Shown: positions 1-64,000 of the stretch, one piece after another
How the letters are laid out: each line of letters opens with the position of its first letter
Position numbering within the stretch: position 1 is the stretch's first letter
IMG/VR virus record: IMGVR_UViG_3300044568_004364
Strand: one strand, 5' to 3'
Length of the DNA: 64,000 nucleotides
DNA from: a virus
Notes under the pieces: model-generated
What the model was told of the DNA's origin: nothing
The model's database searches: none
The model's input: the letters and a program-made list of their open reading frames with translations, nothing else
Made by a program: the position numbers and the translations under genes

Positions 1-16
1 AGGCGTATTTGAAAAT

Positions 17-96
17 TGGTACTCCTGATGGGGGATTGAACCCATGACCTCCCACTTATAAGGCGGGTGCTCTGACCACGACTGAGCTACAGGAGC
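17..96 (-). tRNA. tRNA-Ile(TAT)
   Basis: Reverse complement folds as a cloverleaf GCTCCTG...CAGGAGT-A-CCA; anticodon arm CCCGC-CTTATAA-GTGGG; T-loop TTCAATC. Confidence 0.85.
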
Positions 97-100
97 ATTA

Positions 101-175
101 TGGTCCACACTGACCGTAACGATCGGTCCTCTCAAGATTTTCAGTCTTGTGCTAATCCATCTCAGCTAAGTGTGG
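101..175 (-). tRNA. tRNA-Phe(GAA), atypical T-loop
   Basis: Anticodon arm CAAGA-CTGAAAA-TCTTG, CCA end; T-loop ATCGTTA. Confidence 0.8.
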
Positions 176-182
176 AGAAAGT

Positions 183-257
183 TGGTAGACGTTCTGGGTA
201 ATGCTCCCAGTTCTCATGGTTAAAAGCCATGTGCTTCACTATTAAAGCTTAACGTCC
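183..257 (-). tRNA. tRNA-Lys(TTT), atypical T-loop
   Basis: CATGG-CTTTTAA-CCATG; CCA end; T-arm CTGGG-AGCATTA-CCCAG. Confidence 0.8.
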
Positions 258-261
258 GTTA

Positions 262-338
262 TGGTACGACTAGAAGGATTTGAACCTTCGACCCCAGCTT
301 TATCAAAGCTGTGCTCTGACCATCTGAGCTATAGTCGT
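262..338 (-). tRNA. tRNA-Ile(GAT)
   Basis: CAGCT-TTGATAA-AGCTG; GGTTCAAATCC; CCA end. Confidence 0.92.
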
Positions 339-348
339 ATTAAAAAAG

Positions 349-421
349 TGGAGATGACAGAACTCGAATCTGCAACATCCTGCGTGCAAGGCAAGCGCTC
401 TACCAATTGAGCTACATCCCC
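349..421 (-). tRNA. tRNA-Ala(TGC)
   Basis: GGGGATG/CATCTCC acceptor with G3:U70, TGC anticodon; CCA not encoded. Confidence 0.9.
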
Positions 422-430
422 TTTGAAGTT

Positions 431-509
431 TGGTGGTTGTGATAGGATTTGAACCTATATACTTAGACTTATGAAATCTACTTCTTACCAAGTCGAAATT
501 CACACAACC
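431..509 (-). tRNA. tRNA-Met or Ile2 (CAT)
   Basis: TAGAT-TTCATAA-GTCTA; GGTTCAAATCC; CCA end. Confidence 0.8.
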
Positions 510-517
510 ATTGAAAA

Positions 518-595
518 TGGTCAGAGAGGCAGGATTTGAACCTGCGTTGTTCCTAGTTCCAAACTAGGTGTGTTAGACCGCTCCACCACCCTCTG
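518..595 (-). tRNA. tRNA-Pro(TGG)
   Basis: CCTAG-TTTGGAA-CTAGG; CCA end. Confidence 0.9.
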
Positions 596-711
596 ATAAA
601 AATTAAGTTGAAACACTTCTGCAAGATATACATACTCTTCGTCCGAAGACTTCAGCCATCACGCTGGTGGAAGAGCCCGTCCCTATGTTTCATGAGCCCG
701 TTTAGGTAAAT

Positions 712-788
712 TAGAACTAGACTGTAGATTGAAGCCTACACTTCTCACGTACTGTCGTGAGGTCCTTAACGCTTAGACGAAGTCTAGT
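712..788 (-). ncRNA. tRNA-like cloverleaf with non-canonical anticodon and T loops
   Basis: ACTAGAC/GTCTAGT acceptor-like stem, GTCT/GGAC D-like arm, CTCAC-GACAGTAC-GTGAG arm, TGTAG-GCTTCAAT-CTACA arm. Confidence 0.5.
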
Positions 789-792
789 AAAT

Positions 793-956
793 TGGATGAC
801 ACACGCTGAAGTTTGAGAGGCAGAAATTTGTTCAAGTATCCGGTCTTGTCGAGATATTGTTTTGTTTCGGTCTAAAAGACTTACTCCGTAAATCCGCACT
901 CGCAGTCACCCTCTCTTATGGTCTCGTAAATTACATCAGCTAGACCGTCTGTGTCA
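793..956 (-). ncRNA. ~164-nt CCA-tailed ncRNA in tRNA cluster
   Basis: Ends pair as TGACACA/TGTGTCA followed by T-CCA; flanked by the same AT-rich spacers as the tRNAs. Confidence 0.5.
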
Positions 957-960
957 AAAT

Positions 961-1034
961 TGGTACGCCATGTGGGAGTCGAACCCACGCCTCGAACTTG
1001 GAAGGATCACGTGCTACCGTAACACTTATAGCGC
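961..1034 (-). tRNA. tRNA-Gly(TCC)
   Basis: TCC anticodon, GGTTCGACTCC T-arm, CCA end. Confidence 0.85.
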
Positions 1035-1043
1035 TTTTGAAAA

Positions 1044-1119
1044 TGGCTCCCGAGGCACGACTCGAACGTGCAACATCTGAGTTAACAGCTCAGCGCATCT
1101 ACCATTGAGCTACTCGGGA
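1044..1119 (-). tRNA. tRNA-Asn(GTT)
   Basis: CTGAG-CTGTTAA-CTCAG; G-CCA end. Confidence 0.92.
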
Positions 1120-1298
1120 GTTGAAAATTGGTATGTCCATAGCATTGCGGCCTACGACTCACTTAGGACTGAAGCTAGCTACTGAAGATCGTAGCGATCT
1201 TTAATTATGATACACTGACATTATCTTCAGCACGGAATTTCAAGCCTGTATGCATACACATATGCACCTAACTCACCGAATAGTATCATAATTGAAAT

Positions 1299-1375
1299 TG
1301 GAGCCTCCTATCCGACTTGAACGGATAACCTGCTCATTACAAATGAGCTGCTACTGCCAATTGAGCTAAGGAGGC
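1299..1375 (-). tRNA. tRNA-Thr(TGT)
   Basis: GCTCA-TTTGTAA-TGAGC; CCA end. Confidence 0.92.
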
Positions 1376-1386
1376 ATTAAAGAAAG

Positions 1387-1483
1387 TGGATTTGAGCAGT
1401 CAGGTTGTCATCCTGATAGTGACTAGCCAGAGAATGGAGGAGTTGAACCTCCTTTTACTTAGTCCGAGTTCTCGCTGCTCAAA
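1387..1483 (-). ncRNA. ~97-nt CCA-tailed ncRNA with internal T-arm
   Basis: TTTGAGCAG/CTGCTCAAA closing helix plus T-CCA; internal GGAGG-TTCAACT-CCTCC; extra hairpin TCAGG/CCTGA; no anticodon arm. Confidence 0.55.
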
Positions 1484-1485
1484 AA

Positions 1486-1560
1486 TGGTCCGCGGTCATG
1501 GACTTGCACCATATTCGCTGCCGTCACAAGGCAGGACATTACTACATATGCTAACCTCGG
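1486..1560 (-). tRNA. tRNA-His(GTG)
   Basis: CTGCC-TTGTGAC-GGCAG; CCA end; T-loop TGCAAGT. Confidence 0.8.
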
Positions 1561-1567
1561 AATAAAA

Positions 1568-1656
1568 TGGTGTACGCGGTTGGAATCGAACCAACGATGT
1601 TTCTGATGAGCAGGGTTACAGTCTGCCGCCACACAACCAACAGTAGCCTCACGTAC
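1568..1656 (-). tRNA. tRNA-Tyr(GTA)
   Basis: GTA anticodon, long variable region, GGTTCGATTCC, CCA end. Confidence 0.88.
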
Positions 1657-1666
1657 TTTTGAAAAT

Positions 1667-1741
1667 TGGTACTGCCACGGGGAGTTGAACCCCGCTCTAA
1701 TGGTTGAAAACCATTTGTCCTAACCGATAGACGATGGCAGC
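1667..1741 (-). tRNA. tRNA-Glu(TTC)
   Basis: AATGG-TTTTCAA-CCATT; CCA end. Confidence 0.9.
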
Positions 1742-1751
1742 GTTGGAAAAT

Positions 1752-1890
1752 TAGATGAACATCAAGCGAAGCAAAATACGGAATCGAACCGTCCCTCCCG
1801 TTTTCACGACGGGCGCGCAAGCCATTACACAATAATTGCCATCTTTGACTCAAGGCCTGCAAGCCTCTCTTCTCAGAGTCTCGATGTTCA
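1752..1890 (-). ncRNA. ~135-nt ncRNA containing an embedded tRNA-like domain
   Basis: Closing helix TGAACATCGAG/CTTGATGTTCA; internal CCCGT-CGTGAAA-ACGGG arm and ACGG-TTCGATT-CCGT T-arm. Confidence 0.55.
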
Positions 1891-1917
1891 CTTAACGAGA
1901 GTTGCAGCTCTCAAAAT

Positions 1918-1996
1918 TGGTCTCCTAGGTGAGAGTCGAACTCACAATATCACCGCCCCTTGAAGGCAGTCGCTTTGCCAGTTTGCGTACACGGAG
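1918..1996 (-). tRNA. tRNA-Leu(CAA), short variable arm and mismatched acceptor
   Basis: CTGCC-TTCAAGG-GGCGG; GTGAG-TTCGACT-CTCAC; CCA end. Confidence 0.65.
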
Positions 1997-2242
1997 GATT
2001 GAAAAATTGTACGGTGTTTTCTTTGGATTCAGATCACCGAAATTCTGAATAATCATTGCATTCGTAATAGCTGCAGCGTTAACCACAGTTACAATAGTAA
2101 CGAAATTAGTACTGCCACGGGGGAGTTGAAATGGGAGTGTACGCAGAACCTTCTACTGCAACATGGGTTTGTAAGCCACTATCAACGCACGATACACTGG
2201 CATGCTGTTGGTATTCTCTCAATATGAATATTGAGATTAAAT

Positions 2243-2317
2243 TGGTTGCGGCGGGTGGGATTCGAACCCACGTGCACGGCTTATGAGACCGTTGAGTTAC
2301 CTCTACTCTACCCCGCG
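2243..2317 (-). tRNA. tRNA-Met(CAT), initiator-like
   Basis: Starts CGCGGGG with C1:A72 mismatch, CTCATAA loop, A-CCA end. Confidence 0.85.
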
Positions 2318-2574
2318 ATTGAAAATCTTAACTGTAACGGTATCACAGTCATGCTCCGATGGGACTACCCATACTGTTGAAAATGTTCGGTCTTTTCTTT
2401 TACATCAGGCGACCGACACCCTGATGGCGTGCATATTATACGATATATGCAAACGAGTAAAATTATTGACTACTCATAAAAACCTCGTTTATGATGACAC
2501 CTATTTGTGCTCGCTTGGGCGTTTCAGGTACTCCCTCGTCATGAACCTTGAATTACTATTTATATATTGTTGAG

Positions 2575-2710
2575 ATATTATATATACTTTTTTATGAAAG
2601 TAAATAACTTTTTTTCAACTTTTTTCTTGATCGGAACAGCTTCGATTTATTTACCGTTGCCGTTCGTTACGAGATTATTATACACTATTTTTTGCGCAAT
2701 GTAAATAACT
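2575..2710 (-). promoter_or_regulatory. two sigma70-type promoters reading toward the tRNA cluster
   Basis: Minus strand TTTACT-N17-TATAAT and TTTACA-N17-TATAAT with A/T-rich UP regions. Confidence 0.65.
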
Positions 2711-2759
2711 TTATGCAAAAAAATGCATATTCCTATATTGTATATGGTGTAAAAGACGC

Positions 2760-2798
2760 AAAAAACCGCATCTAAGCACGCGGCCAGATGCGGTTTTT
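2760..2798 (-). terminator. intrinsic terminator
   Basis: AAAACCGCATCT...AGATGCGGTTTT hairpin with T-tracts. Confidence 0.7.
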
Positions 2799-2816
2799 AT
2801 GAAATATGAGATGACC

Positions 2817-3500
2817 TTATGAGTCTTTCTTAGATTTTTTGGCAGTCTTAGGAGTAGGCTGTGGTGCCGCTGAGGCAGCTTCTGCAGCCTCACGTGCTGC
2901 AGTGCGTGCCTCAAGACGTGTCATTACTTCGGCTGCAGTCATCCAAATGTCACGGTCTTCAATCATATCTTTAATTTCAGCTTCACTCAAGAAGTCCGTA
3001 TACATATCCTTAAAGAGACGTTCACTCCATCCACGCTCGTGAATTAAGCAGCTATACATCTCGCCACCTTTGCCCATTGTTTGTGAGCTATAGTTGTGAA
3101 ACAAGAATACACTATGATCAGTAATCATATATTCATCTGCCATAAGGAAGATAAGAGTTGCTGCGCTCATGCATGCTCCTTCAACACTTGCAATGATATG
3201 CGCTTCCGTTTCAGATAGTGCTTGTAAGAATTGAATGGTTGTAAAGATGTTACCGCCTGGGCAATTAATGTGAAGTTTAATTACATCAGTTGGGCGGCTA
3301 TTACGTATATCATGAAACCAATCAACATATTCTGATGGGTCACCAATAGTATCACTAAGGTAATATTCCTTTACTGCTCCATAGTCATTTGCATATGAAT
3401 GCGTATTGTCAGGTTTGAATAGTTTGCCGAATAGTTCGGCGTTATTTTTATTTTTATTATTTTTATGCATGTCCGAATAGTTTACTTTTATTGTATTCAT
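2817..3500 (-). CDS. ClpP-like serine protease
   Basis: IKLHINCPGG, GACMSAATLIF, FLFHN motifs of the ClpP fold. Confidence 0.8.
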   Translation of the reverse strand: MNTIKVNYSDMHKNNKNKNNAELFGKLFKPDNTHSYANDYGAVKEYYLSDTIGDPSEYVDWFHDIRNSRPTDVIKLHINCPGGNIFTTIQFLQALSETEAHIIASVEGACMSAATLIFLMADEYMITDHSVFLFHNYSSQTMGKGGEMYSCLIHERGWSERLFKDMYTDFLSEAEIKDMIEDRDIWMTAAEVMTRLEARTAAREAAEAASAAPQPTPKTAKKSKKDS

Positions 3501-4179
3501 TTATTGTATCTATCAACCCAGGAACCCAGGTGTCTCTCTTCTCAACAAAAACGAGAGGCTCTGTTGAATTTTCAACGGCCATAAGTATTACTAGTTGTGG
3601 CACAGGTATACCAGTGCGTTCTTCAAACATGATTGCATATGCTGCAGCCTGCATGAAATAGCTCTGTATATGATCACGTGTCTTTACACGAGAGCTTGTC
3701 TTAAAGTCAACAATACTATGTTTACCATTAAATTTTGCAACAAGATCCACACGACCTGCAACGCCAAGATGATTGCTATAAAGAGGACATTCTTGTAGCA
3801 CAACTTCATCAATGTTTGCGTCAATGATAGTTTGTATTGCGCCAAACATACCCTTCACGTGAGGCATTTCTTGAGGATCAAAATAGTGCTCTTCATTATT
3901 AAGATAACGCTCTGCAATGGTATGCATTGCAGTACCACGTGTTGCAGCATGCCGCATAACACGATTTGCTTCTTCTTCGCCTACACGTGCGCGCCATTCA
4001 CGTATACCATCCTTGCTAAGTACACTTAATACTGTTGTAATGCTAGGATAACGACGTCCGTCTGGTGTAACATATTGGCGTCCAGTTTTTCCAGTGACTG
4101 CATCAAGATCGTCATAATCTAGCTTAACAGGAGTGTGCTTGAAACATTTGCGAGCTATCTTCATTTTAAATAGTCCCAT
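3463..4179 (-). CDS. PD-(D/E)XK exonuclease (T4-like phage family)
   Basis: YPSITTVLS, RGTAMH, GRVD, IVDFKTS, YFMQAAAYA. Confidence 0.8.
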   Translation of the reverse strand: MGLFKMKIARKCFKHTPVKLDYDDLDAVTGKTGRQYVTPDGRRYPSITTVLSVLSKDGIREWRARVGEEEANRVMRHAATRGTAMHTIAERYLNNEEHYFDPQEMPHVKGMFGAIQTIIDANIDEVVLQECPLYSNHLGVAGRVDLVAKFNGKHSIVDFKTSSRVKTRDHIQSYFMQAAAYAIMFEERTGIPVPQLVILMAVENSTEPLVFVEKRDTWVPGLIDTINEYNKSKLFGHA

Positions 4180-4321
4180 TCAGTAAAGATATTACGGTGT
4201 GTTTCTTTGTTTTTGCGTGCATCTTCAAAGCGGCTATTCTTTTGCTTATATTTACGCGCACCTTCATCTACATTACGTTTATTACGATCTCGATTTTTTT
4301 TACCTTTTTTCATAAGTACTT

Positions 4322-4579
4322 TTATCGTGTTTCAATTTTACTTTGTCTTCCGCTACTCTTCTTAACCTTATTTAATACATCATTCCATCCGCTCCCTGCG
4401 CGTTGCAATACAGTCAACCCACCAGCATATGAAAGCGCCGGTGCGGCTATAGTTCGCATTACACAATCGACGCATTTGCAATGTGGACAAGAATCTGCGC
4501 ACGGCGCGTCACGAGAATCCAAAGGTAGCCTTAGATCCCATACGGCGGCACAACTCTTGCAGTTATATGAATATGTCAT
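4322..4579 (-). CDS. FmdB-like zinc-ribbon protein
   Basis: MTYSYNCKSC...CPHC. Confidence 0.65.
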   Translation of the reverse strand: MTYSYNCKSCAAVWDLRLPLDSRDAPCADSCPHCKCVDCVMRTIAAPALSYAGGLTVLQRAGSGWNDVLNKVKKSSGRQSKIETR

Positions 4580-4582
4580 ATT

Positions 4583-5026
4583 TTAAATTCCTAGGTCCGT
4601 GAATGCCTTTTTAACCAATGAAGGCGTAAGCGTCGAATATTTTTTAGTCAACGCTTTATCTTTCATAGCAATAAAAATCTCAGCATCCTTTTCACATACC
4701 TCTTCAAGCAGACGAATAAAGGACATCTCCTTTTTCATTTTAGGCCAACGTGGATTTCCTACAAGTAGTAATGGCAGCATATTAACATGTTTTTTCATTG
4801 ACATGTGCATCATACCAGCTGGCGATGGATTAACCGTATATGGAGGAGCGCCTGCCGGCAAGTCAAAAACAATATCAGCTCTAAAGGCTGCTTGTAAGAT
4901 TGTTTTTAATTCATAACTCTCATTCTCTTGTAGCAGCGCAATTCTATCTGCCTGTTTATCAGCAGTCTGCACGGCTTCAAATACCTCAAACGGTAATTTA
5001 TTTACATTATTTTTTGCTGTTTTCAT
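4583..5026 (-). CDS. conserved T4-like hypothetical protein
   Basis: DLPAGAPPY and FIRLLE motifs; TATAAATA late promoter at 5039-5046. Confidence 0.65.
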   Translation of the reverse strand: MKTAKNNVNKLPFEVFEAVQTADKQADRIALLQENESYELKTILQAAFRADIVFDLPAGAPPYTVNPSPAGMMHMSMKKHVNMLPLLLVGNPRWPKMKKEMSFIRLLEEVCEKDAEIFIAMKDKALTKKYSTLTPSLVKKAFTDLGI

Positions 5027-5037
5027 AATCTACATTC

Positions 5038-5907
5038 TTATTTATATGTGAAAAATTCTTCGGCACAATCTACCAACATATTACATCTTTTGGAGATAAG
5101 ATAATTTAATACCTTACTGTTGGATTTTGCTGGTGCCGCGGCATAAGCTTCATTGATTTTTTGTACCACTTCATCAGGTATACACGATAAGTCAATGACA
5201 CGTGAATTGCGAGAATAGTTACGATAGACGTCATCTGGCATAACGTCCCTAAGGTTGCCTTTTTTCAGTGCAGCATACCATTCATCAATCTTCTTAGCGC
5301 TTAATGGTTTTTGACGTCCACCGTCAACAAACACGCGATCTTCAGAGAGTACATTTGGTACACCATCTCCGCTGTCCCCACGGAAGATATGTTCACATAG
5401 GTAACGATGTGGATTTGAGTCTGTAATTAGTTTTTTAGTCATTGGACTAAATTGAGTTACATTATCATACTTTTGCAGCTGGATAAAATCTTTATCAGCG
5501 CTAATGATCATGACTGGTTCATAAGAACCAAACTCTTGTGTATTTTCAACAAGTGTTGCAATAACATCATCGGCTTCTGCGTGTGGTGCACCAACAACAC
5601 TATATGGCATATGCTCTATAATCTCATCACGTACTGTATTAATAATGCCAAAGATCATATCCCAATCTAATGGAGATGAGTCTCTATTCTTTTTGCGTGA
5701 TGCCTTATATTCAGGATAATATTTTTTGCGCCAACTTCCACTGTCAACAGCGAGAATCATGCGTCCATACTTATCACGGTATTTGACATTATACATTCTC
5801 AAGCTATTGAGAATAATATGACGCATAAAATCTTCAGTAATATTTCCCCGCGCTGATTGAGAGAAGATTCCCGCAATAGCAATTCCGCTATAGTCTACAA
5901 TTTGCAT
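5038..5907 (-). CDS. rnh: T4-type RNase H (5'-3' exonuclease)
   Basis: SWRKKYYPEYKASR, EADDVIA, ISADKDFIQL, GDSGDGVPN. Confidence 0.92.
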   Translation of the reverse strand: MQIVDYSGIAIAGIFSQSARGNITEDFMRHIILNSLRMYNVKYRDKYGRMILAVDSGSWRKKYYPEYKASRKKNRDSSPLDWDMIFGIINTVRDEIIEHMPYSVVGAPHAEADDVIATLVENTQEFGSYEPVMIISADKDFIQLQKYDNVTQFSPMTKKLITDSNPHRYLCEHIFRGDSGDGVPNVLSEDRVFVDGGRQKPLSAKKIDEWYAALKKGNLRDVMPDDVYRNYSRNSRVIDLSCIPDEVVQKINEAYAAAPAKSNSKVLNYLISKRCNMLVDCAEEFFTYK

Positions 5908-5943
5908 ACGGTTTATTATATACTAATTTGCCTAGTTTGTAAA

Positions 5944-6378
5944 TCATTTTTTCCATAAATTTTTCACATGAGCGCTGTGTATTTTCACACCGATAAACTC
6001 ATTGTAATAATCATCTGTCAATAGCACTTCTTTAGTGAATTGCCACTTTGCTTCAATATAAGATAGTTCACCTTTTGCTTTACAAAACTCAAGTATTTCA
6101 CGCCGAAAATCAGCTGGACGTTCATCAACCAAAAGCTTAACTTTTTCACTGCTGCCATAGTACTTTGCCCAATCACTTTGAATAATGTCAATACGCTTTC
6201 GTTTTTGGCCTTTCAGCGGTGGACGTTTTCTTTTTGTAATTAACAGCTTTTTGCCGATATACTTTTTGCCGTTTAATACATCTGTAATTTCATAGATGAA
6301 TCCAATGCAGCCTTCTGCAATTTTTAGTTCGGCATCTTCTTTAGTAAAAGTGTTATTTTGATACGTCCATGGACTCAT
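5944..6378 (-). CDS. stand-alone GIY-YIG nuclease (Seg-like)
   Basis: GFIYEITD...KKYIGKK, YYGSS, YYN. Confidence 0.75.
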   Translation of the reverse strand: MSPWTYQNNTFTKEDAELKIAEGCIGFIYEITDVLNGKKYIGKKLLITKRKRPPLKGQKRKRIDIIQSDWAKYYGSSEKVKLLVDERPADFRREILEFCKAKGELSYIEAKWQFTKEVLLTDDYYNEFIGVKIHSAHVKNLWKK

Positions 6379-6387
6379 ACGATTTAT

Positions 6388-6585
6388 TTATTCATCGTCT
6401 TCTGAGTCGCCTTCGGTGCCATACAAATGGTGTGTACCACAAAACGGGCAAAACTCTGGATATAATTCATCGCGTTCTAGGTCGCCAAAATCGTCTTCAT
6501 CGTCACAATAGTATTTGTCGTCATCATCGTCCCAAATAACTTCATATACATACTTGCATTTTGGGCATCTATTATTTTCGTTCAT
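6388..6585 (-). CDS. small acidic zinc-finger protein
   Basis: CPKC...CPFCG with Asp-rich linker. Confidence 0.6.
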   Translation of the reverse strand: MNENNRCPKCKYVYEVIWDDDDDKYYCDDEDDFGDLERDELYPEFCPFCGTHHLYGTEGDSEDDE

Positions 6586-6590
6586 TGTCT

Positions 6591-8243
6591 TTATGCTTCA
6601 CATGTAGTGCAGGTTGTAATTGAACGTGCAAGTTCTTGTGAAGGATTTGTACCACGTTGATAATACAAGCTCTTAATGCCGTTCTCCCAGGCAAAGATCA
6701 TAAGTTCATTTACAAGCTTTGGCTTTGCATCAGATGAAATCATGATGTTTAAACTCTGCCCTTGGTCAATGTATGGTTGGCGTTGTGCAGCTTGAATAAT
6801 AATATCCTTCTGAGAAATTTCGCCAAACGTTTTAAATACAGCGCGCTCTTCAGGAGTTAGTGTTGTTAAGTGTTGCACGCTGCCACCATGAACAAGTATA
6901 TCTTTCCAAACATCAGATTTATCCAATCCTTTGCGCTGCAGCAATGTTTTAAGATAAGGATTCTTAAATGTGAATTTACCTTTGGCAAGATCCTTAACAA
7001 AGTAATTACTATTAAGCGGCTCAATACTTGGACTTACTTGTCCTAAGATAAAGCTGCTGCTTGTTGTAGGTGCAACCGCCAGTGTTGTTGTATTACGGCG
7101 CCCATAACCAACAAGCAACTCAGGCTCTCCATATAGTGTGGCAAGTTCCGTTGTTGCTGCATCGGCGTCTTCACGTATCTTACTCCAAATTTGAATGTTA
7201 CGTGCTTGTGCTTCAATACTCTCAAATGCAACATCATTCTTTTGTAGGTAATTATGCCAACCTAGTACTCCTACGCCCAATGCACGTTGGCGTATTGCAA
7301 AATTACGTGGCGCGCTCATGTGAGCCATACCTTCGGTCTTGTCTATAAATTCCGTCATAACGGCATCCAAGAAATATACGAGTGTTTGTATGGCATCTGT
7401 CTGCGCAAGTTCGTCCCACAGCTCAAGGTTGAGGCTGCTAAGATTGCATACAAAACTTTCGTCGGCCGTTGTGCTTAGGAAAATTTCACTGCATAAGTTA
7501 CTGGCATGAATAGTTTTACCTTTATCCTTATAAACCTGCGGTGCAGCATTGTTTGCGTTATCACTAAAGAAAATGTATGGATATCCACTCTCAAATCGTT
7601 TCTTGATAACCTTGCCCCATACCGAACGTTTTTCTTTATCGCCCGCCTTCATTAAATTCATCCATTCATCACTAACAGTAACGCCAATACTCATATTTTG
7701 TATCTTATGGCCTTCACCTCGAATTTTTAAAAATTCTTCAATATCTGGATGATCAATTGGTAGGTATGCCGCAAAGGAGCCACGTCGTACATTGCCTTGC
7801 GAGACAACATCCATAAGTCCTTCATACAGCTCCATAAAATGGACTGCACCAGTACTTGTTCCTCCGCTGTTAATAGGTGCGCCGCGTCCACGTACATCAC
7901 CAAAGTATGCGCTTGTTCCTCCGCCATGCTTTGTCATCATTGCAATCTCAGCATATTTACTGCCAGCAATTTCTTCAAGCGAATCGCTAATATAACTGCC
8001 AAAGCAACTAATAGGTAACCCGCGCTTACGTCCAAAGTTGCTCCAGATTGGGCTGCTTAAAGAATAATAACCAGCATGTAAGTAACCTAAAAATTTTGAG
8101 CCAAAGCCTTTAAGATTTAATAATTTCTCTGCATGCGCCGCAATATCAGCCATGCGCGCCTCAGGCGTTTCGCCTTCTACCAAATAGCCACGTTCAAGGA
8201 ATTTTCTTGAATCGGCATTCAACCAATGTATTTGTTCATTCAT
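6591..8243 (-). CDS. nrdA: class I ribonucleotide reductase alpha subunit (no ATP cone)
   Basis: PISCF, GGGTS, SNLCSEI, APTTSSS, KSLYY, C-terminal CTTC. Confidence 0.93.
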   Translation of the reverse strand: MNEQIHWLNADSRKFLERGYLVEGETPEARMADIAAHAEKLLNLKGFGSKFLGYLHAGYYSLSSPIWSNFGRKRGLPISCFGSYISDSLEEIAGSKYAEIAMMTKHGGGTSAYFGDVRGRGAPINSGGTSTGAVHFMELYEGLMDVVSQGNVRRGSFAAYLPIDHPDIEEFLKIRGEGHKIQNMSIGVTVSDEWMNLMKAGDKEKRSVWGKVIKKRFESGYPYIFFSDNANNAAPQVYKDKGKTIHASNLCSEIFLSTTADESFVCNLSSLNLELWDELAQTDAIQTLVYFLDAVMTEFIDKTEGMAHMSAPRNFAIRQRALGVGVLGWHNYLQKNDVAFESIEAQARNIQIWSKIREDADAATTELATLYGEPELLVGYGRRNTTTLAVAPTTSSSFILGQVSPSIEPLNSNYFVKDLAKGKFTFKNPYLKTLLQRKGLDKSDVWKDILVHGGSVQHLTTLTPEERAVFKTFGEISQKDIIIQAAQRQPYIDQGQSLNIMISSDAKPKLVNELMIFAWENGIKSLYYQRGTNPSQELARSITTCTTCEA

Positions 8244-8263
8244 AATCTAAATTTATATATCGC

Positions 8264-9268
8264 TTAAAACAAATCAAACAAATCGTCTTCGCTAAAGCTT
8301 TGGCCTTTTTTGCTATATTCCGTTGGGCGGCTATGGAAAAAGTCGGTCATGTTATTACCATGCAACTGCTCGTCAAACCAAAGAGTATCTTTTAGCAGTG
8401 TCTCATCGCATGTGAAAGGTTGTGCAAATCCAATTGCAACCATGCTTTCATTTATACGACTCTTGATAAACTCTTTAAGAATTGGTGCACTTAGTCCGTG
8501 TTCGTTTACGCCGTTAACCATCCAATCAACAATCTTGCTCTCAGCTTTAAATGCCTCGATTGCTTCACTTGCAATGCGCTCTTCAAGTTCAGCGTCAAAG
8601 AGTTCAGGATGCTCTTCACGTATGGTATTAATAATCTTAATACCAACAAGTGCATGAATATTTTCTTCATTGCGAGTATACTTAACTTGTTGGTCAGTAT
8701 CTTTAAGCACATTCTTAAATGTAGCAAACCAATTAATTACATAAAATTGGCTAAAGAGACTTACGTTTTCAACAAATAGAGTAAACAAGATAAGAGCATA
8801 TAGGTATTGCTTTTTGCTATCCTTATAAAAACGGTGTGTATATTTCTTAAGATACTTAACTCGTCCTTGAATCCATTCCAGCTTGAGGTTCTCTTCAAAG
8901 ATATCTTCAAGTTCAAGAACAGATAGCAACCGCTCATATGCGCTGTTATGAATAACTTCAATGTTGGCCATTACATAACCCAAGTCTTGTAGTGCAGGAT
9001 GCGGCAAGTTTTCTCCAAGTTTTGCCCAGAATGTTTTTACCGCAACTTCAATTTGACCAACAGCACTCAATGTGCGTACAATAATCTCACGATATTGATC
9101 TGTTAATACGGTCTTGAATTGATGAACATCTGCACTAAAGTTAAATTCTTTATCTGTCCAAAAACCATTATGCATGGCCTCAATGAATTGTTCAGTCCAT
9201 GGATAATGGTTTGGTTTTCGTGAAATTTGTTCTTCAAAAATGCTGTGTTGTTTTGTCTCGTTATTCAT
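8264..9268 (-). CDS. nrdB: class I ribonucleotide reductase beta subunit
   Basis: EVIHNSAY, ENVSLFSQF, EENIH, C-terminal DFF...EY. Confidence 0.93.
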   Translation of the reverse strand: MNNETKQHSIFEEQISRKPNHYPWTEQFIEAMHNGFWTDKEFNFSADVHQFKTVLTDQYREIIVRTLSAVGQIEVAVKTFWAKLGENLPHPALQDLGYVMANIEVIHNSAYERLLSVLELEDIFEENLKLEWIQGRVKYLKKYTHRFYKDSKKQYLYALILFTLFVENVSLFSQFYVINWFATFKNVLKDTDQQVKYTRNEENIHALVGIKIINTIREEHPELFDAELEERIASEAIEAFKAESKIVDWMVNGVNEHGLSAPILKEFIKSRINESMVAIGFAQPFTCDETLLKDTLWFDEQLHGNNMTDFFHSRPTEYSKKGQSFSEDDLFDLF

Positions 9269-9325
9269 AAATCGTAAAGCGTGTATACTATTATTATATA
9301 CTAATAAAGTAAAATGTAAACAAGA

Positions 9326-9619
9326 TTATTTACGATTTTCATTCATAGCCCGACGGCGTATGCTACGCAATGCGCCATTATTTGAATCTCTCAAAATGAC
9401 GGTATGTTTTGGATTTTTCTTTGCGTAATTATACAAGCTCTGTTGCTCGTCATCAGCCAAGTCTAGGTATTTACCCCAGCGCTCAAACTTATTACGACCT
9501 GTTTCGAAGCGTCGGAATATTTCAGATGGTACATTAAACAAGCGCCATGTAGCGCCTGTCTTTGGGTAATCTGATGGTGGCATCGCTACCGATGCGGTTG
9601 TCGTGTCTTCAGTTTTCAT
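9326..9619 (-). CDS. hypothetical protein
   Basis: ORF overlapping the upstream gene by ATGA. Confidence 0.6.
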   Translation of the reverse strand: MKTEDTTTASVAMPPSDYPKTGATWRLFNVPSEIFRRFETGRNKFERWGKYLDLADDEQQSLYNYAKKNPKHTVILRDSNNGALRSIRRRAMNENRK

Positions 9620-10200
9620 TGAACAATATCATGTTGAGTAATTAGGATCCGTTGATGTGTTTTATTGTGTGTTGCTGTATATACAGGTACGCCAAAAATA
9701 GTTCCGCATGGTGCAACATTTTCACTTATTGTTACCAGTGACTTTTTAAGAGCTAGGACTTCGCCTGTAAGTGGCAGCGCAACGTCATGACGTAATGTAT
9801 AGCGCCCTGCACGTAAATGTTGATCTTCTGTCAGGTACCAACGTGATTCATTTAACGGCGCAGTATTGATATCAAATCCAGTAACTTCTAAAAGCGCCTT
9901 TGATAGCGCTTCATCCGATAATCCTGTCTTTTCTTTAATAAGATATAATGCAGCTAGGTATGATGCAATTGTTGTTTTGCCAAAAGGTAGCTTATTTAGT
10001 AAGCGCTTAACATTAAATACAAGCTTATGAAATACATTATATTTACTGCGCTCTTCACTCGTTTCAGCCTTGCGTAATATATTACCTTGTGCATCTATCA
10101 ATCCCAACTTATATGCACCCATTTTTTGCCATGGTGTAGTAAGCAAACGAAGAAATCGAAATGCATAAAATGTATCGGCGGCGCGTGTGAATAGTCCCAT
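9616..10200 (-). CDS. conserved T4-like hypothetical protein
   Basis: FRFLRLLTTPW...AYKLGLID motif; late promoter at 10249-10256. Confidence 0.65.
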   Translation of the reverse strand: MGLFTRAADTFYAFRFLRLLTTPWQKMGAYKLGLIDAQGNILRKAETSEERSKYNVFHKLVFNVKRLLNKLPFGKTTIASYLAALYLIKEKTGLSDEALSKALLEVTGFDINTAPLNESRWYLTEDQHLRAGRYTLRHDVALPLTGEVLALKKSLVTISENVAPCGTIFGVPVYTATHNKTHQRILITQHDIVQ

Positions 10201-10204
10201 AAGT

Positions 10205-10573
10205 TTAGAGTGTTTGTAATTTCTTTACGATCAATAGATCAATAGGTATATTTATATATTCTCCTTTTGGAATGTAATTTAGGTAGAGTAGGAATGTTTT
10301 TAGTGCAGGCCAACATTCTTCATCAATACGATAAAAGCACATGCGTGTTGCAGCTTCAGGATAAAACATATTATAAAATATGATAAGGTGATTAAGTATG
10401 AGCCGCTCTTGTAGTATGTCTTTTTCAGTATATCGCCTTAGTAACTTACGTGCATACTTTAAATGTGCGAGGTCAGCACTAAATTCGTCAAAGTCCAAAC
10501 ACTTTGGATTATTATAATGCTTAGCTGCATAAAGCATAAAGTTCTTATCATTCAAATCCGTCAATAGATTCAT
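10205..10573 (-). CDS. conserved T4-like hypothetical protein
   Basis: NFMLYAAKHYNNP...LILNHLII motif. Confidence 0.7.
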   Translation of the reverse strand: MNLLTDLNDKNFMLYAAKHYNNPKCLDFDEFSADLAHLKYARKLLRRYTEKDILQERLILNHLIIFYNMFYPEAATRMCFYRIDEECWPALKTFLLYLNYIPKGEYINIPIDLLIVKKLQTL

Positions 10574-10592
10574 ATTATAATTTATATGAATC

Positions 10593-10907
10593 TTATTGTG
10601 CCAGTAGGTCTGTCACCGATTTGCCTTTTTCCCAGAACTTGCAGCTCCAATAGCGTGCTTTCCATTTTGGTCCTGGGGCATCATCGCAGCTATGACGTGC
10701 GCGGAAGTTTTTAAGACGTGCAGGATCATCACGTTTAATTTCCATATTAGGATCACCAAATCCAAGCTTGATTACATTGCCTTTATCATTGCGAACATAT
10801 ACATAAAATTTATGCTTATTGTCGTCGCTACGAAACGGCGCATTAAGTGTTACCTTACGCCCATCGTATTCAGCCTCTTCGGAGATATATTCTTTAAAGC
10901 GCATCAT
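10593..10907 (-). CDS. hypothetical protein with capsid-targeting-like N-terminus
   Basis: MRFKEYISE start; FRARHSCD...YWSC. Confidence 0.65.
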   Translation of the reverse strand: MMRFKEYISEEAEYDGRKVTLNAPFRSDDNKHKFYVYVRNDKGNVIKLGFGDPNMEIKRDDPARLKNFRARHSCDDAPGPKWKARYWSCKFWEKGKSVTDLLAQ

Positions 10908-12175
10908 ATAATTTGATACCAGTTTAGCAGTGCATTAAATGTAGAATTGGTTGCATCCGCAGCTATTGCTAATGTGTATACATCAGAAACACCTGCTTGA
11001 GTTCGACCTAATTGTAAAAATAAACTTCCCAAATTATCCAATTCTACTGATTCGCTGGCATTTGTAAGGAATCCGGATTTTACTATGGTTCCACCAGTCA
11101 TAATTGAATCACTTATTGCAAATTCGGTAGTGACGCAATCTGGGTGAACAGTCCATGTAGGAGATGTTGTAAAGGTTGCATTTTTTATTAGAGCCCATTG
11201 ATATTTTTTATTTTGTTCAATAACAATAGAAACACCAGTAGGAATAATTATACCATCTAACTTAGACGATGATAAGCGAATTGATACAGCATTAAAGAAT
11301 TTTCCTCGATCAGCAGTTGTCGCATTGGTTTGCCGTGTGACAAATACTGATGCCGACGATGCCTGACAATATGTAATTGATTCTGGGTTATAGCCACCCT
11401 CTGAAATAGCAGTGCTGCATATTTGTTTAAGTGTTCCACTAGCAGATCCTAAATTTTCAATTTCATATCGTATTGGCAGACATGCAGTTGTCATGTATGT
11501 CGTGGTGCGAACATTATCATTATGAAATACATGAGCGACAACAGGTTTACCGTGTACAATAAATCCACAACGAACGTCGCCTACACCAAGCCATTCAATG
11601 TCAATCCAAAAAATATTAGACTTTGTAACGTCGAGTGTCACGTCTGAATAACCAGATCCATTAAATTTATCGCCGATCCATTCGCTTTGAGGTACACGAA
11701 TTGTTGTACCTAAGCTTTGACTGCGAAGCACAAGGAAGTTTCCAGTGCCATCATTTTCTAAATATATTCCATTGTCATTACCAAAATAACCAACTCTTTG
11801 GCGTAGCCCAGTGACTGGAGTTGCCATAACAAAGGTTGACATAATGAGCAAACTTTTCCCAGGTTGATATGGCATTACCCGCTTTGACTCGCGAATGACC
11901 TTGCTGCCAGTTGTTGTTGTAACTGACATATTGATTGCACTCTCCGCAGAGACATGAGTGGTGCTTCCGCCAGACGCAGTTACAGTACTCCATTTATCAT
12001 TTTCGGTATAACGATGTTGGCTTTCAAATAGCGTGAATGGTTCAGACACACGTAAACGTCCAAATGCATCTACAAGAGCGCCACCTGGTGTAATTTGGTC
12101 TGATAGCATATTTACCTCGTAACGTGCACCTTGCCGCGTTAGAGTGTTAGTACTTGATATGTATTGTGTAGGCAT
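10904..12175 (-). CDS. probable virion structural beta-rich protein
   Basis: DAFGRLRVS motif, Thr/Ser-rich, WLGVG. Confidence 0.55.
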   Translation of the reverse strand: MPTQYISSTNTLTRQGARYEVNMLSDQITPGGALVDAFGRLRVSEPFTLFESQHRYTENDKWSTVTASGGSTTHVSAESAINMSVTTTTGSKVIRESKRVMPYQPGKSLLIMSTFVMATPVTGLRQRVGYFGNDNGIYLENDGTGNFLVLRSQSLGTTIRVPQSEWIGDKFNGSGYSDVTLDVTKSNIFWIDIEWLGVGDVRCGFIVHGKPVVAHVFHNDNVRTTTYMTTACLPIRYEIENLGSASGTLKQICSTAISEGGYNPESITYCQASSASVFVTRQTNATTADRGKFFNAVSIRLSSSKLDGIIIPTGVSIVIEQNKKYQWALIKNATFTTSPTWTVHPDCVTTEFAISDSIMTGGTIVKSGFLTNASESVELDNLGSLFLQLGRTQAGVSDVYTLAIAADATNSTFNALLNWYQII

Positions 12176-12253
12176 TTTTTTATTTACATTTTAAAATTAT
12201 GTGGTATAATAATATAGATTCAATATAATACAACAACGTAATTTAAATACGCC

Positions 12254-13024
12254 TTAAGATTTGATATTACGTTTTAAAGTATTAATCAATGATGAATCAC
12301 CTGTAATTATTCCAACAAGTGACAGGAATGTATTCATGATTAGATCCTTTTGAGATGGTGTTAAAGTTTTGCCATCTTCAAGATTCTTAACAGCAAGAAC
12401 CAAAGGTTGAATGTTTGTTTCATCTACCAGACCAACAGCTGCAAGCTGTTTAAACTTGGTATAGTCAACACTTTCATTGGTCATCTTGACATCGCCATAT
12501 TCATATTCGCCATCATCAATATTAATATCGTATTTCTCGTCAACAGCAGTATATAATTCGTCAACCGTTGCATAGATGTTTGAGATAGCCTTTACAATAT
12601 CGTCATCAATATTTTCTTGATCTGAAATGCAATCATAAATCTCTTCAGTCATTTCTGTAATTTCATCAAGTAAAGCCAATGCTTCACCTACAGGATCGGT
12701 TTCCTCTGCGCCCTCTTTAATGCTGTTGCTGCGCTTTTGTAACTCCTTTACAATATCGTTAACTTTTGCATATTTTAATGTACCTTCAATGTCAACCAAT
12801 GAATATGGTTTGGACGCATTATCGGTAACTGCAACAAAGATGTCAGCATACTTGCCTGCTCTCATTGGAAGACCATACAATTCGATAATGTTATCGACAT
12901 TTGTATAGTAGGTGTTATTCCCAGGTTTAGCTGCTTTAAATCCAAGAGTCTTTAATACGCTCTTAAGTAATTTAATTTCGACTTCAGATGCCGATTCGTT
13001 TAGGATATCATTTAGTTTCTTCAT
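12254..13024 (-). CDS. hypothetical protein, possible internal head protein
   Basis: MKKLNDILNES start; acidic. Confidence 0.55.
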   Translation of the reverse strand: MKKLNDILNESASEVEIKLLKSVLKTLGFKAAKPGNNTYYTNVDNIIELYGLPMRAGKYADIFVAVTDNASKPYSLVDIEGTLKYAKVNDIVKELQKRSNSIKEGAEETDPVGEALALLDEITEMTEEIYDCISDQENIDDDIVKAISNIYATVDELYTAVDEKYDINIDDGEYEYGDVKMTNESVDYTKFKQLAAVGLVDETNIQPLVLAVKNLEDGKTLTPSQKDLIMNTFLSLVGIITGDSSLINTLKRNIKS

Positions 13025-13908
13025 AGTGATTGAATATATTTATTATAAGTTTCTTTAAGTGTTACGATTGACTCCATGTTTGGATTGAGCGATACAAATT
13101 CATGAATATGTTCTAGGTCGCAAGAACCTGTTGCAAGTGCAACAATTTTAATCTTACGTGCAGTCTCTAAGTCAACGGCTTCATCTAACTTATATTCTCC
13201 TTTTTTGAGTGTAAGATTAATAACATCGCCTTTTTTGTCGCTCTTTCTATGCTGAACATTAATGCGCCCATCAGGAAACTTGTGAAAGATATTAGCTGTT
13301 TTTCCATGCAATATATTTCCCGGTGCTGTGATGGTTACAGTACCCATAGAATGAGTACCAGTAGCTTCATCGAGATTTGCGGATTCAGCATAATATTTTG
13401 GATCCAAGAAGTTGATCAAATCTGGGATTTTTGCGTCAACCGTAAATGCATCTGCTTTGTCCACTGCCATTGAATATAGTTTTGGATTCATATTATATAA
13501 GGTAATCATTATAGATTGTCCTTTACGCAATGCCGGCATTTCCTTTCGCATTTTAGCAGCTGCATCAAGCAGTTCTTCAACATCAATTTTTGGAACAGCT
13601 TCTTGTAAAGATTCTTCTTTTACAAGTTTACCGGAATTAATGTCATCTTGGTGATCATGGTAATATTCACCACTGTATACAACTCCTCCATTTTTTGCAG
13701 CATATTCATACGCACCTTTTCTTGTTTTGAAAGGTTTGATTTTTGCTTTGGCGTCCTTATTGTAAACAACCCATGATTCACCATAAGCTTCTTCCATTTC
13801 AAAATATTCGCTGTATTTTTTGTATGCAGCTTTTATTTGATCCGTCGTATGTGAAGGATACATCTTTTTGTGTTGAGCTTCAAACTCTTGATATGTTTTT
13901 TGTTTCAT
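13021..13908 (-). CDS. probable internal head protein or polyprotein
   Basis: Likely start MKQKTYQEFEAQ downstream of late promoter 13955-13962 (ORF track start 14031); repeated LxEA sites. Confidence 0.55.
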   Translation of the reverse strand: MKQKTYQEFEAQHKKMYPSHTTDQIKAAYKKYSEYFEMEEAYGESWVVYNKDAKAKIKPFKTRKGAYEYAAKNGGVVYSGEYYHDHQDDINSGKLVKEESLQEAVPKIDVEELLDAAAKMRKEMPALRKGQSIMITLYNMNPKLYSMAVDKADAFTVDAKIPDLINFLDPKYYAESANLDEATGTHSMGTVTITAPGNILHGKTANIFHKFPDGRINVQHRKSDKKGDVINLTLKKGEYKLDEAVDLETARKIKIVALATGSCDLEHIHEFVSLNPNMESIVTLKETYNKYIQSL

Positions 13909-14005
13909 CTCGGTGTTAAATTGTTGTATGCGTTGCCCTGGGGTGTCCTTTATGTATTTATATAATAGGCTAGGTGTACCTTCAAAGCCTGCGCCATATT
14001 CTTCA

Positions 14006-14989
14006 TCAAGCTCCAAATTCATGTCCTGCAACTCTTTTCATTTGACGAGTAAATTCATCAAAGTCTGGTTTCTTTTTATAATATTTAATTGTTCGTGCAT
14101 CGTCATCTTTACCTTTGATGCGCCAATCATAACCTGCACTTAAACGCTCAGGATCGGTTGTGCGCACTACACGGCGCTCATAACCATCTTCCCAGCTTTC
14201 TTCATAAATAACATCCTGTATAAAAAATTTAGTATGACCTCCAGTTTCAGAAATGCATGTTATATAGTTAGGCCCACGCTCTTTAATTGTATACGATAGC
14301 CCATCTTTTTTAGAAATGATTCTTTCGCCAATATTGTATATCTCGCCAGAGATATAACGTTCACGTGTTTCACCTAAAGATTGGAATTGTATATGCTTGC
14401 GAAAACTATGGCTTTCCTTAAGGCCCATCCCAGTGCGCACTGCATTAAATAACTCTTTAACTTCCCCAAATGTTTTAGGGCATCCTTCAGCAAATGTCTT
14501 TAGGTCATTATTAGCAGCCGCATTACGTTGTACACTTTCATGTAGCGCTGATGGTGCTGGCACTATTCGTATACCATCAGAAAATTTATAATAACCATGC
14601 ACACCGCGTATACCATTATATGCATGCAGCTGTTGTTTAAATTCAACTATATGTTCAGTCCGTACTAACATTGTTAGCTTTGTGTAACCCTCATTATAAG
14701 CTGATACCGCAACATCTACGGCATCTTTAATATTACAATCACGTATAATATTACGGCCATATTGTGGAAACATCTTGCGCATATACCGTATTTTATCATC
14801 ATAGTTTAACGGGTGTTCTTCATACCCTTCAGTTTGAAATGAATATACACGAAGCGTTGCGCTCTTTTTAGAGTGTACACTTGCAGCATTAAGTAGTGCT
14901 TCATCGTGTATTGTTGGTGGATTAAACGAATCATATATCGCAACAAGTTCACGCGTCTTTTCAGTAATGTATCCTTTAAAGCTCTTCAT
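14006..14989 (-). CDS. cytidyltransferase-like protein (degenerate HxGH)
   Basis: SFNPPTIH, KIRYMRKMFP; MKSFKGYITE start. Confidence 0.6.
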   Translation of the reverse strand: MKSFKGYITEKTRELVAIYDSFNPPTIHDEALLNAASVHSKKSATLRVYSFQTEGYEEHPLNYDDKIRYMRKMFPQYGRNIIRDCNIKDAVDVAVSAYNEGYTKLTMLVRTEHIVEFKQQLHAYNGIRGVHGYYKFSDGIRIVPAPSALHESVQRNAAANNDLKTFAEGCPKTFGEVKELFNAVRTGMGLKESHSFRKHIQFQSLGETRERYISGEIYNIGERIISKKDGLSYTIKERGPNYITCISETGGHTKFFIQDVIYEESWEDGYERRVVRTTDPERLSAGYDWRIKGKDDDARTIKYYKKKPDFDEFTRQMKRVAGHEFGA

Positions 14990-14994
14990 TATAA

Positions 14995-15483
14995 TTATTT
15001 TTTACGCTGAAAGCGAGCTGCATCTTTTGCGCGAACTTGCGGCAATAGGCGAGCTGCCAAACTCTTAATGATGGTCTTTTTACGTGCAAGTTGTTTTTCA
15101 ACACCAGCACGTGCGCCAAAGGAAAGATCTCCTTTATTTTTTCCACCAGTTAGACGCTTTGTAATTTCGGCGCGAGCTGCACGCAATGCACGTGCTTTTA
15201 ATACTACGTTACTTGCACGGCGACGCAACGAGCGCGCACGGCCAATCCTAAGTGCAGACTTGTTGCGACGAAACGATGCGCGTCTAGCCATACGCTGTGC
15301 AGCTGTAAGTACTTCTTTAAGTTCAGGTGTGCTTTCATCAGTTTCAGCACCTTCATCAGCCATGAACGGACCTTTCTTACGTTTGCGATATGCATTAATC
15401 ATTAGGTCTAGCGGATCATAATCGTATGAACCGTCTGTTGGATCAACAGTCATTAGGTCTCGTAATCTTAGTGGTGTTTTCAT
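14995..15483 (-). CDS. basic Arg/Lys-rich late protein
   Basis: Arg/Ala-rich C-terminal half after LKE; late promoter at 15493-15500. Confidence 0.6.
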   Translation of the reverse strand: MKTPLRLRDLMTVDPTDGSYDYDPLDLMINAYRKRKKGPFMADEGAETDESTPELKEVLTAAQRMARRASFRRNKSALRIGRARSLRRRASNVVLKARALRAARAEITKRLTGGKNKGDLSFGARAGVEKQLARKKTIIKSLAARLLPQVRAKDAARFQRKK

Positions 15484-15505
15484 CGTATAGTATATTTATA
15501 TATAC

Positions 15506-15973
15506 TTAACCTTTCTTATGGTTTGCCCATAAGTCAGCATCACCAGTTGTTCGTGTTTTACCACCAACTATAAAACTATTAACGCGTGCATACGCCCATT
15601 GAAATTGTCCTGCTCCCGGGCGATGCCCTGTTTTCCAAGCAGCCATTCCTCGATCAAATACTTGTTTAAGTATCCCATATGCAATTCCACTTTTTTCAGA
15701 TTTAGTCTTTAGTCCAGCAAGTTGCGCTTCTTCATCGAGCGTTTGGTATTGATCAAAATCTACAGATTCTTTACCATATTTTGCAGCATACGCTTTGGTA
15801 TATTTGGAAGGAACTGTTTCAGCTGAGGCGTCACCGGGTGCAGGCTTGTATGCCGAAGGATCGTCATCGTCCTTTGATGCTTGACGATTAAATTGTGCAG
15901 CCCGACGTGCGCGTGTGCTCTTTGCAAGACCAGTATAATAGTCTTCATCTAAATATCTTTTAAAGCTTTTCAT
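15506..15973 (-). CDS. conserved phage protein with capsid-targeting-like N-terminus
   Basis: MKSFKRYLDE; RGMAAWKTGHRPG...QWAYARVNSF. Confidence 0.65.
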   Translation of the reverse strand: MKSFKRYLDEDYYTGLAKSTRARRAAQFNRQASKDDDDPSAYKPAPGDASAETVPSKYTKAYAAKYGKESVDFDQYQTLDEEAQLAGLKTKSEKSGIAYGILKQVFDRGMAAWKTGHRPGAGQFQWAYARVNSFIVGGKTRTTGDADLWANHKKG

Positions 15974-15998
15974 ATGTATTGTTTAAATCCTATCATAT

Positions 15999-17051
15999 TT
16001 ATTTTGCGTATATTCCAGAACCAACCTCTAGATAAAATTTAGCTTCATTTGCTTCTTCACGCAATTTTGTTCTTATTTGAAAAATTGCTGCTTTTGTGTT
16101 CTTGTCGAGAAAAATCAAATTTGATCCTTTTACTTGTGCTATTAGTTTAACCGATTTTTTGAGTTTGTTAAAATAGTCTTGCGTGATTTCTTTTACAGCA
16201 CCGCGTTGTATATCAATTACATCTGCCAAATCATCACCAAATATATTTTTGCCTAAAAAGTTTAATGCATTGAGCGTAAAACTTGGGCTATTACTATTAA
16301 GAAGTATTTTGTCTTTCAAGTCTTCATACATACTTCTAATAAGTGCAAATTTAGCTTTTTGCTCAACAGGACCAACAAACGACTTTGCGAGTCTAACATA
16401 TTTTTCTTTTGCATCCCATTTTATATTAAGAGCTTCGGCAATGCCCAACATACCAAAGTATGGTGAAAGACTTGATACGGTAACCGATTCTGACTTCAAC
16501 GAAAACGGAATATCACCAGATGTTATCTTTTTATTTCCGTTACGTGTTTGTGCATATATTGTTAATGTGACATCTCCTTTGATTTTTCCGCCTGAGGATT
16601 CTCCAGCAATACCATCAGCAATAACAATAATGTTTATGATATCTGCAGTTTTATTTTTTAAGAATGTATTTATGGCAGCATCGGCACGACGGACAAATGC
16701 AGAATTTTGAACTGCCTTTATGAGCTGATCTATCTTCCTATCAATGTTTCCAATATCTTTTGATGACCTATACAAGACATCATAATCTTTACCAAAAGCA
16801 CCTTGTATAGATTTTGGTTTTAGTCTCATTTCAAATGAAACGTTAATAAAGTCAGGCATATTTTTTCCAACCTGACGTTTATTATTGGTCACTACATCAT
16901 ACTTAAATCTTCCTTTTGCAAAAACAGAGGTATCAATCTTAGTGCGAATTTGATTGAGTTTTTGTTTATCGACTTTTCCATATGCCAAGTACAAACTTAG
17001 AGCAATTGTAAAAATGCCTTCAATAACATCGCCTTCATTCAATTTGCCCAT
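15999..17051 (-). CDS. hypothetical late protein, possibly PD-(D/E)XK-like
   Basis: 350-aa ORF, KGDV...FSLK; late promoter at 17061-17068. Confidence 0.5.
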   Translation of the reverse strand: MGKLNEGDVIEGIFTIALSLYLAYGKVDKQKLNQIRTKIDTSVFAKGRFKYDVVTNNKRQVGKNMPDFINVSFEMRLKPKSIQGAFGKDYDVLYRSSKDIGNIDRKIDQLIKAVQNSAFVRRADAAINTFLKNKTADIINIIVIADGIAGESSGGKIKGDVTLTIYAQTRNGNKKITSGDIPFSLKSESVTVSSLSPYFGMLGIAEALNIKWDAKEKYVRLAKSFVGPVEQKAKFALIRSMYEDLKDKILLNSNSPSFTLNALNFLGKNIFGDDLADVIDIQRGAVKEITQDYFNKLKKSVKLIAQVKGSNLIFLDKNTKAAIFQIRTKLREEANEAKFYLEVGSGIYAK

Positions 17052-17063
17052 TGTAATATATAT

Positions 17064-17489
17064 TTATAATTTCATAAACATCTTATATAGCAAGGCTTCC
17101 ATACGCCGCGCTTCTTTTTCCCACGGGCGTGAATATTCGCATTCTTTACTCTTATAACGTACGCCATGCCATAGTTCATAATCTCCATGATAGACGAGTT
17201 CTTTAAGAGTAAATTGTTTTACGTGTACCAACTCATGAAAGAGCGTAAGTAAGAACTCTTTTGCGCATTGCACAAGATGTAAGTCAATATAATATGTATG
17301 TATATCAGTAGTACTATAGCATAATCCATAAGCGCCTTCCTTCTCTAACAGGTTGTTTGCGCACTTAACGGTAAGGTATAGACATCTCTTGCGTGGTAAC
17401 AATTCTTGTAGAGCAAATGTTATTGCTTTCTTTACTGTCGTTCGCAATTCAGGATCGTGTTTTAATCCATAGACACGTACTCTTATCAT
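17064..17489 (-). CDS. zincin-like metallopeptidase
   Basis: HELVHVKQF (HExxH) and PWEKEA. Confidence 0.7.
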   Translation of the reverse strand: MIRVRVYGLKHDPELRTTVKKAITFALQELLPRKRCLYLTVKCANNLLEKEGAYGLCYSTTDIHTYYIDLHLVQCAKEFLLTLFHELVHVKQFTLKELVYHGDYELWHGVRYKSKECEYSRPWEKEARRMEALLYKMFMKL

Positions 17490-17509
17490 ACAATATTAAT
17501 TATAAACAA

Positions 17510-17541
17510 TTTTGGCGCTACCATTTCTGATAGCGCCAAAA
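17510..17541 (-). terminator. intrinsic terminator
   Basis: TTTTGGCGCTA...TAGCGCCAAAA hairpin. Confidence 0.65.
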
Positions 17542-17563
17542 TGAGTTGGGTTTTTAAAATCTC

Positions 17564-19093
17564 TTATGCGTAATCTTCAATCATACGCGCAAGTTCGCTA
17601 TCTGGAATTTCAATACCAGCTGCAAGCGCGCCTGCTGACATATTCAATCCACGTGATAACTTACGAAGGTTTGCGCTTTGCTTGCTCTTACCTTTGCGAA
17701 GTAATTCAACAACATGTAATCTTGATTTTTGGTCCAGTTTCATGCCGTCAGCCAATTCAATGGTGCCAACAATCTTCTCCATGAAATCATAAATTTCCAT
17801 TTCGGTTGGATCGATGTTAATAATAAGTGCGCGTGTACGCAGCGCACCATCTGGATCCAATTTATCCAAGCTCAAGTTGGAGATAAAGATAATCTTACCA
17901 GTAAATTCAAAGTAACGTGGGATTTGACCGTTATCGAGAATTTCTTCGTCTGTAAGATCTCCTTCAGGATCAACTACGTTTTTGCCCATCTTGTTCCATA
18001 CGAGCTTACGTACCTTCTTAGTATCGGTTGCCGCTTTAAGAAGGTTACGTGCTTCTTGGTCGCCCAATGCATCGTCACTATCATCGAAGAATACAACTTC
18101 ATTCTTATAACGGAACAACAAGCTATATAGTCCAGCAGCACTTGCGCTACCTGTATTCTTGAAGTAACCGTTACCATCTCTCAATCCAAGGTCGGCAAGA
18201 ATCTTTTCTGTGGTGTGTGTTTTACCTACGCCGCCTTTACCAGATACAAACAGTGCATTGGATGCGCCGTTTACTGTAAATTTAACAAGGCGCTCAAGAT
18301 CTTGCAATTGCGCTTCAAAGGATAGGCGTGTACGTTGATTTTCAAGCTCGTCAATTTGAGCATCTCCTTTATAGCGCTCTATTGAACTACCTTTGGTAAT
18401 CTTACCTGTTACAATACCAACCTTTTGCAAGATTTCTTCTTTGCCGCTCTTAAGTGCTTTAAGATCTTTATTAGAGCCAGCCCAGACATACTTGGTGCCT
18501 TGCTTGGTAATAAGATCTGGGTATTTCATTTCAAGCGCATCAAAAATCTTTACGCCTGAACTTTTAAATGCATTCCAAACTTTACCTTTGCTAAAAGAAG
18601 GGTCAACAATCATATCGACAATTTCGTCAAAGATTGTATCAAAGTCGTATTCAGCTGCCTCATGCAATACGTTTTCATATAGCGGTACACCATCAGCAAT
18701 AGTGCTAATAGATCCTAGTGATGGTGTGCCACTGCTAATAATGTCAGCAATCACTGGAAGTGTTTTTACAAGAGATACAGTTTGATCAAATTCAATGTGA
18801 AATGGCGCAGATGAGATACCATCCCAATAGTCAATACTCTCAAGGTTATTTAATCCTGCAGCTCCACTTTGTTTCCAGTTAAAACGTACGCTAAGTCCTT
18901 TACGCACTGCATAGAAACGTAATCCAAAACCAACACCGTTGGAATTTTGATATTGCTCTAGGCCTGGGTAGCGGAAGAAAACTTTACCAGTCTTCTTTTT
19001 AAGATAACGTGAAATAATGAATGCAGCTTTATTAACACCAGAGGTGGATAGCGCTTCGGATAGGTATTCTTTATAATGATTTAGGCTTGACAT
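17564..19093 (-). CDS. AAA+ ATPase with N-terminal extension
   Basis: Walker A GKGGVGKT, Walker B VVFFDD, IIFISN, ALRTR; tandem late promoters at 19099-19106 and 19113-19120. Confidence 0.75.
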   Translation of the reverse strand: MSSLNHYKEYLSEALSTSGVNKAAFIISRYLKKKTGKVFFRYPGLEQYQNSNGVGFGLRFYAVRKGLSVRFNWKQSGAAGLNNLESIDYWDGISSAPFHIEFDQTVSLVKTLPVIADIISSGTPSLGSISTIADGVPLYENVLHEAAEYDFDTIFDEIVDMIVDPSFSKGKVWNAFKSSGVKIFDALEMKYPDLITKQGTKYVWAGSNKDLKALKSGKEEILQKVGIVTGKITKGSSIERYKGDAQIDELENQRTRLSFEAQLQDLERLVKFTVNGASNALFVSGKGGVGKTHTTEKILADLGLRDGNGYFKNTGSASAAGLYSLLFRYKNEVVFFDDSDDALGDQEARNLLKAATDTKKVRKLVWNKMGKNVVDPEGDLTDEEILDNGQIPRYFEFTGKIIFISNLSLDKLDPDGALRTRALIINIDPTEMEIYDFMEKIVGTIELADGMKLDQKSRLHVVELLRKGKSKQSANLRKLSRGLNMSAGALAAGIEIPDSELARMIEDYA

Positions 19094-19123
19094 AAAACTA
19101 TTTATATAGCATTATTTATAAAA

Positions 19124-19672
19124 TTACACATTTAAGCCACTCACTGCACGAGACTTTCGTCCAGAACTAAACGGCGTATTGGCCACAGGCGTGTTATCAG
19201 GCTCTGTTGAGATGTTTGCCATAGGATCACTAATATCATACAGTCTCATCTTTGGTAAATCAATTCCAATAGTAAATCGCTTGTTGGTTGTTGGATCATT
19301 GTACCGATTCTTAAGTTGCTTAACCATAATTTGATTCATCTTGTCAAGTTGTTCGGTGCGAATAAATGCAAGCATCAAATCGGCTGTTGCAGGTAGTCCA
19401 AAACTGTTTTTTGTTAAAATGCCGTTGCAGTAAAATAGGTTATCGCCTGAGGTTGAAATGTCTGTAGTTTCAACCTCACCAACATCCTCAATAGAAACAA
19501 TAGGATCATTATAATTTAGGTTAAGATCACTTTTTGTATTCTTATCAATTTTTTCAGTTTCAAGCGCAATTAACATATCAGTTAATTCAAAAACATCGGT
19601 ATGTTCGGACACCATACCCTTTGTGATAAGCTCATTTGCTTTAATTAGACAATATTCTTCAAGCGGTTGCAT
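19124..19672 (-). CDS. 41: gp41 helicase fragment 3: IntC-2 (19406-19672) plus C-terminal extein
   Basis: ...DISTSGDNLFYCNGILTKN|SFGLPATAD...KQLKNRYND. Confidence 0.9.
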   Translation of the reverse strand: MQPLEEYCLIKANELITKGMVSEHTDVFELTDMLIALETEKIDKNTKSDLNLNYNDPIVSIEDVGEVETTDISTSGDNLFYCNGILTKNSFGLPATADLMLAFIRTEQLDKMNQIMVKQLKNRYNDPTTNKRFTIGIDLPKMRLYDISDPMANISTEPDNTPVANTPFSSGRKSRAVSGLNV

Positions 19673-20720
19673 AGTATTTTTCTTTAATATTTTGTGTTAT
19701 AGTATTTCTTTTTAATTCAAGATCTTCGTCCGACCATACAATGTATAAATCATGGCCGTACTGTTTAATAGTATTTTCTTTAATATGGTTATAAGCAAGG
19801 TTTTCTTCTTTAGATCCAAAGCCTTTCCACTCAGTTTCAGGACGCGCGTGCCAAAATGCACCATTATATTCAATTGTTATTTTTAATGATTGAATCGTAA
19901 AATCATAAAAGAAGTTCATGCCATTATAATGATGCGCAAATTCTTTACTTCCGCGAATGCCCCAAAAGATATCATTTTTATTAACACCTAGTTTTCTAAT
20001 ACTTTTATAAAGCGGGATGAAAAATTTAAGTGATTCCTTTGAGCATTTGCCATTCACTGCAGTTGTGCCAAACCGTTCAATCAATGTAGCCTTTCGTTTT
20101 TCGTGCTGTGCTTTTAATTTAGTCGTACCTATATCAAACCCATATTTTTCAATATAATTTGCATATGATAACTCAGATTTTATAGAAATTTGTTTTCTGA
20201 GAATTTCCGACTCGTTTAAATCATAGCCTCTAGCAATCCAATATTCAATACAATTGGGTAAATATTCTTTATAACTTAAGCTGTTCAATTTAAATTTATG
20301 ATGCTTCTTCTTTGAGTTTTTACTTTGCAATTCAGAAACCTGCTTTTTGGCTTCTTCGGCAGATAAGCCTTTAGCAATCCAATAAGTAATCGTAAAGCAT
20401 GAATTAATATTTACCGCTTTGGGCCGCGCCGCGTATGTGGTTTTTAACTTTTTACCTGAGCCTAAGCCATGTCTAATATCCGCTTTACGATATTGATTAT
20501 TAGATGAATTGTATTCTGTGAATAATGAAATATATGAATTTTCATTATTCATAAGTATGTCTTTAAACAATTCATATTTGCGCTTAAGGGACGATGATAG
20601 TTTTTTATGACCAATATATTCAGCTATAAATTGAATAAAATATTGTTTTTTATCATCAGGCAATTTATTAATTATGTCACGTATGGGTTTTCTCTCTAAT
20701 GGATCAGTAATAGCTATCAT
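19659..20720 (-). CDS. Vsr-like (EDxHD) homing endonuclease
   Basis: Repeated YWIAxG units plus C-terminal FYDF...IEYNGAFWH; lies between split-intein halves; late promoter at 20740-20747. Confidence 0.8.
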   Translation of the reverse strand: MIAITDPLERKPIRDIINKLPDDKKQYFIQFIAEYIGHKKLSSSLKRKYELFKDILMNNENSYISLFTEYNSSNNQYRKADIRHGLGSGKKLKTTYAARPKAVNINSCFTITYWIAKGLSAEEAKKQVSELQSKNSKKKHHKFKLNSLSYKEYLPNCIEYWIARGYDLNESEILRKQISIKSELSYANYIEKYGFDIGTTKLKAQHEKRKATLIERFGTTAVNGKCSKESLKFFIPLYKSIRKLGVNKNDIFWGIRGSKEFAHHYNGMNFFYDFTIQSLKITIEYNGAFWHARPETEWKGFGSKEENLAYNHIKENTIKQYGHDLYIVWSDEDLELKRNTITQNIKEKYYATA

Positions 20721-20751
20721 AAAATCTGTAGTATGATATTATTTATAATAA

Positions 20752-21930
20752 TTACATTTTGCCGAGTACAACAGATAGAATGTCTGAAACATTTAATCCG
20801 GTATTAACACTAATACGTTTAACATTCCCATTGTTTTTACATGGAAATACATGATCCTTCGAAACAATTATTGATTTACCGCTTTCGGTTGTAATCTTTA
20901 CACAATCTTTCATCTTATTATGATGCTTAAACATTACTGTTTTATATTCATCATTTGCAGTAATTTGGTCACCTAGTTTAACTTCATCGAGTGTTTTAAC
21001 TTGTCCATCACGCATAGTAACGGATTCAGTAATAGCAATACATTCACTTGTATCCGTAATTTCGATATCACTGCTGGAATATCCCGCTCTTGTAACTTGA
21101 GTTGCGCTCCAGATAGGAACATTAAATTCAACAGCCAATCCACGAATTTCTTCAGCAATACTTTTGATAAGACTATAAGTATTGACACTACCGCTCAATC
21201 CTTTCATGCGACTACTCGCGCAAATGTTTAGATAATCAATATAAATGATGTCTGGCTCAAACTTCTTTTTCAATTTGAGTTCAAGTAACAATGCGCGAAA
21301 GTGACCAACGTGTGCGCTCGCGGTTGGATATTCTTTGACAACAAGTTTACCTTTGGTTTTATCGCTAATACCTTTAACCTTTGTGTTGAATGATGCTTTA
21401 GTCAAGTCTTTTAATTGGTCAATACGAACATCAAAAAGATTGGCATCAATACGTTCTGCAATCTTTTCTTCAGCCATTTCCATTGTAATGTATAGTACAT
21501 TACGACCTTGTGCCAATGCAGCGCTTGCCATGTGACACATACCTAAGCTCTTTCCGCAACCCGTATTATGTGAAGAAACACCATCAGTATAGTATCGGTG
21601 ATTTTCATGCTCAACTTGAATATCAACGATTGGAATTTGCTTTCCTGTTTTTGTAACAATACCAATTTGGTATCCGTCTTCAGTCAGATATTGCTGTTTT
21701 TTAAGAACTAGATCTTTTGCATATTGCCAACCATCAATAGTTTCAAACAAGTGATTTTCATTGACTCGAATAACTTTTCCGCTATTAAGCAATAAAACGT
21801 ATTCTTCCCACATTCCTTTATCAACAAATGCTGATACGGGAACAAAACCATCGGGTGAATCTACTTCTATTGTGTATCCTGCATTCAGGAGCTCTTCAAT
21901 TTCTTTAATTTTAATAATTTTTTCGGTCAT
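20752..21930 (-). CDS. 41: gp41 helicase fragment 2: IntC-1 (21565-21930), middle extein, IntN-2 (20755-21042)
   Basis: HRYYTDGVSSHN|TGCGKS, YITMEM, IDYLNI, SATQ...DTSE|CIAITES...SKDHVFP. Confidence 0.92.
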   Translation of the reverse strand: MTEKIIKIKEIEELLNAGYTIEVDSPDGFVPVSAFVDKGMWEEYVLLLNSGKVIRVNENHLFETIDGWQYAKDLVLKKQQYLTEDGYQIGIVTKTGKQIPIVDIQVEHENHRYYTDGVSSHNTGCGKSLGMCHMASAALAQGRNVLYITMEMAEEKIAERIDANLFDVRIDQLKDLTKASFNTKVKGISDKTKGKLVVKEYPTASAHVGHFRALLLELKLKKKFEPDIIYIDYLNICASSRMKGLSGSVNTYSLIKSIAEEIRGLAVEFNVPIWSATQVTRAGYSSSDIEITDTSECIAITESVTMRDGQVKTLDEVKLGDQITANDEYKTVMFKHHNKMKDCVKITTESGKSIIVSKDHVFPCKNNGNVKRISVNTGLNVSDILSVVLGKM

Positions 21931-21983
21931 ATAAAGGTGTGATTTGTATAAATATAATGTTAGCTGGAACAGGAATCAATCTT

Positions 21984-22799
21984 ATGAAATTTTACGCTCG
22001 AATCTATTATAACATATGTAATGAAAATGTAAATAACAAAATTCATTATTGTAAAGGATCAAACATACATAAACATCATATCATTCCACGACATGCGGGC
22101 GGCGGAGAAGATGAAAGTAATTTTACTTACCTTAGTATTAGACAGCATATAGCAGCACATTTCTTATTGTGGAAAATTCATGGTATGGTTAATGACCTAC
22201 GATCAATGCATATGCTAGGAGCAAATTTAACATATGAACAAAGACGTATTGTTGGCAAATGGTGTTATGAGAATAAGATAGGAATGTTTTCAATTGGTAA
22301 GGAAGATCGAGCTGAAATTTCACGTAAAGGAATTAAGACACAAATTAAAAATAAATTAGGCATTCACAATCCAGAAAACTTTTCAAAATTTGCATCACTT
22401 GGTGGAAAAGCTTCAATAATTTCGCCCAATAACCCATGGGCGTATTGGGCCTCAAAGGAAGGCCGCTCGAAGCGTGGACATATGGGAGGAAAATCACATA
22501 TTGGTAAATTATGGATTCATAAAAACGATGTTATAACACGATGTCTTTATAATGAAATTCAACAAAAAATTGATGAAGGATGGCAATACGGTATGAAAGA
22601 TGGTGGAAAAGAATATGTGAATAACGGAGAAAAAACATTTCGTATTGAAACCAATAAGATATTTGAATTGCTTTTGCGTGGTTGGCAATTAGGAAAAGCA
22701 CGCAATTACCAACCAGATCGCAAGCGGTCTAAGAAAGAATTTTCTTATGAATCCTTACTCGAATTGGAGTCTCAGGGTGAACACAGCCGGCAAGAATAA
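21984..22799 (+). CDS. HNH homing endonuclease
   Basis: HKHHIIPRHAGG...N...H...H; GW-repeat C-terminal DNA-binding modules; plus-strand late promoter at 21947-21954. Confidence 0.85.
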   Translation: MKFYARIYYNICNENVNNKIHYCKGSNIHKHHIIPRHAGGGEDESNFTYLSIRQHIAAHFLLWKIHGMVNDLRSMHMLGANLTYEQRRIVGKWCYENKIGMFSIGKEDRAEISRKGIKTQIKNKLGIHNPENFSKFASLGGKASIISPNNPWAYWASKEGRSKRGHMGGKSHIGKLWIHKNDVITRCLYNEIQQKIDEGWQYGMKDGGKEYVNNGEKTFRIETNKIFELLLRGWQLGKARNYQPDRKRSKKEFSYESLLELESQGEHSRQE

Positions 22800-23379
22800 T
22801 ATTAAGCGTCTTGCGTGGTATACCTCCGCCTGTAATAACATTAAACATATCAAGATCAAATGGTATCTTATCTTCGGTCTTATGATAAAATTCATAACGG
22901 CTTTCAGCATTCTCAAGGTAATCGTGTCCTACATTTGTATCAAAAGTGACGCTTAATGCTTTACTTAATATAGTAGGAATTGAGCCTTCACTCTTTTCAA
23001 GATCTTTACCATCAATGATAGAGATTGACTCCATGATGGCAAGATATACTGCACGGTCCTTACACCATTTTTCGGTACTATCAATAATCCATTGCTCGTC
23101 AACCGTTAGGTGTTCTGATAATGCATTGATGTAATAGTTAACCTCGGCTGCATTGGCATTACGACTAGCGTCAGACGCCTTATATTCAATACTTAATGCT
23201 GTACTGTTTGGCAGCTTATTATACTTGGTAATAAACTTTAAGATAGCCTCATATATAGTGCGATGAATACCATCAAAATATTCAGGCTTTATGTGTGGCA
23301 GCGCTTTGCGACAAAATACTTCATTGTGTATAAGATTGTTAATGATTGTTGTTTCAAGATTTGTCTCCATGTTTTCCAA
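22729..23379 (-). CDS. 41: gp41 helicase fragment 1: N-extein plus 18-aa IntN-1 (22732-22785)
   Basis: gp41 N-terminal domain, GHDYLEN, GGIPRKTLNIILAG|CVHPETPIRVRIHKKILS*. Confidence 0.9.
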   Translation of the reverse strand: MENMETNLETTIINNLIHNEVFCRKALPHIKPEYFDGIHRTIYEAILKFITKYNKLPNSTALSIEYKASDASRNANAAEVNYYINALSEHLTVDEQWIIDSTEKWCKDRAVYLAIMESISIIDGKDLEKSEGSIPTILSKALSVTFDTNVGHDYLENAESRYEFYHKTEDKIPFDLDMFNVITGGGIPRKTLNIILAGCVHPETPIRVRIHKKILS

Positions 23380-23662
23380 TTTTGTATTCCTGATTTGTTA
23401 AGATATCGCACAAGACATCACCAGCAAAGTTTTTAAAGTCGGTGTCTGCGTTTAAGTCAATTATATCAAAACACGCTGGTTTGTAAATAATTTTATAGTC
23501 AAAATTTAATTGACACTTATCATGTTTCACATCTTCATCTACGCTTATGGTACCATACTTATATCGTATTCCATAGTACTTTGCGTTTGTGCATTGGATC
23601 CCACAAACATTTTGGTTTGCGGGATCGTCAATGAAAATATAGTCGCTTATTTCACTGGGCAT
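23354..23662 (-). CDS. 40: probable head vertex assembly chaperone gp40
   Basis: Position between uvsX and 41; YKYGTI...LNFDY...F...GDVL motif. Confidence 0.65.
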   Translation of the reverse strand: MPSEISDYIFIDDPANQNVCGIQCTNAKYYGIRYKYGTISVDEDVKHDKCQLNFDYKIIYKPACFDIIDLNADTDFKNFAGDVLCDILTNQEYKIGKHGDKS

Positions 23663-23667
23663 ATCCT

Positions 23668-24738
23668 TTATGCTTCGTCTTCGTGTAAGTCAACCATCGC
23701 GTCTTCGCTATCCGTAATCATGTCGCGTAAGCCAATGGTATACTTGTTCTTAATGTAATCTGCAAAATCAGTATTCTTAAATACGTTTTCCCAGAACTCT
23801 TTGGTCATGGTTGCAGCTTCACGCAATGAACCGCTAAGATCGGTTTTGGTTGCAGGGTTATGCGCAACATACCATCCGTTCTTTGGCTTCACTACATATC
23901 CAGCATCAACCGCAACAGCAAGTAATCCACTCCATTTTTCAATACCGCCTTTCCAACTTACACTAATTGGAATCTTGCTCTTTTCTTTAACAAAGCGGCT
24001 CTTCTCTACATTGATTACAAAGTGATAGCCTTGAATTTCGGTACCATCTTTATCTTGTTGGCGACCAATAATCCAAACATTGTCCGCACTATACATGATG
24101 CCAGTTCCACCGCTAACAATAGCTTTTGGGAACAAGCCAATTTCTTGATAGGTATGGTTGATTGCAAGCAAGCAAATGTTTTTCATTGTAAGGTATGGCG
24201 TAACCATACGGAACAATCCTTTAAGCGCTTTAGCACGTGTCATATCGGCCACGCTCTTTTCATTCATTGCATCTTCAAGTTCTTTCTTACTTGCAAGGTT
24301 ACCAACACTATCAATAACAATAATTACCTTATCTTTGCGCTCCATCTGCTCAAGCTGATTCACAATATCAAACTTAAGTTCTTCAATGTTTTTAATAGGA
24401 ATATGCAAGACACGCTTTGTGTCAATACCAAAGCTCTCAAAGTAACTCTGAGGACTGCCAAATTCACTATCATAAAACATAAGACATGCATCGCTATGTT
24501 TCTTAAGATATGCACTTGCCATAAGTAGTGCAAAGCTGGTCTTAAAGTGTTTACTTGGACCTGCAAGTACTGTTAGTCCACTTGTTAATCCAGCATCAAT
24601 GCTACCTCCAAGTGCAACATTAATCATTGGTACGCTTGTTGTAGTAATATCTTTCTCAGCATAAAATTCACTATCTGATAGGACATCCGCTTCTTTAATG
24701 CGGCAATTCTTTTTTAGTTTCTCTAGTATATTTGACAT
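23668..24738 (-). CDS. uvsX: RecA-like recombinase UvsX
   Basis: AGPSKHFKT, FYDSEFG, IDSVGNLAS, INHTY, EKSRFVKEK. Confidence 0.95.
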   Translation of the reverse strand: MSNILEKLKKNCRIKEADVLSDSEFYAEKDITTTSVPMINVALGGSIDAGLTSGLTVLAGPSKHFKTSFALLMASAYLKKHSDACLMFYDSEFGSPQSYFESFGIDTKRVLHIPIKNIEELKFDIVNQLEQMERKDKVIIVIDSVGNLASKKELEDAMNEKSVADMTRAKALKGLFRMVTPYLTMKNICLLAINHTYQEIGLFPKAIVSGGTGIMYSADNVWIIGRQQDKDGTEIQGYHFVINVEKSRFVKEKSKIPISVSWKGGIEKWSGLLAVAVDAGYVVKPKNGWYVAHNPATKTDLSGSLREAATMTKEFWENVFKNTDFADYIKNKYTIGLRDMITDSEDAMVDLHEDEA

Positions 24739-24780
24739 AATTTAATTTATTTTGTATAGTTATTATATACGGTTTTTTCT

Positions 24781-26013
24781 TCAATGTAAATGGAAAAATG
24801 CATCGAGTGGCTCAGTATTTGACTCTTCTTTAACGGTTAGAGCGCTGCTGTATACCTGTGACTTGTTATTTTGTTTGACATATGAACTTGGTCCAAAGTC
24901 AGTTTGACCAGCTAGGTAAGCCATGATCCCACGCATCATATCCGCAGCGGTACTCACAGGTACGTTTTGACATATATGATTAATCTTAGAGCGTGGATTA
25001 TCACCAGCTAGGTTAAAGTCATCAGGCATTTTCATAATGCGCATACATTCACGAACGGTAACAAATCGTCCAGTATATGCATTAATCAAATAGTGTGGCT
25101 GCGCGCCAATGAGTGAAGGAATTTCACCTTTGCCCATTGTAATACCATGCGCCCAGTAACCTTTCCCATCTTCAAGTTTCTTTTGCATTGCAACTGCACG
25201 GTCAGCAAAACGATCATATCCTTTATTACGCATCCAATCAGCAACATCATATAGTGTGCCATCAAATCCACGATCAGATTCTACAATACAATTTGTTGAC
25301 TTATTGATTTTGTTAAAGTAGTCCATGATTGTTTCCGATCCTGTCTTGTGCATGCAATAGCGGAGCCATGGGTTATCCATCGGATCATCGTTATTTCCGC
25401 GTATATTCATTGGATCATTTGGATCAATGGCACGTTCAAAGATACGTTCAACCGGCTCAAATTCACGACGGTGCCATGGGAATATTGGAGCGCGCTCACT
25501 GCGCGTAAAGAAGTAGAATGTACGCGGACGCTTTTGTGCAAGACCATGCAAGCGGCTTTCTGTATAATACAAGTTAAGACTATAACCATAACGCTGCCCA
25601 ATTTCATATAGGCGATCCGCTACAGGTGCGCCTGCACTCGTATATAGACGCGGCGCATTCTCTCCCCAAAATACTTTAGGTCCAATCTCACTCAATACAT
25701 ATTCTGCTGTGGTATATAACCAATCATTCACTGCACTATTTGCGCTGCTGCTTACGCTCAAGCTGCTAAGACCTGCGCATGGGCACACACTATTTACAAC
25801 ATCAACAGTTGATGGCTTATATGTTTTATCTTCATCGAGAAATACATAGTCACCAGTCCATCCACGCTTTTCGCGAATGTATTGTATATAATGACTATCA
25901 TTATTTTTAAACGGACTATAACTCAAGACATATTCTGGGAGCTGTCCATTTGTCGCTTCCATGATTCCTAAACTCTCTCCGCCAATAAGCGGGATTATTG
26001 ATGCATACTTCAT
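24781..26013 (-). CDS. C5 cytosine methyltransferase-like protein
   Basis: CPCAGLS (PC motif), GENAP, QKRPR, TVRECMR, QNVP; motif I altered to IPLIGG. Confidence 0.75.
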   Translation of the reverse strand: MKYASIIPLIGGESLGIMEATNGQLPEYVLSYSPFKNNDSHYIQYIREKRGWTGDYVFLDEDKTYKPSTVDVVNSVCPCAGLSSLSVSSSANSAVNDWLYTTAEYVLSEIGPKVFWGENAPRLYTSAGAPVADRLYEIGQRYGYSLNLYYTESRLHGLAQKRPRTFYFFTRSERAPIFPWHRREFEPVERIFERAIDPNDPMNIRGNNDDPMDNPWLRYCMHKTGSETIMDYFNKINKSTNCIVESDRGFDGTLYDVADWMRNKGYDRFADRAVAMQKKLEDGKGYWAHGITMGKGEIPSLIGAQPHYLINAYTGRFVTVRECMRIMKMPDDFNLAGDNPRSKINHICQNVPVSTAADMMRGIMAYLAGQTDFGPSSYVKQNNKSQVYSSALTVKEESNTEPLDAFFHLH

Positions 26014-26016
26014 ATA

Positions 26017-27285
26017 TTAATTTATAATTGCTTTAAGGCTATTCATTGTAGTGCGATTTAGTAATGTGCCATCGCGATGTTCTGTTGTGATCATATTCTT
26101 TAGGTTGGTTAAGAGTGTTTGATATGCGTCAGGGTTTTCTTCAAGAAAACTAATGCGCTTAAACAACTCCTTACTATCTGGCACTCTCAAAAACTCAGGA
26201 GCCTTCAAGTTATTTTGTTCATCATATGTTGGATGTAAGAATGGTATGACGCCATGATTTATCAGTTCCCAAAACTTCATTGTAGTCCATCCCTTCTTAA
26301 TGGGAATACAATATGAATATTTAACACGTGGTAATAGACGTTGTAACTCCTCATAGGGTAAACTACCTTTAAAGCGAGAGTCATCCCCAATTGTTTCAGG
26401 ATCCCACTTTCCATAAATCTCAACATCTTGTACACCATCAAGAATACTATTCTTTAGCATATCATAGCGTGAAGGACGTCCTTCGTTTAATACTACAAGA
26501 AATGATACATCCTTTTCAACTGGCGGGGACTCAACTGTAGGCTCGTCATTAAAGAAACTATCAAGTGTGCACTCATCTGGCGCTGCCGGCGGTGGATCAA
26601 TCAAATAGATTGTTTCCATTGATGCATACAAACATTCAAGTGGAAAACTATTTACCGTGTTATCTTTATATGCAATACGATGCTTGTATTGTATGGTCTC
26701 GTTATATTGTGATAGGACTGCACCAGGCGCATGCATAATATCTTTAGCCATAAATGGAAAATACCGCGGATCATTTACAATTAAAATGTATGGCACACGA
26801 TATTCATTTAGGTATGATGCTAGCGGACCAGTGTAACATCCAATCATTTCAATAGGGGTTGACTCCTGTGTTGGATTTTTCATTTGAGTGCAACGGTATG
26901 GAATATTCGTTGTTGCATTTGGTCCTGCAATAATGATTCCACCATCCATCTCTAATCCCGCACGTTTTGATTCTGCAGCCCAGTGATCTACGTATGCAAC
27001 ACGACCACCTAGTTTTGTAACAGTGTGGTTCTTCTTAAAGTTTTTCCAACCTTCGCCCCAGATATCGTGTACATTACCGTGACGATTAATACGATTGCGC
27101 TCACGCTCATCCAAACGGCTATAGTCATTACTGCCTAGCAGGTAAAAGTTTACCTCAGGATTATGATAAAAAAGGTTTTCGTAATATGTAGGAGCTTCAT
27201 TATCTCCGCCAATAGAGCCCCATGACTTGCGATTAAACAAGATGCTCTTTCCTAACTTTCCAACAAATATATTCATATTATCCAA
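26017..27285 (-). CDS. putative DNA glycosyltransferase (beta-gt-like, GT-B)
   Basis: Occupies the T4 beta-gt position between 42 and uvsX; EIYGKW, TMKFWE...GVIPF GT-B-like C-terminal motifs. Confidence 0.55.
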   Translation of the reverse strand: MDNMNIFVGKLGKSILFNRKSWGSIGGDNEAPTYYENLFYHNPEVNFYLLGSNDYSRLDERERNRINRHGNVHDIWGEGWKNFKKNHTVTKLGGRVAYVDHWAAESKRAGLEMDGGIIIAGPNATTNIPYRCTQMKNPTQESTPIEMIGCYTGPLASYLNEYRVPYILIVNDPRYFPFMAKDIMHAPGAVLSQYNETIQYKHRIAYKDNTVNSFPLECLYASMETIYLIDPPPAAPDECTLDSFFNDEPTVESPPVEKDVSFLVVLNEGRPSRYDMLKNSILDGVQDVEIYGKWDPETIGDDSRFKGSLPYEELQRLLPRVKYSYCIPIKKGWTTMKFWELINHGVIPFLHPTYDEQNNLKAPEFLRVPDSKELFKRISFLEENPDAYQTLLTNLKNMITTEHRDGTLLNRTTMNSLKAIIN

Positions 27286-28297
27286 TCTTTACGTTTTCAA
27301 TGTTTATGTTGCTCATATATGTAGACGGCACAATTGCGCCGCGCGCTATTTCAGCTTCAAGGTAACATACGGTATCATCCAGTGCAACAGCAATGCTGTG
27401 TGTTGGCTCCCAGCCCAACCCCTTCGCTTTAGTGATATCAGCATAAATATCAAATGCTTCTCCGTTAATCTCTGGCATATATGTATAGGTGATTTCTTGT
27501 GGTATATCATAACCACGCTTGCGCAATACATCGCCTACAATAGAACCAATTTCAAGTAGGCTATAACTTTCGCCACGCCCAAGATTATATGTTTCTCCAA
27601 TGGTACGAGAGTCTTTCATTGCAAGTAAATGGAAACTATTAATATCATTCACGTGAATAAAGTCACGACGACGTGCGCCATCTCCAAATATGATTGGGTG
27701 ATTGCCTGCCATAAGTCGTATTGCAAATCCTGCAAAGAGTGGCGGCACTGTGCGACGATAGTCTTGAATAGGACCTGCTACATTAAAGTAACGCAATGCT
27801 GTATATTCTAATCCTTTGGTGCGCGCATAACTCTCTGCCATAAGAGCAACACATGATTTGGATGTACTATAGAATGTTGTGGGATCGCTTTGATCTTCAC
27901 AAAATCCGTGCTGTGGTAATGCACAATTTTCATATACTGCACTTGTTTCTGAAAAGATAATTCTTGGGCAGCCATGCTCTAGGAGTGCATCAAATACATT
28001 CAATGAACCATAGACATTATTTAACAGCGCGCTTGCGGAGTCACGATGACAGTCATAAATGCTAACAAGTCCTGCAAAGTGGAATGTAACAGCTGGCTTG
28101 ACGCGGCCCACATAGTCAAAAAGTGTTTCACGTGATGTGATATCTCCTTTGCAAAAATTCACACGATCATGAACGGCTGGAATGTATGATCCTTGTGCAA
28201 GGTTATCATAAACATATACATCATGCCCTTCATCCAATAAGCTTGGGATTAAATTTGTACCGACAAAACCGGCACCTCCTGTAATTAGTACTTTCAT
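27278..28297 (-). CDS. NAD-dependent epimerase/dehydratase
   Basis: TGGAGFVG, YSTSK (YxxxK), LRYFNVAGP, RDFIHV. Confidence 0.88.
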   Translation of the reverse strand: MKVLITGGAGFVGTNLIPSLLDEGHDVYVYDNLAQGSYIPAVHDRVNFCKGDITSRETLFDYVGRVKPAVTFHFAGLVSIYDCHRDSASALLNNVYGSLNVFDALLEHGCPRIIFSETSAVYENCALPQHGFCEDQSDPTTFYSTSKSCVALMAESYARTKGLEYTALRYFNVAGPIQDYRRTVPPLFAGFAIRLMAGNHPIIFGDGARRRDFIHVNDINSFHLLAMKDSRTIGETYNLGRGESYSLLEIGSIVGDVLRKRGYDIPQEITYTYMPEINGEAFDIYADITKAKGLGWEPTHSIAVALDDTVCYLEAEIARGAIVPSTYMSNINIENVKIG

Positions 28298-28303
28298 ATT
28301 GAG

Positions 28304-28762
28304 TTATATATTGCTTGTGTTGCTTACACGTGTTCTTAGTTCTGTTGTGCTAAATGAATGGCGTCGTTTGTTATAATGTATTGGACACAGCCCAACGCCA
28401 GTATGATCCGTGCCTTTATATTCTTCACCAACAATACGTATGTCAGGATTGATTGTCATAATCATATCCACAAGATCTTTTTCAGTTTCAAATGGAATGA
28501 TTTCGTCAACATACTTACAGCTAGCAAGCTGTGTGTATCGCTCAAAGGCGCTTTGTATTGGTTTATTTTTTGTATCTGGACGATCACTCGTTGGATCAAC
28601 TAGTAATCCAACAATAAGATAGTCGCATAACTGTTTTGACTCCATAAGCATAACATTATGACCTGCATGAAACAAGTCAAATGTTGAGCAAGTGAATCCA
28701 ATCTTTACTTCATGTGGCTCCTTGCCAATACGTTCGGCAACTGATTTTCTATCAAAGAACAT
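28304..28762 (-). CDS. TagD/HldE-like cytidylyltransferase
   Basis: STFDLFHAGH, VGEEY, FSTTELR. Confidence 0.85.
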   Translation of the reverse strand: MFFDRKSVAERIGKEPHEVKIGFTCSTFDLFHAGHNVMLMESKQLCDYLIVGLLVDPTSDRPDTKNKPIQSAFERYTQLASCKYVDEIIPFETEKDLVDMIMTINPDIRIVGEEYKGTDHTGVGLCPIHYNKRRHSFSTTELRTRVSNTSNI

Positions 28763-29795
28763 TTAATTCTGCTGTTATAAGGTTAAGTATATTTGTACGA
28801 GAAGATTCAGGCGCATATGGTAATGCACGACAATATTGACCAAGAGCGTGTGCGCGTATTAGAGCAGCGTCCAATCCCGAATGAGCTACAACTTCAGATG
28901 TTGAGACACGCTCATATCCAAACATACCTATGCTTGCATAATATTTAGATATGTCGAGTACCCAACTGCTGTATAGCGTTGAGTCATTAATAGGATCAAT
29001 AAATGCAGGAACATCGCTCTCACACGAATTTTTGCCCATGATATTACTGACAGAGCAATCTCCATGGCCAAATGTGTATGGCGTGCTTTTCATTGCATGC
29101 TGCAATATGTTCTTAATCTTTTCAACTTGTAGCGGTTGCAAATATTTCATAGCACGTGCAGTGCAACGCTCTACATAACGTGCAGGATCAGAGTCTCCTT
29201 GTAGTGCAGGATGGTTAGAAAATGAGCGTATAACATTTACAACACTATAGACACTTCCATTATATTCTGGCAACATATCCATGCGAATAGTATCACCAAT
29301 AATGTTGTGAATGTATGGCGTATTATATCCTAAGTCTTTTGCATGTTCATACCATCCTATTGCACTATGACTGTTGCCTGCAGTCTTATAGACGCAATCT
29401 GTTACACGATCATAATAGACGCTTGCTCCGCTCCAGCCTGCATTCAAGTCAATACGATCAAACTTTTCTACAAATTGTTCTGGTGTAATACCCTTATCAT
29501 CAATGTAATATGCCGCAAGTTTCTTTTGAAACGAAAGCGTATGATAACAAACATCGTGCGCAACCAACCAACTCTCAATTTGATTCCGATACTTAAGATC
29601 GGCTGCATCGCAATCTCCATTGCAAGATAGCTGCCCACGTGCAGTGACAATATGAATTGTCCAACCGCAATGATATAATTCATTTAGTTTAGAGATTAAT
29701 GATGTGTTGGGTTTAGCATGCTCCCAGTCACGATTGAATGTTATTGCAATCGTATCATCATAATCCACAACAAGTGTAGTAGTATGCGAACTCAT
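28752..29795 (-). CDS. HAD phosphatase fused to APH/choline-kinase-like domain
   Basis: VVDYDDTI, TAR, YIDDK; C-terminal HGDCSVSN...FIDP. Confidence 0.75.
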   Translation of the reverse strand: MSSHTTTLVVDYDDTIAITFNRDWEHAKPNTSLISKLNELYHCGWTIHIVTARGQLSCNGDCDAADLKYRNQIESWLVAHDVCYHTLSFQKKLAAYYIDDKGITPEQFVEKFDRIDLNAGWSGASVYYDRVTDCVYKTAGNSHSAIGWYEHAKDLGYNTPYIHNIIGDTIRMDMLPEYNGSVYSVVNVIRSFSNHPALQGDSDPARYVERCTARAMKYLQPLQVEKIKNILQHAMKSTPYTFGHGDCSVSNIMGKNSCESDVPAFIDPINDSTLYSSWVLDISKYYASIGMFGYERVSTSEVVAHSGLDAALIRAHALGQYCRALPYAPESSRTNILNLITAELNVL

Positions 29796-29816
29796 ATGAG
29801 TGTATCTATAGCATTA

Positions 29817-30149
29817 TTATTTGCTTCTGTTTAAGAAGTCACGATTAGTGTCTTGTCCATCAATACCGCCACGGCACCATGCTACGAGAAAGCTTGAATA
29901 ATTAATCAAGTCTTTACCGCTATCTTCAATGCTCTCAAAGTTGGGTACATAATCAGGATCGCTTTCCATTGCTTCAATTACGCTATACATACGCAAGACT
30001 TTCGCTTGAATAATATCAAGGATACTTGCGGCACCGCGAGGATAATAGTCAGCCTGACGAATGCGGCTATGTGGGTTTTGATAGTCATTACTTTTCTTAA
30101 GCTGCAATTCAGCGCACTCTTCAAGAACTATAATTGATTGTTTCTTCAT
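29817..30149 (-). CDS. nucleotide-modification-associated small helical protein
   Basis: LQLKKSNDY...K..R...EDS..DLINY. Confidence 0.6.
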   Translation of the reverse strand: MKKQSIIVLEECAELQLKKSNDYQNPHSRIRQADYYPRGAASILDIIQAKVLRMYSVIEAMESDPDYVPNFESIEDSGKDLINYSSFLVAWCRGGIDGQDTNRDFLNRSK

Positions 30150-30192
30150 GTTGTTATATTATACGGTTTGTGATGAATTGTAAATGGAAAAG

Positions 30193-30855
30193 TTATGCAT
30201 GTGCGATATATTTTTCAATCATGCTGTAATGCCGCTCATATACGTGCAAGCTGCCCACTTGCCATGTGATATTCCCAGCTGGGACACCTAGGTCAGCTGC
30301 CAGTTGCTGCAAGACATACAGCTGCCATGCATAGTCATTGCGATATCCGAAGACCACATCATTGCTCCGCATCTGCACAACAGCATGGAGCGCGCCATTA
30401 CGCTGCAAGTATTGTACTGCATTAGTACAAATAAAGTCACTCATGCCGTCGGCGCAATATTCTGTTTGTATACTAGGGCGTGTGTAAATCATAATTGCAC
30501 GACGTGAAAACGGATTATTTCTTAGCTCTGCAAGTGCTGAATCATATTGACTTTTGTTTTCTGCACTATAGACAAGGTAACCATAGTTACTATTAATAAG
30601 TCCTTCACGCGATGCTACGCTTTCCCAAATCTTTGGAGTGACACCTGGGATGTCTGCTACTCTCAAGCTTTGTGATAGGTACCATTCCAATTCACGTTGG
30701 ATATAGTCATCATTAGGTTCGCCAAAGATTGCGGGTTCATCAGCCATAAAGCTAGCACCAACAAGTTCAATTGTGCTACCGCCATTCTTATCAAGCACAA
30801 AGTCACGGTCTTTATATGCTTGTATAAAATAATCTCTAAGGTTTGCTACATTCAT
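30193..30855 (-). CDS. 42: dCMP hydroxymethylase (thymidylate-synthase fold)
   Basis: INSNYG, DFICTN, MRSNDVVFGYRNDYAWQ, GSLHVYERH closely match T4 gp42, including the dCMP-specifying Asp. Confidence 0.88.
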   Translation of the reverse strand: MNVANLRDYFIQAYKDRDFVLDKNGGSTIELVGASFMADEPAIFGEPNDDYIQRELEWYLSQSLRVADIPGVTPKIWESVASREGLINSNYGYLVYSAENKSQYDSALAELRNNPFSRRAIMIYTRPSIQTEYCADGMSDFICTNAVQYLQRNGALHAVVQMRSNDVVFGYRNDYAWQLYVLQQLAADLGVPAGNITWQVGSLHVYERHYSMIEKYIAHA

Positions 30856-31226
30856 GCGAAAATAATGTTACGAATATCAATTAGTTGTTTAAGGTGAAAA
30901 CCGTCTTGTTCATGTAATTCAACTGAATACGATGTGTATTCATCAAGGCTATCTTCAAGATCGGATATGATAATCTTGTCAAGCAACTTTGGACGGTCAA
31001 ATTTAATATATGTATAGACATCAGATACTGCATCATGTACATTGTGACCACCTTCGGTGGAATCGCAAACGGTTTCTTCAAGGAAACTTTTATCTTCAAC
31101 CAATGAAACAACTCTAGAAAACATCTGTTCCTGTAACAGATTTTCGCCATATTCTTTTTTCTTTTTTGCAGATACCATTGCTGATAGTCTACCCATTAAT
31201 GTATCGGTTTGTATTGTACTTTCCAT
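30852..31226 (-). CDS. hypothetical protein
   Basis: ORF coupled to gp42; promoter-like TTTACA-N17-TATAAT upstream. Confidence 0.55.
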   Translation of the reverse strand: MESTIQTDTLMGRLSAMVSAKKKKEYGENLLQEQMFSRVVSLVEDKSFLEETVCDSTEGGHNVHDAVSDVYTYIKFDRPKLLDKIIISDLEDSLDEYTSYSVELHEQDGFHLKQLIDIRNIIFA

Positions 31227-31331
31227 ATAGATTATTATATCAAAAAAATCGAAAATGTAAATAACTTTTTTAGAAAAAAAGAGAGCAAAGATGACTCCCT
31301 GCTCTCTTAAAAGTGGTGCTATAGTTAGCGC

Positions 31332-32081
31332 TTATGCCTCGAGAATATTCACAATGAATTTAAGTATTTTCGAACGTACAATTTCGGAATAGCTAAACTT
31401 AAACGTGTGTATACCATTTTCACGGCACTCAGCGGTATCAAATTTGTTATATACTTCAGCATAACCTGATAGTTTACCAATGTCAGTTTGCTTTAGGTCA
31501 CCGCATATAACATAACGAGTATTCTTACCAAATCGTGTTAGGATTGTAACAATTTCAGATTTGGTCATGTTTTGAATTTCATCAATAATTACAAAGGAAT
31601 CGTTGAATGTTAAGCCGCGTGCAAAGTTTACTGGTATAGCTTGCAGCACACCATTTGCTTTGAGGTATTGCGCAGTAGATTCATCTGTTATCTCTCGAAC
31701 CTTTTCAATGAGTGGCATTGCATAAGGCCCAAACTTGTCATCAATTTCACCTGGGAGTAACCCAATACTGCGGCTGGCGCTTTCCACCACACTGCGTATA
31801 TAAATGATTTGTTTTGTGCGCTTTTCTTTAAATGTTTCGAGCGCTGCTAATACTGCAATGTAACTCTTTGCTGTGCCGGCGCTGCCGTCAACAAATACGA
31901 TATTTGAGCTCTCATCTTTACAACATTCATAAAATGCGCGATGCTTTTCATTAAAATGAAATGGCTTTTTAATGCGTATGTTATAATTAAAGTTTTCAGC
32001 CAATGATTTTTCAATGCTTTCATCGTGTTGATTGACTGCTGGCTTCCTTGGTTTGCGTGTGGTTGTAGTTTTTGCTTTCAT
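31332..32081 (-). CDS. phoH: PhoH family ATPase
   Basis: GSAGTAKS, IGLLPG, RGLTF, IIDEIQN, GDLKQ; start placed at MKAK after the terminator. Confidence 0.9.
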   Translation of the reverse strand: MKAKTTTTRKPRKPAVNQHDESIEKSLAENFNYNIRIKKPFHFNEKHRAFYECCKDESSNIVFVDGSAGTAKSYIAVLAALETFKEKRTKQIIYIRSVVESASRSIGLLPGEIDDKFGPYAMPLIEKVREITDESTAQYLKANGVLQAIPVNFARGLTFNDSFVIIDEIQNMTKSEIVTILTRFGKNTRYVICGDLKQTDIGKLSGYAEVYNKFDTAECRENGIHTFKFSYSEIVRSKILKFIVNILEA

Positions 32082-32097
32082 ATACATAAAGAAAAAA

Positions 32098-32122
32098 GCC
32101 AAGGTATGTAATATACCTTGGC
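32098..32122 (-). terminator. intrinsic terminator
   Basis: GCCAAGGTAT...ATACCTTGGC hairpin followed by T-tract on the minus strand. Confidence 0.65.
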
Positions 32123-32157
32123 TCTCGTTAAATTTGTTGTTTTCCAGTGCACTATTG

Positions 32158-32394
32158 TTAATTGCCGTTTCCAATAATGATTGCTCTCCGATAGCTATAG
32201 TCGCTGTGATACTTTTCACCACGACCAGTGAGTATTCCCTCTTTAAACTGATATGTTACACCGTCACTTAGTGTTATCGTCTCGGGTGTATATAGCTGTG
32301 AGGAGTTGAGTCTTTCGTTTGATTCTTTTTGATAATCTCTCCAAGCGCAACTTACTGGCAGGAGAACCATCAGCGGCCAAACGATCAATTTCAT
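32158..32394 (-). CDS. putative o-spanin (lipoprotein)
   Basis: MKLIVWPLMVLLPVS|C lipobox; overlaps the upstream gene in another frame. Confidence 0.6.
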   Translation of the reverse strand: MKLIVWPLMVLLPVSCAWRDYQKESNERLNSSQLYTPETITLSDGVTYQFKEGILTGRGEKYHSDYSYRRAIIIGNGN

Positions 32395-32497
32395 CTTCAA
32401 GTTCATCAATTTCGTTTTCACGTTTATTTTTAAGGTATTCAGCATATTGATTTGCAAGCGCTGTTATGGCAAGCAATAGTGCAGTAAAGACGTTCAT
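32264..32497 (-). CDS. putative i-spanin
   Basis: N-terminal hydrophobic segment followed by a charged coiled-coil-like region. Confidence 0.55.
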   Translation of the reverse strand: MNVFTALLLAITALANQYAEYLKNKRENEIDELEDEIDRLAADGSPASKLRLERLSKRIKRKTQLLTAIYTRDDNTK

Positions 32498-32498
32498 C

Positions 32499-32696
32499 TT
32501 ACTTTTTTACACCTGTATCTTTTGCCTTGCCGATATTAAGAGCAATAAAATCAATTACAGCATAAACCTTTGCAAGTTTAGTCCCAGGGGCTGGTGTTGG
32601 TGTAATGCTTGCAATTGCACTAGCTAATGATACCGCAGCAGTCACTACAGCAAACCATGGGTAATTTTGGATTAGAGTTACGAGTTGTTCAATCAT
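32499..32696 (-). CDS. putative holin or small membrane protein
   Basis: Hydrophobic segment, TPTP, basic C-terminus; late promoter at 32734-32741. Confidence 0.55.
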   Translation of the reverse strand: MIEQLVTLIQNYPWFAVVTAAVSLASAIASITPTPAPGTKLAKVYAVIDFIALNIGKAKDTGVKK

Positions 32697-32850
32697 ATGT
32701 TTTTGTGGTTATTTGAGAATGATTTCTCAAACATATTTATACAAAAGCACAGCTTAATAGTCACCATTTATTGATCGCCAAATTACGTCAACCAGCTTGA
32801 TTAGCAGAATGGCGCACATGACCCACATCCAACCTTCAGAGACTGTAAAA

Positions 32851-34773
32851 TCAAATTTCATAGTTTATATATTGGTGCTCTAAGAGCGTATTGTTGAGAA
32901 TTGACTTTAATTCAAAACCGCCGACGAATGGAACATTACCACCAATTGTGTTTATAATATTGCGTGGAACATTACTCAATGCTTTATGCAAAGGGTCATC
33001 ATCGACGTGATCTGCAACATTCTTTTTTAAAGCAACACGCAAAAAATCAACATCACGCCACACCGTGTTCCAAACACAAACTTCAATTGATTGCTTTGTC
33101 ATATTCATAATCCTTTATCGCAATGCTAACTGAGTCATAAACTGAGCCATAAACTGAGTCTCTAACTGAGTCATAAACTGAGCCCCAAACTGAGACATAA
33201 ACTGAGCCATGTACTGAGTCACGGACTGAGTTATTAACTGAGTCCCAAACTGAGCCGCTAACTGAGTTACAAACTGAGCTATATACTTCCTTTTCAATAT
33301 TCATATTCTTGTATTGCAATGTCAACAGTGTTCCTAACTGAGTTACGAACTGAGCCCCAAACTGAGTTCCAAACTGAGTTAATAACTGAGATATTAACTG
33401 AGTCATAAACTGCACTATATATTTCCTTTTCAATATTCATACTCCCTTAGTGTAATATTAACAGAGTTCCTAACTGAGTCACTAACTGAGATACCAGCTG
33501 AGTTCCTAACTGAGTTCCTAACTGAGTCATGAACTGAGCCCCAAACTGAGACCCAAACTGAGCCATAAACTGAGCCATGTACTGAGTCACGGACTGAGTT
33601 ATTAACTGAGTCATCTATTTCCTTTTCAATATTCATACTCTTCTATTTCACTCCGCAAATTGTCATCAACTGAGTCCCAAACTGAGACAAAAACTGAGTC
33701 ATAAACTGAGTTATAAACTGAGTTATAAACTGAGTTATAAACTAAGTTACGAACTGAGCTACGAACTGAGCTACGAACTGAGTCATAAACTGCACTATAT
33801 ATTTCCTTTTCAATATTCATACTCCCTTAGTGTAATATTAACAGAGCTCTCAACTGAGCCATAAACTGAGACATAAGCTGAGACATTAACTGAGTCATGT
33901 ACTGAGTTCCTAACTGAGTCCCAAACTGAGCCATGTACTGAGTCACTAACTGAGTCATAGACTGAGTCATAGACTGAGTCATAAACTATCTTACGAAGTG
34001 AGACATCAACTGAGCGATTAACTGAGTCATCGACTGAATAATATATTTCCTTTTTAATATCCATACTCTGCTATGTGTGCTGCTAAATTATTGTACCGCC
34101 CAGCATCTCCTATAGAATCCTGAAACGAGTTACGAACACTATTATAAAGCGATATTGTTGGTAGGGTACCTGTTATTCTATCACCATTATCCAAAACATA
34201 CTCCCATGTTGCAGACCATAGCTCTTGCCGCAAATCTTGTTTAATATCCATATTCTTTTATTTCACTCTTTATATTAATACCAACAGAAATGCCAACTGA
34301 ACCAGCAACAGGCTGAGTGACCTTGCTACCAATCGTGGTGATAGGTAATATATGAACAGAATTATATACTGTATCAAAAACTGAGCTACTAACTGATCTA
34401 TTAACTGAGTTATTAACTGAGCCATCTATTTCCTTTTTAATATTCGTATTCATATTCTTTTATTGTAATGTCAACAGTGTTCCAAACTGAGTTACGAACT
34501 GAGCCGCTAACTAAGTTCCAAACTGAGCTACGAACTGAGCTACGAACTGAGTCATAAACTGCACTATATACTTCCTTTTCAATATTCATATTCTTTTACT
34601 GCAGCGTTAACAGAGCTCTCAACAGAGCTCTCAACTGAGCCATAAACTGAGATATCAACTGAGTCATAAACTGAGTTATTAACTGAGTCCCAAACTGAGC
34701 CGCTAACTGATTTTTCGACTGAGTTATTAACTGAGTCATAAACTGAGGTATATATTACCTTTTCAATATTCAT
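32851..34773 (-). repeat. array A: 10 tandem SV-X-X repeat mini-genes (34579-34773, 34437-34589, 34241-34453, 34054-34251, 33810-34064, 33626-33820, 33430-33636, 33294-33440, 33083-33304, 32851-33108)
   Basis: 12-bp unit TCAGTT-NNNNNN; proteins M(N/D)I(E/K)KE...(SVxx)n...EY(E/G)Y; consecutive genes overlap via GA(G/A)TATG(A/G)ATATT(G/A)A; two members are divergent. Confidence 0.85.
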
Positions 34774-34784
34774 ACAACAAAAAA

Positions 34785-34817
34785 GCGAGGAGCTTATTAT
34801 AATACAAACTCCTCGCT
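34785..34817 (-). terminator. hairpin or terminator between DUF6745 pair and array A
   Basis: GCGAGGAG...CTCCTCGC with T-tract on the minus strand. Confidence 0.55.
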
Positions 34818-34837
34818 ATATCTATTTGTGTTAAAGC

Positions 34838-35170
34838 TTAGTCGCGAACTGCTCGCATGTTTTGTGCAAAGTGATCATACTCTTGTTGAATGCCAACTTC
34901 CCATACACCAGGAGGCATAGCGATAGCATCGTGACGATTAGCATGCACGCAACGCACCTGAGTAGGTTTAGAGTTGCGAATGAATGTACGATCGCCAGAG
35001 CGAAACACTTTAGTGCCTGCTACCATATCAACGACATGGTGATTGCCAGTCGTCTCACTGTCTGCAATAATATGCAGATCGTTGTTAGTAGGCTTAATTT
35101 CAACTGCATCTGCTGGCAGTTCTGCGGGGAACAACATGGCTTCGCCATGGAGGATTACGTTTGGTTTCAT
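34838..35170 (-). CDS. His-rich small beta protein, usual DUF6745 partner
   Basis: HGE...SETTGNHH...H..H..I.MPPG.W.V..QQEYD. Confidence 0.65.
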   Translation of the reverse strand: MKPNVILHGEAMLFPAELPADAVEIKPTNNDLHIIADSETTGNHHVVDMVAGTKVFRSGDRTFIRNSKPTQVRCVHANRHDAIAMPPGVWEVGIQQEYDHFAQNMRAVRD

Positions 35171-35211
35171 ATCTATATTATAGTTTACTGTTTGTTAATT
35201 GCTAGGATTAT

Positions 35212-36192
35212 TTATGCGATTGTAGAGATGATCATATCACGTCCACCTAGACGTTGTTTGATTGCACTCACTAGATCTTTACAGTCTGGCGATACACCTT
35301 CAAAGTGGAAGATACTAGTAGTCTGATTGACCATGCTGAGATATGGCGCACTAGACAAGCCATCAAAGATTGCTTCCATATCCCAGAGCTCGTATTGACT
35401 CTTGACCCACCACTCATATTCAGCACCAGTATAGTTCTGATAGGTATCAAGCAATTTGCCTAAGCTCTTGAAGCGTTCGATACCAGCCTTGCGCACAAAC
35501 TCAGCTTTCACGTCAGCGTTTTGAATAGTCTTGTAGTACTCAAGATCCAACTTCTCTTCAGGAGTCACGGCAATATACTCTGGCACACGAACACCGTTGA
35601 GGGAATAGACCTTAAGGTCACCACGACCAGCATAAGTTAGCGCAGCTCCGCCATCACGATGCAAGCGATTCTCTTCATTGAGGAAGATTTCAGTAGGCTT
35701 CTCGCACACAATGGTATATTCTTCCATAGGGTAGATACAGCCAAGTTGCGCCGTTGCTTCCCATGTCTTATACTTAGCGTAGAGCTCAGCGTCTACCTCC
35801 ACCCCAACTTCTTCAAACATAAAGTCATAGAAGGAGAAGGTTGCAGCGAAGAATGAGCCACTCTGCCATGGGAGTTGTGCAGCGGGAATATCATACTTCT
35901 TAGTATTGCCATTGAAGACACTATCAAGCTCAGCATTCAAATTTTCAAAGCTTACATTAAAGTTGCTCAAGAGGTGACACGCAGCCCAAGCCTCCAATGG
36001 ATTGTCAAGAATAATCAGCGGCACATCTACAGGACGGTTAATGAGCGCGCGATACTGATCAACTGTCTTCTTGGTTCGAGTAGGATCAAGACGAGCAGTA
36101 TCAGTACCAACCGCAATCCATTTTGCGACATATTCGGGCATCTTAGCTTCTTGCTCAGGAGTGAGCTTATCAATTTTTTGTTTTTCTGACAT
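35212..36192 (-). CDS. DUF6745-like protein
   Basis: KIDKLTPEQEA...KW N-terminus; LHRDGGAALTY...NGVRVP; NADVK. Confidence 0.65.
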   Translation of the reverse strand: MSEKQKIDKLTPEQEAKMPEYVAKWIAVGTDTARLDPTRTKKTVDQYRALINRPVDVPLIILDNPLEAWAACHLLSNFNVSFENLNAELDSVFNGNTKKYDIPAAQLPWQSGSFFAATFSFYDFMFEEVGVEVDAELYAKYKTWEATAQLGCIYPMEEYTIVCEKPTEIFLNEENRLHRDGGAALTYAGRGDLKVYSLNGVRVPEYIAVTPEEKLDLEYYKTIQNADVKAEFVRKAGIERFKSLGKLLDTYQNYTGAEYEWWVKSQYELWDMEAIFDGLSSAPYLSMVNQTTSIFHFEGVSPDCKDLVSAIKQRLGGRDMIISTIA

Positions 36193-36270
36193 AGTATGTT
36201 TATTTGTGAGAGTTTTCTGCATCGCGAAGAATGAAGATTAATACGAAAATTAGTATGATTGCAATCATAG

Positions 36271-36462
36271 TTAGTATGCTTCAGAGTTGCTCATGCTTTT
36301 AAGATTAATACTTGGACGCTTGAGATATGTTTTGTTACGAATGTATTGATTAGCCTTTGCTTTTGGCTTGAATTGTACATCAGATACATCAACGCTTTTC
36401 ACAGCTCCAAAACGGACTGACCAATTGCTTTTAACGACTTGTGTTTGTGTGTTTGTGTTCAT
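36271..36462 (-). CDS. hypothetical early protein
   Basis: Directly downstream of an early promoter. Confidence 0.55.
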   Translation of the reverse strand: MNTNTQTQVVKSNWSVRFGAVKSVDVSDVQFKPKAKANQYIRNKTYLKRPSINLKSMSNSEAY

Positions 36463-36472
36463 AGTGATATTT

Positions 36473-36520
36473 GTTACAGATTTATTATATACGGTTAGTG
36501 TGAGTTTGTAAAATAAAAAA
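36473..36520 (-). promoter_or_regulatory. phage early (sigma70-type) promoter
   Basis: TTTACA-N17-TATAAT-AAATCTGTAAC family motif. Confidence 0.75.
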
Positions 36521-36545
36521 TGAATCTTTTATCTTAGGAAATTTT

Positions 36546-36581
36546 GTCCCGGGAGATCACACGCGTGTGATCTCCCGGGAC
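36546..36581. repeat. perfect 36-bp GC-rich palindrome
   Basis: GTCCCGGGAGATCACACG|CGTGTGATCTCCCGGGAC. Confidence 0.9.
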
Positions 36582-37091
36582 GAGGTAACCACACCTGAAA
36601 TTTTATTTTCTCCAAGAGAAGCACATTCACGCAATCCTTGAAGATAACTTTCATAATTATTTTCGTTTAGGAAAGGATGCGCTGCTGAACCCAGTTCCAA
36701 GTAGCATATTCCGCTTGTAGAGTTCATCAGCAATTTGCCGCTCGATCCATGACTGTGATTTGAAAATGTTTGCTCCATACTTTGGTTGTTTGCGTTTGAA
36801 TGTTAGCTTAATTTTTTGCAGGATTCGTCGGATCATATTATGCGCGTTGTTATTTTGTTAGGTGTTTTACTCCAATCATGTAGCATTCAGCTTTTGTATT
36901 TGCAAAGGCGCTAAGCTCAATTTCATTGCCATCTATGATGGTGATTTGCCATTGAGGCTTTCCGCCAATGACAGCTGCCGAATTTGAAACGGTGATTGTC
37001 ATCGAGCCATAGGTGTTTGTGTAATATCCTCTCGATATCTTGTTTAAGTTAAGAGTAACGGTGTGGATATTCATAAACTGTGTGGTACTGG

Positions 37092-37160
37092 CTACAAGAT
37101 TATTATACACTAAAAAACGCTGCTTGTAAATAAAAAAATGAAGAAAAATGCATTTTTTTC
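37092..37160 (-). promoter_or_regulatory. early promoter with upstream AAAAATGCATTTTT palindrome
   Basis: TTTACAAGC...GTGTATAATAATCTTGTAG. Confidence 0.75.
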
Positions 37161-37494
37161 ACAAAAAATCGTTTGAGGCGTCTCCAAGAGCATCATGCCG
37201 CGGACTTTTCTGCAATTCGTTCTTTAGTTCACCATAGGTGCGAGCTTCACTGGTGAATGCATTGTGGATGAGATCATTTATATTAAACGATAATTGAGCA
37301 ACCTCGTTTTCATTTTCATCAAAGATAGAAGCATAGCCTGCGCATGGATTTTCAACATCCAAAAAGTCAAATGCATAGTGCATCATTACACAACCACAAC
37401 TATCTCTATAATGATTGTGCGCCATATTCACTGCGCGTTCATCATCTTGTGAGATGATATAGTTTCGCAGTTCTTCAAATGTTATTTTTTCCAT
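37159..37494 (-). CDS. hypothetical protein
   Basis: ORF in an overlapping early-gene run. Confidence 0.55.
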   Translation of the reverse strand: MEKITFEELRNYIISQDDERAVNMAHNHYRDSCGCVMMHYAFDFLDVENPCAGYASIFDENENEVAQLSFNINDLIHNAFTSEARTYGELKNELQKSPRHDALGDASNDFL

Positions 37495-37670
37495 TGTGTA
37501 TTTTTATTTGTGTGTTATGAAAGGAGGCAGCCTCAACAATCCAAAAGAGGCCATTATCGTCAAGATTAAATCTTTCGGTTATATTGTTGAGCAGCTCATA
37601 TGAGGAGCTCATGCGCACAGCCTCGGCAATTTGAAAACATTCGGATGGCAGCCGAATCATGTCACGTTTG

Positions 37671-37871
37671 TTAATTTTTACAGTGTTCATATTCTCTTAT
37701 TTCGCTGATGATTGAAGCTCGTACTTGAAAGTCAACAGGATACCAAACATCGGTGTGTAAGGAGCTAGGAAGATTACTAGCAGACAATCCGTCAATGCAA
37801 ACACCGCTAAATGCATATAGCAAGTCGTTTAAGATGGATGATCCTGCTATTTCATATTTGATGTTCATCAT
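37671..37871 (-). CDS. divergent member of the MNI...EYE mini-gene family
   Basis: MNIKYEI...SEIREYEH termini. Confidence 0.5.
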   Translation of the reverse strand: MMNIKYEIAGSSILNDLLYAFSGVCIDGLSASNLPSSLHTDVWYPVDFQVRASIISEIREYEHCKN

Positions 37872-38185
37872 AGTTTACACTTTAAATCATAAGCATTTTT
37901 AACGCCCTCTGGTAATGGGATTCTCACCTCCTTATCAATACTCTGAATAACATCAGCCTCATCAACAATAACCGTGATACGTCCAGTGTAGCTGTCAAGA
38001 GTCACCATGCCTGTTGAGACACGAATTGCTGTTGGCTCTAATGATAGGACATAAGCGAGTGCAATGTCATTCCATACTTTGCCATAGAGTTCAGGCAAAA
38101 CACAAACATTTGTGTATGAATAGATGTCCTCCTTTTGAGGCACTGCATGATGATATACTTTAAAATCTTCTGGTTTATTTTTCAT
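37868..38185 (-). CDS. hypothetical protein
   Basis: ORF with ATGA coupling. Confidence 0.55.
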   Translation of the reverse strand: MKNKPEDFKVYHHAVPQKEDIYSYTNVCVLPELYGKVWNDIALAYVLSLEPTAIRVSTGMVTLDSYTGRITVIVDEADVIQSIDKEVRIPLPEGVKNAYDLKCKL

Positions 38186-38637
38186 ATTTTATTAAAATTC
38201 AACGGGATAAAGAATGACTGCCCATCCAGCTTTACTTCCACACTCTGGACAATCACAATGCGCAAATTCATAATGTTCGCGAGGACAACTTTCAACAACT
38301 CCGAGTCTTACGGTTTCATCTGTATCTTCAAACTCTGAGTCGCAATGTCGACATGTTCCACGCCAGATTCTTTTGTGTTTATTACCCGCTTTGATTAGTT
38401 TCATAATTGACCTTCTTTACCAAAGACTAAATTCATTAAACGTATTTGGTCAGTTGCTTCTTGTATTTCTACAGAATCTATCACGACATCATCTTGATCA
38501 CAAACACGAAAACGATAAGGCTGCGCATTTGCCAATTCTACAATCGGCATGAGATAACGACGATAATCACCCCTCGTCCATGTTACTCCACCATCATCAG
38601 AATATTCGTAATAATAAAATTTATGTTTCATAGTTGT

Positions 38638-39018
38638 TTAAGTATTTCCAAATTCGTCGTAATATAAATCCCCGCACGGTCCACCACCGTGCCACACTCC
38701 TGCACCATTCGGATAAACAGTATGAGCTTCCCATACATCACCATATTTGTGGTAGATACGGGTGCCTATTTCTGCTCCAGTGGCATCACAAACAGGTGAG
38801 CCATGATCTTTAGGTCGACTATCATAATGGGCTTTATAATAAGCATCATACTCTTTTTGTGATTGTTCAATAAATCTACGAGCGCGAGGAGACAATGGTT
38901 TCTCAACCTGATCTTCACTAAACAATGGAGTGCCATCATTCATTCGAGCTATTGCCTTCTCGCCTTTGAGAATTTTATAACCGCGTTGCGACCATTCATT
39001 AAAGCTGCGAAGTTCCAT
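38638..39018 (-). CDS. hypothetical protein with ArdC-like N-terminal motif
   Basis: SFNEWSQRGYKILKGEKA. Confidence 0.5.
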   Translation of the reverse strand: MELRSFNEWSQRGYKILKGEKAIARMNDGTPLFSEDQVEKPLSPRARRFIEQSQKEYDAYYKAHYDSRPKDHGSPVCDATGAEIGTRIYHKYGDVWEAHTVYPNGAGVWHGGGPCGDLYYDEFGNT

Positions 39019-39071
39019 ATTTCTTATATTGTCGAATGTTCCAAATGATTAGTGGAATGTGAATGCAAAGA

Positions 39072-39830
39072 TTAATTGCCGCATAGCTCCCTAGCCTCCA
39101 AAATGAGCTCTGCCGCAAGATTTTCGTTAAAATCATAGCGCAATTTGCTGCCGTCCATGACAAGATTTAGCTCCGCAAAGCTATCAGATACCAGCTTCTC
39201 AAGAGTCTCACAGGTGTATGATGATGGATTTGTTTTGATGTCAAGCAGCAGCATATGAAACTCTGTTCCAAAATCCGCAACATTTACCACATACTCTCCA
39301 GATTCAAAAAAGCGTTTACCCACTTCACATAGCCGTAAGATTTGAACAAAGTTCTTTGGAGAAAAGCCATAGTGTTGCACCGCATCTTTGCGCTTGCCGC
39401 CAAGACGACCACTGCGCTCACCCGTTGCAAGTTTTAATTCGCTATAGACATAACCGCGCAAGCTATTTTTCAAAACTTCAGTGTTGATTAAGCTATAGCG
39501 AAGATGATATAATTCAATCATAAACTTAGAACGATAAGTGAATGACTCCAATGGAGCAAACAATATTTCCATGACTTGAGTATTGCTCTTGCGCAGCAAT
39601 GACATATAATGGCCAATCTCATAATATGTTGCGTCGTGTGGTGAGTTTGTAACAATATTTGTGATTGTATGTAACCCACTCTTATGCAGGGGAGCGCGTG
39701 CAACAAAGAGACCGCGATAGTCAACATCAGAGTCAGCTGTCGCCAATCCATAAAGATTGCTACCACCTACAAGACTGCACAATAGACTAGAGTCATATTT
39801 GATAAAACTAAGATGTTCTTGGATATTCAT
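39072..39830 (-). CDS. Pol-beta superfamily nucleotidyltransferase
   Basis: GSNLYGLATADSDVDYRG; N..VMEILF. Confidence 0.8.
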   Translation of the reverse strand: MNIQEHLSFIKYDSSLLCSLVGGSNLYGLATADSDVDYRGLFVARAPLHKSGLHTITNIVTNSPHDATYYEIGHYMSLLRKSNTQVMEILFAPLESFTYRSKFMIELYHLRYSLINTEVLKNSLRGYVYSELKLATGERSGRLGGKRKDAVQHYGFSPKNFVQILRLCEVGKRFFESGEYVVNVADFGTEFHMLLLDIKTNPSSYTCETLEKLVSDSFAELNLVMDGSKLRYDFNENLAAELILEARELCGN

Positions 39831-40816
39831 ATTTTTCCTTCGTTATAATTCTTCTTACTTCAAGAGCTATATCCCCACAAAGTATATTGTCAATTTTGAA
39901 TCCTATCGAATCATATACGCTAGTGCTTATGTATGGTGTGGTTTGATCTGCTGCTGTTTGTCTACATTCACTCTGTACACACTTCCACACATGCTCATAC
40001 AGAGCTTCATTTATTGCGTATCCTATATTCATATTCTACTATTGTAGCGTTAACTGTGTTCATAACTGAGTTCATAACTGAGTTCCAAACAGAGCGATGT
40101 ATTGAGTTCCAAACTGAGATATCAACTGAGTCATAAACTGAGTTATTAACTGAGTCCCAAACTGAGCCGCTAACTGATTTTTCGACTGAGAGATCTATTT
40201 CCCGTTTAATATCCATATTCTTTCATTGTAGCGTTAACAGAGTTCTCAACTGAGCTCTCAACTAAGTTCCAAACTGAGCCATGTACTGAGCTCCAAACTG
40301 AGTTACTAACCGAGTCTCTAACTGAGCTACGAACAGAGACATGTACTGAGACATGTACTAAGCTATGTACTGAGTCCCAAACAGAGTCCCAAACAGAGTC
40401 CCAAACAGAGACCCCAACAGAGACCCCAACAGAGTTCCAAACAGAGACCCAAACAGATTTCAATATTTTTTCTTCAGTAGTCATAATTATATTCTAGCAT
40501 CTGCGCATTAACAGAGTCCCTAACAGAGACCCTAACAGAGTTCCAAACAGAGTTCCAAACAGAGACCCCAACAGAGTCCCAAACAGAGTTCCAAACAGAG
40601 TTCCCAACAGAGACCCCAACAGAGACCCCAACAGAGACCCAAACAGATTTCAATATTTTTTCTTCAGTAGTCATAATTATATTCTAACATTTGAGCATTA
40701 ACAGAGTCCCTAACAGAGTCATAGACTGAGCCATGTACTGAGTCACTAACTGAGCCATAAACTGAGCCCCAAACAGAGACATTAACTGAGAGATTTATTT
40801 TATCGTTAATATTCAT
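39808..40816 (-). repeat. array B: 5 SV-X-X mini-genes (40664-40816, 40474-40674, 40206-40484, 40007-40216, 39808-40032)
   Basis: Same 12-bp unit (TC[AT]GTT-N6) and EYxY/M overlaps as array A. Confidence 0.85.
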
Positions 40817-40818
40817 AT

Positions 40819-41130
40819 TCAATCCCAGTTCCAGCGGTTACCACTTTTTGTTGGAGCGTCAAGCGGAATAGCGTCATAGTCGGCGACATTCAATGCATCG
40901 CGAGTTGCTGCACGATTCTTACTGTTATGCTCGTCCTTTGTGCTTTGATTAATATTAGTTGCACGCTTATTGTCATGCGTATAGCAACGTGCCAATTCAA
41001 TAAGCTTACGAGGCGTATATTCTTTGTAATCACTCCAGCTAAAATGGAGAACATTGAAGTTACCGGAGTCGAGCTTGACTACTTTCCACTTGTTACGCTT
41101 AATGATTTGTATTGCTTCAGACGTGTTCAT
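40819..41130 (-). CDS. hypothetical protein
   Basis: ORF in early run. Confidence 0.55.
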   Translation of the reverse strand: MNTSEAIQIIKRNKWKVVKLDSGNFNVLHFSWSDYKEYTPRKLIELARCYTHDNKRATNINQSTKDEHNSKNRAATRDALNVADYDAIPLDAPTKSGNRWNWD

Positions 41131-41142
41131 AATTATATGATA

Positions 41143-41433
41143 TTAGTGTTTGTTTGTTCGAGCTGCTTGTTTGCGACCACCGCGAGAGCGAGAGCATTGA
41201 GCATAGTCAGACCAGTTGGCAAGCTTACTCTCCCAGCGCAACAAGTCGCGGCAAGCAGCTCCAATATGCGCCTTGCCTCGGCAGCGATTCTCAGCATTGA
41301 GCGCTCCATTCAGGAATACTCGGCAACCATAGACTCCTCCACCAAGGTGAGTAACCTTAACAGTGTGCTCGACGTGACGTTGCATTATGCGAATCGGAGA
41401 GATGTGTTGCCAGAATGTGTAGTGTGGTGTCAT
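41143..41433 (-). CDS. hypothetical protein
   Basis: Preceded by the conserved leader AACGAACTCTGATACAATATCATTATG. Confidence 0.6.
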   Translation of the reverse strand: MTPHYTFWQHISPIRIMQRHVEHTVKVTHLGGGVYGCRVFLNGALNAENRCRGKAHIGAACRDLLRWESKLANWSDYAQCSRSRGGRKQAARTNKH

Positions 41434-41456
41434 AATGATATTGTATCAGAGTTCGT

Positions 41457-41705
41457 TTAATCTTTGAGTGCTTTGAGTGCTTTGAGTGCTGCATCGTTGT
41501 TGCTGAATGTTCCAACTGGAGTGACGAATGCTCCATAGTTGGCAAGTATCTCAGCATGCTTAACATAGTGAGTTACCTGACCATTGCGGACACGGAAGCC
41601 AATCCAGCGAGCTTGATACACTCCATCCTTTTTAGTCTTAGCCTTCTCTTGAATGAAGAGACGATTGGCTTGGTTGAGCTGGCCGTAGAAAATGTGTTCT
41701 TTCAT
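41457..41705 (-). CDS. hypothetical protein
   Basis: Preceded by the same conserved leader. Confidence 0.6.
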   Translation of the reverse strand: MKEHIFYGQLNQANRLFIQEKAKTKKDGVYQARWIGFRVRNGQVTHYVKHAEILANYGAFVTPVGTFSNNDAALKALKALKD

Positions 41706-41727
41706 AATGATATTGTATCGGAGTTAG

Positions 41728-41961
41728 TTACCAACTTGCTGCAGTTTGGTAGCCGCATTCATATTTGAATTTAGCGTAATCGCGAATGAAGTCTTCAAAG
41801 CTATCATAGCGCGCACACCATTCAAAAGACTTACCGTGGACACGTGAGTAAAAACAATCATAATCCTCAACATTACACATCCGTTCGACTGTGTGGGAGA
41901 TGCTCTCAATTGCAGCGATACGTTTAAGGATCGCGATTTCTTCAGGAGTTACTTTGGTCAT
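41728..41961 (-). CDS. hypothetical protein
   Basis: Preceded by the same conserved leader. Confidence 0.6.
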   Translation of the reverse strand: MTKVTPEEIAILKRIAAIESISHTVERMCNVEDYDCFYSRVHGKSFEWCARYDSFEDFIRDYAKFKYECGYQTAASW

Positions 41962-42148
41962 AATGATATTGTATCAGAGTTCGTTTAGCCGCGGTACTTC
42001 AAACGGATGAAGACATCTTTGTTGTCTTCCATGATATCAGCGAGCAGCTTCATGCAGTAGTCAACCCAAGCCTCTTGAGTGATCTCGCCTCTTTGAACGG
42101 CGGCGAACATTTCGTAGTATTCTTTATTATCGGTCATGATGTGATTTG

Positions 42149-42217
42149 GTTACAAGATTATTCTACCACAAAAATGCACACTTGTAAATAAAAAAATGCG
42201 AAAAAATGCATTTTTTT
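42149..42217 (-). promoter_or_regulatory. early promoter with upstream palindrome
   Basis: TTTACAAG...TGGTAGAATAATCTTGTAACC; AAAAAATGCATTTTTT. Confidence 0.75.
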
Positions 42218-42245
42218 CACAAAAATACTCCTTGGGGAGACTTTT

Positions 42246-42473
42246 TTAGTCCTTGATGCGCCGTGGGCCACGCAGTGGACGAGGCGGTAGCTGTTCTTCA
42301 ATGTAGCGACATGCCGCAGAGCTTAAGACTTCATCTCCGCAAGAGTCACACTTATGAACAGGCACATTCTCCACAACATAGTTTTGTCCTTCGACCGTTT
42401 TGTCGAACTTCTGATATTCGACACGCAGAGTGCCGTCGCAATCAAAGCAAGGGATGTCTTGTAAATGTTTCAT
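42246..42473 (-). CDS. YgiT/MqsA-type zinc-finger protein
   Basis: CFDC...VENVPVHKCDSCGD. Confidence 0.7.
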   Translation of the reverse strand: MKHLQDIPCFDCDGTLRVEYQKFDKTVEGQNYVVENVPVHKCDSCGDEVLSSAACRYIEEQLPPRPLRGPRRIKD

Positions 42474-42605
42474 AATTTTCGTCGTCTTCAAGTCTAACAG
42501 ATGATTGGATCAAGCTTTCGTGTAGTATCTCGTTGCCTTCATCATCATATTCGTATCTTTCCCAATATCCACATTCGTCATCACCAATTTGATTTTCCAT
42601 GGTAG

Positions 42606-42950
42606 TTACTGAGGTTTGGGCGTGGTCGGAGTGGCGCTCTCGCCGCGTGCCTCACCTTGTGCGTTCGGCTCAGAATAAAGGTCATCCAGTTCGCCGTGAT
42701 CGGGGCAGTAGTAATACGGCTTACCGTCCCGCCAGTTGATCGAGGACTCCACACAGCACACGGGGCAGAGATTGCGCGGGTATGCCGTGCCGATCATGTC
42801 TTCGCAGCGACAATGCCACTCGTCCAGTTCGTGGTATTTTGCCCATGCTTCCATCACTGGTTGAGCCACCGCAAGAAGCCGAACAAGTCGCGGCAGATCA
42901 ACCGCCTTGTTGCTGGTGTTTTGGGTATCGTTTGGCAATTCAGAGTTCAT
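42606..42950 (-). CDS. cassette ORF, Cys-rich hypothetical protein
   Basis: Start lies in an attC loop; CPVC...CPDH. Confidence 0.65.
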   Translation of the reverse strand: MNSELPNDTQNTSNKAVDLPRLVRLLAVAQPVMEAWAKYHELDEWHCRCEDMIGTAYPRNLCPVCCVESSINWRDGKPYYYCPDHGELDDLYSEPNAQGEARGESATPTTPKPQ

Positions 42951-43009
42951 TGGTGTTTTGGTCGTTTGTTTGGTTGTAGATCGGCGGTGTCTGCGCTGTG
43001 GCGTTAGCC
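42878..43009 (+). repeat. attC site
   Basis: GCCGAAC-aagtc-GCG(G)CAGAT..ACCGCC / GGCGGT-GTCTGCGC-tgtggc-GTTAGCC. Confidence 0.85.
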
Positions 43010-43201
43010 AAGAAATTCCTCGGGGCGGATGATGTTTTCACCAGGGTCATCGCTTCCGCAGTGGCAGCAGACATACCCGTTTCGGATTACTCGCCCGCAA
43101 TGGTCGCATTCGACCAGTTCGGGGCATTCCCCGATTACGGTTTCCATGAGTTGTGCAAGCCATTGGCGGCTACCTGTTTTTAGTTTGCGGAGTTTCTTCA
43201 T
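43004..43201 (-). CDS. cassette ORF, zinc-ribbon hypothetical protein
   Basis: CDHC...CCHC; stop TAA lies in the attC core. Confidence 0.65.
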   Translation of the reverse strand: MKKLRKLKTGSRQWLAQLMETVIGECPELVECDHCGRVIRNGYVCCHCGSDDPGENIIRPEEFLG

Positions 43202-43212
43202 AATTCGTAAGA

Positions 43213-43304
43213 GGCTAACAAGTGAATGCTGGCAACGGCGGGAAGTTGCCTGTTTGGTTTATTCGGAGTCCAGCGCCCGCCGCGCCAGATCTTTGTCGTT
43301 CGGC
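43213..43304 (+). repeat. attC site
   Basis: GGCTAAC..AT(G)CTGGC..CGGCGGG / CCCGCCG..GCCAGAT..GTTCGGC. Confidence 0.85.
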
Positions 43305-43580
43305 AGAGAACTCGCAGCCTTGCTATTTTCTCTTCTCTGTTTTTGTCTGTCATTTCTTCGAGACCAGTCATGAGTTTATTTCAGTTGTTCTATGGTCTCC
43401 GCAATAGCACCAATGATACCTCATGGGGGTTCTTTTCCCGATAATGATTGTGCATCCGAGATTCCATTTGTGGACGTGTCCTTTTTGAATGCTTTTCTTG
43501 TTAGACCTTCCGTTTCTTCGCTGACGACGTATCTTTGTGATTGTTTTCTTGAGGTGTTGGTTCATTTTATTGTTTGTTGT

Positions 43581-43634
43581 TCCGAACATTCCGCATCAAG
43601 CAACGCTGGGCGTGCCTGTGCTTGGCTGTTGTGC
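43581..43634 (+). repeat. attC site (minimal, 54 bp)
   Basis: TCCGAAC-attcc-GCA(T)CAAGC-ACGC / GCGT-GCCTGTGC-ttggct-GTTGTGC. Confidence 0.75.
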
Positions 43635-43993
43635 TAATAAAGGTTCTCGCTGAACAGCCGCTCGCCATCGCCCCCGCAGCGTCGACGGACTTGGTTCTGA
43701 TCGACGGCGACGATCCACGCTTCTTCACGGGTCATCCAGTCCCCGAACTGATCCACGAATCCTTGATCCCATGCTTTGAAGTCGTGACCCATAGCATTGG
43801 CTTGCACCCTCATGAGCTTGTCCCAGTGCCGAGCACCGCAGATGATTAGCAGCTTGTTCACACGGTGCCGATTAGCAGCGCATACCACGCGGCGAGGGGT
43901 CTTTGTGTAGTCGGGCTTCCACTCGGGTTCGGAAGAAGCACCACAAGACGGTGAGCCCAACGAATCGGGCGGTGGAGTTGGTTTTGTATTCAT
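43634..43993 (-). CDS. cassette ORF, conserved phage hypothetical protein
   Basis: VVCAANR...GARH...QGFVDQFG..TREEAW..A...LFSENLY. Confidence 0.7.
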   Translation of the reverse strand: MNTKPTPPPDSLGSPSCGASSEPEWKPDYTKTPRRVVCAANRHRVNKLLIICGARHWDKLMRVQANAMGHDFKAWDQGFVDQFGDWMTREEAWIVAVDQNQVRRRCGGDGERLFSENLY

Positions 43994-44035
43994 GATCTTT
44001 TCTCGCCCGATTCGTGGGCTACCTCGACGTTAGCT
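43938..44035 (+). repeat. attC site (R'' AAC changed to CAC)
   Basis: GCACCAC-aagac-GGT(G)AGCCC-ACGAATCGGGCG / CGCCCGATTCGT-GGGCTACC..GTTAGCT. Confidence 0.8.
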
Positions 44036-44658
44036 CCAATAATCGGCCATCCCATATCAGCCACAAGACTCTCGGCCTCCTCCTTAGTTGGTAGCGCATC
44101 CATCCAGAATCCGTCCTCCAACGTAATCGCCCACTGGACATCTCCCGTCTCGTCGGTTTCGTATATTTCCACGGGTTCCCCTGCTCGTCGAATCGCCTCC
44201 TTGTATCCCGTGGGACATTCCTTGAGGAACCGAATCGCCCAAGAAGAGCTAACAAGGTGGTCGAGGACAACGGGCGGGGCGGTGTGTGTCGAAGTTTCCA
44301 TGTGCTTAGAGAGTTTATGAGGTATCGGAGTGGCGCTTTCCGCCCGTGCCTCACCTTGATCGTTCGCCAAAGAAACAAGAACGTCCCCGTGGCAGGCTTG
44401 CGGAGCGCACCAGCACCCCAACACTTTTCCGCGCAGTTCATGCAGCGCAGCCATGAGATGCGGTTGAGTTACTACCCATTCACGGTATTTTCGGATCACG
44501 GTTTCCCGGTCGCCGTCCTTCCCAATCTCAAACGGGTTTCCCCATTTCGACGGCCTGCCGATACACACGTCATGCTTCGACCGTTTGCAGTGAACCACAA
44601 ATGGCGAACAAGGCGGTGGAGGACAACAGCCTCCCGTTGGGTCTTTTGGTGTATTCAT
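43990..44658 (-). CDS. two-cassette fusion ORF: DUF4326-like domain plus second hypothetical domain
   Basis: IGRPSKWGNPF...LGCWCAP.ACHGDVL; reads through attC 44247-44368 with an internal METST start. Confidence 0.7.
   Translation of the reverse strand: MNTPKDPTGGCCPPPPCSPFVVHCKRSKHDVCIGRPSKWGNPFEIGKDGDRETVIRKYREWVVTQPHLMAALHELRGKVLGCWCAPQACHGDVLVSLANDQGEARAESATPIPHKLSKHMETSTHTAPPVVLDHLVSSSWAIRFLKECPTGYKEAIRRAGEPVEIYETDETGDVQWAITLEDGFWMDALPTKEEAESLVADMGWPIIGANVEVAHESGEKRS
44247..44368 (+). repeat. attC site
   Basis: AGCTAAC-aaggt-GGT(C)GAGG..CGGGCGG / CCGCCCG..CCTCACC-ttgatc-GTTCGCC. Confidence 0.88.
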
Positions 44659-44700
44659 GATTTTTTGTCGGGACTCTGTAAGTCACCTTGGGCGTTGTGC
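44603..44700 (+). repeat. attC site
   Basis: GGCGAAC-aaggc-GGTG..ACAG..TCCCG / CGGGA..CTGT..CACC-ttgggc-GTTGTGC. Confidence 0.8.
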
Positions 44701-44933
44701 TGAATAAATTCGTGCGGGAACTCCTCGCTGAATCCGTAGTGTTCCCTGAACTCTTCCCCCGTCATCGGATCGTTTCTTGCAGCCATCAATCCGTCTGTGG
44801 TATCAACCGTTCTCAGGACATATCTGCGTTCCATCCTGTTGCGGTCGATAGTGACCACAAAAGGCCACCCGTCAAAATCAACGGCACAACAAGCCGCATC
44901 ACGCAACCCGCTGGAAGTCTGTTCTTTATTCAT
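44655..44933 (-). CDS. cassette ORF, hypothetical protein
   Basis: Start and stop both lie in attC loops. Confidence 0.6.
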   Translation of the reverse strand: MNKEQTSSGLRDAACCAVDFDGWPFVVTIDRNRMERRYVLRTVDTTDGLMAARNDPMTGEEFREHYGFSEEFPHEFIQHNAQGDLQSPDKKS

Positions 44934-44998
44934 GGTTTTGAGTGGGCGGGTGCGTGTGCTTTGCGTTCGGCAGCGATGCCATCACATCGACGTTCGGT
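44884..44998 (+). repeat. attC site (imperfect L boxes)
   Basis: GCACAAC-aagcc...CGCTG / CAGCG...GTTCGGT. Confidence 0.7.
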
Positions 44999-45237
44999 GA
45001 AGAAATTACAACGAGCACGCCACACAGTCCCGCCATCCATCCAACGGACAGTCCGAGGGCAGCAGCGCACCATGCAACTAAGTCAGCATGACCGCCTAGC
45101 CCGTATGTGAATACAGTGATTCCACTGAGCAAGGGCGTGCAGATTAGCGAAGCCGCTAGGTTATTCCAAACACACCGAACAAGTCGCTCCTGAGCAACCG
45201 CGCCCGCCGTGTTATTTGAGTCTGATTCTGTTTTCAT
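44926..45237 (-). CDS. cassette ORF, membrane protein
   Basis: Two hydrophobic segments; start and stop lie in attC loops. Confidence 0.6.
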   Translation of the reverse strand: MKTESDSNNTAGAVAQERLVRCVWNNLAASLICTPLLSGITVFTYGLGGHADLVAWCAAALGLSVGWMAGLCGVLVVISSPNVDVMASLPNAKHTHPPTQNHE

Positions 45238-45304
45238 ATTGTTGTAAATTGAACATGTCGATACAGAACACGGCTATTGCCGCTCCTGATCTTGCCTGTT
45301 CGGC
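45174..45304 (+). repeat. attC site
   Basis: ACCGAAC-aagtc..GAGC..GCCGTGTT / AACACGGC..GCTC..GTTCGGC. Confidence 0.75.
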
Positions 45305-45540
45305 AGACAATTATTACATTTGGGCTTTCCACTAAAAACACGCCACCCAGCAGACCACGCCTGTTCCACGCATTCAGCCTTGGTCTTACAGTAAAACCCC
45401 TCACCACCGCACCCGCTTTGGCAGAAGATTCGCCACTCACGCATTGTTCCTCCATTGTAATCTTTGAAGGTTAAGTGCGGAATCAAAGAAGCCGAACAAT
45501 TCGTGAGAGGCAACGCCTCGGAGTCTGTTGGTGTATTCAT
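45274..45540 (-). CDS. cassette ORF, Cys-rich hypothetical protein
   Basis: MNTPTD start in attC loop; CQSGC...CNNC. Confidence 0.6.
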   Translation of the reverse strand: MNTPTDSEALPLTNCSASLIPHLTFKDYNGGTMREWRIFCQSGCGGEGFYCKTKAECVEQAWSAGWRVFSGKPKCNNCLPNRQDQERQ

Positions 45541-45586
45541 AGTCGTTATTGGCGTGCCTCCACAGAGGCGTTCGCTGAATCGTAAT
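45491..45586 (+). repeat. attC site
   Basis: GCCGAAC-aattc-GTG(A)GAGGC-ACGCC / GGCGT-GCCTCCAC-agaggc-GTTCGCT. Confidence 0.88.
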
Positions 45587-45851
45587 TGCGGAACTCTGGA
45601 GTGCCGCGCCAGTTCCATTCGCGGTAGGTTTCATCAGCACCCACGGGGCAGTTGAGCCACATGCAGGAGTAGCAAGGTTCCTCGACGTGGACATGCGCCC
45701 AAAGACCTCCGTAGAGGCGACGATACCACTCATGGTTCCCAAGAAAACATGCAAACCAGCCCCAGCGAACAAGGCGGCGCATCCATTCGGTCCAAATGGC
45801 TTGGCGAGATTTGACGCTCTTTAGTGTTTCAACTCGTTCTTCGCTGATCAT
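45546..45851 (-). CDS. chimeric ORF: phage-derived start fused to first cassette
   Basis: AT-rich MISEERV start continues through attC half-site 45764-45785 (WMRRLVR). Confidence 0.6.
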   Translation of the reverse strand: MISEERVETLKSVKSRQAIWTEWMRRLVRWGWFACFLGNHEWYRRLYGGLWAHVHVEEPCYSCMWLNCPVGADETYREWNWRGTPEFRNYDSANASVEARQ

Positions 45852-46046
45852 AATATAAGTTTAATGTTAACCCCAAAGAATTGATTTCATAAGTTCCCAA
45901 CGCTGACGAAGCAATTCGGTATATTCAAATAGTTGATCTTCGTCGAGACACTCAATATTGTTCAATTCGCGAATACGTTTTTCAATAAGATTAAATTCAA
46001 TTTCTTCGTTGATCATAATATATAGTGTTATTTGAGTTACGAGTTC

Positions 46047-46427
46047 TTAGAGCAGATTTTGTTCCATATATTCCTCACATGTGGGAATAGTGTTTCGGTA
46101 TTGCTGCAGATCGGCAATAAGCATATCCAGTGATTCTCTGTTATGCATCTCAGGTGTGTTTAGGCAAAGATCTACAAATTTTAAAATTTGTTCCGAGATT
46201 TCTTCGTGTGAAGGGAGAGAGCAATACGCCACGATGAAGAAGTCTTCTTCCTTGCATTCGAGTGTATCATTTGCACCAGTCAAGCCAAAGCAGTAATTAT
46301 TCCAAGGACATTTGATGTTCCAATATTCCTCTCCGCCTTTCTCGAAAAGAGTTACGACATATGCCGTGGTGCCCCAATGAACGGTTTTGCCTTCACGAAC
46401 TGCTTGCTTAATTTCTGATAGATTCAT
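46047..46427 (-). CDS. hypothetical early protein
   Basis: First gene after the early promoter; MNLSEIKQAVREGKTVHW. Confidence 0.65.
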   Translation of the reverse strand: MNLSEIKQAVREGKTVHWGTTAYVVTLFEKGGEEYWNIKCPWNNYCFGLTGANDTLECKEEDFFIVAYCSLPSHEEISEQILKFVDLCLNTPEMHNRESLDMLIADLQQYRNTIPTCEEYMEQNLL

Positions 46428-46438
46428 AATGTGGTTTG

Positions 46439-46496
46439 GTTACATGATTATTCTACCATAAAAACACATACTTGTAAAACAAAAAATGATGAAAAT
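46439..46496 (-). promoter_or_regulatory. early promoter upstream of the cassette array
   Basis: TTTACAAG...TGGTAGAATAATCATGTAACC. Confidence 0.75.
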
Positions 46497-46504
46497 GTGA
46501 AAAA

Positions 46505-46540
46505 AGTGAAAAACCTATAGATACGTATAGGTTTTTCACT
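46505..46540. terminator. long AT-rich hairpin
   Basis: AGTGAAAAACCTATA-gatacg-TATAGGTTTTTCACT. Confidence 0.6.
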
Positions 46541-46563
46541 CTGTAAAAACCGCCTAAAACGGC

Positions 46564-47220
46564 TTAATGATGATCAATTGCAGCTTTTTTTCGGCCTGAG
46601 AGAATGGTGTCCACCTCTTCAACCGTGAAAAATGCACTCTTGTTATATGAGAGAGTGTTTTCAATTCCACAATCAAGGATCGGCCCGTAAATGTCATGTA
46701 CACTGTGATGTGCATTAATACCTTTGAGCGAGCCATGGCTATGTCCACAGAGTGTAACTGCACCGCGGCCTAGCTCAGGCCATACAAGCGGACACATATG
46801 TGTAAGATAGTAACGACGTGAGTCAACATGCAGCATCGCAGAGTCTCCAAGCATTGTCACATTGTGAGTAATCCGCAGCGGATAAATTTCACAGCTCTTA
46901 TATTCATCAGGCAGTGCTGCATCATAAAGCTGTTTAACACCGCTGTTATGATTACCCCAGACCATAAGTGTTTCGCATTTAAGGCTACGAACAAGTTCAG
47001 CAATAGAGTCTGGTCCGATACTCAAACCAACATCGCCCAATACCACAAGCAGGTCATCGCTGTGCAGTGTCTCCAATTGGTCAATGAGCCATAGTGCATG
47101 CTCACGTGCGCTGTTGAATCCGCGTTTGGCATAGACAAAATCTTTATCATGGCCAAAATGCAGGTCACTGCAAAACTTGATGTTGTGATAGTCTTTACGA
47201 TTTTTCTTAATTCGAATCAT
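46564..47220 (-). CDS. calcineurin-like metallophosphoesterase
   Basis: SDLHFGH, LGDV, WGNHN, CGHSH. Confidence 0.85.
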   Translation of the reverse strand: MIRIKKNRKDYHNIKFCSDLHFGHDKDFVYAKRGFNSAREHALWLIDQLETLHSDDLLVVLGDVGLSIGPDSIAELVRSLKCETLMVWGNHNSGVKQLYDAALPDEYKSCEIYPLRITHNVTMLGDSAMLHVDSRRYYLTHMCPLVWPELGRGAVTLCGHSHGSLKGINAHHSVHDIYGPILDCGIENTLSYNKSAFFTVEEVDTILSGRKKAAIDHH

Positions 47221-47476
47221 GATTATTTTTCATTAGGATTGTACAATGGTTTAAGCGCCGACTAAATTCAGCGCGTGTCAATGGAGCTTCAAGTGGTGTA
47301 TCATCCATGCGCCATCCGTCAGGATCTATGATTGCAGAGACATGCTCAAACTCAGAATCTTTCAACCATTGCTCTGCAGTCTTCTTTGCGAAGATAGCAT
47401 CCCAGCCATCGCGATAGCTTTGAGTCGCCACACGAGATGCGATGCTATCTCCAGTAATATCATTTTTAGTTGCCAT
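47207..47476 (-). CDS. hypothetical protein
   Basis: KNDITGD..., IIDPDGW motifs. Confidence 0.6.
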   Translation of the reverse strand: MATKNDITGDSIASRVATQSYRDGWDAIFAKKTAEQWLKDSEFEHVSAIIDPDGWRMDDTPLEAPLTRAEFSRRLNHCTILMKNNHDSN

Positions 47477-48575
47477 AATTTTCTAATAGAGTAAGCATTG
47501 CATTTTTAAGTTGACGCTCTTCAATGGTCTTGCCAACGAAGAGAGTGAATGCCAATCCACTGCGCCAATCAGGATAATTCGCTTGCACAAGCAGCGCAAA
47601 GTTCTTACGATAGTCTGCTGCAGTGGAGTCATGGGTTGAATGATATACAGAGATGAAGCGGAGCAGTTCACGATGCGCAGCTTCAAACTCGTGATATGCC
47701 GATACTATAGCATGCATTTCATCGCTAATCTTTTCTGCAATCTCGTAGTCAAGAGTAGACTCAACATACTTATAAAAGGCTTCAACACTAGCATATCGTT
47801 CAGGCGCTGCAAGCCATAAGTCAAGTACATTCTTAACACCCTTCACACCAGTTGCAACACGATGCAACATTAGATAGGCTTCGGCCTTAATCTTTTTCAT
47901 TGTCTGAAAGTCAGGTGAATAGATCACTACACCTTCTTTGCCAGTCCATGCTTCAACATCACGGATACATTCTTCAATGCTGCTATAATAATATGGAGTT
48001 GGTCGTGGTACATCGAGCAAAAATGAGACGACATCAACATTAGCTTGAGTCATATATTCTGCAGTATCGTTTGCCACAGCGCCAAGCATAGTGAGAGTCG
48101 GCTCGTCATGCTCCCGCAAGACAATGATATTTGAAGGAGTAGTCCATTCAAAGAGCAAGCTCCATTCTTTCAAGTATGGATTAATCTTGTCAAAGACTCG
48201 TGGATATTTACTCATTAGGACTTCAATCTCGTGTCCGTTTGGCAATTGGCGTGCGTCAACAGTACCACGAGTGCGAACAATAAGCTCATCCTTATAGCGC
48301 GAAACAATAAGCAAGCTACCATCCATCTTGTGACGTGCTTGTATTGGCCATGAAGAATCCCAAGGTTGAAAGTCTGGCTTTTCGCCATAGTTCACAAACT
48401 TGCCAAAGCCTTGAGAGACAACAGCACCATCAGATACACGGACAATTGCACTACGATAGCGTGCATTGCCGTCATTCCATGTGGTACCCATATCATTTGG
48501 AGTCACGAGAAAAAAGTCTTCTTTTAGTGCACCAATCTTGACTGGCTTGATATTAAATTCTTCAGAGTTGATCAT
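47466..48575 (-). CDS. RNA ligase (Rnl1-like)
   Basis: KFVN, KMDGSL, LFEW, EGVV, KIK nucleotidyltransferase motifs. Confidence 0.8.
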   Translation of the reverse strand: MINSEEFNIKPVKIGALKEDFFLVTPNDMGTTWNDGNARYRSAIVRVSDGAVVSQGFGKFVNYGEKPDFQPWDSSWPIQARHKMDGSLLIVSRYKDELIVRTRGTVDARQLPNGHEIEVLMSKYPRVFDKINPYLKEWSLLFEWTTPSNIIVLREHDEPTLTMLGAVANDTAEYMTQANVDVVSFLLDVPRPTPYYYSSIEECIRDVEAWTGKEGVVIYSPDFQTMKKIKAEAYLMLHRVATGVKGVKNVLDLWLAAPERYASVEAFYKYVESTLDYEIAEKISDEMHAIVSAYHEFEAAHRELLRFISVYHSTHDSTAADYRKNFALLVQANYPDWRSGLAFTLFVGKTIEERQLKNAMLTLLENYGN

Positions 48576-48882
48576 AGTATGTAGGAGATTAGAGTGATGA
48601 TTGCGGAGACTAGGGTTAGAGATAAAGCACATGCTTTAATATATTCTGTGCGAAGGACGTCAGCATAGCGACGATTGCGATTGCCTTTAAGATTAAGGCC
48701 TAGAGCTTTTCTACGAAGTATATCAGTGTTCATAATTTTTACGGCAGAGTGTTCGTTTTTCTTTTTTCTTTTTGTCAGTGTAAGAGACCACAGGCGGAGC
48801 AAAAAGATGACGTGCCAATTTGCGCAATGCGATTGGGCTATAGTCAAATGTTTTGGTTTTGATCTTTTTCATATAAAGGTAA

Positions 48883-49164
48883 TTAGGCGGCTAGTGTTGC
48901 TTTGTAACACTCATCGCTTACGCGCATGGCGAGTTCATCACCATCGCAGAAGCACACTCCAGATGAGCGGCAAATTCCATCCTTGTCGATCCATTCTTTT
49001 CCAAGAATGTATTGATCTTTTCCGTTGTGATTTTTTCCGTTATAAACAAAAACGCATATTCTATATAAGCCTTGTTCAAGACTTAAGACTTGGCCTACTT
49101 TGCAGTCAGAGATTTTGACTTCTTCGAGTGCGGGACGAGTGGTGGTGAATTTGTATTGGATCAT
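48883..49164 (-). CDS. hypothetical early protein
   Basis: MIQYKF start immediately after the promoter. Confidence 0.55.
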   Translation of the reverse strand: MIQYKFTTTRPALEEVKISDCKVGQVLSLEQGLYRICVFVYNGKNHNGKDQYILGKEWIDKDGICRSSGVCFCDGDELAMRVSDECYKATLAA

Positions 49165-49168
49165 ATTG

Positions 49169-49245
49169 GTTACAGATTTATTATACACCAAACCGTGCTG
49201 CTTGTAAAACAAAAAATGAAGAAAAATGCAAAAAAATGCATTTTT
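49169..49245 (-). promoter_or_regulatory. early promoter with upstream palindrome
   Basis: TTTACAAGC...GTGTATAATAAATCTGTAACC. Confidence 0.78.
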
Positions 49246-49478
49246 CTCCAAAAACTGCCGTTTTTCTATGTTTTTTAGTCTCCGAGTGATTCTGGAGTTG
49301 TTGTCCAATCTAACGGAAGGTGTTTAATGTCTTCAGCTTCATACCAACGTAACGGTGATTGTGAATGCATATATCCTTGATTCTTTGCATTGATGTCACT
49401 CTTATCCATAGCGCTATTGATTTGAACTATGCGCCAATCGTTTGTGTCAACGAGATAATATGTACTCATGGTTTTTAT

Positions 49479-49964
49479 TTATAGCGTTTTGATTTTTACA
49501 ATGACTCTGCTGCCGGCAAAAATTGTTTTGATGATCTTAAAGATTGTTGACCAATCTCCGCGAGCAAGACCTGCTCCAATCTTTGGCATTTGTATTACTC
49601 TATAGCCGTCAGTCTCTGCTTTACGACGTAGCGCCTGCAGACAGCGAAAAAGAGAATCTGTTTGCAATGGCGTTGGATTATATCTTGAATGATAGACTCC
49701 TGCCATTGCAAACATGTTCACCACCGTGATGTCCTGAGCAGCATCAACACATTGTATTGATCCTAATAATTCTTCAGGTCGATCTTCGTATGCCTTGCAG
49801 CGTTTTAAATAATAACGTTCTATCTCTGGCCAACGACGTGATATCGCAAGCACAAAGCCAGCTCCCCAGAGTCCGCGATTATTCACAACATGCGCGAGCA
49901 GTGTGGGTACACCAGCTTCACAGTTGCATGCATCACCAGCGGAGAGTATAACGTTATCTGTCAT
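49479..49964 (-). CDS. macrodomain (ADP-ribose processing) protein
   Basis: GD, HVVNNRGLWGAGF, MPKIGAGLARGDW. Confidence 0.85.
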   Translation of the reverse strand: MTDNVILSAGDACNCEAGVPTLLAHVVNNRGLWGAGFVLAISRRWPEIERYYLKRCKAYEDRPEELLGSIQCVDAAQDITVVNMFAMAGVYHSRYNPTPLQTDSLFRCLQALRRKAETDGYRVIQMPKIGAGLARGDWSTIFKIIKTIFAGSRVIVKIKTL

Positions 49965-50142
49965 AATATTTTAGTTTTTGCCGTTTCCGCCATATGTCTT
50001 ACGACGGCGTTTTTTGCTGTTAGGATTGTCCCAGCTTGTATCGCAGTTGGATCCTGCAAATACTTTAGTTCCACCATTATTCTGGTCCTTCTTGCTAGCA
50101 TAGCCAGCTGCTCGTGCTTGTCTTGTATTTTTGTTCATAAGT

Positions 50143-50406
50143 TTATTTGCTTTCTTTAAAGATGACTTGTCCTTCAACCAAACCTAAGTCCGACTTTTCG
50201 CTAAATGTTGATGTTTCGGGATTTTCATTTTCACGCAGAGGACGAGTCAAATACCATAGCTGTTCATTCTTCCATGTGACATTCATGAGTTTTGTATTTG
50301 CCGGCAAGTCAACTGTCATGCTTCCGCCATATGATTTTGCTCTTTGATTTTCCGTGCACGAAAAGGATGCGCACGCCAATAGTGTATATATTAGGTATTT
50401 CTTCAT
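50143..50406 (-). CDS. lipoprotein
   Basis: MKKYLIYTLLACASFS|C; AKSYGG...TWK..LWYLTRP. Confidence 0.7.
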   Translation of the reverse strand: MKKYLIYTLLACASFSCTENQRAKSYGGSMTVDLPANTKLMNVTWKNEQLWYLTRPLRENENPETSTFSEKSDLGLVEGQVIFKESK

Positions 50407-50409
50407 AAT

Positions 50410-51045
50410 TTAAATTTTACATTGATGTCCATGTCCTCTAAACTCTCCGCAGTGCAAACAATTGGAAAGGTTAAGCTCTCCCTTGTTCCAATATTTGTTC
50501 CAAGGGAAAAGTGTTGTTTTTATCTCCTCAAGCGGGGAGTTTTCAACCCATGCATCTTGCCAACGAATTGCTTCACGTCGCGCTTCAGTGATATCTTCAC
50601 TTTGTTTTTTGAGTAATAACAATGCGTGTTGTAAAGCAAGCTCTGCGCTATATTCATTTGAATAGACATAATCTGCCAATTGTTGCAATGTCATTGGTGT
50701 CTTCACTCGCTCTGAAATAGTATGAGTCAAGCTGCTCAAGCTATTTTGTTTAACTGTGCCACATATGCCTTCAAAGGCAGCACGTGCTCCATTATACTCA
50801 TGTCTGAGATTTAGAATTTCATTGTTTGCTTCGGCTAATTTTTGTGTCAGCTCATCGATCTGATGTTGCATACTCTGCATTTGTAAATATGTCGCAAAAT
50901 CAATTGAGGAAGTGTCCGATGCAAACGGTCCAAACTCACTATCAACATGATCATACTCATCTTGGAGTGGATCTTTTGACCAATCCTTGATTGGTCGATT
51001 TAGCATTTCTTCTAGTTGTTTTTTACCATCTAATCGTTCACTCAT
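50410..51045 (-). CDS. hypothetical coiled-coil protein
   Basis: MSERLDG start after an AAAGGAGG SD. Confidence 0.5.
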   Translation of the reverse strand: MSERLDGKKQLEEMLNRPIKDWSKDPLQDEYDHVDSEFGPFASDTSSIDFATYLQMQSMQHQIDELTQKLAEANNEILNLRHEYNGARAAFEGICGTVKQNSLSSLTHTISERVKTPMTLQQLADYVYSNEYSAELALQHALLLLKKQSEDITEARREAIRWQDAWVENSPLEEIKTTLFPWNKYWNKGELNLSNCLHCGEFRGHGHQCKI

Positions 51046-51330
51046 ATATCCTCCTTTCACGGCGGGATTTAATAGGTTTGCGCACAATCCACATTGCTGA
51101 TCCCAAAGGCCACCAAAGTTGCCAGTATCGAGCAGAGCCATTAGCGCCACCACCCATGCAAGTAAATGTACTAAGAGTTCCGCGATGGATGTCCATGGTT
51201 AATCTTCCTACTGTGAAGCGGATCAATCTCTTGCCCCAAAAGCAAACATTGATCCACGAACATCCGTATGTTCTTCGATCCATCTCAGCACTGTTTGGAT
51301 TATGTATCGGGCATATCGTTGTTTTTCCAT

Positions 51331-51741
51331 TCATGATTCACCTCCTTTCACGGCGGCAATAAGTGCCTCTCTCGACAAATCAGGTTGCGACCATGGCAAT
51401 TCAGGCAGTGGAGGGACTCTCCCACCTGCATACATTTCTCCGACAACCTGCAACTGGTCGCGCAATATCTCAGCGCATTCCCGCGCCTCTGCAAGCTCGC
51501 GTTCGAGCTTCTCGCGCTCCGTTGTTTCCTCAGCGAGTGCTTTCGTTAAGTCGCCAATCATCTCAGGTAGATTCTCCACCGTGTGCGTTGGGACATACCC
51601 GACTGGCATGATTGATAGGCACTGCTTTAGGATATTCCGCGCTTCGGTAAGTTCGTGTTCTATCACTTGGATGTGGTCATACATGGTGCGCTTATACACT
51701 TGGTCTGGCATTCGTGCATCTGTTATCGGTGTCTCACTCAT
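51331..51741 (-). CDS. hypothetical coiled-coil protein (GC-rich)
   Basis: MSETPITD...LERELAEAR. Confidence 0.6.
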   Translation of the reverse strand: MSETPITDARMPDQVYKRTMYDHIQVIEHELTEARNILKQCLSIMPVGYVPTHTVENLPEMIGDLTKALAEETTEREKLERELAEARECAEILRDQLQVVGEMYAGGRVPPLPELPWSQPDLSREALIAAVKGGES

Positions 51742-52147
51742 GGCTCCCTCCTTCCGCTGTGACTAGGGCATCTCTTAGTATTTGTTGATCTTCATATGTG
51801 AAATACGTGGTTGTTTCCTCTCCTTCTTCAAGAGTCCAGTCAACATCAAACCGCTCCAAAGCCTCAACCAATATATCGCGTTGACTTTGATATTCAATCG
51901 CCCTAAGTTGGCTTACATTTGCACTATTTAGTGCGGCAGTAATTATCCCGTTAAGATTTTCTATTTCTTTTCGAGCCTCAACGAGTTTGCCCAACAATTT
52001 GCCTACTTCTTTCTCAAGATCGTGTCGCATTGCTGCGCTACACATGCCACTCAACGAATATTTTGTATGACCAAGTTCTGCCATGATTTTCTCTGCCTCG
52101 CGAACATACCCAAGAGCCTCTGTTGTTTTATCATCAAATGTAATCAT
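51734..52147 (-). CDS. hypothetical coiled-coil protein
   Basis: ORF coupled to its neighbours. Confidence 0.55.
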   Translation of the reverse strand: MITFDDKTTEALGYVREAEKIMAELGHTKYSLSGMCSAAMRHDLEKEVGKLLGKLVEARKEIENLNGIITAALNSANVSQLRAIEYQSQRDILVEALERFDVDWTLEEGEETTTYFTYEDQQILRDALVTAEGGSHE

Positions 52148-52689
52148 TGTGCTCCTCCTGCTTCTTTATGTCTTTCGTTCAAAAAGTGTTTTACAATATC
52201 GGCAAAAATATCTTCATCGCTATTGTCACCCATATAGTCTTCAACTTTAAGATAGTGAGTCCGCGGATTAATGCCCATGAGTGTAGTCTTTTCATCATTC
52301 CACATTGGCAGCAAATTGTCAATGAGTACATTATTCTTATTTGCATAAGGATGCGGATTCACAATTTTGTCAACGCCATACAAACTCTGTAAGCGAATGC
52401 TATACTTTTGCATCGTCTCACGCGAAAAGATGTCTTCATCTGAGAAGCCCCATTCCGCCAAGCGTGAAATTTCCCTAGCATAGTCAAAACTAGCAGCGGT
52501 CAAGATGTGAACATTTTCTTCACCAACAAGTGTGCGACTATATTGGATTAGCGCCTTCGAGCATGGACGCACACAAGTAAAATACTCCTCGCCGCCGTCT
52601 AAACGAAAGTGTATGTTATGTTTATATAGTTTTGATTCATAAGTGCGGCTATGAATCAATGTTTCATCAATGTCCCAGAATATTTTCAT
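52144..52689 (-). CDS. HAD-family (FCP1/NIF-like) phosphatase
   Basis: FWDIDETLIHS, VRP, LTAA, VLIDN. Confidence 0.75.
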   Translation of the reverse strand: MKIFWDIDETLIHSRTYESKLYKHNIHFRLDGGEEYFTCVRPCSKALIQYSRTLVGEENVHILTAASFDYAREISRLAEWGFSDEDIFSRETMQKYSIRLQSLYGVDKIVNPHPYANKNNVLIDNLLPMWNDEKTTLMGINPRTHYLKVEDYMGDNSDEDIFADIVKHFLNERHKEAGGAQ

Positions 52690-52997
52690 AAGTAGTGTTG
52701 TGTTAGGAAAGATCAATTGTAATGCCTTTGTCAAAATTTACAAAGACGCGATAGTCGGATGGAAAACGGCATGCGCTCAAAAACTTGCGCAGCGTCTTTG
52801 GAGTTGCAAATTCAAAATGGCCATCAGCAATCACTGTATATGCTTTGCGTTGCTCGTGTAGTAGCTTTTTGCCTTTGCGCATTTCCTTAGCGCGATTAAT
52901 GAGGCTGTCCATTTGGATGTCTGTCAAGTATGCTTTCATAATATTGGTTGCATCAATATTATACACTATTTACTGACAATTGTAAATAGAAAAATGA

Positions 52998-53948
52998 TCA
53001 CATTCTTAGCGTTTTTGACTCAATTTCTTCAAGAAATGATCTATAGGCTCTCTCCAAACCATCCCGTAAAGATATTGTGGCGCGCCAACCCATCTGCTCA
53101 CATAGACTTACATCAAGAAGTTTTTGTGGAGTGCCATCGGCTTTGCTATAATCATTTTCAATTGTGCCTTTAAATCCAACAATATCGATAATTAGTTCAG
53201 CTAATTCTTTTATGCTAATATCATAGCCTGTGCCGATATTGATCCAATCAGGTGGATTTGCTTGCTCAATAAGAGTCATGCATGCAACAGCAAGATCATC
53301 AACATGCAAAAATTCTCTTCGAGGATTGCCTGTACCCCAAATAGTTACACTTGGTGATTGGTCAATTTTAGCCTGATGAATGCGACGAATAAGTCCAGGA
53401 ACAACGTGACTATTTTCAGGATGATAATTATCACCTGTTCCATATAAATTTGTAGGCATAGCAGAATGATAAAGAAGATCATATTGATTGCGATAGTGTT
53501 GGCACATTTTTAGTGCAGCAATTTTTGCAACCGCATATGCTTCATTAGTAACTTCCAATTGTGATTCAAGCAAATAACTTTCTTTAATTGGTTGAGGTGA
53601 TTGCTTAGGATAGATACAAGAACTTCCTAAGTTTAAGAGCCGTTGTACATTAGCGCGACGACTGCCCTCTATAATATTTGAAGCTATTGTAAGATTCTCA
53701 TATATAAATTCTGCTGGATATTGAGAATTTGCATGAATTCCTCCAACCTTCGCGGCAGCAATAATAACAACATCTGGTTTCTTTTCATTAAGAAAGTCAA
53801 ATACTGCTCTTTGATCCAACAGATCAAGCTGATCTCGTGATGCAACAATCAATTCATATTTGTCACTTTTTTCTACAGCTCGTACTAAAGCAGAGCCTAC
53901 CATTCCGTTGTGTCCGGCAATATATAATTTCTTCATATTAATAGCCAT
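52998..53948 (-). CDS. fcl: GDP-L-fucose synthase
   Basis: [44 protein letters not shown]. Confidence 0.93.
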
Positions 53949-55038
53949 TTTCTTTAAGCAGAGTCATGCGATTAGCTTCCCTTAAATCGTGAATTATCAT
54001 TTCTTCACACATTTGTTCAACACTAATCTCGGGTTTCCAACCAAGTTTTTCCATTGCTTTTGATGGATCGCCTAGCAATGTTTCAACTTCGGCTGGTCGA
54101 AAATATTGTGGATCGATTCGTATAATAATATCACCAACTTTAACACCGCTTGCCTTTGATGAATCACTAATGGCAGAAACAATGCCAATTTCATCGAGGC
54201 CTTCGCCTTTAAAATCAATTTCAATGCCTGCATATTTTGCGGACATTCTTACAAATTCTCTTACGGAAATTTGTTTACCACTGGCAATAACAAAATCATC
54301 AGGAGAATCTTGTTGCAGCATCATCCATTGCATTCTAACATAATCTTTAGCATGACCCCAATCTCTTAATGCATTAAGATTACCAAGAAATAAAGTTTTT
54401 TCTAGAGCAAGAGCAATATTCGCTATGCCTCGCGTTATTTTTCGCGTTACAAAGGTTTCTCCTCGGCGAGGTGATTCATGATTAAAAAGAATGCCATTAC
54501 AAGCATATATGCCATATGCTTCTCTATAGTTTACTGTTATCCAATATGCATATAGCTTAGCGACTCCATAAGGGGAACGAGGATAAAATGGAGTTTTTTC
54601 GGTTTGAATCTCGTTTTGTACATTGCCATATAATTCAGATGTTGATGCCTGATAATAACGGGTCTTTTTTTCTAATCCAAGAAAACGAATTGCTTCAAGC
54701 AATCGCAATGATCCTAATGCATCAACATCAGCAGTATATTCTGGCAAATCAAATGAGACAGCAACATGAGATTGTGCACCTAAGTTATAAATTTCATCAG
54801 GCTCAATTTCTTTGACAAGTCTTATTAGATTTGAACTATCTGAAAGATCGCCATAATGCAGATGAAACATGTTATTATCTTCATGCGGATCTTTATAAAG
54901 ATGATCAATGCGTGATGTATTAAAGGATGAAGATCTGCGTTTAATGCCATGAACTTCATAGCCCTTTTCAAGAAGCAATTCGGCAAGATATGAACCATCC
55001 TGTCCAGTAATACCAGTTATGAGTGCTTTTTTATTCAT
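53938..55038 (-). CDS. gmd: GDP-mannose 4,6-dehydratase
   Basis: [45 protein letters not shown]. Confidence 0.96.
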
Positions 55039-55410
55039 TGTTAATATGTAATGATAATAATTAATTAGCTAACCAATCACAGAGCAAATAGATTGTCACA
55101 ATCCAAAATAATATTGAGCCTAAGACAACTGGCCAACAACCACGTTTTTCATTTTTCGAATAGTCGTGAACTGGATATTTGAATTTTTTCATATTTTTAT
55201 TTATCTTCATTATTTTCAAAATAATCATTTAATACACTATGAATCTTAAGACCTCTTGATGTGACACCTTCACTTATTTGACCAAGCTGCCCAAAATCAA
55301 TTTTCCATACGGCACAACCAAGCTCATTGATGAGCGCAGTTCTTGTACGATAGCCTGTTTGAAAGCATACGGTATCTTCAACACCATTATTTTCGAAATT
55401 GATCATACGA

Positions 55411-55807
55411 TTAATATTTGTATTCTTTTATTGTAACACGGACTGAACTAAATTCAGAGTCATTAGATATCAATTGACCGCATTGTAAAAATGAACCGCA
55501 AATTCTATTATTAACTGAACTCCAAACTATATCACGAACTGCTTTATGAACTGAATACCAAACTGGTTGATAGACTGCACTTTTAATTTCATCTTCAATA
55601 TTAATATTCATATTCTTTTATTGCAACGTTAAGTGAGTCATGAACTGAGACACGAACTGAGTCAACAACCGAGCCACGAACTGAGTCATCAACCGAGTTA
55701 TCAACTGAGTCATAGACTGAGTTATTAACAGTGTCCCAAACTGAGTCATAAACTGAGTTCCAAACTGAGTTCCAAACTGAGCGATTTATTTTATCTTCAA
55801 TATTCAT
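55411..55807 (-). repeat. array C: two SV-X-X family mini-genes (55601-55807, 55411-55611)
   Basis: MNIEDKINRSVWNSVWNS...KEYEY and a divergent partner. Confidence 0.8.
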
Positions 55808-55991
55808 ATTCAATCTTGTCCATTGGTTAATAATGATATTCCTAACATAAGTGAAAACCACATTAACAGAAATCCTAATACATAACCAGCAGCAATAAGC
55901 ACATCATGTAAACCATATTCCTTTACCATAAGACAAAGATATATTGTAAATGGCAATGATACGAGAATGCCTCCTAATAGTTTTGCTTTAT

Positions 55992-56498
55992 TCATAATCC
56001 AAAATAACCTTTAATCGTTTCAAGAGTTACAAACACATTACCCGTCTTTGGATAAACCACATCAACACAAGTATTATAGTAACGCTTGTCAAGAGTGCCA
56101 TACCAAGTGCGCACACTATGTTGATGAACATGGCCGTGCACGTTCTTTTTGCCGCGGAGTTCGGCAGGATGGATAGGTGAGTGACTCAGCCACATAGCTT
56201 TATACTTGATGATGCCATGAATTTCTTCAAAGACACTAGTCTGTAGCGCGGTGCTCGTCATATCATCGTGGTTACCTTTGATGAGAATCTTACGACCACA
56301 TAGATTGCCCATTGCGATGAGCTCATCGTCCGTAAAGGCAGCATCGCCCATGACATATACGATGTCAGTCTTTTTAACCGTATCACGCCATAGCTTATGA
56401 ATATGAGCAGTGTTTGCTGCACTATCTCTAACCCATGGACGATACTTTCCAATTGCTTTATGACCCAGATGCGGGTCGCCTATAAAATATACGCTCAT
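55992..56498 (-). CDS. metallophosphoesterase
   Basis: GDPHLGH, MGD, KGNHD, HGHVH. Confidence 0.85.
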   Translation of the reverse strand: MSVYFIGDPHLGHKAIGKYRPWVRDSAANTAHIHKLWRDTVKKTDIVYVMGDAAFTDDELIAMGNLCGRKILIKGNHDDMTSTALQTSVFEEIHGIIKYKAMWLSHSPIHPAELRGKKNVHGHVHQHSVRTWYGTLDKRYYNTCVDVVYPKTGNVFVTLETIKGYFGL

Positions 56499-56779
56499 GT
56501 TTTTATTTCTTTCAATTCTTCATCCCAACGACGATGAAAGCTATCTTCTCCGTCATCACCGCTAACGAGCCAATCGACTCGCTGAGCCATTATAGCAGCT
56601 TTTCTTAGCGTATCAACGGCAGTTTTGAACTTTTCAATTGTTTCAGCACTATAGCCTCCGCCACGCCGATAGCCCCATTCATCCAATGACTCATCGTCAT
56701 TGCTCTTGATAAGTTCTTCAATACTTTTTGCAATGTCTTCAATGCGATCTTGCTGATATTCAAAATGTCCTCCACTCAT
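56495..56779 (-). CDS. conserved phage hypothetical protein
   Basis: MSGGHF...DWLVSGDDGEDSF. Confidence 0.65.
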   Translation of the reverse strand: MSGGHFEYQQDRIEDIAKSIEELIKSNDDESLDEWGYRRGGGYSAETIEKFKTAVDTLRKAAIMAQRVDWLVSGDDGEDSFHRRWDEELKEIKT

Positions 56780-57120
56780 ATATGTTATTTAATTATATTG
56801 ATTGCTCTTCGAATTTTGAGCGCAATGCTTCATATTGAGAGCGCTCGTAGTCAAGTCGTTTGTGATCTCTGATTGCTTCATTTGCTTCAGCTTGTGCAGA
56901 CTCTTCAGCTGTCATATATCGGGTGCCAAGAATTTCAACATACCCACAGTCGCCTCGAAAAAATTCAATAGACGTGCTAATTGCGCCTAGTTCTTTTGCT
57001 TTTTGGTTAAGGCTCTCAAGCGTTTTAATCAACTCTTCAATTGACTCACCATAAGCAACGTTGCTGTTGTCTAATTCAAATTTTTTTGTTCTTTTAGTCA
57101 TATTTTTTGTCATAGTAGGG

Positions 57121-57507
57121 TTACCAGCTTGAAGTATAAAGAAGTTCTTCATTTTCAAAGTCAAAGGTTGCTAGAATTTCTGATAGAATATCAATGGTGG
57201 AGTTGACTCTATTCCAATACCATTCATCATACACGGTGCTACCAAAAAAGAAGCCACTTTGTGTTGGCAGCAAGCTTGTATCTTTTGTCTGCTGCAGCTT
57301 CTTGAGAACTTCTACAAGCTCGCTTAGTTTAGTTCGTGACACGACATAAGCGCCGCAGTCATCAACATCGTCTTGTACATTGCGAACAAACCAAGCATGC
57401 AATGCATTGAATTTGCGCCAATAGGCGAGTTCTGCCCAATCGGCATAATCATTTGCTTTAGCACGATTAAGTTCTGATCGTGAAGTTAAGTACATGTCAA
57501 GTCCCAT
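57121..57507 (-). CDS. conserved phage hypothetical protein
   Basis: MGLDMYL...YWRKFNALHAWF...GFFFGS. Confidence 0.7.
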   Translation of the reverse strand: MGLDMYLTSRSELNRAKANDYADWAELAYWRKFNALHAWFVRNVQDDVDDCGAYVVSRTKLSELVEVLKKLQQTKDTSLLPTQSGFFFGSTVYDEWYWNRVNSTIDILSEILATFDFENEELLYTSSW

Positions 57508-57567
57508 AATTTTATTTTTTGTTAGTTATTCTTTGTTTTGCTCTCTTCTAAATTATAACGATGTTCC

Positions 57568-57966
57568 TTATGTCCACAAGTAGCCTCGGTACTTCACAAT
57601 CGTGCTTAACATTTCAGTGTCACGTTCATAAAGATCGCTCTCTGCTTTGATCGCACGTTGTATTTCGTTCGCGGCAAATGCCTCATCAATTTCTTTTTCA
57701 AGTACTGCGCGTTCTGTTTTGAAATATGCATACACTTTGCGAATAGCATCATTCCAAGCATAGCTTTGCTCTGCATAGCCTTCACTAACATGTCCTGCTT
57801 TTAGATCTTCATCATAATAACCACGGTCAGGCAATTCACCTTTCATTTCTTGCTCGACATAATCGAACAAGCACTGCACTAAGACAGTTTCAATGATGGT
57901 GTCTTTGTCTCTCCAATCGCCTGATATACGATCAGTGAGCCATTTTTGTCGGTTCTTTTTTGCCAT
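57568..57966 (-). CDS. hypothetical protein
   Basis: Follows promoter at 57986-58030. Confidence 0.6.
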   Translation of the reverse strand: MAKKNRQKWLTDRISGDWRDKDTIIETVLVQCLFDYVEQEMKGELPDRGYYDEDLKAGHVSEGYAEQSYAWNDAIRKVYAYFKTERAVLEKEIDEAFAANEIQRAIKAESDLYERDTEMLSTIVKYRGYLWT

Positions 57967-58032
57967 AATGATATTGTAGTTTGTCTACAGATTTATTATA
58001 CACTATTAGTGTGCTCTTGTAAATAAAAAAGA

Positions 58033-58626
58033 TTAAGTATTGAGATTTGTAGCAATCTTGCACATATTCCAGTAGATTTCAATTGCCTTTAATGCTTCCC
58101 CAATTTGTTCAAATCTATGAGTACCACCATTAAAGCGAATGACTTCATATTTCTTTAATGCTTCAGCTGTTGCAGATGAGTCAAACAGTTCATCGCCATC
58201 GGCCAATAAGACAAGAGGAACGTATGAATGCATAGCGGTCTCTGTTATAGATTGACAGTTGAATGACTCTACGGTCTTAGCCGTTAAACGAGAAACTGTG
58301 CCGTCTACATAATTCACATATTCAGTTTCAAATGATTTACCTGAAAAAGTTTTGTATGGGTCTATGCACGGGTTAATTAATACGCAAGGAACTCCTAAAA
58401 CTTTAGCACATGCGTCCGCATAATATGCACCTAAGCTGGTTCCAACAATAAGCAAGTCATCTGCATATTCACTTATACGATCGAGGATATAACCAATGAC
58501 ATCCTCGCGTGGTGCAAAGGTATCATATGAAAAGCCAATGACATCTTTATCGAGTTTATGTAAAGCCGCGAACTTGGCATTACGCGGATCATATCCGCCG
58601 TTAAAGCCATGTAAGTATACAATCAT
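58033..58626 (-). CDS. YqiA/UPF0227-like alpha/beta hydrolase
   Basis: YLHGF, GTSLG, LINP, GDE, GGTH. Confidence 0.82.
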   Translation of the reverse strand: MIVYLHGFNGGYDPRNAKFAALHKLDKDVIGFSYDTFAPREDVIGYILDRISEYADDLLIVGTSLGAYYADACAKVLGVPCVLINPCIDPYKTFSGKSFETEYVNYVDGTVSRLTAKTVESFNCQSITETAMHSYVPLVLLADGDELFDSSATAEALKKYEVIRFNGGTHRFEQIGEALKAIEIYWNMCKIATNLNT

Positions 58627-59237
58627 AAGATCGGTTTTCCAGGTGTCCCAATTGCCATTTTAAGAAATTGCGCATCACCAATTTCCCTTACATAAAAATA
58701 CTGATGCCAATCTTTAAACCGCTTGTATATTGCTTGATCAGCACGGTCCAGATTAGCATTAACATACTCTTGTGTAGGAATGATAATTTCATCATCAAAG
58801 ATTTCCACGACTTTTTGATGTGGAATCGCGTATGCTTTGATTAATTCACGTGGTATTGTTTTCATAATGAATGCAAGTATACCTTTAGAATATTCACCAA
58901 AAGAGACCTTAAATGTTTCTTTCAGAGTGTCAGATAAAACCTTTAATGCTTTTGGCGATCCGTCTGTTCCTAGCGCAATTGCCTTACGACCACCACGATC
59001 TTTATAGAGCATTACCATCTTAAGCGTGTCGCCATCAAAGAAGAGTTTCCAAAAAGGGATAGACATAATCATATCATCAGGCGAAGAAAATCCTTTACCT
59101 TTAATTCCTCCAATTTTTGCATAAGACTGTTGTATTAAATCCCACACTGCAGGAGCGTACTTTTCACGATCAGCATCATCTTTTGAAAGAATTAAATTTG
59201 TGAATCCTTCAGAAATATATGTTTTAAATGATTTCAT
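58623..59237 (-). CDS. late protein with capsid-targeting-like N-terminus
   Basis: MKSFKTYISE; late promoter at 59244-59251. Confidence 0.6.
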   Translation of the reverse strand: MKSFKTYISEGFTNLILSKDDADREKYAPAVWDLIQQSYAKIGGIKGKGFSSPDDMIMSIPFWKLFFDGDTLKMVMLYKDRGGRKAIALGTDGSPKALKVLSDTLKETFKVSFGEYSKGILAFIMKTIPRELIKAYAIPHQKVVEIFDDEIIIPTQEYVNANLDRADQAIYKRFKDWHQYFYVREIGDAQFLKMAIGTPGKPIL

Positions 59238-60372
59238 TATGTATATTTATATGAATATGCGATTGCAGCTGCTTCGGCTTCTTCAGGTGTTGGATAATTT
59301 TTTGCCATATTATTTCTCTACAAAAACTTGACCATGAAACTGTCGTGTCTCAGTTATTCCAACGTTTGTTTTTTCATGAGCAATTAAGACAGTTTTTTCT
59401 GTTATGCTTATGACAGTTCCAGTTAAAAATACGCGATAGCCTGTTTGCATAAATGCAACAATATCACCTACAGAGATATCATTACCAAAAAAATCTTTTG
59501 CTGTTTTCATATTATCCAATTACTTCAAATTCTTTTAAGATATCTTCTGCAATATCTTCATAGTCATCTACGCGAACACCTGGGTTTGAGCGACAATAGC
59601 TATAGCCTTCCATTTCAGTGGTATAGTTGTCGATAATGGCGATGATTCGTTCTTTGATTTCTTCTTTAGTCATAATGATATTATATCAGAGTTCGTTACC
59701 AATAAGTGTAGGTGAGAATCGTTCCGTCCTCGTGACGATACTTAGCATTCACATAATTCTGAACGCAGCTATCATCACAGTCTTCAAAGATTCCCAAACG
59801 CTCTTGAAGGTCTCGCATTGCATCAATATAAGCTTTGCATGCAGCTGCTGCTTCATCGCGTGTATTGTAAATAATTTCGTTCATATCTAATTGTGTTAGA
59901 GTTCGTTTTTGTTTTATTGGAGAACAGTATGTTCTTCAATCATACTGTTCAACCAGCTTTCATAAGTTTTGCCAACCCAGCCTGCTCGCTTGACCACGCT
60001 TGACTCATAGTATCGTCTTGCAGTTTCAGTATCGAGATATTTCATCGCAGATTCTTTAGTTGAGAAGATCTTTTCAATTCCTTGAATTTCCCAACCATCT
60101 CGATCATAGATAACGTAAACGTTCATTGTAGTAATATTGTATCAGAGTTTATTTAGTTTTGATACGACCTGCTCGGTCGCATAGAAAGATCTTATCGCCT
60201 ACGGCTTTTAGTAGTTTCCAATCACCTGTCTTGTGATTCATCATTTGCTTTTTGATGCGAGCTGGAATATCTTCAAACGAATCAAAGGTTTTGATTTCAG
60301 GGCCAAAAATTCCAATCGGTCCAAAATACATATATTGTTTTGCTTTCATATTATGATTGTGTTAGAGTTTGA

Positions 60373-60708
60373 TTAGTGGCGAATGCCATAGCGATTTTCT
60401 TCATAGCCGCCACGAGCTTCTTTAGCTTTAGCATATTCGAGAAAAGCACCTGCTTTTTCGTTAGTGTTTTTGCGAGTCCTTTTCACAATTGCAACATGTT
60501 GAACTGTGGTGGGATCAAGGCGATAGGTATCACCTTTGGCGTCAACAATGTCAATCGTAACTTTATTGACTTTGGCAATCGTATATTCACGTGTCACACA
60601 TTCGGTGCAGCCTCGGCCATCATGATGGCTGGTAGTCACTTCAATGACTTGACCGGCTTTGAAGTTTTCAGCGAGCGCGGGAGCAGTTGCTTTTTTTATT
60701 AGTTTCAT
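60373..60708 (-). CDS. hypothetical early protein
   Basis: First gene after the promoter. Confidence 0.6.
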   Translation of the reverse strand: MKLIKKATAPALAENFKAGQVIEVTTSHHDGRGCTECVTREYTIAKVNKVTIDIVDAKGDTYRLDPTTVQHVAIVKRTRKNTNEKAGAFLEYAKAKEARGGYEENRYGIRH

Positions 60709-60718
60709 AACATTTAGT

Positions 60719-60788
60719 GGTTACAGATTTATTATACACTAAACCACCCAGCTTGTAAAACAAAAAATGAAGAAAAATGCATTTTTTT
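60719..60788 (-). promoter_or_regulatory. early promoter with upstream palindrome
   Basis: TTTACAAGC...GTGTATAATAAATCTGTAACC; AAAAATGCATTTTT. Confidence 0.78.
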
Positions 60789-60832
60789 CACATTTTTCTT
60801 CATTTTTAGCCAAAACCGCAGTTTTTCTGCTC

Positions 60833-61255
60833 TTAATAGAGCTTCAGGTGACTTGTGAGTTCATCTAATCGTTCATTCCAATCAGGACCCAATGCAATGC
60901 AAGTGGCTGTGCTCACACCATTAAAGACCGTGCGGCCATTATCAACCACGAGATGTGCCATGACTCCAGCTTCTGTTGCTTTCGCTTCAAGCTCATGCAA
61001 CTCCTCTTCGCTGTCAACACCAAGAACAACCTTTGTGAAGCTGTTCTCTAGCCAATCACGTATTGCGCCATTGTGCATGTCAATAGAGTCGTCGTCATTC
61101 ATAAAGACATCATTAAGCATATCAGCTTGCCAACCAACCCGACCTTCACGAGTAAGAAAGCTCATTGCTGCATGCGCAACTTGAGCCGCCATCTTACCGT
61201 GTTTCATTTTTAGATCGCGGCGTACCACGATGACTTGTTTAGTCTTTACTGCCAT
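60833..61255 (-). CDS. peptidyl-tRNA hydrolase, Pth2 family
   Basis: KQVIVVRRDL..GKMAAQVAHA, KVVL, DNGRT, T..ALGP. Confidence 0.88.
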   Translation of the reverse strand: MAVKTKQVIVVRRDLKMKHGKMAAQVAHAAMSFLTREGRVGWQADMLNDVFMNDDDSIDMHNGAIRDWLENSFTKVVLGVDSEEELHELEAKATEAGVMAHLVVDNGRTVFNGVSTATCIALGPDWNERLDELTSHLKLY

Positions 61256-61444
61256 ACAATAACTCCAATCCGCGTTAGATAAATGCAGAGTGCCACAAAT
61301 GCAGCGATGAATTGGCACAGCCAAAAGCGACCATGCTTGACGCTAGGCTGCTCATAACACTTATCAATCATTACATACACGCTCCAATAAGGATTGTCAT
61401 CATAATAGATACTGCCCATGACATTACTGTTATTCCATTAATAA

Positions 61445-61936
61445 TCATTCTATTTCAATTTCTTCTTTTAAGAGTTTATAACCCTGTCGCCCCGCTTCAC
61501 CAGAAGATAGTGTCTTTATCCAACCATAGCCTTTGCCCTTAGTGCAAAGGCTACCAGCTTCACCCGTGACTTCACAAATCTTAAAGCTACGATCTTCGGC
61601 ATCACTAATCAGACTTTTAATTTCTTCAACGCGATCGCCTTCATAAGAGTAATAAAATCGCAATCCTCCGAACTTTTCTTTGATTTGACCAATCTCGAAA
61701 GTTAGATTATTTTCATCAACAATCTTGGCGAGCTTAGAGCATAGCTCTTCCACCATAGGTTGCCATCCAACTGGACACCATGCTCCACAATCAGGTTGTT
61801 TTGGTTTACCCTCATCATCCTTTGGAAAGAGTTGTGGATATGCTGCCATCAGACGTTCTGAAAACCTTTCTTGAATCATTTCTTCTTTTGTAAAATAATC
61901 CAACATCTCTCCTACGTTTTTAAATGTTTCGCTCAT
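61445..61936 (-). CDS. conserved phage hypothetical protein
   Basis: GW..QIKEKFGGLRFY..CEVTG. Confidence 0.7.
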   Translation of the reverse strand: MSETFKNVGEMLDYFTKEEMIQERFSERLMAAYPQLFPKDDEGKPKQPDCGAWCPVGWQPMVEELCSKLAKIVDENNLTFEIGQIKEKFGGLRFYYSYEGDRVEEIKSLISDAEDRSFKICEVTGEAGSLCTKGKGYGWIKTLSSGEAGRQGYKLLKEEIEIE

Positions 61937-61953
61937 AATTTAATTTATATTCT

Positions 61954-62418
61954 TTATCGTTTTAATAGTTCAGGGTTTTCAAACTTATTTCCAATTACAG
62001 TATGATTGTCTAAAATGTCAGGTGAATGACCATAGACATGATCAAAAAACGGACCATCACCATCAATCATGTATGTACCCGCTGCGAAGTAGACGACACC
62101 AATATTAGCTTCATCTTCTCCGCCATCATGATCAGCAGCGAGAATATCGCCTTCGTAGATTGGTGTGCGATTCTTATCATAGCAACCAGTGTATTGTTGA
62201 ACAACATAAGGAGATTCTTTTACATGTGTATTTTTATCAAAATAAAAGTTTGGCTCACTGTCTCTACTGAAAAATTTGTTGTCAGTTGTAACAATTTCCA
62301 CAACCTCTCCAGTAAAGATGTTAAGACAATATTCGCCCCAACAGTGTGTTCCTGCATCATCGTTCAACCAGCTTTTGGTTGATTTGTTCCATACGCGAAA
62401 TTTAAGTTCTCTATTCAT
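61954..62418 (-). CDS. YopX family protein
   Basis: RELKFRVW, QYTG..DKN..IYEGDI, VIGN.FENPELL. Confidence 0.85.
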   Translation of the reverse strand: MNRELKFRVWNKSTKSWLNDDAGTHCWGEYCLNIFTGEVVEIVTTDNKFFSRDSEPNFYFDKNTHVKESPYVVQQYTGCYDKNRTPIYEGDILAADHDGGEDEANIGVVYFAAGTYMIDGDGPFFDHVYGHSPDILDNHTVIGNKFENPELLKR

Positions 62419-62771
62419 TGTTCCACGGTATGATATTTTACTTCTTTTGTTTGCCAGCTTCTGATTTGTTTTTCCGCCCGTTCTTTGCTCGACCATCCAA
62501 TGGAACTATCTTCCCACCGCCAAAGAAATTTTGTTTGAACTGTAAATGTACTGATACTGTTATTATTAATCGTTTCTTTTATTCTGTATTTCATTTTCTT
62601 TTTTCTGTGTTAAATCGTTCAATTAAAGCGTCAAGCATTATAGTATGATACTCGCCTTTTGCAAGTTCCCAAGCGTCAGCTTGTAGTATGCTATAGCGAG
62701 TTGACAATCTTTTTCCGCTATGAGGATCTTCGATTGTAATTGTTATAAGTTCGTCTCCGCTCATATTTTAA

Positions 62772-63059
62772 TTATTGAGATGCTCCTTCTGGCAATGGTG
62801 GACATTTTTGATACTGCCACCATTCACTGCCATCATATTCGCCACGGTCACTCCATGAGCCATCGTTATACCAAATTGTGCCAAAGAGTTCTTGACTCCC
62901 ATAGCCGCTATCATAGTCAAAGTCGAGACGAGGCAATACCTCTTCAAGAGTTCCTTCGATCTTTATGTTACTATCTCCCAAGCCGAGTTCGTGGTTGATT
63001 TGAACATACTTTACTTCGCGATCAGCGATGTGTCTCAATAGTTCATATTTTGCATTCAT
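62772..63059 (-). CDS. conserved phage hypothetical protein
   Basis: DYDSGYGSQELFGTIW.DG.W..R.EYDGSEWW. Confidence 0.65.
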   Translation of the reverse strand: MNAKYELLRHIADREVKYVQINHELGLGDSNIKIEGTLEEVLPRLDFDYDSGYGSQELFGTIWYNDGSWSDRGEYDGSEWWQYQKCPPLPEGASQ

Positions 63060-63063
63060 ATTA

Positions 63064-63435
63064 TTATTTGATAGTTGGTACAACAGTTGCAGTTTCTCTA
63101 ATCTCTGCTCCCCATGTGTTTCGTCTTTTGGTGACGAGAATGTCGCCTTCCACATTATCCCATCGCTTGTTGTCTGAGATAACCTTATAGTGTAAGTCAT
63201 TGCTATAGAATAGTGAAAAGTTCTGATCGCTAATTTTTTGAGCAGGATAACGATAAGCGGTGTGTTCACCTCCAGTTGTAAATCCAAGCAGGAACAGCAT
63301 TCCCGCAGCGATAAAACATGTAATGTGAGTAGTAATGCTATGCTTATACATATACCATAATCCTATTGCTAGTAGGACCAATGGAGTTGCAATGAATAAT
63401 GTTACGCCTTCTGTGGTTAATAATGTTGAGTTCAT
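63064..63435 (-). CDS. membrane protein
   Basis: Two N-terminal hydrophobic segments. Confidence 0.55.
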   Translation of the reverse strand: MNSTLLTTEGVTLFIATPLVLLAIGLWYMYKHSITTHITCFIAAGMLFLLGFTTGGEHTAYRYPAQKISDQNFSLFYSNDLHYKVISDNKRWDNVEGDILVTKRRNTWGAEIRETATVVPTIK

Positions 63436-63664
63436 ATTGTTATTATTATTTTGATTTATACATCCACTGCGTCACGAACACACTTCAAGTCCTCGATGAC
63501 TTCTTCCAATTCGCTCAAGGCGCCATCGCCTCGATCTGCTTCGCAGGTGTAAATATAAAAGGTGTTCTTGATTGACTCAATACGCTTCTCATACTTTTCA
63601 ATCAATGCAGTGATGTGTGATTTGATAGGATCAGATTGTTTCATAATTTTTTAGATGTTAAAAT

Positions 63665-63895
63665 TTAGCTGTGAGCTGGAGTATCGCGCAATTCGTTTAT
63701 CATATATTGTACTTCTTCGAAGAGATCTACGAGTTCATTCATAGCACGACGCTCGTCAGAGGACGAAAAGTCGTCAACGTACTCTTCGTATGTAACACCT
63801 TTCTCGTGCGCTTCTTCAAGATCGCCTAGAATTTGCTGAAGTGCAAGTCTAGTGTTTTGATACATGCAATAGCTCATGTTTGGATAATTACTCAT
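63665..63895 (-). CDS. hypothetical protein
   Basis: NMSYCMYQNT motif. Confidence 0.6.
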   Translation of the reverse strand: MSNYPNMSYCMYQNTRLALQQILGDLEEAHEKGVTYEEYVDDFSSSDERRAMNELVDLFEEVQYMINELRDTPAHS

Positions 63896-64000
63896 AATGG
63901 TGTGTGGTTGTGTGTGTGGTTGAGTTTAGTGTGCGTAGCCGTATTCGTAGAGACCGTTGAGCAGCTCCTTGAGTTCGTCGATACTCATGTCCTTGAGACC

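Follow-up and report, generated by a model that had tools for sequence, protein, structure and literature searches.

A T4-like cyanophage replicative helicase encoded in three genes and carrying two different split inteins

Among described systems, the closest to the locus analysed here are the "fractured genes" of Dassa 2009, in which the cyanophage-like genes gp41-1 to gp41-7 all break at P-SSM2 position 356 (PMC2677866). One of their inteins, gp41-1, is in use for trans-splicing, as the gp41-1 papers describe. In bacteria, some DnaB proteins carry b and a insertions together (PMC4760082). Known atypically split inteins have an IntN of only 15-37 aa, and such inteins have entered protein engineering, where orthogonal split inteins have been combined, an atypical one such as VidaL or Cat serving the N side and canonical Cfa the C side (PMC11185735).

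Here, the replicative helicase gp41 of a T4-like cyanophage is spread over three separate genes, and it is in three pieces because both of its inteins are split. Every part of this arrangement is of a known kind, and the natural three-piece combination is a real new variant of the "fractured gene" layout; we found no paper in the literature describing a natural three-piece gene. Very probably, the phage produces the helicase as three polypeptides, which two independent trans-splicing events at the protein level then join.

The three gp41 genes and their predicted joined product

Within the window, the whole 64,000-nucleotide stretch of DNA that was analysed, the helicase occupies the conserved uvsX-gp41 position and is distributed as follows.

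22729-23379, minus strand: gp41 fragment 1, with N-extein at 22786-23379, IntN1 at 22732-22785 (18 aa, CVHPETPIRVRIHKKILS) and stop codon at 22729-22731
20752-21930, minus strand: gp41 fragment 2, with IntC1 at 21565-21930, middle extein at 21043-21564 and IntN2 at 20755-21042
19124-19672, minus strand: gp41 fragment 3, with IntC2 at 19406-19672 (89 aa) and C-extein at 19127-19405 (93 aa)

Fragment 1 ends in NIILAG/C plus 17 aa. Fragment 2 opens with an IntC1 of 122 aa that ends in SHN, continues with an extein of 174 aa (TGCGKS...DTSE) and closes with an IntN2 of 96 aa starting CIAITE, while fragment 3 carries an IntC2 ending in TKN ahead of a C-extein that begins SFGLP. Fragment 1 probably starts with the ATG at 23370 (METNLE..., the same call as in the sibling contig L137), which gives an N-extein of 195 aa and exteins of 195+174+93 = 462 aa, slightly below the 198+174+93 = 465 aa of the original prediction. 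Its central proposal, gp41 in three genes, stands: the five open reading frames it named, including two nuclease genes, are all in place, and the two split inteins are different.

The pieces are recognizably parts of one helicase. Fragments 1 and 3 match the DnaB-like helicase family phrog_19 (1.7e-41 and 1.2e-15, respectively), and fragment 2 matches the Pfam families DnaB_C (3.5e-13) and Hint (2.3e-6), with the DnaB_C ATPase domain (PF03796) scoring 49.9 bits against a cut-off of 27. The gp41 protein also matches the DnaB-like replicative helicase of PDB 8dtp (7e-45).

The junctions are exact. Tblastn matches of the first and second, and of the second and third, exteins adjoin with a gap of 0 nt in all 66 intact gp41 loci (66/66), which places junction 1 at LAG/TG in the P-loop and junction 2 at DTSE/SF. 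Once joined, the 462 aa of extein align with P-RSM4 gp41 (459 aa) free of gaps at both junctions. The P-loop then reads AGTGCGKS, the intact Walker A motif expected at AG/TGCGKS from the outset, and DTSE/SFGLP is likewise restored as in P-RSM4 gp41.

Two different split inteins

Both inteins carry the residues of class 1 (HINT) inteins, namely, Cys1, the block B His, the terminal Asn, and Thr or Ser at +1. The only match that they share is the 13-residue block B, and their fold is cut at different points. Intein 1, at the P-loop, is an atypical split with an IntN of 18 aa and an IntC of 122 aa. Its defining residues are C1, block B NENH and SHN/T (Thr+1); block B lies within IntC1 and not IntN1, as in VidaL-type inteins. 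IntC1 matches VidaL (PDB 6vgv) over fragment 2 residues 3-124 with an E-value of 1.2e-12 and ~35% identity. The VidaL intein itself comes from a T4-like helicase.

Intein 2, at DTSE/SF, is a distant relative of gp41-1 (PDB 6qaz), which matches IntN2 at fragment 2 residues 311-367 (E 1.1e-5) and IntC2 more faintly (E 0.012); identity of IntN2 to the IntN of the L008 type is 34-38%. More generally, characterised inteins reach only ~35% identity to those of the window. The residues of intein 2 are C1, block B SKDH and TKN/S (Ser+1). Within its family (15 diverse IntN and 24 diverse IntC members), C1 and H64 of IntN and K88, N89 and S90 of IntC are invariant, and IntC2 consists of a conserved 57-aa extension followed by a canonical IntC whose TKN end never varies. 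The penultimate His is absent from intein 2, its place being taken by the invariant K. A penultimate His is not among the defining residues of class 1 inteins.

The published gp41-1 site precedes site 2 by 12 residues, and the window reads TRAGYSSSDIEITDTSE/C. The insertion point of gp41-1 to gp41-7 was considered for intein 2 and rejected, given that the gp41-1-type intein of L008 follows NGY, 12 residues upstream.

Structure prediction weakly supports the pairing of the intein 2 halves: the predicted complex of IntN2 with IntC2 scores 0.59 against 0.01 for the best control, with contact agreement of ≥93% between runs and partner pLDDT of ≥70. Among solved complexes, 58 of 80 pass the mark applied, as do 2 of 110 mismatched pairs; passing scores of ≤0.60 belong to only 7 of the 80 solved complexes and to both mismatches that passed. 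Because a like structure, that of gp41-1, has been solved, the pass may reflect likeness only.

Nuclease genes, relatives and stages of fracture

Each break is occupied by a free-standing gene for a putative homing endonuclease, with associated sequence elements.

21984-22799, plus strand (open reading frame open from 21939): HNH homing-endonuclease gene
19659-20720, minus strand: Vsr-like (EDxHD-fold) gene, 353 aa
21947-21954, plus strand: TATAAATA, T4-type late-promoter motif located 30 nt ahead of the HNH start codon
20740-20747, minus strand: TATAAATA motif located 20 nt ahead of the Vsr-like gene and directly past the fragment 2 stop
21951-21974, plus strand: HNH 5′ leader, reading N-I-M-L-A-G-T-G, with its core GCNGGNACNGG at 21963-21973
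22006-22033, minus strand: candidate sigma-70-type promoter of fragment 2 (TTTACA, 16 nt, TG-TATAAT)

The HNH gene, whose start is likely the ATG at 21984, runs antisense to gp41 within intein 1 and at its 3′ end extends into the IntN1 coding sequence of the opposite strand. The HNH assignment of the original prediction finds support in a match to the homing endonucleases of phrog_655 (3.9e-16), with the score against Pfam HNH (17-18 bits) lying below the 21.4 cut-off. Many relatives have the gene at this position and in this orientation; that of L126/L128 is on the same strand as gp41.

The Vsr-like gene sits within intein 2 on the gp41 strand, and its last 14 nt are shared with the start of fragment 3. 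Here the earlier call finds support at the level of fold: in an AF2 model (pLDDT 82.7), the C-terminal domain, residues 222-353, superposes best on I-Bth0305I (3r3p; Z 9.8, rmsd 2.8, 95/97 residues) and Vsr (1cw0; Z 9.3). Foldseek assigns this model probabilities of 1.00 and 0.93, at E-values of only 0.06-0.09, and Pfam and PDB yield no sequence-level match to Vsr or I-Bth0305I. Across 13 homologues, E229, D273, E284 and H291 never vary and D331 rarely does.

As anticipated, TATAAATA precedes both nuclease genes, where it may act as a late promoter. The window contains 13 copies versus 5.9 expected, 12 of them on the minus strand; the sole plus-strand copy in the 64 kb is the one that precedes the plus-strand HNH gene, and it is kept in HNH-bearing relatives. 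The HNH leader closely reproduces the P-loop target of gp41 genes that lack the intein, including an 11-nt exact match, TTAGCTGGAAC, to the target site in L019, and its core is kept in cassettes that are only 45-47% identical (L014, L134). The candidate sigma-70-type promoter lies within the span of the HNH gene, on the opposite strand, and is a consensus match only, at 11 of 12 positions; sites of this kind show no enrichment over shuffles. Both hexamers are kept in eight relatives, possibly owing to coding constraint.

The close relatives display how a three-piece gene arises and becomes fixed, the locus being polymorphic in the population. Their stages comprise empty sites, a contiguous mini-intein, single fractures, and three-piece siblings devoid of nuclease genes. 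At site 1, L111/L112 have a contiguous mini-intein of 136 aa that is 92% identical to IntC1; L003 is fractured at site 2 only, and L117/L013 at site 1 only. Cassettes are 92-97% identical in DNA versus 72% for the first extein. In the sibling contigs L137 (a 141.6-kb scaffold) and L138, which are 96-99% identical, the three open reading frames are intact and both nuclease genes are absent, having been lost through microhomology deletions between repeats of TTCATAAGA (763 nt) and of AAATA (1037 nt) that left the HNH leader and the Vsr 3′ tail as scars. The nuclease genes are probably separately mobile and are dispensable for the gp41 split.

The intein parts are under purifying selection, with dN/dS of 0.04-0.07 for IntC1, 0.05 for IntN2 and 0.10 for IntC2, compared with 0.02-0.04 for the middle extein; the Vsr-like gene also gives 0.10 versus L003. 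The exact fragment 2 protein recurs on eight contigs, the longest of 171 kb, which speaks against an artefact of assembly. A doubly fractured gene had been expected to be rarer than a singly fractured one, which is true of the literature and not of nature: three-piece gp41 is common in metagenomes, and among the best 119 protein clusters with homology to fragment 2, at least 32 represent such middle fragments.

Proposed trans-splicing, its alternatives and known systems

In the proposed mechanism, the 18-residue IntN1 tail of fragment 1 would dock into IntC1, a near-complete HINT domain with blocks B, F and G, and splicing would complete the Walker A P-loop by linking NIILAG with TGCGKS. IntN2, of canonical length (96 aa) and bearing blocks A and B, would pair with the IntC2 of fragment 3 and link DTSE with SFGLP within the H4 DNA-binding motif. 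Cross-pairing appears unlikely, as neither IntN1 with IntC2 nor IntN2 with IntC1 could complete a HINT domain, and we infer that the two reactions are orthogonal. Each break probably originated when a free-standing homing-endonuclease gene, HNH in antisense or Vsr-like/EDxHD in sense, inserted into the loop of a mini-intein.

Could the three fragments instead assemble non-covalently, with intein halves that serve as affinity tags and form no peptide bonds? A precedent is the fragmented phage ribonucleotide reductase Aeh1 NrdA, which is held by interaction domains and is reported to assemble without splicing (PMC3045599), and the K that replaces the penultimate H of intein 2 would fit such a role. 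We nevertheless regard this as improbable. Residues needed for chemistry only (Cys1, block B His, terminal Asn, and the +1 nucleophile) are invariant across the families, the relatives VidaL and gp41-1 are in use as splicing inteins, and, with the break falling between the G and the T of the P-loop, Walker A of an unspliced gp41 would be interrupted by over 120 foreign residues. Still less probable is a dead gp41 gene, with the helicase supplied by host DnaB or by an intact gene within the 63% of the genome that the record does not cover. The 73-kb record contains no gp41 besides these three pieces, in agreement with the original prediction, and leaves some room for a second one because it is only 37% complete; a 97%-complete relative of 173.8 kb with gp41 fractured at site 1 has no other DnaB_C match and no second DnaB-type gene. 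A dead gene is also at odds with dN/dS of 0.02-0.10 across exteins and inteins, frames that all remain open in siblings despite nuclease-gene loss, the conserved genomic position, and the recurrence of the same fragments in hundreds of clusters.

Joining at the RNA level, by group I or II introns carrying the nuclease genes, has some appeal in that phage group I introns also host HNH and Vsr-like nucleases (PMC2677866, PMC3239194). Yet HINT halves are encoded in frame by the DNA between the pieces, the HNH gene runs antisense, and the nuclease-less siblings keep stop and start codons between the pieces; nor does any Rfam intron family match 18000-25000, even with E-values of up to 1 allowed. 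An assembly chimera is contradicted by the same layout in independent ENA and JGI assemblies, and these two explanations together are the most remote of those considered.

Protein trans-splicing at two sites remains the preferred reading, and it places the locus closest to the fractured genes of Dassa 2009 (PMC2677866). Shared with them are exteins in frame with IntN and IntC at both breaks that add up to a whole gp41, a free-standing endonuclease gene between the intein halves at both breaks, the Vsr-like nuclease family, the uvsX neighbour, a short spacer past the IntN stop (31 nt here versus 27-51 nt there), and a nuclease-less variant (gp41-7 there). The differences are that those genes have one break each and gp41 here has two; that neither break in the window is at P-SSM2 position 356, whereas the gp41-1-type site NGY/C is present in L008; that all genes there are on one strand, with which break 2 agrees and break 1, its HNH gene on the opposite strand here and in most relatives, does not; and that IntC2 is 89 aa as compared to 33-54 aa.

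Intein 1 resembles the atypically split inteins (VidaL, GOS-TerL, AceL-TerL, and PolB16 OarG) in its short IntN and its long IntC bearing block B, and is cut at the matching alignment point of VidaL (6VGV/6VGW; RIHKKILS / MTEKIIKIKE in the window, IRLTKKG-MIEEKKV in VidaL). Unlike VidaL, it is a different allele, has a contiguous 136-aa form at 92% identity, and shows a genomic cause for its atypical cut in the antisense HNH gene. Bacterial DnaB inteins (Novikova 2016, PMC4760082) occupy the same two motifs, at sites b (P-loop) and a/c (H4), corresponding to AG/TG.GKS and to DTSE/S, just before GLPATAD; by motif reading, site 2 would be the equivalent of DnaB site c or a. The account of sites a-c and of the b+a doubles includes no split forms. 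The Vsr-like protein shares with I-Bth0305I (PMC3239194) its C-terminal nuclease fold and a long helical N-terminal region, and its gene lies inside a split intein, as in Dassa's loci. This putative nuclease differs in giving no sequence-level match to I-Bth0305I or Vsr. Finally, whereas the engineered three-piece ligation (PMC11185735) was designed and tested in vitro and the gp41 locus is natural and known from sequence, the engineered donor, IntC(atypical)-insert-IntN(canonical), has the architecture of fragment 2.

A gp41 gene in three pieces

The window comes from an IMG/VR virus record of 73.4 kb, whose completeness is 37% according to CheckV, and its genes resemble those of T4-like cyanomyoviruses. 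In a nucleotide search its closest DNA matches are the gp41 genes of Synechococcus and Prochlorococcus myoviruses, and its uvsX–gp41 neighbourhood matches that of cyanophage P-RSM4. At this locus, translations agree with the original prediction of five ORFs and a specific arrangement of gp41 segments (exteins) and split-intein halves (IntN, IntC):

22729-23379, minus strand: gp41 fragment 1, 198-aa extein followed by 18-aa IntN1
21939/21984-22799, plus strand: HNH ORF
20752-21930, minus strand: gp41 fragment 2, 122-aa IntC1, 174-aa extein and 96-aa IntN2
19659-20720, minus strand: Vsr-like ORF, 353 aa
19124-19672, minus strand: gp41 fragment 3, 89-aa IntC2 followed by 93-aa extein

Joining the three exteins (ext1 to ext3) restores the P-loop AG/TGCGKS at site 1 and the motif DTSE/SFGLPATAD at site 2 (slashes mark the breaks). 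The exteins had been taken to sum to a full-size gp41 of 465 aa; the joined product indeed aligns with P-RSM4 gp41 (459 aa) with no gap at either junction, but its length is more likely 462 aa, since fragment 1 more plausibly starts at the ATG three codons further on, where the start is called in the sibling contig L137. When the seven protein segments were mapped on 80 viral contigs fetched for carrying a relative of fragment 2, the ext1/ext2 and ext2/ext3 gaps were 0 nt in all 66 of 66 uninterrupted gp41 loci.

Two alternatives to protein trans-splicing bear on this layout, namely joining at the RNA level and an intact gp41 elsewhere. A permissive Rfam search of 18000-25000 returned only a chance sRNA match and no detectable intron, and intron splicing is thus rejected. 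No other gp41 is present on the 37%-complete record, and a relative that is 97% complete at 173.8 kb, with gp41 fractured at site 1, holds no other DnaB-type match. The exact fragment 2 protein recurs on eight contigs of up to 171 kb. Judged by codon substitution, the intein segments are under purifying selection, with dN/dS values of 0.04–0.07 for IntC1, 0.05 for IntN2, and 0.10 for IntC2, alongside 0.10 for the Vsr-like gene and 0.02–0.04 for ext2.

The gene after fragment 3 is a 509-aa ORF (17564-19093) with a weak AAA_16 match, and two copies of the motif TATAAATA, 14 nt apart, lie between the two at 19099-19120 (minus strand). Adjoining uvsX, a 410-aa ORF (24781-26013, minus strand) contains the motif ...VCPCAGLSS... 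and is what we take to be a putative DNA cytosine-C5 methyltransferase.

Two split inteins with little shared sequence

IntC1 matches the VidaL intein (PDB 6VGV/6VGW) over its entire length (E 1.2e-12), and the contiguous intein of the related contig L011 aligns with VidaL from the N-terminal strand on. The break in the window (...RIHKKILS stop / MTEKIIKIKE...) coincides with the VidaL chain point (...IRLTKKG-MIEEKKV...). This homology and the matching break position mark intein 1, at the level of sequence, as an atypically split member of a characterised intein family. Its 18-aa IntN falls inside the 15–37 aa range published for natural atypically split inteins. The IntN of VidaL, reportedly described in PNAS in 2020, is said to be 16 aa.

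Intein 2 is only a distant relative of the gp41-1 intein (6QAZ), which matches IntN2 with E 1e-5 and IntC2 with E 0.012. Whereas gp41-1-type inteins (as in contigs L008/L009) are inserted after NGY, intein 2 lies 12 residues later, after DTSE. A single break point common to all cyanophage-like gp41 loci and IntC parts of 33–54 aa were described by Dassa et al. (2009; PMC2677866). At least 269 protein clusters match residues 1–95 of fragment 3. This site-2 family conserves the N-terminal extension of IntC2 (57 aa) and has an invariant TKN/S end, with Lys standing where the penultimate His is usual; among IntN2 relatives, C1 and the block B His are kept. The DTSE/S inteins of gp41 are a widespread, apparently undescribed family. 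Structure prediction lends weak support to an IntN2–IntC2 complex: the score is 0.59 (best control 0.01), the runs share at least 93% of contacts, and partner pLDDT is at least 70. The mark applied is passed by 58 of 80 solved complexes and 2 of 110 mismatches, yet passes at or below 0.60 comprise only 7 of those 80 complexes plus both mismatches, and the score may reflect likeness only, because the gp41-1 structure has been solved.

The sole similarity between the two inteins is a 13-residue block B match (E 0.015), located in the C-fragment of intein 1 and the N-fragment of intein 2; comparison of IntC1 with IntC2 found none. Because so little sequence is shared and block B sits on opposite halves, the two inteins would not be expected to cross-react.

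Nuclease genes, candidate promoters, and the HNH leader

The antisense nuclease had been predicted to be of the HNH type; for the plus-strand ORF, a PHROG homing-endonuclease family gives a match at 3.9e-16 and Pfam HNH one below threshold. The same-strand 353-aa ORF had been anticipated to be Vsr-like. This is a call by fold comparison, since at the sequence level it has no Pfam match and, using a 13-sequence profile, no PDB match. In its AlphaFold model (13 homologues, pLDDT 82.7), the C-terminal domain best matches the catalytic domain of I-Bth0305I (Z 9.8, 95 of 97 residues) and E. coli Vsr (Z 9.3). The fractured genes of Dassa et al. contain members of a Vsr-like "EDxHD" family whose prototype is I-Bth0305I (PMC3239194). 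In L003, a relative fractured at site 2 only, a second Vsr-like paralogue (1088-1630, 33% identical) is encoded some 3 kb upstream of gp41.

A late promoter had been proposed for each nuclease gene. The motif TATAAATA does precede both; its promoter role is that of a candidate. It occurs 13 times in the window versus 5.9 expected, with 12 of the 13 copies on the gene-rich minus strand, one of them 20 nt before the Vsr-like ATG, and the single plus-strand copy 30 nt before the HNH ATG. Sigma-70-type promoters are not enriched (29 vs. 24.6 expected), and promoter assignments are candidates only. Near the nuclease starts, where some loci of Dassa et al. carry regulatory hairpins, folds are no better than those of shuffled sequences. 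Fragment 1 and the HNH ORF converge, with 71 nt in common (22729-22799), and the entire IntN1 coding sequence is antisense to the HNH C-terminal tail; close relatives keep the overlap, but distant HNH homologues do not conserve the tail.

Directly after TATAAATA, the HNH 5′ leader (21951-21974, plus strand) reads as codons N-I-M-L-A-G-T-G, an opposite-strand copy of the intein-less gp41 P-loop target from which the remainder of the site is absent. The copy, conserved in the form N-I-x-L-A-G-T-G, stands at the same place in L004, L005, L104, L118, L014, and L134, and its core GCNGGNACNGG is retained in cassettes (intein plus nuclease insertions) only 45–47% identical, the changes falling mostly at wobble positions. 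It matches the target site of L019 exactly over 11 nt, and its pattern occurs twice in the 64 kb versus 0.45 expected. The copy may serve as an operator for autoregulation, or it may be left over from target capture. Autorepression was reportedly described for I-TevI by Edgell and colleagues in 2004. By analogy, HNH might bind its leader uncut and shut off its own promoter, a possibility we hold to be rather unlikely; expression of fragment 2, whose divergent promoter region overlaps the proposed operator, might then be tied to the nuclease level. If so, the locus, together with its siblings with and without the homing-endonuclease genes, would provide a tractable natural model for the entire birth-to-fixation cycle of a gene in pieces.

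An evolutionary series and its parallels

Both sites exist in multiple states among relatives. Site 1 is empty in some, holds a contiguous mini-intein in L111/L112 (136 aa, 92% identical to IntC1) and likewise in L011, L008, and L124, and is split without a nuclease gene in L123 and L132, with an antisense HNH gene at many loci, and with a same-strand HNH gene in L126/L128. Site 2 is empty in some relatives, fractured with the Vsr-like gene in L003 and L083-85 (94–97% DNA identity), and split without a nuclease gene in L015. Between contigs, DNA identity is 92–100% for cassette 1 and 94–96% for cassette 2 but 72% for ext1, and dS is 0.14–0.25 for cassette 2 versus 0.96 for ext2; that the cassettes are much closer than their flanking exteins is as expected for horizontally moving elements.

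The last stage, which gives the clearest evidence, is recorded in contig L137, a scaffold of 141.6 kb, and contig L138; they come from independent assemblies (ENA and JGI) and are 96–99% identical to the window, with all three gp41 ORFs present and both nuclease genes absent. Two copies of TTCATAAGA bound the 763-nt deletion in which the HNH body was lost, its promoter motif and leader remaining and the IntN1 tail becoming ...IHKIDSCSS; the Vsr-like gene was lost by a 1037-nt deletion between two AAATA, its last 44 nt remaining. These repeats flank both genes in the window (TTCATAAGA at 22743-22751 and 21980-21988, AAATA at 20740-20744 and 19703-19707, minus strand) and are the exact deletion end points. 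Because such scars remain, the nuclease-free state is derived, and persistence of the split after nuclease loss would be hard to explain without working trans-splicing. The relatives form a near-complete series, from empty site to contiguous mini-intein to intein broken by a nuclease gene, and finally to nuclease loss by microhomology deletion, after which scars remain and the gene stays permanently broken. Such a series gives the gene-breaking model of split-intein origin, proposed in 2009, direct comparative support. In L137 (1-1609), uvsX is itself fractured (IntN from GG/CVAAGTL..., a 229-aa gap ORF, IntC end THN/TGIMYS); uvsX of the window (23668-24738) is intact at that point (...SGG/TGIMYS).

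The expectation that doubly fractured genes are rarer holds for the literature, but not among the best 119 clusters homologous to fragment 2, where pattern matching classified 21 as IntC1–extein–IntN middle fragments for site 2 and 11 as carrying a gp41-1-site IntN instead; L015 and L123 are further three-piece loci in the contig sample. Nucleotide searches of isolated phages gave only short extein matches, to cyanomyoviruses, and no isolate among the tblastn matches listed for fragment 2 covers the intein parts. When the literature was searched for natural genes carrying two split inteins, every system that turned up was either engineered, with multiple inteins, or a natural gene with a single fracture. 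In mechanism the three-piece gp41 holds no surprise, but as a natural case it is well resolved, and its evolutionary series is unusually complete.

Bacterial DnaB inteins occupy the P-loop (site b) and motif H4 (sites a and c), at times together (Novikova et al., 2016; PMC4760082), and both intein sites of the window fall in the same two motifs. Here an essential enzyme would in nature depend on two different split inteins to assemble it out of three polypeptides, a design found described so far only for engineered proteins. The architecture of fragment 2 is that of an engineered three-piece ligation design (PMC11185735), and the natural pair, in which an atypical intein (IntN of 18 aa) stands beside one of canonical length, is the combination that engineers chose for such ligation and could supply a ready-made orthogonal split-intein set.

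Follow-up and report, generated by a model that had tools for sequence, protein, structure and literature searches.

The closest described system is that of contig 53, which encodes a bifunctional HAD/APH enzyme, a cytidylyltransferase and a 429-aa GT-B glycosyltransferase resembling T4 beta-glucosyltransferase (BGT). All three genes were required in E. coli for the formation of 5-heptosyl-mC (449 u) and di-heptosyl-mC (641 u), and thus it is the phage genes themselves that supply the sugar donor (Pyle, Lund, O'Toole & Saleh; bioRxiv 10.1101/2023.12.21.572611). In the Afh pathway of RB69, HY126 and DLP3, which leads to arabinosyl-5-hydroxycytosine, a sugar-phosphate kinase domain (the AfhE C-terminus) and a HAD phosphatase (AfhF) act in the order Ara5P, Ara1,5P2, Ara1P, as described for the HY126 enzymes (PMC13326640). 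T4, with gp42 and BGT, uses UDP-glucose of the host and encodes no donor pathway. Finally, the bacterial ADP-L-glycero-beta-D-manno-heptose pathway (GmhA, HldE, GmhB, HldD and heptosyltransferases) proceeds via a heptose-7-P kinase, a HAD phosphatase, a nucleotidyltransferase of the cytidylyltransferase fold, an SDR epimerase and a GT-B transferase.

The stretch of DNA analyzed here (64,000 nt, hereafter the window) carries eight closely packed genes of an uncultured T4-like phage on the minus strand, from 31226 to 24781. Seven of these genes had been named in a preliminary description, and all seven were recovered in their places on this strand, each with a family match. The genes and the flanking features are, in the direction of transcription:

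31279..31308, minus strand: terminator-like hairpin with a 13-bp stem and a T run, closing the upstream PhoH unit (consensus scan)
31234..31261, minus strand: sigma-70/early-type promoter-like site, TTTACA-16-TATAAT with TG, 5' of the first operon gene (consensus match)
30852..31226, minus strand: 124-aa protein, first gene of the unit, with a 4-base overlap (ATGA) with the gp42 start
30193..30855, minus strand: gp42 orthologue, dCMP hydroxymethylase of the thymidylate synthase (TS) family (PF00303, 1.8e-18)
29817..30149, minus strand: DUF1599 / "nucleotide modification associated domain 1" (Nmad1) protein, 110 aa (phrog_1485, 2.6e-11)
28752..29795, minus strand: fusion of a HAD phosphatase (residues ~1-115) and an APH/choline-kinase-like kinase (~125-347) (TIGR01689, 9e-15; phrog_1238)
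28304..28762, minus strand: nucleotidyltransferase of the cytidylyltransferase fold, 152 aa (PF01467, 9e-16; phrog_7878, 2.6e-29)
27278..28297, minus strand: extended SDR, GalE-like NDP-sugar epimerase, 339 aa (PF01370, 9e-48)
26017..27276, minus strand: GT-B fold DNA glycosyltransferase (GT), closest structure T4 BGT
24781..26013, minus strand: protein of the C5-cytosine-methyltransferase fold with a divergent cofactor side (PF00145, 7e-17)
23668..24738, minus strand: UvsX recombinase, flanking marker of the T4 slot (phrog_97, 1.8e-85; 51% identity to T4 UvsX)

The operon probably starts one gene before gp42, with the 124-aa ORF (31226-30852). This protein had no match in Pfam, PHROG or NCBIfam, and weak homologues (27-32%) occupy the same position in contigs of the same architecture. 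The promoter-like and terminator-like sites, including a promoter-like site of uvsX itself at 24790-24762, come from a consensus scan in which the overall counts were not enriched over shuffled sequences. The proposed placement in the 42/beta-gt/uvsX slot was confirmed, because the gene order in T4 is 41-40-uvsX-segA-b-gt-42; a split gp41 is positioned after the UvsX gene. The Afh genes also occupy this slot, flanked by gene 43 and uvsX.

The same gene order recurs in independent metagenome contigs with protein identities of 52-82%, and therefore the arrangement is not due to chance. Among the best 80 related viral contigs, the GT gene is followed by the methyltransferase-like gene in 77, and nearly all contain the GT, the hydroxymethyl-type TS gene and the set of kinase, HAD and nucleotidyltransferase together, albeit in several gene orders. 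Wherever the upstream flank of a related locus shows a TS gene, it is a gp42 of the hydroxymethyl type. In the related loci, the nucleotidyltransferase is 69-82% and the SDR 55-79% identical; the SDR gene is carried by only some of the cluster variants. The DUF1599/Nmad1 protein is 50-82% identical across loci, always with a TS gene nearby, and 11 of 12 orthologues match PF07659 (best 2.4e-7), although the window copy reaches just 0.035. Many sister clusters have an AfhE-like NTP_transferase-kinase and a small HAD protein alongside the same GT family.

Over residues 2-215, the gp42 orthologue matched T4 dCMP hydroxymethylase (1b49) with 290 bits (E 9e-86); its identity is about 60% with Tequatrovirus gp42 and about 23% with the 5-hydroxy-dCMP synthases of Mosigvirus and DLP3. 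The residues that separate the two enzyme types have been described (PMC13326640). The window protein has the signatures FICTN (Cys), MSD (acid at ThyA L143), RSND (Asp at ThyA D169) and RND (Asp at ThyA N177), and its FICTN, RNDYAW and MSDF segments align with the catalytic Cys, the dCMP-specificity Asp and the acidic ThyA L143 position of the T4 enzyme. The ThyA-D169 position is Asp in the window and in T4, but Asn in DLP3 and a Mosigvirus (RSQN), as in the TS homologues of the Afh phages, which make 5-hydroxy-dCMP. A 5-hydroxy-dCMP synthase of the RB69 gp48 / DLP3 gp80 type was rejected, as D169N is absent and Asp is found instead. These residues indicate that the product is 5-hydroxymethyl-dCMP, not 5-hydroxy-dCMP, and that the acceptor would thus be 5-hydroxymethyl-C (5hmC) rather than 5-hydroxy-C. 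Of the two acceptors offered in the preliminary description, therefore, hm-C is retained and hydroxy-C is dropped. T4 encodes the dCTPase gp56, whereas the 73-kb record and two relatives of at least 91% completeness yielded no dCTPase (gp56, MazG); replacement of C may therefore be incomplete. A search for Tet_JBP, run without a positive control, covered the record (~37% complete) and four relatives, of which two have a completeness of at least 91%, and gave no match.

The genes that follow match the families of a phage-encoded route to an NDP-sugar, which bears out the proposal that the phage has its own kinase, phosphatase, nucleotidyltransferase and epimerase. In the HAD-kinase fusion, the motifs DxDxT, HGDxxxxN and IDP are invariant. 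Its HAD domain gave profile matches to 9iqw (9e-17), which we take from the entry series, not the title, to be AfhF of phage HY126, and to 1xpj (3e-16). The kinase domain aligned with the C-terminal kinase of AfhE-like proteins (hhalign, probability 97.1%, E 4.9e-11), and relatives have Pfam matches to APH, choline-kinase, EcKinase and RIO1. The fusion is predicted to convert a host sugar phosphate via a bisphosphate to a sugar-1-phosphate. The nucleotidyltransferase contains the motifs FDLFHAGH and SFSTT; it matched TIGR02199 (rfaE domain II) with 2e-19 and 69.7 bits, below the cut-off of 181.5, and in the PDB the ethanolamine-phosphate cytidylyltransferase 3elb (2e-18), the glycerol-3-phosphate cytidylyltransferase TagD (1coz, 1e-13) and 5x9q (3e-8). 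It would catalyze the reaction of a sugar-1-phosphate with an NTP to an NDP-sugar. To our knowledge, heptose-1-P is the only sugar-1-phosphate that is used by nucleotidyltransferases of this fold. The SDR, with intact GGAGFVG (NAD) and YSTSK (YxxxK) motifs and without the TDE dehydratase triad, scored higher with the galE model TIGR01179 (9e-42, 143 bits, cut-off 262.3) than with the ADP-heptose 6-epimerase model TIGR02197 (1.4e-29, 103.3 bits, cut-off 274.6), in both cases below the cut-off, and matched Thermotoga maritima GalE (4zrm, 1.8e-38). Neither the record nor complete relatives yielded a sugar-phosphate isomerase (GmhA, API; SIS domain), and thus the precursor depends on the host.

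Rather than the TTG at 27285, the most likely start codon of the GT is the ATG at 27276, giving a protein of 419 aa that opens with MNIFVGK, as the homologues do. A structure search with the product was in line with the assumed DNA glycosyltransferase: T4 BGT was the best match, the top 50 structural neighbours were all glycosyltransferases, and the gene occupies the BGT slot. At the sequence level, homology to T4 BGT was not detectable (hhalign, probability 1.6%, E 0.032), and the window protein is about 70 residues longer, with a disordered internal loop that carries the sequence TLDSFF. An invariant Asp172 within VNDPR is a candidate base, as counterpart of the catalytic Asp100 of BGT (family GT63). 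In contrast to T4, the window encodes donor genes, and the conserved donor-synthesis genes adjacent to the GT gene argue for a donor other than host UDP-glucose.

Compared by domain architecture and common structural neighbours, the window and contig 53 both encode a HAD/APH enzyme, a cytidylyltransferase (matching the same models, TIGR01689 and TIGR02199) and a BGT-like GT-B enzyme together; the Foldseek matches of the contig 53 GT, 3mbo, 1bgt and 2jjm, are also among the top structural matches of the window GT. The NDP-heptose logic suggested earlier hence has an experimental precedent for the same domain set, and, by the same token, the pathway is not new at its core, as this module has already been reconstituted in E. 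coli (bioRxiv 10.1101/2023.12.21.572611). However, the 5hmC of contig 53 arises post-replicatively, from a C5-MT and a TET-like dioxygenase (5mYOX), whereas in the window it is predicted to arise pre-replicatively from the gp42 orthologue. The GalE-like SDR and the DUF1599 protein are extra in the window, and because of the added SDR the sugar isomer probably differs from that of contig 53. On this comparison, the window locus is a variant of the contig-53 type, with gp42-derived 5hmC, an added epimerase and no phage sugar-phosphate isomerase found. It shares with the Afh pathway the homologous HAD phosphatase and kinase domain and the logic of kinase, phosphatase, nucleotidyltransferase and GT-B enzyme. 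The Afh phages, however, encode an arabinose-5-P isomerase and a pyrophosphorylase of the MurU/RmlA (NTP_transferase) fold fused to the kinase, neither of which is present in the window, where kinase and phosphatase form one protein, the PF01467 nucleotidyltransferase has a gene of its own and an SDR is added. The predicted order of steps is also that of the bacterial ADP-heptose pathway, but the kinase is APH-like instead of ribokinase-like, the HAD domain belongs to the TIGR01689/AfhF subfamily and not to GmhB, the nucleotidyltransferase and SDR are below the equivalog cut-offs, GmhA is missing, and the predicted acceptor is DNA.

Taken together, we regard the locus as probably an operon for pre-replicative hypermodification of cytosine, in which gp42-made 5hmC, a self-made NDP-sugar and a BGT-like GT are combined. 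Beyond the gene identities, folds, signature residues and cluster conservation observed here, we infer the substrates, the order of the steps, the sugar and DNA as the acceptor as follows. gp42 would convert dCMP to 5-hydroxymethyl-dCMP, which is then built into the phage DNA. The APH-like kinase domain would phosphorylate C1 of a host sugar phosphate, the fused HAD domain would remove the distal phosphate from the resulting bisphosphate, and the cytidylyltransferase-fold enzyme would turn the sugar-1-phosphate into an NDP-sugar, to be epimerized by the GalE-like SDR. The BGT-like enzyme, probably acting near the replisome, would use this donor to glycosylate 5hmC of duplex DNA at its hydroxymethyl group.

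For the sugar, a heptose has a slightly better than even chance in our view. An arabinose-type pentofuranose comes next: the same logic could start from host arabinose-5-P or another pentose-5-P and proceed via an NDP-pentofuranose, possibly epimerized by the SDR, to pentosyl-5hmC. A pentose would fit the homology of both fusion domains to the Ara5P kinase/phosphatase pair of RB69, HY126 and DLP3, and also the many sister clusters with AfhE-like enzymes. We nevertheless consider it unlikely, as the fused HAD/APH and cytidylyltransferase architecture yielded a heptose in E. coli, the one sugar-1-phosphate that we know for this nucleotidyltransferase fold is that of heptose, and an arabinose-5-P isomerase, which RB69 and DLP3 have, is not encoded.

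Two further alternatives depart more strongly from the favoured operon for DNA modification, and we consider both highly improbable. The sugar genes could serve auxiliary metabolism or the host surface (LPS, capsule or virion protein glycosylation) and be no more than neighbours of gp42, so that the acceptor is not DNA; T4-like cyanophages do have LPS-type genes, and the HAD domain is annotated as "capsule biosynthesis phosphatase". Yet the GT has a DNA enzyme as its best structural match and sits in the b-gt slot, the neighbourhood of hydroxymethyl-type TS and C5-methyltransferase-fold genes is conserved, and in E. coli it was DNA that the corresponding module modified. Alternatively, the donor could be a CDP-alcohol (glycerol-, ribitol-, choline- or ethanolamine-phosphate), and the GT-B enzyme a TagF-like phosphotransferase that places a phospho-polyol on 5hmC. 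The best PDB sequence matches of the nucleotidyltransferase are of this kind, and the kinase is of the choline/APH class, but the GalE-like, extended SDR belongs with NDP-sugars, the pairing of a kinase with a phosphatase is sensible only where a sugar bisphosphate is the intermediate, glycosyltransferases led by BGT make up the structural neighbourhood of the GT, and the precedent product is a heptose. The polyol considered in the preliminary description is thus an unlikely donor, given the GalE-like SDR and the BGT-like GT.

The methyltransferase-like protein is a conserved eighth component of the predicted pathway. It has the fold, passes the Pfam threshold and contains motifs IV (PC), VI (EN) and VIII (QxRxR); its catalytic Cys, Glu and Arg motifs recur in M.HaeIII, M.HhaI, metavirome C5-MT clades III-VI (PMC8256090) and CmoX (PMC12783734). 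Throughout the family, however, motif I (FxGxG) is PLIGG, motif X (GN) is CQNVP, PCQ is changed to PCA, and the HhaI positions Q82 and N304, which line the pocket for the transferred group, are Ala and Gln. The disordered C-terminal tail, with PLDAFF in the window and (S/T)L(D/E)xF(F/M) as its general form, resembles a clamp-binding motif and is a further difference from the C5-MT relatives; the enzyme is probably clamp-tethered. CmoX-type carboxymethyltransferases are recognized by an SPPC motif, Arg at HhaI N304, a specificity position, and a CmoA partner (PMC12783734). The window protein shares with them a change at N304, but a CmoX-type enzyme was rejected: CPCA is found instead of SPPC, Gln349 instead of Arg, and a TIGR00740 (CmoA) match is lacking.

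The protein could be an ordinary SAM-dependent C5-methyltransferase that serves as a back-up layer on cytosines escaping replacement by 5hmC. The retained catalytic motifs fit this reading, and with it the further methylation proposed earlier, but motif I and two residues of the transferred-group pocket are altered family-wide, one of them at the position that sets specificity in CmoX, and metavirome C5-MTs with divergent motifs VIII-X gave no methylation in E. coli (PMC8256090). We therefore hold methylation to be a tentative assignment, somewhat short of even. Unlike its relatives, the family is found in phages whose C5 position would already bear a hydroxymethyl group. It is a more distant possibility that the protein is not a methylase but a clamp-tethered enzyme of freshly replicated DNA, which by covalent Cys-C6 catalysis carries out a different reaction on cytosine or 5hmC, for example hydroxymethylation of residual C at the DNA level, or activation or exchange at the 5-CH2OH group. 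If so, the enzyme would work together with the BGT-like GT, and the resulting base would be one not yet described.

The sugar cluster comprises eight overlapping or tightly spaced genes on the minus strand, with a PhoH gene on one side and uvsX on the other. The genes and the putative signals preceding them are as follows.

Features of the cluster (coordinates, strand, description)
31308-31279, minus strand: terminator-like hairpin preceding the unit, consensus match only
31261-31234, minus strand: TTTACA-16-TATAAT site preceding the unit, consensus match only
31226-30852, minus strand: unknown protein, 124 aa
30855-30193, minus strand: thymidylate-synthase-family protein, 220 aa
30149-29817, minus strand: small protein (DUF1599), 110 aa
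29795-28752, minus strand: HAD fusion (HAD-kinase), 347 aa
28762-28304, minus strand: cytidylyltransferase-fold protein, 152 aa
28297-27278, minus strand: extended SDR, 339 aa
27276-26017, minus strand: glycosyltransferase-like protein (GT), 419 aa, ATG start chosen
26013-24781, minus strand: PF00145 protein (C5-methyltransferase-like, MTase-like), 410 aa

For the GT, the ATG at 27276 agrees with the homologues better than the TTG at 27285 of the mechanical ORF. A promoter-like TTTACA/TATAAT-type site, again a consensus match only, also precedes uvsX; in the consensus scan for terminators and promoters, the counts were not enriched versus shuffles. The gene order is 41-40-uvsX-segA-b-gt-42 in T4 and split gp41, uvsX, sugar cluster, 42 in the window. 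Because the two orders correspond, the sugar cluster takes the place of b-gt, and both the family matches and the slot order bore out the operon that the preliminary description had located in the T4 slot. A near-identity DNA search with the operon gave no match among 50,697 phage records, from which the window's own record may have been masked. The window's record is a 73-kb IMG/VR fragment that is about 37% complete, so that the lack of tblastn matches in it to T4 gp56, 43, 44, 45, 61, 62 and b-gt carries little weight. The gp41 helicase region (19124-23379) yielded three separate matches to T4 gp41 (48%, 30% and 40% identity), between which lies an opposite-strand ORF; this pattern is consistent with a split by an intein or homing endonuclease. 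Eight consecutive, sparsely annotated minus-strand genes occupy 12254-19093; among these, 14006-14989 matches PHROG 'cytidyltransferase' families (phrog_395, 8e-36) and 15506-15973 is DUF5824, and, despite some such PHROG labels, Pfam gave no support for a sugar function in any of them.

The thymidylate-synthase (TS)-family protein matched T4 dCMP hydroxymethylase with 290 bits (E 9e-86), which identifies it as a gp42 orthologue; its identity to Tequatrovirus gp42 is about 60%, against about 23% for the Mosigvirus and DLP3 enzymes. In E. coli ThyA numbering, C146 is catalytic, N177D specifies dCMP as the substrate, L143D/E a non-methyl product, and D169N the 5-hydroxy-dCMP synthases (Lee et al., PMC13326640). 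In the alignment, the window gp42 reads MSDFICTN and MRSNDVVFGYRNDYAW, as in T4, and DLP3 gp80 and the Mosigvirus homologue have RSQN at the corresponding site. An Asp occupies the D169 position in the aligned TS genes of Pseudoalteromonas phage vB_Psh_XG4 (XG4) and of the related viral loci L003 and L005. Because the signature residues are T4-like rather than DLP3/Mosigvirus-like, the predicted product is 5-hydroxymethyl-dCMP, not 5-hydroxy-dCMP; of the two alternatives offered previously, hm-C and hydroxy-C, these signatures, at the level of sequence only, favor the former. For the DUF1599 protein, a profile search against PDB sequences returned nothing meaningful, and a dCTPase-like function would be speculative. 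In three related loci, a MazG-like or MazZ-like (PF18909) pyrophosphohydrolase adjoins the gp42/DUF1599 pair (L030:8094-8342, L047:6644-7003 and L015:3911-4228, the last assigned from its opening motif only); these small proteins, absent from the window's record and from the complete relative G003, are candidates for dCTP removal.

The enzymes between DUF1599 and the GT are suggestive of the synthesis of an activated sugar. In the 347-aa fusion, the first 110 residues form a HAD phosphatase (TIGR01689, 9e-15) with an invariant DxDxT motif, and the family profile matches PDB entries 9iqw ('capsule biosynthesis protein', 9e-17) and 1xpj (3e-16). Judging from its entry series, we take 9iqw to be the structure of AfhF, the HAD phosphatase of the arabinosyl-5-hydroxycytosine pathway, from phage HY126. 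The C-terminal 220 residues form an APH/choline-kinase-type kinase with invariant HGDxxxxN and IDP motifs, whose relatives have Pfam matches to APH, Choline_kinase, EcKinase and RIO1. In a profile-profile comparison, this domain matched the C-terminal domain of AfhE-like proteins, DLP3 and a Mosigvirus included, at 97.1% (E 4.9e-11, 223 columns). In HY126, the kinase AfhE puts a phosphate on C1 of arabinose-5-phosphate, and AfhF then strips the 5-phosphate (PMC13326640). Because its domains correspond to AfhE and AfhF, the fusion would unite two coupled steps that lead from a distal sugar phosphate to a sugar-1-phosphate. The nucleotidyltransferase (152 aa) has a cytidylyltransferase fold (PF01467, 9e-16) with FDLFHAGH and SFSTT motifs, and its best matches are HldE domain II (TIGR02199, below the cut-off), ethanolamine-phosphate cytidylyltransferase 3elb, TagD 1coz, and 5x9q. 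The SDR is GalE-like (4zrm, 1.8e-38), contains GGAGFVG and YSTSK, lacks the TDE dehydratase triad, and falls under the cut-offs of both the GalE and the ADP-heptose 6-epimerase models. Whereas RB69-like phages and DLP3 encode a SIS-type sugar-phosphate isomerase, none was found in the window's record or in two relatives that are at least 91% complete; because of this, the host would have to supply the starting sugar phosphate.

The AF2 model of the GT, built from a 32-sequence alignment, has a pLDDT of 91.4. In the structural comparison with T4 BGT that the preliminary description had proposed, a Foldseek search of the PDB ranked T4 beta-glucosyltransferase first (2e-9), although sequence homology between the two is below detection (hhalign 1.6%). 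This top match of the predicted model supports a DNA glycosyltransferase.

A close precedent has been published. In work by Pyle, Lund, O'Toole and Saleh, in which metavirome clusters were rebuilt in E. coli with 5hmC DNA, the HAD/APH enzyme, the cytidylyltransferase and the GT-B enzyme of contig 53 were each essential for the formation of 5-heptosyl-mC (449 u) and di-heptosyl-mC (641 u) (bioRxiv 10.1101/2023.12.21.572611). The top PDB neighbors of the 429-aa glycosyltransferase GT53 are 3mbo, 1bgt and 2jjm (bioRxiv 10.1101/2023.12.21.572611), all of which are also among the top neighbors of the window GT. Contig 53 and the window cluster, compared by description rather than by sequence, are thus alike in architecture and structural neighbors; the contig 53-type module, however, has been shown only in E. 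coli, with 5hmC made by MT/TET, whereas the window cluster is partnered with gp42. In the same study, GT-B pathways had a thymidylate synthase homologue nearby (28%) more often than a TET-like enzyme (bioRxiv 10.1101/2023.12.21.572611). E. coli itself makes ADP-heptose, but formation of the products still depended on the phage kinase/phosphatase and nucleotidyltransferase; the contig 53 donor is presumably another NDP-heptose, distinct from that of E. coli. By analogy with contig 53, we favor heptose as the sugar in the window and consider the SDR a tailoring epimerase, which would alter the sugar isomer. The initially proposed logic, a self-made NDP-sugar attached by a BGT-like transferase to a cytosine derivative, was upheld and sharpened to 5hmC and, probably, heptose, but the designation as a new pathway has to be toned down because the core module has already been reconstituted and the link to TS homologues already noted by Pyle et al.

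To place the cluster in a broader context, we compared related loci. The GT has 394 uncharacterised metagenome relatives. Among the best 80 IMG/VR loci in the tblastn table, the MTase-like gene immediately follows the GT, or lies one or two genes away, in 77; in the other three, it is truly absent (two) or the locus is cut off (one). Wherever the flanking sequence in these 80 loci contains a TS gene, an hm-type TS gene is located upstream of the cluster. At least three arrangements of the kinase/HAD/nucleotidyltransferase set are found: that of the window, with the SDR (A; also in L003, L007, L010-L014, L046 and L077); the same without the SDR (B); and one with an AfhE-like NTP_transferase-kinase and a small HAD protein (C). 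Within arrangement A, identities are 58-61% for gp42, 75-82% for DUF1599, 54-66% for the HAD-kinase, 74-82% for the nucleotidyltransferase, 69-79% for the SDR, 52-65% for the GT and 60-64% for the MTase-like protein. Extra genes are present in variant clusters at L034:4327-5244 (a 305-aa protein without a family, between HAD-kinase and nucleotidyltransferase), L008:10272-11381, L046:7877-9004 and L001:4238-5344. Some loci have an added second GT (Glycos_transf_1 in L008; a weak GT match in XG4, the L046 homologue of which has no Pfam match), which suggests di- or branched glycans in these relatives. Cultured relatives are few. XG4 carries TS, HAD, AfhE-like, GT, GT-like and MTase-like genes, and Enterococcus Denvervirus phages encode a GT homologue within a TS/kinase/GT cluster that lacks the MTase-like gene. 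In Enterococcus phage Planchet (L002; OX422066.1, 52199-53419), a 29% identical GT homologue forms part of a Gram-positive phage cluster. The other genes there encode a nucleotide kinase, a TS/pyrimidine hydroxymethylase, a dUTPase, two more GTs and a small PNK/HAD-like protein; the MTase-like gene is absent. We found no literature on XG4 and none on HY126 beyond PMC13326640. As far as the searched literature shows, neither a native gp42-based operon with an added epimerase, nor a modular family of cluster variants, nor a near-obligate C5-MTase-like partner of the GT has been described.

In the MTase-like family, 29-56 relatives with identities as low as 27% share, with few or no exceptions, the motif IV Cys, E-N-A-P (motif VI), QxRxR (motif VIII), and motifs IX and X. 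The cofactor side is non-canonical: motif I is PLIGG, not FxGxG, PCQ is changed to PCA, and the motif X Asn (HhaI N304) is replaced by an invariant Gln. In HhaI, Q82A and N304A are the substitutions used to widen the pocket for bulkier cofactors. In the natural carboxymethyltransferase CmoX, the N304 position is an Arg that binds the transferred group (PMC12783734). A CmoA/CmoX reading was rejected because this position is Gln rather than Arg and no CmoA was found in the record or four relatives. A TET-dependent reading is likewise unsupported, as no TET-like gene was matched in the same genomes in a search run without a positive control. Metavirome C5-MT clades with divergent motifs VIII-X were inactive in E. 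coli (Burke et al., PMC8256090). Full replacement of C by 5hmC would leave a normal C5-methylase without a substrate. However, searches of complete relatives gave no gp56- or MazG-type dCTPase, and one relative carries a MazZ-like enzyme; residual C, and hence an ordinary methylase acting on it, is therefore possible. Cyanophage S-TIM5 (L089; NC_019516.2, 137304-138521) has a stand-alone homologue with PLVGG, PCAGLS, ENAP and QNVP, on the strand opposite to its neighbors and with no adjacent GT, which could offer a cultured system for testing the activity of the family. In the 187-kb relative L005, the gene (L005:9767-10750) was called at 327 aa with a start within motif IV (AGLS), so that the N-terminal, SAM-side half appears to be absent or in another frame.

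In the model of the MTase-like protein, the C-terminal 18 residues are disordered; they bear PLDAFF, and most of the 56 relatives have an (S/T)L(D/E)xF(F/M/I) ending. In the GT, TLDSFF sits in the only low-confidence loop (236-249); it is common to most close relatives, and the loop is missing from more distant ones. The C-terminal sequence of T4 DNA polymerase is SLDFLFG, the known clamp-binding epitope. The gp45 clamp family (PF09116) had no match in the window's record. For L005, a prediction with three gp45 copies and the C-terminal 60 residues of the MTase-like protein gave a median score of 0.42 (best control 0.01), classed as 'weak support', with at least 27% of contacts shared between runs and a partner pLDDT of at least 32. 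Of 78 solved complexes, 51 attained the corresponding mark, as did 2 of 108 mismatched pairs; at values up to 0.60, only 5 of the 78 reach it, plus all four mismatches that passed. This job differs from the calibration, and a clamp-peptide complex has already been solved, so that memorisation of it may contribute. Clamp binding of the L005 tail is thus a lead only, and coupling of the MTase-like protein and the GT to the replisome is plausible.

Sugar-coated cytosines allow phages to escape restriction enzymes, CRISPR nucleases and modification-dependent defences, and the systems that make them are a source of enzymes for DNA labelling. The present analysis identifies the HAD/APH, cytidylyltransferase and BGT-like module as natively and widely associated with the classical gp42 route in uncultured T4-like phages. 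Its versions are interchangeable and differ in whether they include an epimerase, a second GT or an AfhE-type activator, and a family of different glycans on 5hmC is therefore predicted. The analysis also singles out a large C5-MTase-like family, almost always beside the GT, whose substrate is puzzling because C5 should already be occupied, a question that the cultured relative XG4 makes testable.

Follow-up and report, generated by a model that had tools for sequence, protein, structure and literature searches.

In the genome of a large, uncultured, T4-like phage there are at least 13 tiny, overlapping repeat mini-genes, and a chain of ten mini-genes stands beside a gene of the DUF6745 family. 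What are these mini-genes, and is there anything that ties them to the DUF6745 protein? We analyzed the locus in a stretch of 64,000 nucleotides from IMG/VR record IMGVR_UViG_3300044568_004364 (the window). A preliminary description of this DNA had proposed that a repeat module carried internally by many DUF6745 proteins is here externalized into trans-acting subunits.

A repeat-less DUF6745 protein and its conserved partner

The DUF6745 gene, its neighbor, and the signals around both are arranged as follows.

36484..36512, minus strand: sigma-70-like promoter TTTACA-17-TATAAT, 11 of 12 consensus positions (consensus match only)
35212..36222, minus strand: repeat-less DUF6745 gene, 336 aa; alternative start at 36192 equally possible
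34838..35170, minus strand: conserved partner gene, 110 aa, adjoining the DUF6745 gene
34796–34824: promoter-like TAGATA-17-TATAAT, overlapping the terminator-like hairpin
34784..34817, minus strand: terminator-like hairpin, 14 pairs followed by TTTTTGTTGT, between module and array

The DUF6745 assignment of the preliminary description held in a profile search, where the gene product matched Pfam PF20530 with 34 bits (cut-off 27, E 2.3e-8, residues 157–252); precomputed matches place PF20530 in nearly all close relatives of the protein. Its AF2 model (pLDDT 93) matched an Atlas DUF6745 cluster (PF20530 in 92% of its proteins) with a TM of 0.71 over 285 residues. In BFVD, it matched the DUF6745 protein of Microcystis phage Ma-LMM01 (E 1.1e-17). 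Judging from its consensus match, the promoter-like site at 36484..36512 is probably where the unit with the DUF6745 gene begins.

The DUF6745 profile had no match among PDB sequences, and the model had no clear match among PDB folds, neither with Foldseek (best E 0.098) nor with VIA-align (48,161 chains, best Z 4.5); these weak fold matches do not imply a new fold. PADLOC and NCBIfam gave no match for the three window proteins, and their matches to repeat-bearing relatives were low-complexity matches. Megablast of the region found no match in GenBank phages, where tblastn of the DUF6745 protein gave one weak match (MW202476). A literature search found no paper mentioning DUF6745. When genome contigs were scanned with a DUF6745 profile (12-row alignment), only 8 small MAG contigs matched, the clade of the window protein hence looks phage-borne.

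The 110-aa partner, first described as His-rich, contains seven His residues, two of which, H45 and H80, are invariant across 55 homologues; further invariant residues are G9, E39, G42, E97, D99, and D110. Sequence searches with it gave no Pfam and no PDB match. Of 81 viral loci, 66 have a homologue of this partner adjoining DUF6745.

An array of overlapping Ser-Val-X-X mini-genes

Downstream of the hairpin lie ten mini-genes, numbered in their order along the minus strand.

34579..34773, minus strand: mini-gene 1, 64 aa, Ser-Val-X-X repeats
34437..34589, minus strand: mini-gene 2, 50 aa
34241..34453, minus strand: mini-gene 3, 70 aa, partly degenerate
34054..34251, minus strand: mini-gene 4, 65 aa, repeat core lost, family ends retained
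33810..34064, minus strand: mini-gene 5, 84 aa
33626..33820, minus strand: mini-gene 6, 64 aa
33430..33636, minus strand: mini-gene 7, 68 aa, the copy used for fold and co-fold
33294..33440, minus strand: mini-gene 8, 48 aa
33083..33304, minus strand: mini-gene 9, 73 aa counted from its ATG start
32851..33108, minus strand: mini-gene 10, 85 aa, degenerate member

All ten minus-strand ORFs of 48–85 aa reported earlier are present at their coordinates. Ser-Val-X-X runs, said to occur in most of these paralogues, were found in eight of the ten, with 4–15 units per gene; mini-genes 34054–34251 and 32851–33108 retain the family ends (MNIEKE...EYEY) around a degenerate core. Tandem Repeats Finder confirmed 12-bp arrays in the mini-gene region. 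Neighboring mini-genes overlap by 11 nt, with one exception each of 17 and 26 nt. The overlap reads GAATATGAATATTGA, which encodes EYEY plus the stop in the frame of one gene and MNIE in that of its successor. Mini-gene 1 has no Shine-Dalgarno sequence. The window mini-proteins are acidic (pI 4–5). A word-indexed search with the 84-aa mini-protein (near lengths) gave no match at E 1e-3, most likely because of its low-complexity repeat. The array had been placed directly downstream of the DUF6745 module, which is correct physically; however, a strong terminator-like hairpin and a promoter-like site intervene, so that co-transcription is not assured.

Residue counts in the units agree with the preferences first noted (W, Y, R, H, or N at X1 and D, N, G, or S at X2): we found W25, Y22, R19, N11, and H9 at X1 and D37, N28, G18, V14, and S10 at X2. 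Constant codons of the window units are C-TCA-GTT, and the X2 codon is almost always NNC. AGT and AGC Ser codons are absent from the repeats, whereas in long ORFs they account for 48% of Ser codons. Within each lineage the codons of the constant residues are uniform, i.e., TCA GTT here and CAA GTC or AAG GTC elsewhere, and the first X1 codon base is nearly uninformative in all lineages. From these lineage-specific constant codons and the uninformative X1 first base, we conclude that selection acts on the peptide and not on a DNA motif. Moreover, start, stop, and the overlapping stop/start junction are conserved in more than 100 mini-genes from more than 20 lineages, and mini-gene indels comprise whole units. 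Among relatives whose DUF6745 proteins are 87–90% identical, the mini-genes vary in number, unit count, and content; the ortholog of mini-gene 9 in locus L118, for example, has about half the unit number.

Further family members are found elsewhere in the record.

37671..37871, minus strand: non-repeat small protein with similar ends (MNIKYEI...REYEH)
39808..40816, minus strand: second cluster, five family members of the MTTEEKILK...EYNYDY and MDIK/MNI...EYEY types
55411..55807, minus strand: third cluster, two members

The seven extra family members lie 4 and 20 kb off, away from any DUF6745 gene, of which the 73-kb record holds only one. The subtype of the second cluster is the one that follows the module in locus L011, and a homologue of the non-repeat small protein is present in locus L115. 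Such shared ends in the sequences of non-repeat small proteins may mark a broader small-gene family.

Internal tracts and mini-genes exclude each other

Many DUF6745 proteins had been said to carry tetrapeptide repeats internally. This was borne out in 32 of the 150 best relatives, which have an internal period-4 x-Val-x-x tract (SV, QV, KV, EV, or NV), and Leu or Ile versions of it occur in other relatives among these 150. The tract site is fixed, between a PLxAWxA helix and an F-V-W-P-Y motif. No period-4 tract lies between the PLxAW helix and FVWPY in the window protein, which has 28 non-repeat residues at this site and is thus free of internal repeats as first described; here, the repeats are separate genes.

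Tract and mini-genes are of one design, and across loci the two layouts are mutually exclusive. In a set of 70 distinct viral loci, none of the 32 with an internal tract has repeat mini-genes on the same strand within 6 kb, compared with 22 of the 37 tract-less loci (Fisher p 2.4e-8). When only loci with at least 4 kb on both flanks were counted, mini-genes were present in 0 of 19 with and 13 of 18 without a tract. An apparent mini-gene at the internal-tract locus L048 was rejected as an unrelated Leu/Met-Val dipeptide run. Eight phylogenetically independent pairs gave 4–6 opposite, 0 same, and 2–4 unchanged, a borderline result (p ~0.06); at least 6 informative pairs are needed, and 4–6 were available. 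The expected co-occurrence with mini-genes was found for tract-less DUF6745 loci, but not for all of them: in the records G005 (rated 100% complete), G003, G001, and G004, the DUF6745 gene is repeat-less and period-4 mini-genes are missing, from which we conclude that the scaffold does not need repeats. Mini-genes and module are 1–5 kb apart in about half of the loci.

The split layout is recurrent in several lineages, and its arrays change fast in gene and unit number. All three parts are present in L011 (72% identity) and in L012 (27% identity, QV units, partner upstream). On the tree, the mini-gene state occupies one large clade and appears separately in L078, L058, and L012, each of which adjoins internal-tract loci. 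A search for longer fused forms (589–2000 aa) found none, a negative that we rate as weak. Several contigs end at mini-gene arrays. Because the arrays break assemblies, they are probably under-counted in metagenomes.

Predicted structure and co-folding

AF2 modeled the product of mini-gene 7 as a single helix with moderate confidence (pLDDT 77, pTM 0.33). As judged from this model, the [Ser]-Val-X1-X2 run probably forms one long helix, and a β-solenoid like that of pentapeptide repeats was dropped, the helix being itself a moderate-confidence prediction.

Co-folding of the DUF6745 protein with the same mini-protein, a check suggested in the preliminary description, gave a median of 0.58 (runs 0.58, 0.56, and 0.80) compared with 0.03 for the best of three controls; this is a pass in the weak band, without reported interface. 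The partner-chain pLDDT was at least 69, and the runs agreed in at least 29% of contacts. For calibration, 58 of 80 solved complexes passed the mark, as did 2 of 110 mismatched pairs, and scores of 0.60 or below were those of 7 of the 80 solved complexes and of both passing mismatched pairs; these counts are approximate because custom alignments were used in the co-fold. The models hence lend weak support to binding of the mini-protein to the DUF6745 protein.

Discussion

We lean towards the explanation that the mini-genes are real and translated and represent a detached form of the hypervariable DUF6745 tetrapeptide tract. Each mini-gene would encode a short cap, a [Ser]-Val-X1-X2 run, and an aromatic-acidic tail (EYEY). 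The internal tract of most DUF6745 proteins is placed between an N-terminal helical and a C-terminal α/β domain, and the mini-proteins would dock non-covalently on the repeat-less DUF6745 protein, with which the conserved 110-aa partner presumably cooperates. In this way, a single phage would have several alternative complexes, distinguished by X1, X2, and length. Translation of the chain could proceed via termination-reinitiation at the ATGAATATTGA junctions. Speculatively, the complexes might serve in a host conflict early in infection, e.g., in counter-defense tuned by repeat number or content. The earlier proposal of a repeat module externalized into trans-acting subunits thus stands in part: mutual exclusion, recurrence down to 27% identity, and the weak co-fold speak for it, whereas the intervening hairpin, the distant clusters, and phages with neither tract nor mini-genes speak against it.

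Could the mini-genes instead be an independent family of small early proteins with slippage-expanded cores and targets of their own, found near DUF6745 only by way of a plastic early region? We regard this as unlikely. The two further clusters without a nearby DUF6745 gene, the terminator-like hairpin between module and array, and the non-repeat members with the same ends would fit such a family, as would the repeat-less DUF6745 phages without mini-genes and the 1–5 kb that separate mini-genes and module in about half of the loci. However, an independent family is at odds with mini-genes in 0 of 32 tract loci versus 22 of 37 tract-less loci, with a repeat design that matches the internal tract of DUF6745 proteins, and with a mini-gene state that arose separately beside internal-tract relatives; the co-fold (0.58 versus 0.03 for the best control) also argues weakly against it.

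The array might also be an untranslated 12-bp satellite with a role as DNA or RNA, e.g., in recombination or regulation, whose ORFs arise simply because the repeat contains no stop codon. Two or three of its frames are open, so that there are shadow ORFs such as MTQL..., the constant-residue codons are unusually uniform, and the first mini-gene is without ribosome-binding site. We nevertheless consider a satellite quite improbable, because the same peptide pattern is written with different codons in different lineages, non-repeat caps, tails, ATG, and stop are held in one frame in every unit, internal tracts have the same reading fixed by their flanking domains, and insertions and deletions are whole units. 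A targeted mutator, e.g., a diversity-generating retroelement, that diversifies the variable codons would agree with X2 codons of the NNC type (GAC, AAC, GGC, GTC, AGC), which an AAC template codon would be expected to yield, and with variation limited to 2–5 bases per 12-bp unit. Such a mutator is very improbable given that the 73-kb record, rated 37% complete, gave no reverse transcriptase (RVT_1) match, that no template repeat was seen, that variation in X1 codons extends to all three positions, the third included, and that many lineages show the same pattern with other codons. Two more candidates were dropped: a DNA mimic, as the net charge of mini-proteins ranges from -18 to +15 in other lineages, and silent cassettes for gene conversion, as the DUF6745 gene is without recipient tract and every mini-gene has its own start.

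The detached-tract explanation can be compared with known systems. Internal-tract DUF6745 proteins (PF20530, phrog_31813; e.g., in Ma-LMM01) have a scaffold homologous to the window protein, an adjacent partner of ~110 aa as in the window, and a repeat design of [polar]-Val/Leu/Ile-X-X with hypervariable X1 in common with the mini-genes. In contrast to these, the window scaffold is tract-less, and the repeats form at least 13 separate small genes that have individual starts, caps, and tails. In cyanobacterial DUF6745-LRR proteins, which have the same scaffold fold (TM 0.64), the scaffold is joined to a repeat module of a usually ligand-binding kind, with LRR domains in 81–89% of cluster members. 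Although these proteins are bacterial, not viral, and have another repeat type, the cluster fits a variable binding module attached to a DUF6745 scaffold.

A run of tetrapeptide repeats in which two residues are constant and two vary is known from mycobacteriophage Tweety gp54, and also from Che8 gp57 and PMC gp51 (PMC2884959, PMC9262239). There, variation affects codon positions 1 and 2 with the third fixed, phages differ in repeat number, and repeat-number changes tune counter-defense against Phrann gp29/gp30 (PMC2884959, PMC9262239). In the window repeats, too, two positions are constant and two variable, and relatives differ in unit number. Yet gp54 is unrelated to DUF6745 (hhalign against the DUF6745 alignment, probability 0.05%) and without Pfam match; it is a single protein with Ala-Ala-X-X repeats, whereas the window has a gene library with Ser-Val-X-X repeats. 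Also, gp54 function was tested experimentally, whereas the window system is known from sequence and models. An anti-defense role, drawn from analogy with the unrelated gp54, is therefore speculative, and so is the decoy role proposed earlier.

One can go further and imagine a combinatorial library of interchangeable, fast-evolving helices that clip onto DUF6745 and its partner via common end motifs, each giving a different target or reach, so that many host variants or defenses are covered, and that arose several times by tract detachment. We find this extended version rather doubtful.

The relatives of the window protein, 3358 representative clusters at 50% identity, make DUF6745 a very large phage family, and few protein segments seen in phage genomes change as fast as its tetrapeptide tract. 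From the split form it seems that the tract can function as a polypeptide of its own, and this is testable by expressing scaffold, partner, and single mini-proteins and mixing them. The DUF6745 complex of a single virus may come in many variants, and if the mini-proteins are indeed alternative subunits, this would be a new way to hold many specificities in one viral genome.

Organization of the DUF6745 module and its mini-genes

The source virus record is 73 kb long with a completeness rating of 37%, and the window is its reverse strand. It is a fragment of a T4-like phage; in close relatives, rIIB and a T4-type RNA ligase adjoin the same genes.

Features of the module and of the mini-gene family in the window
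36512-36484, minus: sigma-70-like promoter match, first in the order of transcription
between promoter match and DUF6745 gene, minus: 63-aa ORF
35212-36222, minus: DUF6745 gene, 336 aa
34838-35170, minus: partner gene, 110 aa
34817-34784, minus: hairpin of 14 pairs, then a T-run
overlapping this hairpin, minus: second promoter-like site
34773 (start) to 32851 (end), minus: chain of ten mini-genes
37671-37871, minus: non-repeat relative with the same ends as the mini-genes
39808-40816, minus: second cluster, five mini-gene family members
55411-55807, minus: third cluster, two mini-gene family members
33447-33614, 33827-33982, 34270-34425, 34596-34739, 40494-40631, 55618-55749: shadow ORFs

The 336-aa protein scored 34 bits against Pfam DUF6745 (threshold 27), and its assignment in the preliminary description was hence correct. 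It has 3358 representative relatives (E 1e-3, library clustered at 50% identity). The fold, predicted with high confidence (pLDDT 93, pTM 0.83), combines a helical N-terminal with an alpha/beta C-terminal part and matched an Atlas DUF6745 cluster (TM 0.71) and the DUF6745 protein of Microcystis phage LMM01 (E 1e-17). Fold and sequence-profile searches gave no clear match among solved structures, and a literature search found no mention of DUF6745. In 66 of 81 viral loci, irrespective of repeat layout, the DUF6745 gene has a homologue of the 110-aa partner as its immediate neighbour. The partner had no match in Pfam or PDB; its invariant residues (G9, E39, G42, H45, H80, E97, D99, D110) would suggest a metal or catalytic site.

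Successive mini-genes overlap by 11 nt, with single exceptions of 17 and 26 nt, and the junction GAATATGAATATTGA is read in two frames, as EYEY-stop and, in the next, as MNIE. Ser-Val-X1-X2 units, with X1 mostly W, Y, R, N or H and X2 mostly D, N, G, V or S, make up most of eight mini-genes; the other two lack the repeat but keep the family ends. Ten small paralogues with fixed ends and mostly Ser-Val-X-X cores are thus present as previously described, in a larger family than stated. The 73-kb record has three mini-gene clusters but a single DUF6745 gene, which weakens the initial interpretation. The array had also been placed directly downstream of the module. It does physically adjoin it, but a hairpin and a promoter-like site intervene and two further clusters lie elsewhere. 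Because these two elements separate the partner gene from the array, the latter may be its own transcription unit, another point against the initial interpretation. A T4-type late-promoter motif, TATAAATA, occurs just past the last mini-gene (32734-32741, minus) and has 13 copies in the window versus 5.9 expected, 12 of them on the minus strand.

The second cluster appears coupled in translation to an unrelated 103-aa gene upstream of it (40819-41130, minus), whose end coincides with the start of the first mini-gene of this cluster, and not to a DUF6745 module. It is immediately followed by a gene for a 252-aa protein (39072-39830, minus); the 249-aa counterpart in the related loci L118 and L119 is assigned to Pfam RlaP (nucleotidyltransferase-like) and lies among small genes of the mini-gene family. 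Just downstream of the third cluster, a 366-aa ORF (53938-55038, minus) resembles GDP-mannose 4,6-dehydratase or a short-chain dehydrogenase, as judged solely by an N-terminal GxxGxxG motif. The shadow ORFs (43-55 aa; MTQL..., MGSLLG...) run in the +1 frame within mini-genes because the 12-bp unit is stop-free in this frame, and gene callers could take them for genes.

Internal tracts and mini-genes exclude each other across the sampled loci

The statement that many DUF6745 proteins carry tetrapeptide repeats internally proved right: 32 of the best 150 relatives contain at least three consecutive period-4 valines, and further relatives have Leu or Ile versions of the same design. This internal tract, of about 5 to about 70 units, always lies between a helix with the end PLxAWxA... 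and the motif F-V-W-P-Y-x-D-G. In its place, the window protein has a non-repeat stretch of 28 residues and is devoid of internal repeats, as had been noted.

We searched all six frames of 81 viral loci around DUF6745 relatives for small ORFs carrying hydrophobic repeats of period 4, scoring mini-genes on the same strand within 6 kb after removal of duplicate proteins. Mini-genes were found at none of 32 loci with an internal tract versus 22 of 37 without (Fisher p 2.4e-8, a value that overstates the case because the loci share ancestry). Among loci whose flanks both measure 4 kb or more, mini-genes occurred at 0/19 versus 13/18. Among eight phylogenetically independent pairs, mini-genes and internal tract were opposite in 4-6, the same in 0 and without difference in 2-4 (p about 0.06). 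In these loci, mini-genes accompany only tract-less scaffolds, but the independent pairs are borderline and some repeat-less scaffolds have no mini-genes. Four such records had no period-4 mini-gene across their available sequence, one being rated 100% complete and another 150 kb long; the scaffold can therefore dispense with repeats, which also weakens the initial interpretation.

Mini-gene types are lineage-specific (SV, QV, NV, EV/KV, QL, AV), and a locus holds between one and at least 26 mini-genes. Cap and tail differ by lineage, and overlapping stop/start junctions occur in nearly all. In L012, which has a 27% identical DUF6745 protein and the partner upstream, scaffold, partner and mini-genes with Gln-Val units stand side by side. 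In a scaffold tree computed without the tract, a single clade of 33 rows holds most of the mini-gene loci; L078, L058 and L012 stand apart beside internal-tract relatives, and two internal-tract loci are nested within the mini-gene clade. Several changes of layout have hence occurred.

Codon usage and turnover of the repeats

In the window, the constant residues are encoded by nearly one codon pair, TCA GTT, and the base before it, the last of the X2 codon, is almost always C. Neither AGT nor AGC encodes the constant Ser, although long ORFs use these two codons for 48% of their Ser. Other lineages encode the same peptide pattern with other codon pairs; the X1 codon has an almost uninformative first base in all lineages, while synonymous sites are fixed. 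This agrees with units evolving in concert, by slippage or recombination, together with selection that favours diverse X1 and X2, as Pedulla and colleagues concluded for Tweety gp54 (PMC2884959). Moreover, internal tracts, frame-locked by flanking domains, give the same reading as the mini-genes. Given this agreement and the codon pattern, we take the mini-genes as probably translated.

Close relatives differ in their arrays. In L118 (90% DUF6745 identity), the partner is followed by six or seven mini-genes whose unit numbers differ, and its ortholog of mini-gene 9 (33083-33304) has about half the units. L117 (87%) has fewer mini-genes, and in L115 and L116 (87%) the small-gene members are mostly non-repeat. 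In the latter two, an inserted HNH-type gene separates scaffold from partner, splitting the two-gene module:

L115:8977-10140 and L116:8977-10140, minus, opposite strand to the module: 387-aa gene, Pfam DUF723 (HNH-type homing-endonuclease-like)

In L011, the subtype following the module is that of the second cluster in the window. The contigs of L009, L010 and L011 break off 169-1069 nt past the DUF6745 gene, right at the array or shortly within it, which would fit breakage of metagenome contigs at mini-gene arrays during assembly; if so, arrays are under-counted.

Mini-proteins as probable detached repeat modules

Folded alone, the product of mini-gene 7 (33430-33636) was predicted as one helix (residues 3-67; pLDDT 77, pTM 0.33). 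Its suggested co-folding with the scaffold gave scores of 0.58, 0.56 and 0.80 (median 0.58), compared with 0.03 for the best of three controls, but reached only the weak band, i.e., weak support in the tool's own grading. The pLDDT of the co-fold partner was at least 69 and contact agreement between runs at least 29%; the output named no interface. Both proteins were entered as alignments of our own making, so the calibration counts hold only roughly: 58 of 80 solved complexes passed the mark, as did 2 of 110 mismatched pairs, and only 7 of these 80 complexes, but both passing mismatched pairs, did so at 0.60 or under. Given the comparative pattern, the predicted complex would add modestly to the case for binding, without proving it.

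Among studied proteins, the closest analogue is Tweety gp54, with about 48 Ala-Ala-X-X units, where escape mutants with changed unit number gained counter-defence against Phrann gp29/gp30 (PMC9262239). This is likeness without kinship; gp54 and DUF6745 are unrelated. A general role of the mini-proteins as DNA mimics is spoken against by their net charge, which ranges widely among lineages. A cyanobacterial DUF6745 cluster combines the scaffold fold with LRR domains, which fits a scaffold that takes a variable binding module.

Of the readings tested, the one with the strongest support takes the mini-genes as a detached form of the DUF6745 tract, and we consider it probable. That the mini-proteins bind the scaffold has about even chances. 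A role of the system in host conflict, for which an anti-defence function had been proposed, may be suggested by analogy and appears possible but rather doubtful.
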